24,000 nucleotides of DNA from an uncultured Bacteroides sp. Lineage in GTDB: Bacteria; Bacteroidota; Bacteroidia; Bacteroidales; Bacteroidaceae. The first letter of the stretch is position 1; each line of letters opens with the position of its first letter. Shown one piece after another: positions 1 to 24,000 of the stretch. The notes beneath the pieces were generated by a model. That model was given only the letters and a program-made list of their open reading frames with translations, had not been told where the DNA came from and did no database searches. The stretch covers positions 1 to 24,000 of the forward strand of contig CALULP010000045.1 of the NCBI GenBank assembly GCA_944321495.1, read 5' to 3'. The translations under genes and the position numbers were made by a program.

Positions 1-2
1 AC

Positions 3-269
3 GATAGTCAGACTGAACAGATGCAAACAGTTCTTGACCAGCTGGCTGAGCCTTCTGTGCGGGAACGAATCTTCTCTATCGCTGATGCTTTGATTGGCGG
101 ACAACCTGTTGCTGTTTCATCCGGCGGAGGCGGTGGCAACGCCGATTCCGACCTTCGCTGGGATGGAAGAAGGCCGGATGAGGAGGAAGAGGTGTATCGG
201 AGAAGATGTTTGATGCAGGCTTTTAAGGTTGTGCAGGTTCATAATAGGAAAAGTTATAGGAGGAATTGA
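3..269 (+). CDS. 3' end of a gene running off the left edge (C-terminal ~88 aa); function unknown, possibly the tail of a mobilisation/relaxase-type protein
   Basis: The frame is open from nt 3, with no stop upstream of the listed ATG at 21, and stops at 267-269. It contains a Gly run (SSGGGGGN) followed by an acidic then basic tail. GC is visibly higher than in the following 9 kb. The Mob/relaxase idea rests only on my recollection of similar C-terminal tails in Bacteroidales Mob proteins and cannot be verified here. Confidence 0.35.
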   Translation, partial: DSQTEQMQTVLDQLAEPSVRERIFSIADALIGGQPVAVSSGGGGGNADSDLRWDGRRPDEEEEVYRRRCLMQAFKVVQVHNRKSYRRN

Positions 270-367
270 ATTGGACTATCCATATTGATAACTTGAATGA
301 AACGCAAAGAAATATATTTTAATTGAAAGTATTTTGTGGAAAATGTTCAACCTATAATATAATTCGT

Positions 368-375
368 TAAATTTG
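368..375 (+). promoter_or_regulatory. Candidate Bacteroidota -7 promoter box (TAAATTTG, consensus TAnnTTTG) for the HTH-methyltransferase operon
   Basis: Exact match to TAnnTTTG 24 nt upstream of the ATG at 399. A TTTG lies at 333-336, but its spacing is longer than the usual ~20 nt. Confidence 0.35.
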
Positions 376-398
376 CGCTAATATACACACTATGATAT

Positions 399-626
399 AT
401 GGCAGACATCAATAGAATAAAAGTAATTCTCGTTGAGAAGAAAAAAACCAATAAGTGGTTGGCAGACCAAATTGGCAAAGATCAGGCTACGGTAAGTAAA
501 TGGTGTACCAATACTACCCAACCCAGCCTTGATACATTGGTGGAAATTGCTCGTATTCTTGAAGTTGATGTTCGGGAATTGCTCGTCCCGACAGATGCTC
601 AAAAGATAATGATGACCGTATTGTAA
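399..626 (+). CDS. XRE/Cro-C1-type helix-turn-helix transcriptional regulator (75 aa); candidate controller (C) protein of the adjacent R-M module
   Basis: Classic HTH_3 pattern: KKKTNKWLADQIGKDQATVSKWCTNTTQPSLDTLVEIARILEVDVRELL. It is small and sits 17 nt upstream of, and co-directional with, two methyltransferase genes. Confidence 0.85.
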   Translation: MADINRIKVILVEKKKTNKWLADQIGKDQATVSKWCTNTTQPSLDTLVEIARILEVDVRELLVPTDAQKIMMTVL

Positions 627-643
627 ATAGTTTTTAATAAGAA

Positions 644-1744
644 ATGCATACTACACATTCTATATACTTTGCTTTTTCACAAAATATGCAGTGCATAAAT
701 GATGCAACTGTAGATTTGGTAGTTACTTCTCCTCCATATCCAATGATTGAGATGTGGGACGAGATAATGGCTATGCAAAATCCAAACATCTCTAACGCTT
801 TAAATGACAATCCAACATTGGCTTTTGAACTGATGCATCGAGAACTTGATAAGGTGTGGGCAGAATGCTATCGTGTAATTAAAGACGGAGGTTTGATGTG
901 TGTAAATATTGGTGATGCCACTCGAACTATTAACAAAAATTTTCAACTTTATAACAATCATACTCGTATTGTTGAAGCCTGTCTAAAACTTGGATTTATT
1001 AATTTACCCAATATTATATGGCGTAAACAGACTAATGCTCCCAATAAGTTCATGGGCAGTGGAATGTTGCCTTGTGGTGCCTATGTAACTTTAGAACATG
1101 AATGGATTCTCGTTTTTCGCAAAGGTGGCAAACGCGACTATAAAAAGGATTCGGACAAAGCCATCCGTCGCAAAAGTTCGTTTTTCTGGGAGGAGCGTAA
1201 TAAATGGTTCTCAGATTTGTGGGAAATAAAGGGCGTAAAGCAGAAGATCAATAACTCGCAAACGCGCGAACGCAATGCGTCTTACCCTTTGGAGATTCCA
1301 TATCGCTTAATAAATATGTATTCGCAACAAGGAGATACGATACTTGATCCTTTTTGTGGTCTTGGGACAACTGCTATTGCAGCTATGCTTACATGCCGTA
1401 ATAGTATTGGAGTAGATATTGATAAGGCATTAGAACCTTCAATTCGGGATAATATTGAGGGACTGCAAATTGATATGTTGAATGCACTCATAGCAGATCG
1501 ATATAATAAACATTTGGACTTTGTTAAGGAGAGAGAGGAGCAAGGTAAGGAATTAAAGTATGAGAATTCTAATTTGATGTGTAAGGTGATGACTTCACAA
1601 GAAGTGGACATTAATTTATACTATCTTGATAGTATAACCCTTAAGACAGATAAAACTCTGACTTATGAATGTACTTATTTTGATGATGTAGCCATTAATG
1701 AATATGTTCCTAATAACAGGAATACACTATTCTTTAGGATATGA
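644..1744 (+). CDS. DNA amino-methyltransferase, beta class (N4-cytosine or N6-adenine), M1
   Basis: Catalytic motif IV is N-terminal (DLVVTSPPYP) and the AdoMet motif I is C-terminal (ILDPFCGLGTTAIAA). This is the circularly permuted beta-class order of the N6_N4_Mtase family (PF01555). SPPY is most typical of m4C enzymes. Confidence 0.9.
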   Translation: MHTTHSIYFAFSQNMQCINDATVDLVVTSPPYPMIEMWDEIMAMQNPNISNALNDNPTLAFELMHRELDKVWAECYRVIKDGGLMCVNIGDATRTINKNFQLYNNHTRIVEACLKLGFINLPNIIWRKQTNAPNKFMGSGMLPCGAYVTLEHEWILVFRKGGKRDYKKDSDKAIRRKSSFFWEERNKWFSDLWEIKGVKQKINNSQTRERNASYPLEIPYRLINMYSQQGDTILDPFCGLGTTAIAAMLTCRNSIGVDIDKALEPSIRDNIEGLQIDMLNALIADRYNKHLDFVKEREEQGKELKYENSNLMCKVMTSQEVDINLYYLDSITLKTDKTLTYECTYFDDVAINEYVPNNRNTLFFRI

Positions 1745-2715
1745 TTGAGCCTACCGTACATAAACTCATCAATGGAGATAGCCGTTGCATGTCACTGATT
1801 CCAGATTGCTCAGTGCAACTTATAGTTACGTCGCCACCATACTGGCAATTAAAGGACTACGGTTCAGATGAGCAGATAGGATTCAATGATACATATGAGC
1901 AGTATATTAATAGCCTTAACCTTGTGTGGAGTGAATGTTATCGTGTTCTATCAAATGGATGTAGGTTGTGTATCAATGTTGGTGATCAATTTGCTCGTTC
2001 TGTCTATTATGGACGCTATAAGGTTATACCAATTCATTCTGAAATAATTCGTTTCTGTGAAACTATCGGTTTTGACTACATGGGTAGCATTGTATGGCAA
2101 AAGCCTACAAATATGCATACCACTGGAGGGCAGAAAGTAATGGGTAGTTATCCATATCCTCGTAATGGCATAGTTAAATTTGATTTCGAGCATATTCTCC
2201 TTTTTAAAAAGTTAGGAAATGCTCCACTTGTAAATAATTCAGTGCGTAAGCAATCAGTACTAACAGATGAAGAATGGCAAAGATATTTCTCTTCGCATTG
2301 GACTTTTGGTGGCGCACGCCAAGATAGACACATTGCCGTATTTCCAGAGGAACTGCCTAAACGTCTCATAAAAATGTATTCTTTTGTAGGGGATACAGTC
2401 TTAGATCCATTTATAGGTAGTGGCACAACTGCACTTGCTGCTCGTAATCTTGGTCGTAATTCAATAGGTTATGAAATAAATTCTAACTTTTTAGATTATT
2501 ATAGAGAAAAAGTAACGAAAACTGAAGAATGTACTTTTTATTATGAAGTAGATGATAAGCGAATTGATATTGATTCGGCCATTAACCGATTGCCTTATCG
2601 CTTCATAGATGTGCATAAATTTAACAAACAGGTTGATGTAAAGGCAAATACATTTGGGTCGGTTATGGAAGATAAAAGCATAAATAAAAATTTGAATAAA
2701 ATGAATAAAAAATAG
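1741..2715 (+). CDS. DNA amino-methyltransferase, beta class (N4-cytosine or N6-adenine), M2
   Basis: Motif IV is QLIVTSPPYW and motif I is VLDPFIGSGTTALAA. The start overlaps the M1 stop in ATGA (1741-1744), implying translational coupling. Confidence 0.9.
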   Translation: MIEPTVHKLINGDSRCMSLIPDCSVQLIVTSPPYWQLKDYGSDEQIGFNDTYEQYINSLNLVWSECYRVLSNGCRLCINVGDQFARSVYYGRYKVIPIHSEIIRFCETIGFDYMGSIVWQKPTNMHTTGGQKVMGSYPYPRNGIVKFDFEHILLFKKLGNAPLVNNSVRKQSVLTDEEWQRYFSSHWTFGGARQDRHIAVFPEELPKRLIKMYSFVGDTVLDPFIGSGTTALAARNLGRNSIGYEINSNFLDYYREKVTKTEECTFYYEVDDKRIDIDSAINRLPYRFIDVHKFNKQVDVKANTFGSVMEDKSINKNLNKMNKK

Positions 2716-2751
2716 AGTAGTCACATATAAGAATATCCTTGACTCGACTGA

Positions 2752-2869
2752 GTATCAGAATTAGCACTTCAATATAACTTCAGTTCAGGCAAGACAACGG
2801 ATATTCACGCCATATAGGGTGTGGATAGCGAGGTTGTTGTCTGAAGTAGGCAGTGCTAAGCCTTGATAC
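2752..2869 (+). other. Long imperfect hairpin (~118 nt) in the M2 3' UTR / intergenic region; possible structured RNA or regulatory element
   Basis: Four colinear nested helices read by hand. They are 2752-2757/2864-2869 (gtatca/tgatac), 2761-2767/2853-2859 (ttagcac/gtgctaa), 2777-2783/2841-2847 (acttcag/ctgaagt) and 2794-2798/2836-2840 (acaac/gttgt). Local GC is higher than in the flanks. No ORF covers it. Confidence 0.3.
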
Positions 2870-2885
2870 CAATAATCTCATCCAC

Positions 2886-2925
2886 GCCCTTTTTTCTCTA
2901 TAGATTGAGGAAAAGGGGCTTTTTA
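2886..2925 (+). terminator. Rho-independent terminator after the HTH-M1-M2 operon, upstream of the candidate endonuclease gene
   Basis: A 13-bp stem (2886-2898 gcccttttttctc / 2907-2919 gaggaaaaggggc, two G-U wobbles), an 8-nt loop (tatagatt), then tttttа-type T run at 2920-2924. Confidence 0.7.
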
Positions 2926-2966
2926 TATGAGAACAAAGATGGTTTTTACTATAAAAGAGTCAAGAT

Positions 2967-3560
2967 ATGAAAAAGAAAATTTACAATCAGGCTGTTGAAG
3001 AACTTTCAAATGCGGAAGCATATAATTTCCCGAAGTACACCACACAGATTATTAATCTTGTGAATAGTAATGCACAAGGAACCCGACCATCCGTTGTTGG
3101 TCAAATGTCTGAACTAATTCAAGCGTTTCCCGGTAAATCTTTGGCCGAGTGGATTGAATGGTATTCTGAACAACAACCCAATGCGGTAAATAATGCAACA
3201 GACAAAATTTGGTCTAAGTTACAAGAAATGAAAGATGCTGTTGCTCTTATAGATAAGCCAATGGTCGAAGCATGGGTAAAGGATTTGGTTTATACTAAGA
3301 CATATTGTGGTTTGAAATTTCAAGAAGCTATCCTTGCATATTTGGCTCGTGAATATAATACCACCTATCGTTTAGCCTCCATTGAAGAAGAGTCTCAAGG
3401 CATAGATGGTTATTTGAACAATAACCCAGTCCAAATAAAATCTATTACATATAAGCAGGAAGCACTTTTGTCAGAGGTCATTAATGTTCCCATCATATAC
3501 TATGATAAAAAGAAAGATGGTATTAACATTGAATTTGAACCGAATGATTTTGGATTATAA
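2967..3560 (+). CDS. Candidate Type II restriction endonuclease (197 aa), PD-(D/E)xK-like
   Basis: Its position next to two MTases fits. A possible nuclease core is SIEEESQGIDGYLNNNPVQIKS (acidic cluster, D, then Q-x-K 10 residues later). The N-terminal FPKYTTQIINLVNSNAQGTRPSVVGQMSELI reminds me of proteins annotated as MjaI-family endonucleases. That is recollection, not a search result. Confidence 0.5.
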   Translation: MKKKIYNQAVEELSNAEAYNFPKYTTQIINLVNSNAQGTRPSVVGQMSELIQAFPGKSLAEWIEWYSEQQPNAVNNATDKIWSKLQEMKDAVALIDKPMVEAWVKDLVYTKTYCGLKFQEAILAYLAREYNTTYRLASIEEESQGIDGYLNNNPVQIKSITYKQEALLSEVINVPIIYYDKKKDGINIEFEPNDFGL

Positions 3561-3588
3561 AGTGTAGTAATAAAAAAGTAATAATTTG

Positions 3589-4550
3589 AATCAGTAGTTG
3601 AAAATAAGGTATAAAAAAGCGATAGCAATCTTACCCATCGTATGAATTAGGAGTCCGCAAGTAGAGCGACACTTACCAGCTCTTTGAATATCTGTTTTTT
3701 CGTTCAGCCAGCTGAAGAGGGCCTCAATGGGTTCCCTGACAGATGAAACGGCTTGAGAATAAAGGTCATCAGCGGCCTTGCACCACTGCTTTTCTTTCTC
3801 AGAAGCCCCTTTGATGGACTTGACAGGAGCATAGAACTCATTGGCCTTGTCGCGTCTCTCCCGCTCCCAGTAGTCACGGCTCCGGTATATCTTGTCAGCG
3901 AAGATATTCTTGTTGAAAAGATCCGGCACGCATTCGCTCTGGAAGACCTTCAGGTCATTCTCTGAGGCAGGAGACAGCGCTATCTGGCACGGATGAGGAA
4001 GATGTCCTTTCCTGCGATAGCCTACCATGTGAAGCTTCAGTCCATGATAGTACAGGTTCTTGGTAGAACAGTATCCCTTGTCAGCGATATCCCTGGCGAC
4101 CTTGCCGGTACGGTTTCTGCCGCAGCATGTGATTATCGGCATTGAGTCAACAATGACGGTATCTTCCTGACAATCAGAAGGCTTGAACATGCGCAACAAC
4201 TGCGAGGACAGTTCCGTGACAGCTCCGGCCATCCTGTTGAGACGGTAATTGAATGTCTGATAGGACACCAGCTTTGGGAACCACTCCCGCAGGTACTCTT
4301 TAGCGAAGTTGTGAATATCCTTGATGAGGGTGTACTTCTGCTCATGACCGACAAAGAAATAAATCGTAAGAATTTCCTCGTCGGAGAACAACGGTTTCGA
4401 ATTATTGCTGTATCTTTGGCAATGGTATTTGAGACTCTGTTCGTACATATCGCAGATATACATATAGATTTTTATTAGTCTATACTCTTTGTCCTTGGGA
4501 ATCATAACAAGCAAAAAATAGGGGTATTTTTTACTTTTAAGTTACTGATT
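3589..4550 (-). mobile_element. IS982-family insertion sequence (~0.96 kb)
   Basis: A single DDE transposase gene almost fills the element. Imperfect terminal inverted repeats are 3589-3604 (aatcagtagttgaaaa) versus the reverse complement of 4535-4550 (aatcagtaacttaaaa), 13/16 identical. GC is about mid-40s%, distinct from the ~30% flanks. No clear target-site duplication is seen, so the boundaries are approximate. Confidence 0.6.
3591..4505 (-). CDS. IS982-family DDE transposase (304 aa from the ATG at 4505; the ORF track starts at an upstream TTG at 4514)
   Basis: The length (~300 aa) and sequence character fit IS982-type transposases common in Bacteroidales. Motifs include VIVDSMPIITC and IFADKIYRSRDYW, with a C-terminal REPIEALFSWL...RAGKCRS block giving a DDE-like arrangement. 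Confidence 0.75.
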   Translation of the reverse strand: MIPKDKEYRLIKIYMYICDMYEQSLKYHCQRYSNNSKPLFSDEEILTIYFFVGHEQKYTLIKDIHNFAKEYLREWFPKLVSYQTFNYRLNRMAGAVTELSSQLLRMFKPSDCQEDTVIVDSMPIITCCGRNRTGKVARDIADKGYCSTKNLYYHGLKLHMVGYRRKGHLPHPCQIALSPASENDLKVFQSECVPDLFNKNIFADKIYRSRDYWERERRDKANEFYAPVKSIKGASEKEKQWCKAADDLYSQAVSSVREPIEALFSWLNEKTDIQRAGKCRSTCGLLIHTMGKIAIAFLYLIFNY

Positions 4551-4601
4551 TCCAGGGACTTTTACAAGTATTTCATCCCTTAATCTTCAAATATTTACAA
4601 C

Positions 4602-4609
4602 TAATTTTG
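4602..4609 (+). promoter_or_regulatory. Candidate -7 promoter box (TAATTTTG) for the Qat operon
   Basis: Exact TAnnTTTG match 69 nt upstream of the qatA ATG. It lies outside the IS right end. No good -33 TTTG is seen. Confidence 0.3.
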
Positions 4610-4643
4610 AGGCCTGAATGACCTCGGTTAAACTTATAAATTA

Positions 4644-4660
4644 CAGCAGTTCAACTGCTG
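4644..4660. promoter_or_regulatory. Perfect palindrome cagcagt-tca-actgctg in the qatA leader (operator or leader hairpin)
   Basis: 7-bp perfect inverted repeat (8 bp if the t-a pair is closed), 17 nt upstream of the start codon at 4678. Confidence 0.35.
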
Positions 4661-4677
4661 ATTGGAATTAATAATAT

Positions 4678-6513
4678 ATGTGGCCAGATAAAGAGACTGA
4701 AATTGACTACCTAAACTTTGGATATATGGTAGACATGGTTGTGGATATTGCGACCAATCGACAGCTATCCCCATCTACTATTGGTCTATATGGTGATTGG
4801 GGTAGTGGAAAATCTACTTTAATGAGACTTGCAAAAAAGAAGATTGAGGAATGCGATCAAAAAGTTGATAGAAAGGATGGCGCATCAAAACAGAAGTCTC
4901 TTTGTATTGAATTTAATGGTTGGTTATTCGAAGGTTACGAAGATACAAAAACATCCTTGTGTGGAACTATCTTGGATGCTCTTACCGATAAAAAAAGATT
5001 CGGTCCAGAAGTGGCTGAAAAAGCTAAGGAACTTATCAAGAAGATAGATTTTAAGAAAATAGTAAGCAAAAGTGTTAAATTTGGACTGGACTTCCTGATT
5101 ACAGGTGGTATAGGAGCTCTTACAGACTTAACGCTTAGCAGTATCCTTACATCTATCAAAAATTCATCTGCGGAAATAGATGCCAAGCAAATAGAGGAAA
5201 TTCTTGAAAAATTTAAAAAGGAGGAAAATACCCGTACTGATGTAAAAAATTTCAGGAAGGAGTTTAAGGATTTGCTTGAAATGAGTAAAGTCGAACATGT
5301 TGTCGTTTTTATTGATGAATTAGACCGTTGTCAACCAGATACCATACTTGAAGTATTTGAAGCTATGCGCTTATTCCTTTTTGTAGAAGGAACGTCTTTC
5401 ATCATCGGCGCAGATGAACGCTTGATTCAGTATGCTATTAAAAGTAAATATAAAGAAGTGCCTGGAAATAATTTGGATATTGGGAAAGAGTATCTTGAAA
5501 AAGTAATACAATACCCAATAACTATTCCACAACTCAATCGTACAGAGGTTAATCAATATCTTTCTTGTCTTCTATTAGAAAAACGCCTTGAAGATAAACA
5601 TGATTTTAATCAATTGCTTTCGGTAATTAATTCATTAAAGCCTGATGAAGAATTTACGATGGAACTTATTAATGCAAAGGCACATTCAATAGCTGATTCT
5701 TGTAAGGATGAGATGGCTCTTTCGCGACAGATTTCTTCCGTTTTAGCTCCAAGTATAAATGGTAATCCACGGCAATGCAAGCGCTTTTTAAATATGCTAT
5801 ATATGCGTTTAAATTTAGCTAAAGCAAGACAAGTGAATTTGGATAGAAATATTCTTGCTAAACTTATGCTTGCTGAGTATTTTAATCCAGAGTTTTTTAA
5901 AACCGTAATAAAACCAAAGAATCGAGAACAATTCAAAGTCTTTGAAAATGGTGAACAATTGAGTGAGGATAATCCTTTTTTCAGTTGGAAAGACAAAGAT
6001 TGGGTGAAAGAATGGATAAATAATGACACTCGAATCGGTGAGGCTAAATTAGAAGAGTATGTATATTTTTCTTCCGTAAAAAATAGATATGGCCAGTCTA
6101 ACCTTAGCCAACTGAGTCCGACCGCTAAAAAATGTTACGATTTTTTGGTGGATGGTACTGAGACAAACAGAAAAGAAGCATTGAAGTTGGTGGAAAGTAT
6201 TGCACCTGGAGAAAAAGCCATTATTGCATCTGAGTTATTTTCAATAATAGAAAATTGTTCTACAATGAATATTGAGGTGCTGCGTTCCTATGCTGATTTC
6301 AGTGTGAAAGCAGGGATGATTCCTGAAGCATTGAAGAATTTAATGAGTCTTCCGGTGAATCAATATGATGTGGCATCTTATGGTCAACTTACTCCTTTTA
6401 TATTAAAACTTAGTTCTGAAGAGTCAAAGCAATTTAATACATACCTCATGACTAACAAAAAACTACAATCAACCATTGAGAGAGGTTCTCAATTAAATAA
6501 AATATTAGAATAA
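4678..6513 (+). CDS. qatA: KAP-family P-loop NTPase (611 aa), QatA-like
   Basis: Walker A is LYGDWGSGKSTLM, Walker B is HVVVFIDELDRCQPD (the KAP-typical DELDRC), and the later motif is GNPRQCKRFLN. A hydrophobic or amphipathic insert (FGLDFLITGGIGALTDLTLSSILTSI) lies between Walker A and B, as in KAP NTPases (PF07693). It is the first gene of the 4-gene operon. Confidence 0.85.
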   Translation: MWPDKETEIDYLNFGYMVDMVVDIATNRQLSPSTIGLYGDWGSGKSTLMRLAKKKIEECDQKVDRKDGASKQKSLCIEFNGWLFEGYEDTKTSLCGTILDALTDKKRFGPEVAEKAKELIKKIDFKKIVSKSVKFGLDFLITGGIGALTDLTLSSILTSIKNSSAEIDAKQIEEILEKFKKEENTRTDVKNFRKEFKDLLEMSKVEHVVVFIDELDRCQPDTILEVFEAMRLFLFVEGTSFIIGADERLIQYAIKSKYKEVPGNNLDIGKEYLEKVIQYPITIPQLNRTEVNQYLSCLLLEKRLEDKHDFNQLLSVINSLKPDEEFTMELINAKAHSIADSCKDEMALSRQISSVLAPSINGNPRQCKRFLNMLYMRLNLAKARQVNLDRNILAKLMLAEYFNPEFFKTVIKPKNREQFKVFENGEQLSEDNPFFSWKDKDWVKEWINNDTRIGEAKLEEYVYFSSVKNRYGQSNLSQLSPTAKKCYDFLVDGTETNRKEALKLVESIAPGEKAIIASELFSIIENCSTMNIEVLRSYADFSVKAGMIPEALKNLMSLPVNQYDVASYGQLTPFILKLSSEESKQFNTYLMTNKKLQSTIERGSQLNKILE

Positions 6514-7337
6514 TGGGAACATCAAACTTGTATAAAGGTCCGAAAAAAACGATATTGCTACCATCAGATTATAATCCTGATCAAATACCAGAATTGAGTA
6601 ATTCTCCAGAGAATGTCCCGGAGCAAGAGTTACCTTCAACTGACCCAGAGGAGAATGAACCTGAAAAGTCTCCAATACAGCCTGTAACTTGGGGGACTGT
6701 TCGTAGTTCTATTAGAAAAGCGATGAATAATAGAAGCAGACGTAATGTTACGGATGCGATAAGAAATTATACGAAGGCTCTCGGTGGGCACACTAATGCG
6801 ACGCGTCAAGCAGTAAAAGTTAGGAATGCTGCTGGTGTACTCTATTCTTATTTTGCAGGAGCTCCAGATGTAATTCGTAAAAGATTAGAAGAAGTTGGTA
6901 TCCAATTCAGAGATAGGACAACAAAGGATATATTTCGCGATATATGTAATTTTATAACTCCTGTTCCCAATGATTTAGAGGATTCATTAGTCAACATTGC
7001 GCTGCAAGAAACATTTGCAGATGTAGCAGCTGATCCGAATATTGATCTCAGTAGGTTGGAAAGTTTCAATGAGGAATTATTACAAAGACTCATAGGAGGC
7101 TTGATGAAACATTACATATTTGATAAACTTATATTACAATCCGAGCAAACTGCACTAAAAAAATGTACGAACACAACAAAGTTGCGAGAACTGGAAAAAA
7201 ATATAAAATTTTATATTGATGGTATTGTTGATAGCATAATTCCTAAATTAGTTCGAACCGGAATGAATCCTTCCGATTTCAATCGAGCTTTGGAAGTTTT
7301 ATGTGATATGTCATATAAACAAATGGAGGAGTTATAA
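6513..7337 (+). CDS. qatB: Unknown-function protein (274 aa), QatB-like by position
   Basis: No catalytic motif is recognisable. The N-terminus is MGTSNLYKGPKK, followed by a Pro/Glu-rich low-complexity linker (about aa 20-57) and then a helical-looking C-terminal domain. Start and stop overlap both neighbours by 1 nt (TAATG). The assignment rests on gene order only. Confidence 0.6.
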   Translation: MGTSNLYKGPKKTILLPSDYNPDQIPELSNSPENVPEQELPSTDPEENEPEKSPIQPVTWGTVRSSIRKAMNNRSRRNVTDAIRNYTKALGGHTNATRQAVKVRNAAGVLYSYFAGAPDVIRKRLEEVGIQFRDRTTKDIFRDICNFITPVPNDLEDSLVNIALQETFADVAADPNIDLSRLESFNEELLQRLIGGLMKHYIFDKLILQSEQTALKKCTNTTKLRELEKNIKFYIDGIVDSIIPKLVRTGMNPSDFNRALEVLCDMSYKQMEEL

Positions 7338-8632
7338 TGAGAAATTGTTTTGTTTTTACGCTCTCTGATAAAGATAGCTATAGGATTGCTAATTCCGCAA
7401 CAGTTAATATAAATGATTCGTCATTTTTTTGCTATACATTTTGGAAACCACGTATAGGAGGTAAAAAGCAAACATATATAACTCCGTATAGATTTTCCAA
7501 TGAAGCACTTGACTTACTCTATATATCATTGATGATTTTTTATGTCGATAGAAAGGTAAAACGTAAGGATCAGAATGATGCATGGACTCGCTATTTCGAA
7601 TTATATATGCCAGTAAAGGATGAGGTAAAATGGGAAGGTTGTAAGAAAATACTAACCGATGCTTTGAACTTTCTTACTGGAGATCATTGGATATTGCATT
7701 TCCGCAGCTGGACTTCTTTGACTGATGAAGAATACAACTATAGAAAAGGAAGACATAGGTATAGACGCTCTGTCAAGACAATAGATACAGATGTGTTTTG
7801 TATGTTATCAGGGGGCTTGGATTCTTTCATAGGGGCGATTAATTTACTTAAAGACGGTAAAAAACCATTTTTTATTAGTCATTATGGTGGAGGGAAAGGC
7901 GTTAAGAAATACCAAGATAATGTTGTAAACTCATTGTCTACATATTTTAATGTAAGACAAAAATGCTTTTTCCGTTTTTATGCTGCGGCTCAAGGTGGAG
8001 AAGAGGACACTACAAGATCACGTTCATTAATGTTCTTTGCACATGCCATTGCTATTGCATCTGGGATGAATCATCATGTTGACTTGTACATTCCGGAAAA
8101 TGGAGTTATTTCATTAAATATACCTCTTACAATTATGCGCCTCGGTAGTTTAAGTACTCGTACTACACATCCATATTTTATGGATTTATTACAACAACTC
8201 ATAACAAAACTCGGTTTAGATATTACTTTAATAAATCCTTTCCAATTTTTAACTAAAGGAGAGATGATGGCAACATGCTTAGATCAAGATTTCTTGAACG
8301 GACACTATCATAATACATTATCTTGTTCACATCCTGATCAAGGTCGTTGGTCTGGCGAGGAAGCTGGACATTGTGGTGAGTGTTTGCCATGTACAATTCG
8401 TAGGGCTGCCATTAATGCAGTGCATTTAGAGGATAAATCATGTTATCGTCACAATTATGATACCCCAACAGGTAAAGAAGTGTTGCAATCTTACAAACTT
8501 GGATTATCTAACCCTAAAGATAGTATGGCAGCAATTCAAATGTCTGGCCCAATTAAAAACAATCAACAGGATTATGCCGCTCTTTATGAGCGAGGAATAA
8601 AAGAATTAAAGGATTTTATAGATTTATTTTGA
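7337..8632 (+). CDS. qatC: QueC-like PP-loop ATPase family protein (431 aa), QatC-like
   Basis: The PP-loop is VFCMLSGGLDSFIGA at about aa 155. The C-terminal Cys cluster CSHPDQ...GHCGECLPCTIRR resembles the QueC zinc site (PF06508 family). A ~150-aa N-terminal extension is absent from housekeeping QueC. Confidence 0.8.
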   Translation: MRNCFVFTLSDKDSYRIANSATVNINDSSFFCYTFWKPRIGGKKQTYITPYRFSNEALDLLYISLMIFYVDRKVKRKDQNDAWTRYFELYMPVKDEVKWEGCKKILTDALNFLTGDHWILHFRSWTSLTDEEYNYRKGRHRYRRSVKTIDTDVFCMLSGGLDSFIGAINLLKDGKKPFFISHYGGGKGVKKYQDNVVNSLSTYFNVRQKCFFRFYAAAQGGEEDTTRSRSLMFFAHAIAIASGMNHHVDLYIPENGVISLNIPLTIMRLGSLSTRTTHPYFMDLLQQLITKLGLDITLINPFQFLTKGEMMATCLDQDFLNGHYHNTLSCSHPDQGRWSGEEAGHCGECLPCTIRRAAINAVHLEDKSCYRHNYDTPTGKEVLQSYKLGLSNPKDSMAAIQMSGPIKNNQQDYAALYERGIKELKDFIDLF

Positions 8633-9333
8633 TGGGATACCTATACGACACACATTTTCACCTCGATTTACAAAAAAATAAATCAGAGGCAATTCGTGAG
8701 ATAGAGGAGAAGCAAATATATACTATAGCAGTTACTAATCTTCCTGATTTATATAGGAAGGAATCAATTGAGATAGCAAGTAAGTATATTAGATTTGCAT
8801 TAGGTTTTCACCCAGAGCTACTTCATCTTTATAAGGAACAAATTCCATTAATGTGGGAGTTCTTATCAGAAGCACGGTATATTGGAGAGGTGGGATTAGA
8901 CTTTGTTGATACCACTCATAAAGAAGAACAAATTGCTTTCTTCAATGAACTAGTAGAAAGATGTCGATATGACAGCAGTAAGATAGTTACAATTCACTCT
9001 CGTTGTGCTGTAAAACAAGTATTGGAAATAATAGGTGATAGTTTTAGATTCAAGCCGATTCTTCATTGGTTTACTGGGACCCAAAATGAATTGCATTACG
9101 CAATAGAAAGAGGCTTCTTTTTTTCTGTTAATGGAGCAATGATGGCTTCAAAAAAGTTTAAATCCTTTTTGACATCAATACCTAAAGAGCGTTTGTTGCT
9201 CGAAACAGATAGTCCATTTACTCACTTTAAGAATACACATTCAGATGAGCTATTAAGGGTAGCATTGGCTCTTGTGGAAGAAAAAGAAGGTATAAATTTA
9301 AGGAATAATTTTAGATATTTATTATCACAATGA
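8632..9333 (+). CDS. qatD: TatD-family metal-dependent hydrolase/DNase (233 aa from the ATG at 8632; the track lists TTG at 8629), QatD-like
   Basis: N-terminal DTHFHLD and C-terminal LLLETDSPF are TatD (PF01026) hallmark motifs. The ATG overlaps the qatC stop (TGATG, 8630-8634). Confidence 0.85.
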   Translation: MGYLYDTHFHLDLQKNKSEAIREIEEKQIYTIAVTNLPDLYRKESIEIASKYIRFALGFHPELLHLYKEQIPLMWEFLSEARYIGEVGLDFVDTTHKEEQIAFFNELVERCRYDSSKIVTIHSRCAVKQVLEIIGDSFRFKPILHWFTGTQNELHYAIERGFFFSVNGAMMASKKFKSFLTSIPKERLLLETDSPFTHFKNTHSDELLRVALALVEEKEGINLRNNFRYLLSQ

Positions 9334-9422
9334 AGTCTAATAATCCTTATGATTTTTTATCCACCCTTTCCTCCCATCGCCTCAGACCGTCTCAGACGGC
9401 GTGGTTTGTTTGCGCAAAATTC

Positions 9423-9454
9423 ATTGATTATTGCGTAATATATTGATAATCAAT
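9423..9454. repeat. 9-bp perfect inverted repeat attgattat ... ataatcaat separated by 14 nt
   Basis: 9423-9431 and 9446-9454 are exact reverse complements. The repeat lies in the island/host transition zone, upstream of an orphan terminator. Confidence 0.4.
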
Positions 9455-9542
9455 ATAGATAAATTTCTTCAACGAAGACGAATACTGATGCAAACACGTG
9501 GCAGGGCAGTCTTGCAATCACATGAAGATAAGAAACGAGAAG

Positions 9543-9579
9543 GACGGCAGGAATGGAAAGATTCCTGCCGTCTTTTTTT
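9543..9579 (+). terminator. Strong rho-independent terminator with no annotated gene immediately upstream
   Basis: A 12-bp perfect stem (9543-9554 gacggcaggaat / 9561-9572 attcctgccgtc), a 6-nt loop, then a run of 7 T (9573-9579). It lies 210 nt downstream of the qatD stop. Confidence 0.75.
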
Positions 9580-9690
9580 GTTATCGTTGTTGAGCGGTAA
9601 AAAAACCGATAAAAAAACGCCCTTTCCGCTTGGTTATTAATGAATAATTTATATCTTCGCAACAGATAATAACCCTTTAAATGTAATAGT

Positions 9691-10155
9691 ATGAAGAAAC
9701 TAATGTTTATGCTGTTTACCTTGCTGATGTGGGCGGGGTGCGGGTCTGTTTCCCATTTGCCGTCTTACGGCAGTCTTGTCAACGGTGGCCTTCCCGGATT
9801 TACATTTAACGTGGAGTCATGTCTGGGGAATGCTGTCGAACGGAAAGTAAATGTTACGATAGTCATGTCGCACCGCCTGGAGCCCCAGGAAATCACCCTG
9901 ATGGGGGGCGAGCAGACTTATGCTACCGACCACATGGGCAACCGCTTCCAGGTGGGGTATGCCAACGGGCAGGCTTCGCTGATGGCAGCTCCCGGCGTGC
10001 AGAAGAAAGTGATACTGGAGGTTTGGGGCATTACCCCGAATGTCGATGCGTTCACCTTGGTAAGCTGCCGCATCAGGGCGGTGACGAAAGGAGATGATGC
10101 CGATGCAAAGATTACAGCTTTGCAATTCCATAATGTACCTATTGTCTGGCAATAA
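9691..10155 (+). CDS. Small putative lipoprotein (154 aa), unknown function
   Basis: The N-terminal signal MKKLMFMLFTLLMWAGCGS has a Cys at a lipobox-like position. The codon usage is GC-rich and matches the right-hand block. Confidence 0.55.
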   Translation: MKKLMFMLFTLLMWAGCGSVSHLPSYGSLVNGGLPGFTFNVESCLGNAVERKVNVTIVMSHRLEPQEITLMGGEQTYATDHMGNRFQVGYANGQASLMAAPGVQKKVILEVWGITPNVDAFTLVSCRIRAVTKGDDADAKITALQFHNVPIVWQ

Positions 10156-10187
10156 GTGCCAGGCATTTTTTTTGAAAACAATAACAG

Positions 10188-12626
10188 ATGATGATAATTC
10201 CGGAACAAACATCCCGGCAGCTGCCCGCCTTGCGCGAGCGTCATGTGCCGGAAGACTGCCGGGCCGAAGTGCGTGGCTTGTTGCAAGAAGTGTATGGTTA
10301 CAAAGATTTCCGTGACCTTGAGATTTACGACGACTTGTTCAAAGGCAAGGATAAGATATCCCTGTCCCAAGGACAGCTGGTGGAGCACGTTATCCGTGAA
10401 GCAGAGGCTTCCCGCGACGGGAAAGCCGATGTGGACAACATCTTGCTCACGGCGCCTACCGGCTCCGGGAAGTCATTGCTTTTCCAGCTCCCGGCCATCT
10501 ACCTGGGACGGCAATACGGCATGCTGACCTTGGTGGTTTCACCCCTGAAAGCCTTGATTGTGGACCAAGTGGAAAGCTTGCAGGATTTAGGCTACATGCG
10601 GGTGGACTATGCTTCGTCCGACTTGTCGCCCGAGCAAAAGGCAGAGGCATACCGCCGGGTGCGTGAAGGCGAAGTTGACCTGTTTTACCTCTCGCCGGAA
10701 TTATTGCTCTCTTACGACATCCGTCATTTCATAGGCGGCCGCCGCATCGGGCTGGTTGTGGTGGACGAGGCGCATACGGTCACCACCTGGGGCAAGGAGT
10801 TCCGGGTAGACTATTGGTTCCTGGGGCGTTACCTGAACAGTCTGAAGTCCGTGTTGGCCTACAGCTTCCCCCTGTTTGCCCTGACTGCCACGGCGGTCTG
10901 GAACCCGTATGGCGGCAATGACATGGTATTTGAAACCATCCGTTCCTTGCAGATGGAGCCGTGCGTGCTTTATGTGGGCACGGTGAAGCGGCGCAACATC
11001 GGCTTCGACATCCGGCAACTGCAGCCGGAAGAGGGCGAAACCTACGACAAAGCCAAGCAGCGGGTGGTCTCAGCCCGCATAGAAGGCTTCTTGGACGGGC
11101 ATAAAACCCTGTTGTACTATCCGTTTGCCGGAGGCATCGACTTGCGGCTGAAAAGCTGGGTCGGCCCGGCGGACCGCCATTGGGTGGCTTCGTACTACGG
11201 CAAGAAAGACAAAGAGCAGAAGAAAGAAATTGTGCGCGCCTTCAAGGAGGGCGAGAAAAAGTTGATTGTGGCTACCAAGGCTTTCGGCATGGGCGTGGAC
11301 ATCAGCGACATCGACCGGGTGTATCACGTGGCGCCCTCAAGCACCTTTGTCGATTACATCCAGGAGATAGGGCGTGCCGCGCGCGACAACGGCATACAAG
11401 GCATTTCCGCCACCGATTTCCATGAACGCGATTTCTACTACATGAAACGCCTGCACCAGACGGGCAATATCAGCCAGGAACAGTTGGACTTGATTCTCCG
11501 CAAGCTGGTCGAGGTCTATCGCATGAAAGGCGGGAAGCAAGACATGCAGGTGTCGCTGTCCGACTTTGAATTTGTCGTCAAGCTTCCCCGCTGCAAGAAC
11601 AAGCTGGAGTATGAGTCCGAATTGGGGCAACTCATCAAGACGGCATTGCTGTGGTTGGAAGACGACTTGGCGCAGCGTTTCGGGAGGCGGCTGATTGAGG
11701 TCAGCCCGTGCAACCTGCTTACAGAGGGCTTCATGCAGGACAAAACCGGCGATGCCTTTGCCCGTGAGTTCGGCGCTTATCTGGAAAAAGTGGAAGAGGA
11801 CATCTACAAGGTGCGCCTTGACGCCTTGTGGGAAGAGCGTTTCCCGGAACTGGGCTACAAGGAGTACAAGCAGAAGCTGAACAACGGCACCCTGCTCGAG
11901 GGCGCGCGTGCCGTGCTGGTAGGCCGCCATGACGTGCTGCTGAAGGAAGACGCCCCGGTCATCCGCGAAAAGCTGGATGCACTGTTCAAAAGCCTGACCC
12001 TGTTGATGAAAACGGCCCTGTTCAAGAACAAGGGGCATTTTGACGAGACAGCCCTGCGTGCCGTTTTCGAGGAACACCACGTGGATATGCGTCCCGCCAA
12101 GCGCTTCCTGGGCTCGCTGCTCGAATCGCGCACCGAAGAAGGGCGCAGCGTCAGCTATATCAGCAGCGCGAAGAAGAAGGAGTCCAACGAACTGCAGTTT
12201 ACCGTGACCCGCGGTTTCGACCTCCTGCTGTCCCGCTACCAGAAGATGTTTGCCCAGCGCATTGCCGGCTGCAAGGGCGACCGCCTGGTGTTCTACTGCA
12301 CCCCATTTTCCGACCTGAACATGCTGCTCAACCTCCTTTCCATGCTCGACTGCCTGTCGTTCAGCGTAGAAGGCGGGGGCAGCCCTTGCGTGGCCGTCCG
12401 CCTTGACGAGCCGGAAACGTTGCACCAGTTGCTCTCGTCGGGCGCGTATCGCAACCTTATCCTGGACGGAAATGAGCGCATCTTCCAGGAGCAGATAGAG
12501 CTGTTCTCCCTGTTTTTCGGCACGGACAAGCTGGACGATGCCCAACGCTGGGATTTCGTGGAAGACTATTTCACGGGCATGGGCGTGGATGGCCTGCGGA
12601 AGAAATACTTCCCCACGCAAAAGTAG
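10188..12626 (+). CDS. RecQ-like superfamily-2 DNA helicase (812 aa) with an unassigned ~400-aa C-terminal region
   Basis: Motif I is LTAPTGSGKSLLFQLPA and motif II is VVVDEAHTVTTWGKEFRVDY (compare RecQ DEAHCxSxWGHDFRxxY). Motif VI is YIQEIGRAARDNG. No RQC or HRDC-like signature is obvious by eye in the C-terminal half. Confidence 0.8.
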   Translation: MMIIPEQTSRQLPALRERHVPEDCRAEVRGLLQEVYGYKDFRDLEIYDDLFKGKDKISLSQGQLVEHVIREAEASRDGKADVDNILLTAPTGSGKSLLFQLPAIYLGRQYGMLTLVVSPLKALIVDQVESLQDLGYMRVDYASSDLSPEQKAEAYRRVREGEVDLFYLSPELLLSYDIRHFIGGRRIGLVVVDEAHTVTTWGKEFRVDYWFLGRYLNSLKSVLAYSFPLFALTATAVWNPYGGNDMVFETIRSLQMEPCVLYVGTVKRRNIGFDIRQLQPEEGETYDKAKQRVVSARIEGFLDGHKTLLYYPFAGGIDLRLKSWVGPADRHWVASYYGKKDKEQKKEIVRAFKEGEKKLIVATKAFGMGVDISDIDRVYHVAPSSTFVDYIQEIGRAARDNGIQGISATDFHERDFYYMKRLHQTGNISQEQLDLILRKLVEVYRMKGGKQDMQVSLSDFEFVVKLPRCKNKLEYESELGQLIKTALLWLEDDLAQRFGRRLIEVSPCNLLTEGFMQDKTGDAFAREFGAYLEKVEEDIYKVRLDALWEERFPELGYKEYKQKLNNGTLLEGARAVLVGRHDVLLKEDAPVIREKLDALFKSLTLLMKTALFKNKGHFDETALRAVFEEHHVDMRPAKRFLGSLLESRTEEGRSVSYISSAKKKESNELQFTVTRGFDLLLSRYQKMFAQRIAGCKGDRLVFYCTPFSDLNMLLNLLSMLDCLSFSVEGGGSPCVAVRLDEPETLHQLLSSGAYRNLILDGNERIFQEQIELFSLFFGTDKLDDAQRWDFVEDYFTGMGVDGLRKKYFPTQK

Positions 12627-12648
12627 GCGGAGGGTCGGGGCGCATCCG

Positions 12649-12678
12649 GCGTTTGCCGCGCGCCTGTAAGGCAAACGC
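12649..12678. terminator. Hairpin between convergent genes (helicase and GNAT); possible bidirectional terminator
   Basis: A 9-bp perfect stem (gcgtttgcc 12649-12657 / ggcaaacgc 12670-12678) with a 12-nt loop. The T tract is weak (taaagttgtatttt on +), so terminator function is uncertain. Confidence 0.4.
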
Positions 12679-13175
12679 TAAAGTTGTATTTTCTGGTAAG
12701 CCAGCCGCTCGTCCCCGTTGTCTAAGTAGATGATGCCGCAATAGCGGAACCCGTGTTTTTGCAGGATGTGTTGCAGGATGTGGTTGTCCTGGTGGGTGTC
12801 CGCGCGCAAGTTCGGCATCCGGCGGCAGCACCAGTCTATGCAGGCTGCTGCCACGCCGTGGCTGTCCTCGGTGCTTGCCAGGCGGTGTATGGTGGCATAC
12901 GGCAGGGTGTCATCCAGCCATTGCCCCCGGTAGATGCGGGCATAAGTCGGTTCTTCGCCCGGGATGAAGGCAAACGTCCCGATGGCTTCCCCCTGTCCGT
13001 CTTGGCAGATGTAGCAATTCCCGTGGGCAATGTCGTTCAATACGGTGGAGGCTTCGGGATAGCCGTTGGTCCATTGCTTCAGGTTTCCGTTTTTCCGCAT
13101 GATGCGTTTCCCCTGTTCAAAAAGCTCCATCAGGGTGTCCAGGTCTTCGTCCTTTGCTTTTCGGATGCGGGTCAT
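12678..13175 (-). CDS. GNAT-family N-acetyltransferase (165 aa)
   Basis: The size and pattern (MTRIRKAKDEDLDTLMELF...; ...IHRLASTEDSHGVAAACIDWC...ADTHQDNHILQHILQKHGFRYCG) are typical of small GNAT acetyltransferases. The acetyl-CoA pocket region is not canonical Q/RxxGxG/A, hence moderate confidence. Confidence 0.65.
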   Translation of the reverse strand: MTRIRKAKDEDLDTLMELFEQGKRIMRKNGNLKQWTNGYPEASTVLNDIAHGNCYICQDGQGEAIGTFAFIPGEEPTYARIYRGQWLDDTLPYATIHRLASTEDSHGVAAACIDWCCRRMPNLRADTHQDNHILQHILQKHGFRYCGIIYLDNGDERLAYQKIQL

Positions 13176-13365
13176 AGGTTCATTGGTGCTTTTATTGGAG
13201 ACTGTTCTGCCTGTTTGGCGTGCAAAGATAGCGTTTTTTCCTTTTTTATCCCCGTATCGTGTTTTTACTCTTTTTTTCTTTCCATGCCTGCCCGGCCGGG
13301 CATACCATTTTTATATAGTATTCCATCTTTTCGCGAAGAATCATTACAAAACCTGTACCTACCCC

Positions 13366-13409
13366 CTCCTTACCTTCTCCTTACCCGCTCCTTATCTGCT
13401 CCTTTTGTC
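13366..13409. repeat. Four tandem 11-bp units ctccttacctt / ctccttacccg / ctccttatctg / ctccttttgtc
   Basis: Read directly. The CTCCTT core recurs at 13366, 13377, 13388 and 13399, an exact 11-bp period of about one helical turn. It lies in the divergent GNAT-susC intergenic region, ~250 bp upstream of susC. Confidence 0.6.
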
Positions 13410-13555
13410 GGCTTTCGCTATGGAAAGGAAAAATAGCGGACAAAGAATAGGGAAGGTCGTTTCCCGCGGGGGGATGTCCGGCTCTGTCTTGTTTGGAAAA
13501 TAACGAAGATAACGGGCTTGAAAACCCATCAATAAGTTTTTTTAATTGAATATTT

Positions 13556-13587
13556 CTTTGTTTTTGTTGTATTTTGATATATATTTG
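13556..13587 (+). promoter_or_regulatory. Candidate Bacteroidota promoter for susC: -33 TTTG (13556-13559) and -7 TATATTTG (13580-13587)
   Basis: Both consensus elements (TTTG / TAnnTTTG) are present with 20-nt spacing, ~70 nt upstream of the susC ATG. Confidence 0.5.
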
Positions 13588-13659
13588 CAGAGTTCTAATA
13601 CTGGAACACGCTGAGAACAGTTAATCTTAATTAAATCAAACACAATCAAAGTCAAACAC

Positions 13660-16649
13660 ATGAAAAAGCTTTTATCGGTTTTGTTTATGTTGAGCTTGAC
13701 CTTAGCTTCCGTGTATGCGCAGAACATACAGGTAAAAGGTACAGTGGTGAGCGGGACGGACAATGGCCCCTTGCCAGGTGTAAATGTCGTGTTGAAAGGC
13801 AACACGAGTGTGGGAACCATTACCGACATCGACGGTAATTTCAGCCTTTCGGTTCCTTCCGATGCGGTGCTTACCATCTCCTACATCGGCTTTGTGACGC
13901 AAGATGTGCCCGTGAACGGGCAGACCGCGTTGAACATTTCCTTGGCGGAGGATAATGAAACGCTGGATGAAGTGGTGGTCATCGGTTATGGTACGGCAAG
14001 GAAAAGCGACTTGACGGGTTCTTTGTCTTCGGTGAGCAGCGATTCTTACGAGAACCAGAATGTGACCCGTATCGACGAGGCCCTGCAAGGCCGTGCAGCC
14101 GGTATCCAGATTTCGAATACGGTAGGTGCCCCCGGCGGTGACGTGCGTATCCGTATCCGTGGCGCCAACTCCGTGTTGGGCGACAACAGCCCGTTGTTTG
14201 TCATCGACGGTTTCGTAGGTGCCGATTTCAACCTGCTGAACCCTAACGACATCCAGTCCATCGAAGTGCTGAAGGACGCTACGGTTCACGTGGCGCCAAC
14301 GGCGTTGTCCTGGTCACTACCAAGAGCGGCAACAAGGACGGCAAGGTGACGGTGAGCTACCAGGGAAGCGTGTCTATTTCCAATCAGATTAAGAAGTACG
14401 ACATGTTGAGCGCCGGCGATTATGCCACCATCGTAAACGAATATGATCAGGCTATGGGTGTCACGAACCTGAAGTTTACGTCGGACGAGATTGACGAATT
14501 CTACCGCACCGGCGGTTTCGATTACAACGACGCGGTGTTCCGCACGGCAATCTCCAACCAGCACCAGTTGAGCATCTCGGGCGGTACGGAGAAAACGCAG
14601 TACCGTGTGTCCGGCAACTTCTTGAATATGGAAGGCATTGTGCGCGAGTCGGGCTTTAAGCGTTACACCATCCGCGCCAACGTCAATACGCAGGTCAACA
14701 AGAGGTTGTCGTTCCGTTTCAATGCCAACGGCACGTATAGCGACGGCCGCAACAACCAGTCGCGCACCGGTGCCGGCAACCCCGTGGTGCAGGCTATGGC
14801 TTGGGCGCCGACGACCAACCCGTATGACGGCAACGGCGGATATACGATGTCCGACCCTACCGGTTCTATCAAGACCAATCCGTTGGCTTTGATATACGAC
14901 ACGGAGAACCTGCGTTCGCGCACGTTTGTCAACGTGATGGCAGGCGCACGTTATGAGATTATCGACGGCTTGAGCCTCGATTTCCAGGGAGCTGCCGACT
15001 TGGGCTTCTACAACAACAAGACCTGGAGCGGCAACTATGCCTCCAACAACACGCCGAGCGCTTCGAAGACCAACAACCAGGCCGTGACGTTGCAGACCAC
15101 CACGCAGCTGTCTTACGACCGCACGTTTAAGGATATCCACCACATCAACGCCGTGGTAGCCCTGGAAACCCAGAAGTATCAGTGGGAATCGTTGAACGGC
15201 AGTGCATCCAACCTGAAGTTCCCCGATTTGAAGTACGACAACCTGGCGCAGGCCGCATCCAATTCTACAGGTTCGGATTATTCCATGTGGGCCTTGCTGT
15301 CCTACCTGGGCCGTGTCAACTATACGTTGATGGACAAGTACCTGTTCTCAGTATCGGTACGTCGCGACGGTTCTTCTAAGTTTGCCAAGGGCAACCGCTT
15401 CAGTACGTTCCCCGCATTTGCTGTGGCCTGGAATTTGGGTAATGAGGAATTTGTCCAGAACCTGAACGTGTTCGACAAACTGAAACTGCGTGCCAGCTGG
15501 GGCCTCACGGGTAGCCAGGCCATCTCGCCTTACGCTACGTTGGCTACCTATAGCGATATTAACTTCCCCTTCACTACGGCTTCCCGTACCAACGGTATCC
15601 GCATGGGTAATCCCGGCAATACGGACCTGAAGTGGGAAACCACCAAGCAGCTTGACTTGGGTATCGAGTTGGGCTTCTTCAACAACCGCCTGAACATTGA
15701 GTTCGACTACTTCCAGAAGCACACGAGCGACTTGCTGCTGAACAAGACAGTGCCTTATTTCCTGGGTAGCGGCAGCATTGTTTCCAACGTGGGCGATATC
15801 GAGAACAAGGGTATCGAATTCAACATCACGGCCAACATTATTTCGACCAAGGATTGGGGTTGGGAAAGCACGTTCAACTTCTCATCGGTGAAGAACGAGG
15901 TGACCAACCTGGGTGGCGAGACCCGCATCTTTGACTACACGGACGTGACCGGTCTGAACGGCCAGCCTTCCTTTGTTTACCAGGTCGGCGAGTCACTGGG
16001 CTCTTTGTGGGGCTTGAAGTACTTGGGACCGTGGCGCGAAGACCAGGCTGCGGAGGCTGCCAAGTATGGTTGCAAACCGGGCGATGCGCGGTATGAGGAC
16101 GTGGATAACAGTTATACGATAGACGGTTCCGATTACCAGATTATCGGTTGCGGTATGCCGAAGTACTCGTTGGGTTGGAACAATACGGTAACATACAAGG
16201 GCTTTACGCTGAATGCTTTCTTCCAAGGCTCTTTCGGTGCCGATAAGATGAACTTCACGCGTGCCATGCACCTGATGGGCGACCGTGATGCCCGCTATGC
16301 CACTTTGGCCGAAATCAAAGACCGTTACCAGCCCGGAAATGAAAATGCCTGGCTGCCGGCATGGAGCACCAGCAGTAAGTGGGAGCCCCAGTCTACGCTG
16401 TTCATGGAGAATGCCAACTATCTGCGTTTGAAGAACCTGAGCCTGAGCTACGACTTCAAGGTGAAGAATCTGGCAGACTTCAGGGTTTCCGTAAGTGCGA
16501 CCAACTTGTTCACCATCACCAAGTATAAGGGAATCGACCCCGAATCGAGCAACGTGGGCGGTGGCGCTTCCGACGTTCAGCAGGGTGTGGACTATGGTGC
16601 TTACCCCAACTCCAAGACGTACACCATCGGGCTTAACATCACCTTCTGA
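13660..16649 (+). pseudogene. susC: SusC/RagA-type TonB-dependent outer-membrane transporter, interrupted by a frameshift near 14281-14285 (or an assembly error)
   Basis: The N-terminal signal peptide and carboxypeptidase-regulatory-like domain (IQVKGTVVSGTDNGPLPGVNVVLKG...DGNFSL) fit SusC. The plug motif starts as IQSIEVLKDAT in frame 1 and continues as GSRGANGVVLVTTKSGNKDGKV only in another frame. The C-terminus ends with the ...YTIGLNITF beta-barrel terminal motif. The ORF track splits it into 13660-14349 and 14346-16649. Confidence 0.85.
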
Positions 16650-16696
16650 TGACAGGGAGATGCCTATTGTTGAATCATTTTAAATTAAAAGATGTC

Positions 16697-18181
16697 ATGA
16701 AAAAGAATTTTGTAATATATGCATGTGCTGCCTTGGCACTGTGCGGACAGACAGCTTGTTCCGACTTCTTGGAAGAAGACACCCGAGGCAAAGTATTCAG
16801 TAATGTATTGGCCGAGCAGAGCGGGCTGGAATCGGCGCTGACGGGCGCCTACACCGGCTGGAGTTCGACGTGGGCTTACGGCTTCACCAACGGTTGGGCC
16901 ACCGAGACGACCCTCGGCGGCGACGACCTGACCTGCCCTCCCGGCACGGGCAATACCCAGGAGTTTGACCGTTTCGACGTGAAGGATACGAACTCAAGTA
17001 TTCCTTCCGTTTTCCAGGGCTGCTACAAGGCCATCCAGGGTGCCAACAACGTACTTGAGAATTACCAGTCGTGCAGCGGCGACCCTGCCGTGATTGAGCA
17101 GATTGCCGCCGAGGCCTTGTTTATCCGTGCCGCAAGCTATTTCTGGTTGGTAAGGATGCACGGCGAAGTGCCCTTGGTGTTGAGTTCGGAGTACAACGAA
17201 GCCAATGTCACCATGGAGAAAGCTACGGTAAGAGCTATATACGACCGGATTGAGCGAGACCTGACCGATGCCATCAAAGTCCTTCCCGATGCACGCCGGA
17301 ACGGTGAGGACGGGCGTCCCAACAAAGGCACGGCTTTGGCTTTGTTGGCCGAGGTGTACTTGGCCGAGGCCGGTTGGCCCTTGAAGGAAACCGATAAATA
17401 TTCGCTGGCCGCTTCTACCGCCAAGCAGGTGCTGGACAACCGCGCCTTGTATGGCTTCGATTTTGAAGATTCGTATGACGTGTTGTACGGTAATGACGAA
17501 TCCGACCCCAATATCATCAACAAGGAGGACATCTGGGTTATCCCTTGCAACCGTTCTACCGGCCACGGCAACGCCATGTATGCTTATTGGGCTTATCCCG
17601 GCGAAATTGGCGGTTGGGATGTAGTGTTTGCCGAACTGACGTTCTACAATGAGTTCCCCGAAGGTCCCCGCAAGGATGCCACGTTTGCTCTTGAGTTTAC
17701 TTCGCAGGACGGTACGCATTTCACCTGGCAGCAACTGGCCAATCCGCGTCCGTATTACCGGAAGCTGATGCAGGACCCGGCGTCTTCGAACTTCTTTAAT
17801 TCGGAATCGAACATCCCCATGCGCATGTTGCGCTTTAGCCAGACCGCGTTGACTTATGCCGAGGCCAAGGCACGTTCGGGCGAAGGCGTGGACGCGTTGG
17901 CTTACGAATGTCTGAACACCATCCGCACACGTGCGGGGCTGCCCACTTACAGCGGCCTGTCGGCTGAAGACTTTGCCAACAAGTGTGTAGACGAGCGCGC
18001 CTGGGAATTGTGCGGCGAACGTGTCCGCTGGTTCGACCTCGTGCGCCTGGAGATTCTGGCCGATGTTGTGGCCAAGAGAGACCCCGCAGACAATCCGCCG
18101 ATTAATGCCATTACGGAAGATGTTTACCTCTTCCCGATTCCCGAGCATGACGGTTTGTTGAACCCGAGTCTGAATAATTGA
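16697..18181 (+). CDS. susD: SusD/RagB-family nutrient-binding outer-membrane lipoprotein (494 aa from the ATG at 16697)
   Basis: It lies immediately downstream of susC. The lipoprotein signal is MKKNFVIYACAALALCGQTACSDFLEE (SusD-typical C-S/D-D-F-L-E). TPR-like helical content is present, and the C-terminal part RWFDLVRL...FPIP is typical of SusD (PF07980). Confidence 0.9.
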   Translation: MKKNFVIYACAALALCGQTACSDFLEEDTRGKVFSNVLAEQSGLESALTGAYTGWSSTWAYGFTNGWATETTLGGDDLTCPPGTGNTQEFDRFDVKDTNSSIPSVFQGCYKAIQGANNVLENYQSCSGDPAVIEQIAAEALFIRAASYFWLVRMHGEVPLVLSSEYNEANVTMEKATVRAIYDRIERDLTDAIKVLPDARRNGEDGRPNKGTALALLAEVYLAEAGWPLKETDKYSLAASTAKQVLDNRALYGFDFEDSYDVLYGNDESDPNIINKEDIWVIPCNRSTGHGNAMYAYWAYPGEIGGWDVVFAELTFYNEFPEGPRKDATFALEFTSQDGTHFTWQQLANPRPYYRKLMQDPASSNFFNSESNIPMRMLRFSQTALTYAEAKARSGEGVDALAYECLNTIRTRAGLPTYSGLSAEDFANKCVDERAWELCGERVRWFDLVRLEILADVVAKRDPADNPPINAITEDVYLFPIPEHDGLLNPSLNN

Positions 18182-18332
18182 TTTGTTTTCGGGATATCCT
18201 GTACTTCATGCATGGAGCCTGCACGGCCCTGTGCATGGGGTGCAGGAAATCTTGTATCCACGAAAGGACAGATTCCTGAACAAATTCATATTTTTTATCC
18301 AAATAGTTTTTCTTTATTTCAAGCAATTCACT

Positions 18333-18340
18333 ACTTTTGT
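18333..18340 (+). promoter_or_regulatory. Candidate -7 box TACTTTTG (a second match, TAACTTTG, lies at 18356-18363) upstream of the 1092-aa gene
   Basis: Both are exact TAnnTTTG matches in the 247-nt susD-downstream intergenic region. Which one, if either, is used cannot be told from sequence. Confidence 0.3.
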
Positions 18341-18428
18341 AATAAATCTTAGGCTTAACTTTGATTTGGCTTGCAAGAAAGAACTATTGGGGTAGTAAAG
18401 TAGCAGTTCTTTAATTTATTAATATGCC

Positions 18429-21400
18429 ATGAATAAGTCGATTTTAATGTGTTTGTCTTTGGTTTGCGCCTTGCCCTTGTGCGCGCAAACGAAAAGCGAA
18501 GTGAAACTGGAGGAAAAAGAGTACTCCGTTCCTTCTTACCGGCAGGACGCCCCCAATGTGATGCCGCGTTTTTATGAGGGGAGAAGCCACCAAGGCGTGC
18601 AGCGCCGTATTTATCCTTACCCGTTTGACGACGGATTGACGCAGGACCGGCGTGAAGTAGCTCATCCCATGATTCACATGGAGAACGAGTACATCGACCT
18701 TGCCATCAGCACCGAGCTGGGCGGGCGCGTGTACTATGCGGACGACAAGACGAATGACTACAACTACCTTTACCATAACCATGTTGTGAAACCCTCGCTG
18801 ATAGGCATGCTGGGCAACTGGATTTCCGGCAGCCTGGCATGGGGATTCCCGCACCACCATGGTCCCAACACGGTGGAAAACATGGGTTATCAGATTGAAG
18901 AACGGGAAGACGGCAGCAAGACGGTATGGATTCGCAGCTGGGACAGGCTGCACCGCATGGAGGCCGTGGTAGGCTATACCGTGTTCCCGGGTTCTTCCAT
19001 CCTGGAAATGACCATCCATCCGCGCAACCGGACGGCGATTTCCAACTCTTTCCTGTTCTGGTCCAATCCGGCCGTGCATTGCGACTCGGCTTACCAGGTC
19101 ATCTTCCCGCCTTCGGTGAAGTATGTCACTTACCACGGCAAGAACCAGATGACCTCGTGGCCCATTGCAGACAGTTGGTTCAACGGTTATGATTTTACCG
19201 GCATGGACGTCAGCTGGTGGATGAATACCCGCGTGCCCTCCTCCTTCTTCTCGTGGGACCCGAAAGAAGATTACTTCTGCGGGTATGACCACAACAAGGA
19301 AGCCGGCACGGCGTGGATAGGCAACCACTACATCTGCCCGGGCATGAAGTACTGGGCGGACGGCAACAACGCCAACGGCCTGAAGACGAACGAAGGGCTG
19401 ACGGACAACGACGGGCGTTACATCGAGCTGATGGCGGGCTTCTACACGGACAACCAGCCCGACTACAGCTGGCTGCAGCCCTATGAGACAAAAATCGGCA
19501 AGATGGTATGGTTCCCCATCCGTGAACTGGGCGGACTGAAGTATGCCAACCGCAACGGTGCCCTGAACTACTTCATCGAAGGGAATAAACTGGACTACCG
19601 CTTGAACTCTACCTCCCTGTATGAGGGCGCGGAAGCCGTGGTGCTTGCCGGCGGCAAGGAAATCCTGCGCAAGAAGATGGACATCAGTCCCGCCGCTCCG
19701 CAGAAAGTGGAATGCGCCCTTCCGGCAGGTACGGGCGAGAACGACCTGACGTTCCGGCTGCTGGATGCAGGCGGCAAAGTGCTGCTGGAGTATATTCCCA
19801 TCGACCATGTGGTGGAGGATGCCGAACGTCCCGAACCCTTGAAGCCGTTCGCCAAGCCGGAGGAAATGAAGTCCGTGGAGGAACTGTACTTGGCAGGACT
19901 CCGCTTGGAGCAGTTCTACAATGCAAATGTAGACCCGATGCCCTATTACGAGGAAGCCTTGAAACGTGACCCGGAGAATTACGATGTCAACACCCAGTTG
20001 GGCATCCGCAGCATCAAGCGTTACGATTGGGACAGCGCGGAGAAATACCTGCGCACGGCGGTGAAACGGATTACTTCCAACTACACACGTCCCAAAGACG
20101 GGGAGGCCCTGTATTACCTGGGCATCGTGCTGCGTGAGAAAGGCATGTACGAAGAAGCCTACGATTGCTTCTACCGGGCATCCTGGTCGTATGCCTGGCA
20201 TACGGCATCCTACTTCCAGCTGGCTTCCATGGACTGCATGAAGCAGGATTACGTGACGGCGCTGGAGCATGTGGGATTATCTCTCTCCACCAATACCGAC
20301 AACATGCGTGCCGTGGGGCTGAAAACTTATGCGCTGCGCCAGCTCGGCAAGAAGGACGAGGCCAAGGATGTGCTGGTACAAGCTTTAGATACCTGTAAGA
20401 TTGACCTGATGGCGCAGAACGAACTGTACCTCCTGTCGCAGGACGCTTCTGTACTTTCCCAACTGAAGAAATGGATGCTGGACGACGTGCAGCAATACCT
20501 GGAACTGTCCTTTGAATATGCCCAAATGGCTGCTTACGGCGAGGCAACGGCTGTGTTGGAGCGTCTGGCAAACGAGGGCAACACTTATCCCATGCTGTAT
20601 TACACGTTGGGTTATTATGCGGAGAAGCAAGGAAACAAGGATGCTGCCTTGGCTTACTACAAGCAGGCGGCAGGCATGCCTTCCGACTACTGCTATCCGT
20701 TCCGTTGGGAAGATATCACTGTGCTGGAGGCAGCCATGACGATGAATCCGGAAGATGCGAAGGCTCCCTATTACCTGGGCAACCTGTATTTCGAATACCA
20801 GCCCCAGAAGGCAGTTGCCTTGTGGGAGAAATCGTTGGAGCTTGATGACACGTTCTACATCACGTGGCGCAACCTGGCGCTGGCTTATGACAAGGGCGGC
20901 GACAAGGTGAAAGCCCTGGAATACATGAATAAGGCATTTGACTGCAACAATAAGGACGCCCGCCTGCTGTTCGAGCTGGACGAGCTGAACGACGCGAACA
21001 GGCTCAGCCCGGAAGAGAAATACCGGATGCTGAAGAAGAACGAGCGCGTGGTGAAGCAGCGTCCCGAGACGGTGTTGCGCCTGGCCACCCGTGCCATGGA
21101 GGCAGGCCACTATGAGGATGCCATCGACATCATGGACAACAACTTCATCATTGAGTCGGAAGGCGCGCGCGAGCAGCAGGACAACTACCTGAACAGCTAC
21201 CTGGTGCTGGCCATGCAGCAGGCGAAGAAAGGTAGATACGAGGCAGCCAACCGTAACCTGGACAAAGCCCTTGCTTACCCGATAGGCCTTTACGGACGTT
21301 CAGTCTACGCGAAGATTTATTATACGGCAGGCATGGTGGCCCAACGCCAGGGTGACGAGGCCAAGGCGAAGGATATGTTCAACCAGGCTGTGGAGGTCAA

Positions 21401-21707
21401 TGCCGACAGGGACACGGAGGCCGTTTACTACCGGGCAATGGCTTTGAAGGAGTTGGGTAAGGACGCAGAAGCCAAGGCGTTGCTGGAGGGCATACTGGCT
21501 AACCTCGGTAAGGAGTCGGATACCTTCTTCAGTCAGTTTGGCGGTAGCAGTGATCTTGACACGAAGAAGTCAGAGAACCTGTATTTCGAAGGCTTGGCCA
21601 ACGAAGGCCTGGGCAACAAGGATGTTGCCAAGCAGAAGTATCGGGAAGCTTTGAAACTGAATCCTGCCAACGTATGGAGCAAAGTTCATTTGGAGTTTAT
21701 TGAATAA
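18429..21707 (+). CDS. Large secreted protein (1092 aa): N-terminal DUF5107-like domain plus C-terminal TPR repeats
   Basis: The signal peptide is MNKSILMCLSLVCALPLCAQ. The C-terminal ~600 aa is rich in TPR-like A/Y/L repeats (e.g. EALYYLGIVLREKGMYEEAYDCF, AKAPYYLGNLYFEYQ, EAVYYRAMALKELGKDAEAK). The DUF5107 label is from memory of similar Bacteroidales PUL proteins. Confidence 0.6.
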   Translation: MNKSILMCLSLVCALPLCAQTKSEVKLEEKEYSVPSYRQDAPNVMPRFYEGRSHQGVQRRIYPYPFDDGLTQDRREVAHPMIHMENEYIDLAISTELGGRVYYADDKTNDYNYLYHNHVVKPSLIGMLGNWISGSLAWGFPHHHGPNTVENMGYQIEEREDGSKTVWIRSWDRLHRMEAVVGYTVFPGSSILEMTIHPRNRTAISNSFLFWSNPAVHCDSAYQVIFPPSVKYVTYHGKNQMTSWPIADSWFNGYDFTGMDVSWWMNTRVPSSFFSWDPKEDYFCGYDHNKEAGTAWIGNHYICPGMKYWADGNNANGLKTNEGLTDNDGRYIELMAGFYTDNQPDYSWLQPYETKIGKMVWFPIRELGGLKYANRNGALNYFIEGNKLDYRLNSTSLYEGAEAVVLAGGKEILRKKMDISPAAPQKVECALPAGTGENDLTFRLLDAGGKVLLEYIPIDHVVEDAERPEPLKPFAKPEEMKSVEELYLAGLRLEQFYNANVDPMPYYEEALKRDPENYDVNTQLGIRSIKRYDWDSAEKYLRTAVKRITSNYTRPKDGEALYYLGIVLREKGMYEEAYDCFYRASWSYAWHTASYFQLASMDCMKQDYVTALEHVGLSLSTNTDNMRAVGLKTYALRQLGKKDEAKDVLVQALDTCKIDLMAQNELYLLSQDASVLSQLKKWMLDDVQQYLELSFEYAQMAAYGEATAVLERLANEGNTYPMLYYTLGYYAEKQGNKDAALAYYKQAAGMPSDYCYPFRWEDITVLEAAMTMNPEDAKAPYYLGNLYFEYQPQKAVALWEKSLELDDTFYITWRNLALAYDKGGDKVKALEYMNKAFDCNNKDARLLFELDELNDANRLSPEEKYRMLKKNERVVKQRPETVLRLATRAMEAGHYEDAIDIMDNNFIIESEGAREQQDNYLNSYLVLAMQQAKKGRYEAANRNLDKALAYPIGLYGRSVYAKIYYTAGMVAQRQGDEAKAKDMFNQAVEVNADRDTEAVYYRAMALKELGKDAEAKALLEGILANLGKESDTFFSQFGGSSDLDTKKSENLYFEGLANEGLGNKDVAKQKYREALKLNPANVWSKVHLEFIE

Positions 21708-21716
21708 GGACTTTTT

Positions 21717-21752
21717 CCCGGAGAGGGAGGACGTTGGTTGTCCTTCTCCGGG
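21717..21752 (+). terminator. Intrinsic terminator-like hairpin after the 1092-aa gene
   Basis: cccggagagggaggac (21717-21732) pairs with gtccttctccggg (21740-21752) with a small bulge, followed by the T-rich attcttattcc. Confidence 0.5.
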
Positions 21753-21798
21753 ATTCTTATTCCTATTCTATATTGTCGTAAATTAAATCTATTTGAGT

Positions 21799-23745
21799 AT
21801 GAAAAAACTTTTTAGCAGTGTCCTGATTGCAGTAGGCTGTCTATGCAGCTGTTCGCAGGCTCCGAAGGATTTCCAAATTCAGTTTGACAACACGAAAGAG
21901 GTTTCCGGGCAGAAGTTTGCGTTGAAGGACGTCAGTCCGGGGCTTCCGGCAGACTGGGATGGGTATAACTATGTGGTGGTTGAGTTTAAAATCAGTACGG
22001 CTCAGCGTTTCCATATAGGATTTACTACCGCTACCGGTTACAATGAGCTTCGTATCATGTCATACGTTCCGAATGCATGGAACAAGCTGGCAATTCCTTT
22101 GAAGTATTTTACGGAACTTCCCGACCCGGCTGTCGATTTGGCGGCCACGAACAACCATGCCCGTTATACCGGGTGGATTAATCTGGGCGGCAAGCGTGGA
22201 CCGATGCATCAAGTGGATTCTATCGGGATAAGGATGCGGAAACCTATCGGGAATCCTACGTTTGAATTGCGCTCGGTATCGTTGTCCGTGGACGACCCCG
22301 GGGATGTCTATATGGGCGAACAGCCTGCTGTGGATGAATTCGGGCAGTCGAACTTAGTGGAATGGCCGGGAAAAATCCATTCGTTGGAAGAATTGCAGCA
22401 GGCTTGGAAGGCTGAAGACGCTGAACCTGCTTCGACGGAGGCTTACAATTATTCCAAGTTCGGCGGTTATAAGCAGCAGCGTGTAAAGGCTACAGGCTTC
22501 TTCCGGACGGAGAAAATAGATGGCCGCTGGTGGTTTGTCGACCCGGAAGGTTACCTGTTCCTTTCGGTAGGAGTGGATTGCGTGGAACTGGGTAACGGGT
22601 TGCAGGTACGTGCCTACGACAAACGTCCTTCCATGTATAAGGAACTTCCGCCTGCCGAAGTGATGGAAAAAATGGGTAGTGTGGACCGCCAGGGTAATGT
22701 GAACTATTCATACGGTTTGTGGAACTTGTACCGCCGTTATGGGGATGACTTCAAGGCAAAAGCAAGTGAAATGGTGTTCAAACGCATGGACAAATGGGGA
22801 TTGAATACCATAGCCAACTGGTCGAGCCGTGACCTGATGCTGATGAATAAGAAGGCTTTCCTGGTACCGCTTTCCGGAGTGGGCATTTCACACGACCTGA
22901 TGGGGCTTTGCGACATCTATGATCCGTCTTTTGAACAGATGATAGATGAAAATTTGGCAAAGTTTGTGGCTCCTTTCAAGGGAAATCCTTGGCTGATAGG
23001 CTATTTTATAGGTAACGAACCTGCATGGCTGGATCAGGAAGCCCGTCTTTGCGGCATTATCCTGGAAGGTGAGGACCGTCCCATCAAGAAGGCTTTGCAA
23101 AAATATTTGGAGAAGAACGGCGATACGGAGGAAAGCCGTAAGTCGTTTGTCATAGAAACTTTCAGGGATTTCTTGGTGGCTACGAACAAGGCGCTGAAGA
23201 AGCACGACCCCGACCATTTGAACATGGGTATCCGTTTCGGAAACATCATGGAGCTGGATGAACGGATTCTGAAAGCTTGTGGTGAGGCATTCGACGTATT
23301 CAGCTTTAACTGTTATGATTTGCGTCCCAGCCCCGAGATGATGGATCGGGCCAGCCAGTTTACGGGGCTGCCTATGATTATCGGCGAATATCACTTCGGG
23401 ACGGTAGACCGTGGCATGGCCCAGTCGTTGTGGCAGGTGGAGTCGCAGGCACAGCGGGGTGTGGCTTACCGGTACTATACGGAGAATGCTTACGCGCATC
23501 CCGGATTGATAGGTACGGGCTACTTCCAGTGGTGCGACCAAGACCTGACAGGACGTCGTGACGGTGAGAACTACAATTGCGGACTGATTGACGTGACCGA
23601 CAGGCCTTACAAGGAACAGGTGGAGGCCATGATGGAAACGGCCAAGCGTTTGTATGAGGTGCATAAGGGTACGCTTTCCCCGTATGACAAGCAGCCGGTG
23701 AATCCCCGCGGGCACGGGCAGATTCCCGATTTATGGAACGAATAA
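21799..23745 (+). CDS. Lipoprotein glycoside hydrolase, clan GH-A (TIM-barrel) type, with an N-terminal beta-sandwich/CBM-like region (648 aa from the ATG at 21799)
   Basis: The lipoprotein signal is MKKLFSSVLIAVGCLCSCS. The acid/base-type motif GYFIGNEPAW and the nucleophile-type motif PMIIGEYHFG lie ~130 aa apart, as in clan GH-A enzymes. The GH family cannot be assigned by eye. Confidence 0.6.
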   Translation: MKKLFSSVLIAVGCLCSCSQAPKDFQIQFDNTKEVSGQKFALKDVSPGLPADWDGYNYVVVEFKISTAQRFHIGFTTATGYNELRIMSYVPNAWNKLAIPLKYFTELPDPAVDLAATNNHARYTGWINLGGKRGPMHQVDSIGIRMRKPIGNPTFELRSVSLSVDDPGDVYMGEQPAVDEFGQSNLVEWPGKIHSLEELQQAWKAEDAEPASTEAYNYSKFGGYKQQRVKATGFFRTEKIDGRWWFVDPEGYLFLSVGVDCVELGNGLQVRAYDKRPSMYKELPPAEVMEKMGSVDRQGNVNYSYGLWNLYRRYGDDFKAKASEMVFKRMDKWGLNTIANWSSRDLMLMNKKAFLVPLSGVGISHDLMGLCDIYDPSFEQMIDENLAKFVAPFKGNPWLIGYFIGNEPAWLDQEARLCGIILEGEDRPIKKALQKYLEKNGDTEESRKSFVIETFRDFLVATNKALKKHDPDHLNMGIRFGNIMELDERILKACGEAFDVFSFNCYDLRPSPEMMDRASQFTGLPMIIGEYHFGTVDRGMAQSLWQVESQAQRGVAYRYYTENAYAHPGLIGTGYFQWCDQDLTGRRDGENYNCGLIDVTDRPYKEQVEAMMETAKRLYEVHKGTLSPYDKQPVNPRGHGQIPDLWNE

Positions 23746-23769
23746 TAACATAAACTAAAGTATTACACA

Positions 23770-24000
23770 ATGAAATTCAAAGGATTATTTATCACCCTCG
23801 GCCTGTCTGCCATGCTGGCCGGATGCGGTGGCACTGCGATGAACGAAGGAGTGACCGTCAGACAAGAAGGCGGTGCATGGCATGTATATATTGACGGACG
23901 TCCTATGTACATCAATGGCGTGGGCGGAACTAACCGCTTGGATGTGGCTTCGGCGAACGGCGCCAATGCGTTCCGTACTTGGGGCGGAAGTGTGGAGTCC
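23770..24000 (+). CDS. 5' end of a lipoprotein, probably another glycoside hydrolase (runs off the right edge)
   Basis: Translated by hand: MKFKGLFITLGLSAMLAGCGGTAMNEGVTVRQEGGAWHVYIDGRPMYINGVGGTNRLDVASANGANAFRTWGG.... It has a lipobox LAGC, and the 'GANAFRTW' segment resembles the first strand/helix of TIM-barrel hydrolases. The frame is open to nt 24000. Confidence 0.45.
   Translation, partial: MKFKGLFITLGLSAMLAGCGGTAMNEGVTVRQEGGAWHVYIDGRPMYINGVGGTNRLDVASANGANAFRTWGGSVES

Follow-up and report, generated by a model that had tools for sequence, protein, structure and literature searches.

In the window (the whole 24,000-nucleotide stretch of DNA analysed here), positions 4678-9333 carry four ORFs, all on the plus strand, of 611, 274, 431 and 233 aa according to the ORF list and its translations. 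The four genes are co-directional and overlap by one nucleotide of stop and start codon, with TAATG at 6511-6515 (qatA/qatB), TAATG at 7335-7339 (qatB/qatC) and TGATG at 8630-8634 (qatC/qatD), exactly the junction strings given in the original prediction. The length of qatD is counted from the ATG at 8632; the mechanical ORF list begins one codon earlier, at the TTG at 8629. Since stop codons are frequent at 35% GC, four long overlapping ORFs in such DNA are far beyond chance. The features of the operon and its surroundings are as follows:

1-269, plus strand: 3' end of a Mob_Pre relaxase gene (open frame ends at 269; gene start to the left of the window)
368-375, plus strand: candidate Bacteroidetes-type -7 box, TAAATTTG (pattern match; motif overall at chance level)
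399-626, plus strand: HTH protein of 75 aa, probably the controller (C) protein of the restriction-modification (RM) unit (HTH_3/HTH_26; weak NCBIfam HTH-repressor matches)
644-1744, plus strand: type II DNA methyltransferase 1 (N6_N4_Mtase; Pfam 2e-44, PADLOC MTase_II 5.7e-142)
1741-2715, plus strand: type II DNA methyltransferase 2 (N6_N4_Mtase; Pfam 6.4e-45, PADLOC MTase_II 1.4e-126)
2967-3560, plus strand: MjaI-family type II restriction endonuclease (Pfam RE_MjaI 3.5e-59, PADLOC REase_II 6.8e-58)
3586-4668, minus strand: IS982-family insertion sequence, 1083 bp (transposase ORF 3591-4514, minus strand)
4602-4609, plus strand: speculative candidate for an outward Bacteroidetes-type -7 box at the IS end, TAATTTTG (pattern match; 68 nt upstream of the qatA ATG)
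4678-6513, plus strand: qatA, KAP-family P-loop NTPase, 611 aa
6513-7337, plus strand: qatB, 274 aa, with MGTS N-terminus, Pro/Glu-rich disordered tail and ten-helix domain
7337-8632, plus strand: qatC, QueC-family PP-loop enzyme, 431 aa
8632-9333, plus strand: qatD, type II TatD-family nuclease, 233 aa
9387-9399, plus strand: candidate weak terminator-like hairpin, 54 nt past qatD and inside the element (consensus scan; number of sites at chance level)
9465-9488, no strand: attR, the right end of the element, TTCTTCAACGAAGACGAATACTGA (hybrid copy of the 3' end of the DUF2795 target gene)

The original prediction took these genes for a QatABCD operon, a type reportedly described as an anti-phage system by Gao et al. 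in 2020. This identification stands: all four proteins match Qat models in PADLOC (QatA 2.3e-102, QatB 2.6e-14, QatC 3.3e-112, QatD 2.2e-59) and NCBIfam, where the top match of each is the corresponding Qat equivalog. The Pfam searches proposed alongside PADLOC gave the expected families as well (KAP_NTPase 3.1e-47 for QatA, QueC 1.7e-8 for QatC, TatD_DNase 2.9e-36 for QatD), and the motifs quoted for A, C and D are all present in the translations. None of the refuting outcomes named in the original prediction, failed Qat HMMs, a C protein lacking QueC homology or a D protein outside the TatD family, was observed. In NCBIfam, QatC scores above its curated cut-off (432.7 versus 280 bits), and QatA (402 versus 600), QatB (54 versus 100) and QatD (213.7 versus 230) fall below their equivalog cut-offs. 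The Qat clade of the window is divergent; public records give its proteins generic names only. The A-B-C-D order is kept, with overlapping or near-abutting junctions, in 6/6 related genome loci (Bacteroidales, one Bacillota MAG and Variovorax), and 98% of surveyed Qat clusters consist of four co-directional genes in that order (PMC13434339). The solved systems of E. coli NCTC9009, Pseudomonas aeruginosa and Acinetobacter baumannii (9zee/9zef, 9vlk/9vll, 9xsn) share the gene order and overlapping junctions, although their chains are only distantly related in sequence to the window proteins; identity to the Variovorax (Pseudomonadota) locus is 34% for QatC, 35% for QatD and 23% for QatB. It is thus highly probable that 4678-9333 is an intact, canonical QatABCD operon of a divergent Bacteroidales lineage, carried as cargo behind an RM unit on an integrative mobilizable element of about 15 kb. 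As another copy of an already-known system it is a correct but fairly ordinary find, and the new information lies in its genomic context, the mobile element and the IS insertion. Compared with the model Qat systems, the locus has a different host phylum, Bacteroidota, is joined with an RM unit within a mobilizable element and bears the IS insertion. The Bacteroidota host, also part of the original prediction, is supported by SusC/SusD genes in the flank and by the named relatives, which belong to Alistipes, Bacteroides, Proteiniphilum, Hoylesella and Alloprevotella.

The IS982 element is bounded by a 7-bp target duplication (TAATAAT, 3579-3585 and 4669-4675) and has an imperfect terminal inverted repeat, AATCAG[T/C]AGTTGAA; its transposase matches Pfam DDE_Tnp_1_3 and NF033520 (4.8e-31, below the curated cut-off). 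Its right end lies 9 nt upstream of the qatA ATG. The window/L001 lineage alone carries it; five otherwise at least 99.6% identical cassettes (L002-L006) lack it, and BLAST alignments to them break at 3585/4666. QatA, QatC and QatD are identical to those of the IS-free copies, and QatB carries a single change, E24Q, in its variable tail; no decay is visible in the ORFs. The insertion appears to be recent. In IS-free copies the restriction gene and qatA are separated by a 27-bp spacer, which IS982 interrupts, and in L007, a 93% relative, the gap is just 14 bp. A scan of the 27-bp spacer revealed neither a TAnnTTTG box nor a terminator-like hairpin. Because of this and the short gap in L007, qatABCD is presumably co-transcribed with the restriction gene in IS-free copies.

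In the window copy, by comparison, IS982 splits qatA from the upstream genes, and the sole promoter candidate toward qatA, TAATTTTG, belongs to a motif found 20 times in the window versus 18 expected, i.e., not above chance. The box is therefore a lead only, and the IS-bearing copy may be poorly expressed. Taken further, the same evidence (a 1083-bp insertion with an antisense transposase gene in a spacer that otherwise favours co-transcription) could mean that the operon, while structurally intact, has been transcriptionally silenced or uncoupled. This is conceivable, if somewhat unlikely. A consensus scan found no terminator-like site on the plus strand within IS982, so read-through into qatA is possible, and IS elements in Bacteroides often provide outward promoters. 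Moreover, at least five contigs (L001 and four similar places) share the IS-bearing arrangement. The intact reading frames, with their one tail substitution, also speak against silencing, but they would be equally expected if the insertion were recent. The 14-27 bp spacer, devoid of promoter or terminator signals, further suggests a tentative and rather doubtful arrangement in which the CTAG-type restriction unit and QatABCD would form one transcription unit under the HTH controller, a co-regulated two-layer module. If so, the QatD exonuclease/AP endonuclease and the DNA-binding QatA ring could process restriction-made DNA ends, and IS982 would represent a natural uncoupling or re-wiring that shifts Qat expression independently of RM.

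The context extends beyond the RM unit. In position, the frame at 1-269 corresponds to the Mob_Pre gene (514-516 aa) that precedes the HTH gene by 130 bp in L006, L013 and L014. Complete copies of the element, about 15 kb, occur in L013 and L014, in the order integrase, relaxase, controller HTH, two methyltransferases, MjaI-like nuclease and Qat; of this the window contains just the last part of the relaxase gene, the cargo and attR. Homology to five other contexts stops at 9475-9489, as judged from BLAST and junction sequences, and direct repeats matching attR flank the complete element in L013, placing attL/attR at the 3' end of a DUF2795 gene. No tRNA was found at the element junctions. The Qat operon is cargo of an integrative mobilizable element, directly behind the RM unit. 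The original prediction had described an AT-rich island; the shift in composition is confirmed (about 32-45% GC over 1-9500 versus about 43-60% beyond), but the region is better described as the cargo end of a mobilizable element with an IS upstream of qatA. Searched with Pfam and PADLOC, the ORFs nearby matched methyltransferase, restriction-enzyme, transposase, helicase, SusC/SusD and TPR models, and two had no match. By description, the element resembles the NBU1/NBU2-type mobilizable transposons of Bacteroides, with a terminal tyrosine integrase, primase-like and relaxase genes, far-end cargo and short direct repeats at a specific site. It is set apart from them, again by description, by its target, the 3' end of a small DUF2795 gene and not a tRNA gene, and by its RM and Qat cargo.

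Type II RM units can act as addiction modules. The RM-Qat block might accordingly serve mainly to stabilize the mobilizable element, with phage defence secondary, and in favour of this, every copy of the block forms the cargo end of one and the same integrase/relaxase element, found at 99.6% identity or more in at least five distinct chromosomal contexts (defined by their right flanks). We consider this improbable, however, as relatives at 70% identity or less carry Qat without the RM unit and expression of the E. coli, Pseudomonas or Acinetobacter Qat system by itself is enough to give protection against phages. The addiction and phage-defence roles are not mutually exclusive.

The individual proteins bear out the preferred reading of an intact, canonical Qat operon. 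QatA has the KAP NTPase motifs of the solved systems, GDWGSGKST at residues 39-47, FIDELDRC at 211-218 and NPRQCKRFLN at 363-372; the Walker B residues are D213/E214, and the lysine of Walker A, originally numbered K46, is in fact K45. An AF2 model (pLDDT 78) predicts an all-helical C-terminal domain at about 412-611. In a Foldseek search with this model the best structural neighbour was RdrA (E 7.6e-7), above ORC/Cdc6 and Apaf-1. RdrA of RADAR (PDB 8hr8, 8fnt) forms heptameric rings, and this closest fold agrees with the reports of QatA as a heptamer or octamer. The likeness is distant, with low TM-scores of 0.27-0.34 and about 12% identity; QatA is a KAP-family protein and has no RdrB deaminase partner.

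QatB, said in the original prediction to lack any recognisable motif, in fact begins with the conserved MGTS (MGTSNLYKGP) and matches QatB models. M1, G2, T3 and S4 do not vary among 48 homologues or in 6/6 genome loci, and G9, P10, P17 and Y20, all kept in the window, are invariant across the 48 homologues. The conserved aromatic of the tail is Tyr20 here, in contrast to the Trp of the solved systems. The tail (1-58) is predicted to be disordered, with AF2 pLDDT below 50 at residues 1-17 and 19-55, and is followed by ten helices, the same layout as in P. aeruginosa QatB. Comparison with the solved chain 9vll_A gave a phmmer E-value of 2.3e-5 over the full length and an hhalign probability of 95% (E 3.9e-8), and precomputed Pfam annotation assigns PF28083 (QatB) to every listed homologue as well as to the identical protein of related contigs. 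Foldseek with the QatB model against the PDB (library to 2026-04-08) returned no match; the library predates the QatBC papers of April-September 2026 and therefore probably does not contain the QatB structures.

QatC was predicted to be QueC-related, and residues 56-428 of its 431 align with the solved QatC chains 9zee_B (7.5e-69) and 9vlk_A (2.1e-66), and it has N- and C-terminal extensions past the QueC core, as in the solved proteins. The PP-loop SGGLDS (S158, G159, G160, D162, S163) and the C-terminal HCGECLPC are present. Also in place are the zinc cysteines C330, C346, C349 and C352, the ATP-binding R229 and F233, and R268 and H278. Among 144 diverse representatives, SGGxDS, R229, F233, R268, T274/T276, H278 and the cysteines are invariant or nearly so. 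T274 and T276 stand where QueC has its CDG-binding Tyr and Asp, inside a long active-site loop (N261-H278); Thr/Thr occupies these TxT positions in 141/144 representatives, and the loop, the TxT and the four-cysteine zinc site are all shared with solved QatC. That QatC is instead a housekeeping 7-cyano-7-deazaguanine (preQ0) synthase, in a cluster for queuosine/7-deazaguanine metabolism and not defence, is scarcely credible, since a Pfam QueC match at residues 280-361 and the record name "7-cyano-7-deazaguanine synthase [Alistipes ihumii]", given to a truncated 242-aa member of its 90% cluster, have to be set against canonical QueC scores far below cut-off (TIGR00364 15.9 versus 150.3 bits; NF008317 12.9 versus 378), the Thr/Thr replacement, a length about twice that of QueC with QatC-specific extensions, a position within a qatA-B-C-D operon on a mobile element beside an RM system, and the failure of E. 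coli QatC to complement a queC deletion (PMC13329287).

One feature of the solved QatB-QatC interfaces, where a basic patch of QatC touches an acidic patch of QatB, is retained on one side only. QatB keeps the acidic E166 and D170, but the QatC basic residues that bridge to QatB in both crystal complexes are missing: P. aeruginosa R407/R410/R414 correspond to N392/gap/D395 in the window, and E. coli R412/K414/F415 to D395/M397/A398. Across the 144 representatives, position 407 is R/K in about 70% and the other positions vary, and the net charge of the segment ranges from -6 to +7, with 0 in the window protein. Because the patch is not family-wide and the window charge lies inside the family range, it should not, on this alignment, count as a defining feature of Qat.

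QatD is a TatD protein, as predicted, and aligns with the solved QatD 9xsn_A (1.4e-35). The HFHLD and ETDSPF motifs are present, and mapping on 9xsn_A shows the HxH and all ligands of the binuclear metal site kept (H8, H10, H60, E86, D90, H122, H145, E191, D193); the functions of the metal-site residues were defined in PMC13434339. In one RefSeq-based survey, QatD is only sporadic in Bacteroidota.

The original description of Qat as poorly understood is partly out of date: papers from 2026 provide structures of QatBC and QatD and a model of QatB N-terminal modification. Weighing against the chemistry even in the model systems, three laboratories failed to reconstitute CDG-dependent activity, and the NDG-modified peptide was detected in a single study, at a low level only. 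The mechanism proposed here draws on the E. coli, Pseudomonas and Acinetobacter work and is carried over via the conserved residues; chemistry, complex formation and anti-phage activity in Bacteroidales are what we infer from it. QatB would shed Met1 and pair 1:1 with QatC, its long acidic, proline-rich tail putting Gly2 into the PP-loop active site. QatC would use ATP to adenylate a carboxylate substrate, 7-carboxy-7-deazaguanine or some related molecule, and pass it to the Gly2 amine, giving QatB an N-terminal nucleobase-type modification needed for defence. QatD, tethered by the QatB tail, would act as a metal-dependent 3'-5' exonuclease and AP endonuclease restrained by cellular NTPs, and QatA, a putative ring-forming, DNA-binding KAP NTPase, would widen the phage range.

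A parallel is offered by the Cap9-CdnD deazaguanylation of type IV CBASS (Wassarman et al.; PDB 9NTO). Its reported hallmarks are a CD-NTase that begins with MGGS, together with a Cap9 of about 185 aa and a Cap10 resembling TGT. Pfam and PADLOC scans of ORFs around the operon turned up no CD-NTase, no such Cap10 and no CBASS effector. The window locus is thus not a member of type IV CBASS, though it would work similarly. QatC differs in having Thr/Thr for the CDG-reading Tyr/Asp and about twice the size, and QatB is unrelated to CD-NTases. Both systems combine a QueC-family PP-loop enzyme, with SGGxDS and zinc cysteines in common, and a partner protein that presumably accepts the modification at a Met-Gly-x-Ser N-terminus carried on a flexible tail.

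The four plus-strand genes of the original prediction lie where it placed them, at 4678-6513, 6513-7337, 7337-8632 and 8632-9333 (611, 274, 431 and 233 aa), and direct reading of the sequence confirmed the junctions TAATG at 6511-6515, TAATG at 7335-7339 and TGATG at 8630-8634. The peptide motifs quoted for the first, third and fourth products are all present, with one correction: the Walker A lysine, numbered K46, is K45. In a mechanical ORF list the last gene, qatD, starts at TTG 8629, one codon before ATG 8632; every gene call on related contigs uses ATG 8632, which also agrees with the homologues. PADLOC and Pfam checks, both suggested at the time, returned family matches. The PADLOC models matched QatA (2.3e-102), QatB (2.6e-14), QatC (3.3e-112) and QatD (2.2e-59), with no competing matches, and Pfam assigned QatA to KAP_NTPase (3.1e-47), the C-terminal part only of QatC to QueC (1.7e-8) and QatD to TatD_DNase (2.9e-36). 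QatB had no match in the local Pfam copy; a newer Pfam family, PF28083 (QatB), is recorded for the identical protein in related contigs and for each listed homologue. Thus, the reading of the operon as QatABCD was correct, and the window Qat is a complete, divergent member of a known, now structurally studied system.

The top NCBIfam matches of all four proteins are Qat equivalogs. QatC scores above its curated cut-off (432.7 vs 280), and QatA (402 vs 600), QatB (54 vs 100) and QatD (214 vs 230) fall below theirs. Because these three miss the cut-offs, such proteins carry generic or wrong names in public records: 90%-identical cluster mates appear as "TatD family hydrolase" or "hypothetical protein," and a truncated QatC of Alistipes ihumii is misnamed "7-cyano-7-deazaguanine synthase."

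In the model Qat systems, a 1:1 QatB-QatC complex is the core defence unit. Met1 of QatB is cleaved off and Gly2 is located in the QatC active site; defence is abolished by QatB G2D, by deletions in the QatB tail, and by mutations in the QatC PP-loop or Thr-x-Thr motif. QatC does not produce preQ0 (PMC13329287). An NDG-modified GTSKAY peptide has been detected at a low level, so that the modification is partly shown; attempts at reconstitution with 7-carboxy-7-deazaguanine (CDG) failed in three laboratories. QatD, for which the QatB tail serves as a tether, combines Mg-dependent 3'-5' exonuclease with Ca-dependent AP endonuclease activity and is inhibited by NTPs; QatA binds DNA. Since every residue involved is conserved, the window copy would be expected to operate in the same way.

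Residues were mapped by comparing the window proteins with the solved Qat chains and six genome relatives. QatC retains S158-G-G-L-D162-S163, H182, R229 and F233, the N261-H278 loop including R268 and L269, the zinc cysteines C330/C346/C349/C352, and a Thr274/Thr276 pair in place of the Tyr/Asp with which QueC reads CDG; among 144 diverse family representatives, these positions vary little or not at all. QatB begins MGTSNLYKGP, and all 48 homologues compared share M1, G2, T3, S4, G9, P10, L15, L16, P17 and Y20. Its AlphaFold2 model has a disordered, Pro/Glu-rich tail of net charge -7 (residues 1-58) followed by ten helices, matching the disordered tail and ten helices described for Pseudomonas QatB, and profile comparison with the solved QatB chain 9vll_A gave 95% probability (E 3.9e-8). 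QatD keeps H8, H10, H60, E86, D90, H122, H145, E191 and D193, the ligands defined for Acinetobacter QatD (PMC13434339). The window thus provides a clean, intact Bacteroidales representative in which the experimentally defined catalytic features are all conserved. Because these features are kept at approximately 23-35% identity to the locus of Variovorax (Pseudomonadota), the comparison supports a QatB-Gly2/QatC chemistry that may be universal in the family.

The Walker A and B motifs of QatA are intact. The RADAR protein RdrA, a heptameric ring, has the nearest fold to its predicted structure, with ORC/Cdc6 and Apaf-1 next, and this modeled likeness fits the published estimate of a QatA heptamer or octamer. 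Residues 125-185 of QatA (gene 4678-6513) form a low-confidence insert in the NTPase domain of the model, containing a moderately hydrophobic segment, FLITGGIGALTDLTLSSIL. KAP NTPases with membrane-helix inserts have been described, and the QatA segment is reminiscent of them.

The sole tested feature that lacks conservation here is the set of basic residues that connect QatC with QatB in the two crystal complexes. R407/R410/R414 of the Pseudomonas aeruginosa protein align with N392/gap/D395 of the window QatC, and R412/K414/F415 of the Escherichia coli protein with D395/M397/A398; the window QatB retains the acidic E166 and D170. We considered whether the missing basic patch points to a QatB-QatC interface re-wired in this clade, and rejected this reading as a distinguishing feature because the segment is variable throughout the family (net charge -6 to +7 among the 144 representatives, 0 in the window) and the Variovorax protein also lacks the patch.

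The window copy leaves the present understanding of the Qat mechanism unchanged; its chief added interest lies in its mobile-element setting and in an IS insertion. The features upstream of qatA are as follows.

399-3560: complete type II restriction-modification (RM) unit, comprising a 75-aa HTH protein, two N6/N4 methyltransferases and an MjaI-family endonuclease
3586-4668: IS982-family element of 1083 bp, transposase on the minus strand, with a 7-bp TAATAAT duplication
4602-4609: candidate outward Bacteroidetes-type -7 box in the IS end, facing qatA, TAATTTTG

The window matches L001, an ENA metagenome contig, at 100% identity. A cargo block consisting of the HTH protein (75 aa), methyltransferases of 366 and 324 aa, the endonuclease (197 aa) and QatABCD occurs repeatedly, at ≥99.6% identity, and the contigs that carry it differ in their right flanks, of which there are at least five. 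Contigs L013 and L014 hold a complete element of ~15 kb, in the order tyrosine integrase, two small ORFs, DUF3987, Zn-ribbon/DUF6371, Mob_Pre relaxase and cargo. The element lies at the 3' end of a host gene for a 73-aa DUF2795 protein, and insertion regenerates that end, which is reproduced in the flanking direct repeats (attL, CTCTTCAACGAGGAGGAGTATTGA; attR, TTCTTCAACGA[A/G]GA.GA.TA.T.A; L013 2480-18000). In the window, the attR copy occupies 9465-9488, where homology to the other contexts stops; therefore, the window contains the 3' end of the relaxase gene (1-269), all of the cargo, and attR. The step in GC content noticed in the original prediction is genuine (about 32-45% up to ~9500, then about 43-60%), and the low-GC island (1-9488) is the right-hand two thirds of the ~15-kb integrative mobilizable element. 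Neither megablast against plasmids and phages nor a scan of IMG/VR viral contigs gave a match to the cassette, which thus does not correspond to any known plasmid or phage. Searches of the window and of the element junctions for tRNAs were negative, preQ1 riboswitches and all other Rfam families were below threshold throughout the window, and a repeat search around the operon gave short, chance-like pairs only.

The 75-aa HTH protein is probably the controller protein of the RM unit, and linkage of this unit to Qat is limited to the closest lineage. CTAG, the recognition site of the MjaI prototype, is nearly absent from the element (1 observed vs 27 expected), the IS (0 vs 4) and the host flank (0 vs 56). 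Another contig, L015 (10001-16958), has a related unit of controller HTH, methyltransferases (one full, one fragmentary) and MjaI-like endonuclease, followed by an unannotated 1215-aa protein in place of QatABCD; the genes upstream are host-type, with no integrase or relaxase. This arrangement suggests cargo swapping beside the RM module.

In all other copies, 27 bp separate the stop codon of the restriction gene from the qatA ATG (14 bp in the 93% identical Proteiniphilum relative), and it is in this spacer, ending 9 nt before the ATG, that the IS982 element sits. The insertion is confined to the window/L001 lineage. Because the spacer of the IS-free copies is short and shows neither promoter-like nor terminator-like signals, the qat operon in these copies is probably co-transcribed with the restriction gene, and expression of the interrupted window copy is therefore uncertain. 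No terminator-like site was found on the plus strand within the IS. The Bacteroidetes -7 motif TAnnTTTG occurs at chance frequency (20 found vs 18 expected), so single sites such as the one facing qatA are leads only; a sigma-70 promoter and terminator scan likewise gave chance-level counts, and the sigma-70 model is not applicable to Bacteroidota promoters. A check of the IS-bearing copy for decay found none in the coding sequences: QatA, QatC and QatD are identical to those of the IS-free cassettes (L002-L006), and QatB carries only E24Q, in the variable tail. Such a natural IS-bearing/IS-free pair, alike in protein save for one QatB tail residue, is suited to the question of Qat expression and its dependence on the RM unit. 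Residue 24 (6582-6584), the sole amino acid difference from QatB of the other near-identical cassettes, is polymorphic and lies within the disordered tail: Gln here, Glu in most of those cassettes and Gly in one (L003).

Relatives of QatC form 583 representative clusters at E ≤ 1e-30 and 2533 at E ≤ 1e-10. The Bacteroidales branch comprises >100 metagenome clusters (52-100% identity), and 298 blocks of the assembly collection index the exact protein. Named genome relatives are Proteiniphilum (93%), Hoylesella and Alloprevotella (70%), a Bacillota MAG (57%), Bacteroidales UBA6851 (56%) and Variovorax (34%). In Bacteroidales metagenomes Qat seems to be both common and mobile; a RefSeq-based survey recorded it only sporadically in Bacteroidota (PMC13434339).

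From ~9489 the window is host DNA that encodes a RecQ/DpdF-like helicase and, as is typical of Bacteroidota, SusC/SusD proteins; it also has a small lipoprotein-like ORF. Named cluster mates and the similar GC content of the genus point only tentatively to Alistipes as the host. About 50 nt past the element end, host DNA has a strong bidirectional hairpin terminator of 18 pairs (9537-9578), upstream of a 154-aa ORF with no family match (9691-10155). This ORF precedes the gene for the 812-aa RecQ-family/DpdF-like helicase (10188-12626), which PADLOC matched to "C3a193, possible alternative Cas3" (1.9e-134) and DpdF (1.1e-59); it is a possible second defence gene, encoded by the host beside the integration site. 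The SusC/TonB-dependent receptor is divided between two overlapping ORFs, 13660-14349 (CarboxypepD_reg and Plug) and 14346-16649 (beta-barrel), with the identical split called in L001, suggesting a frameshift (pseudogene or assembly error). In one host context, attR directly adjoins a GmrSD-family (type IV restriction) gene (L006 12423-14237; L013 18271-20085), and there the integration site is a defence-rich neighbourhood.
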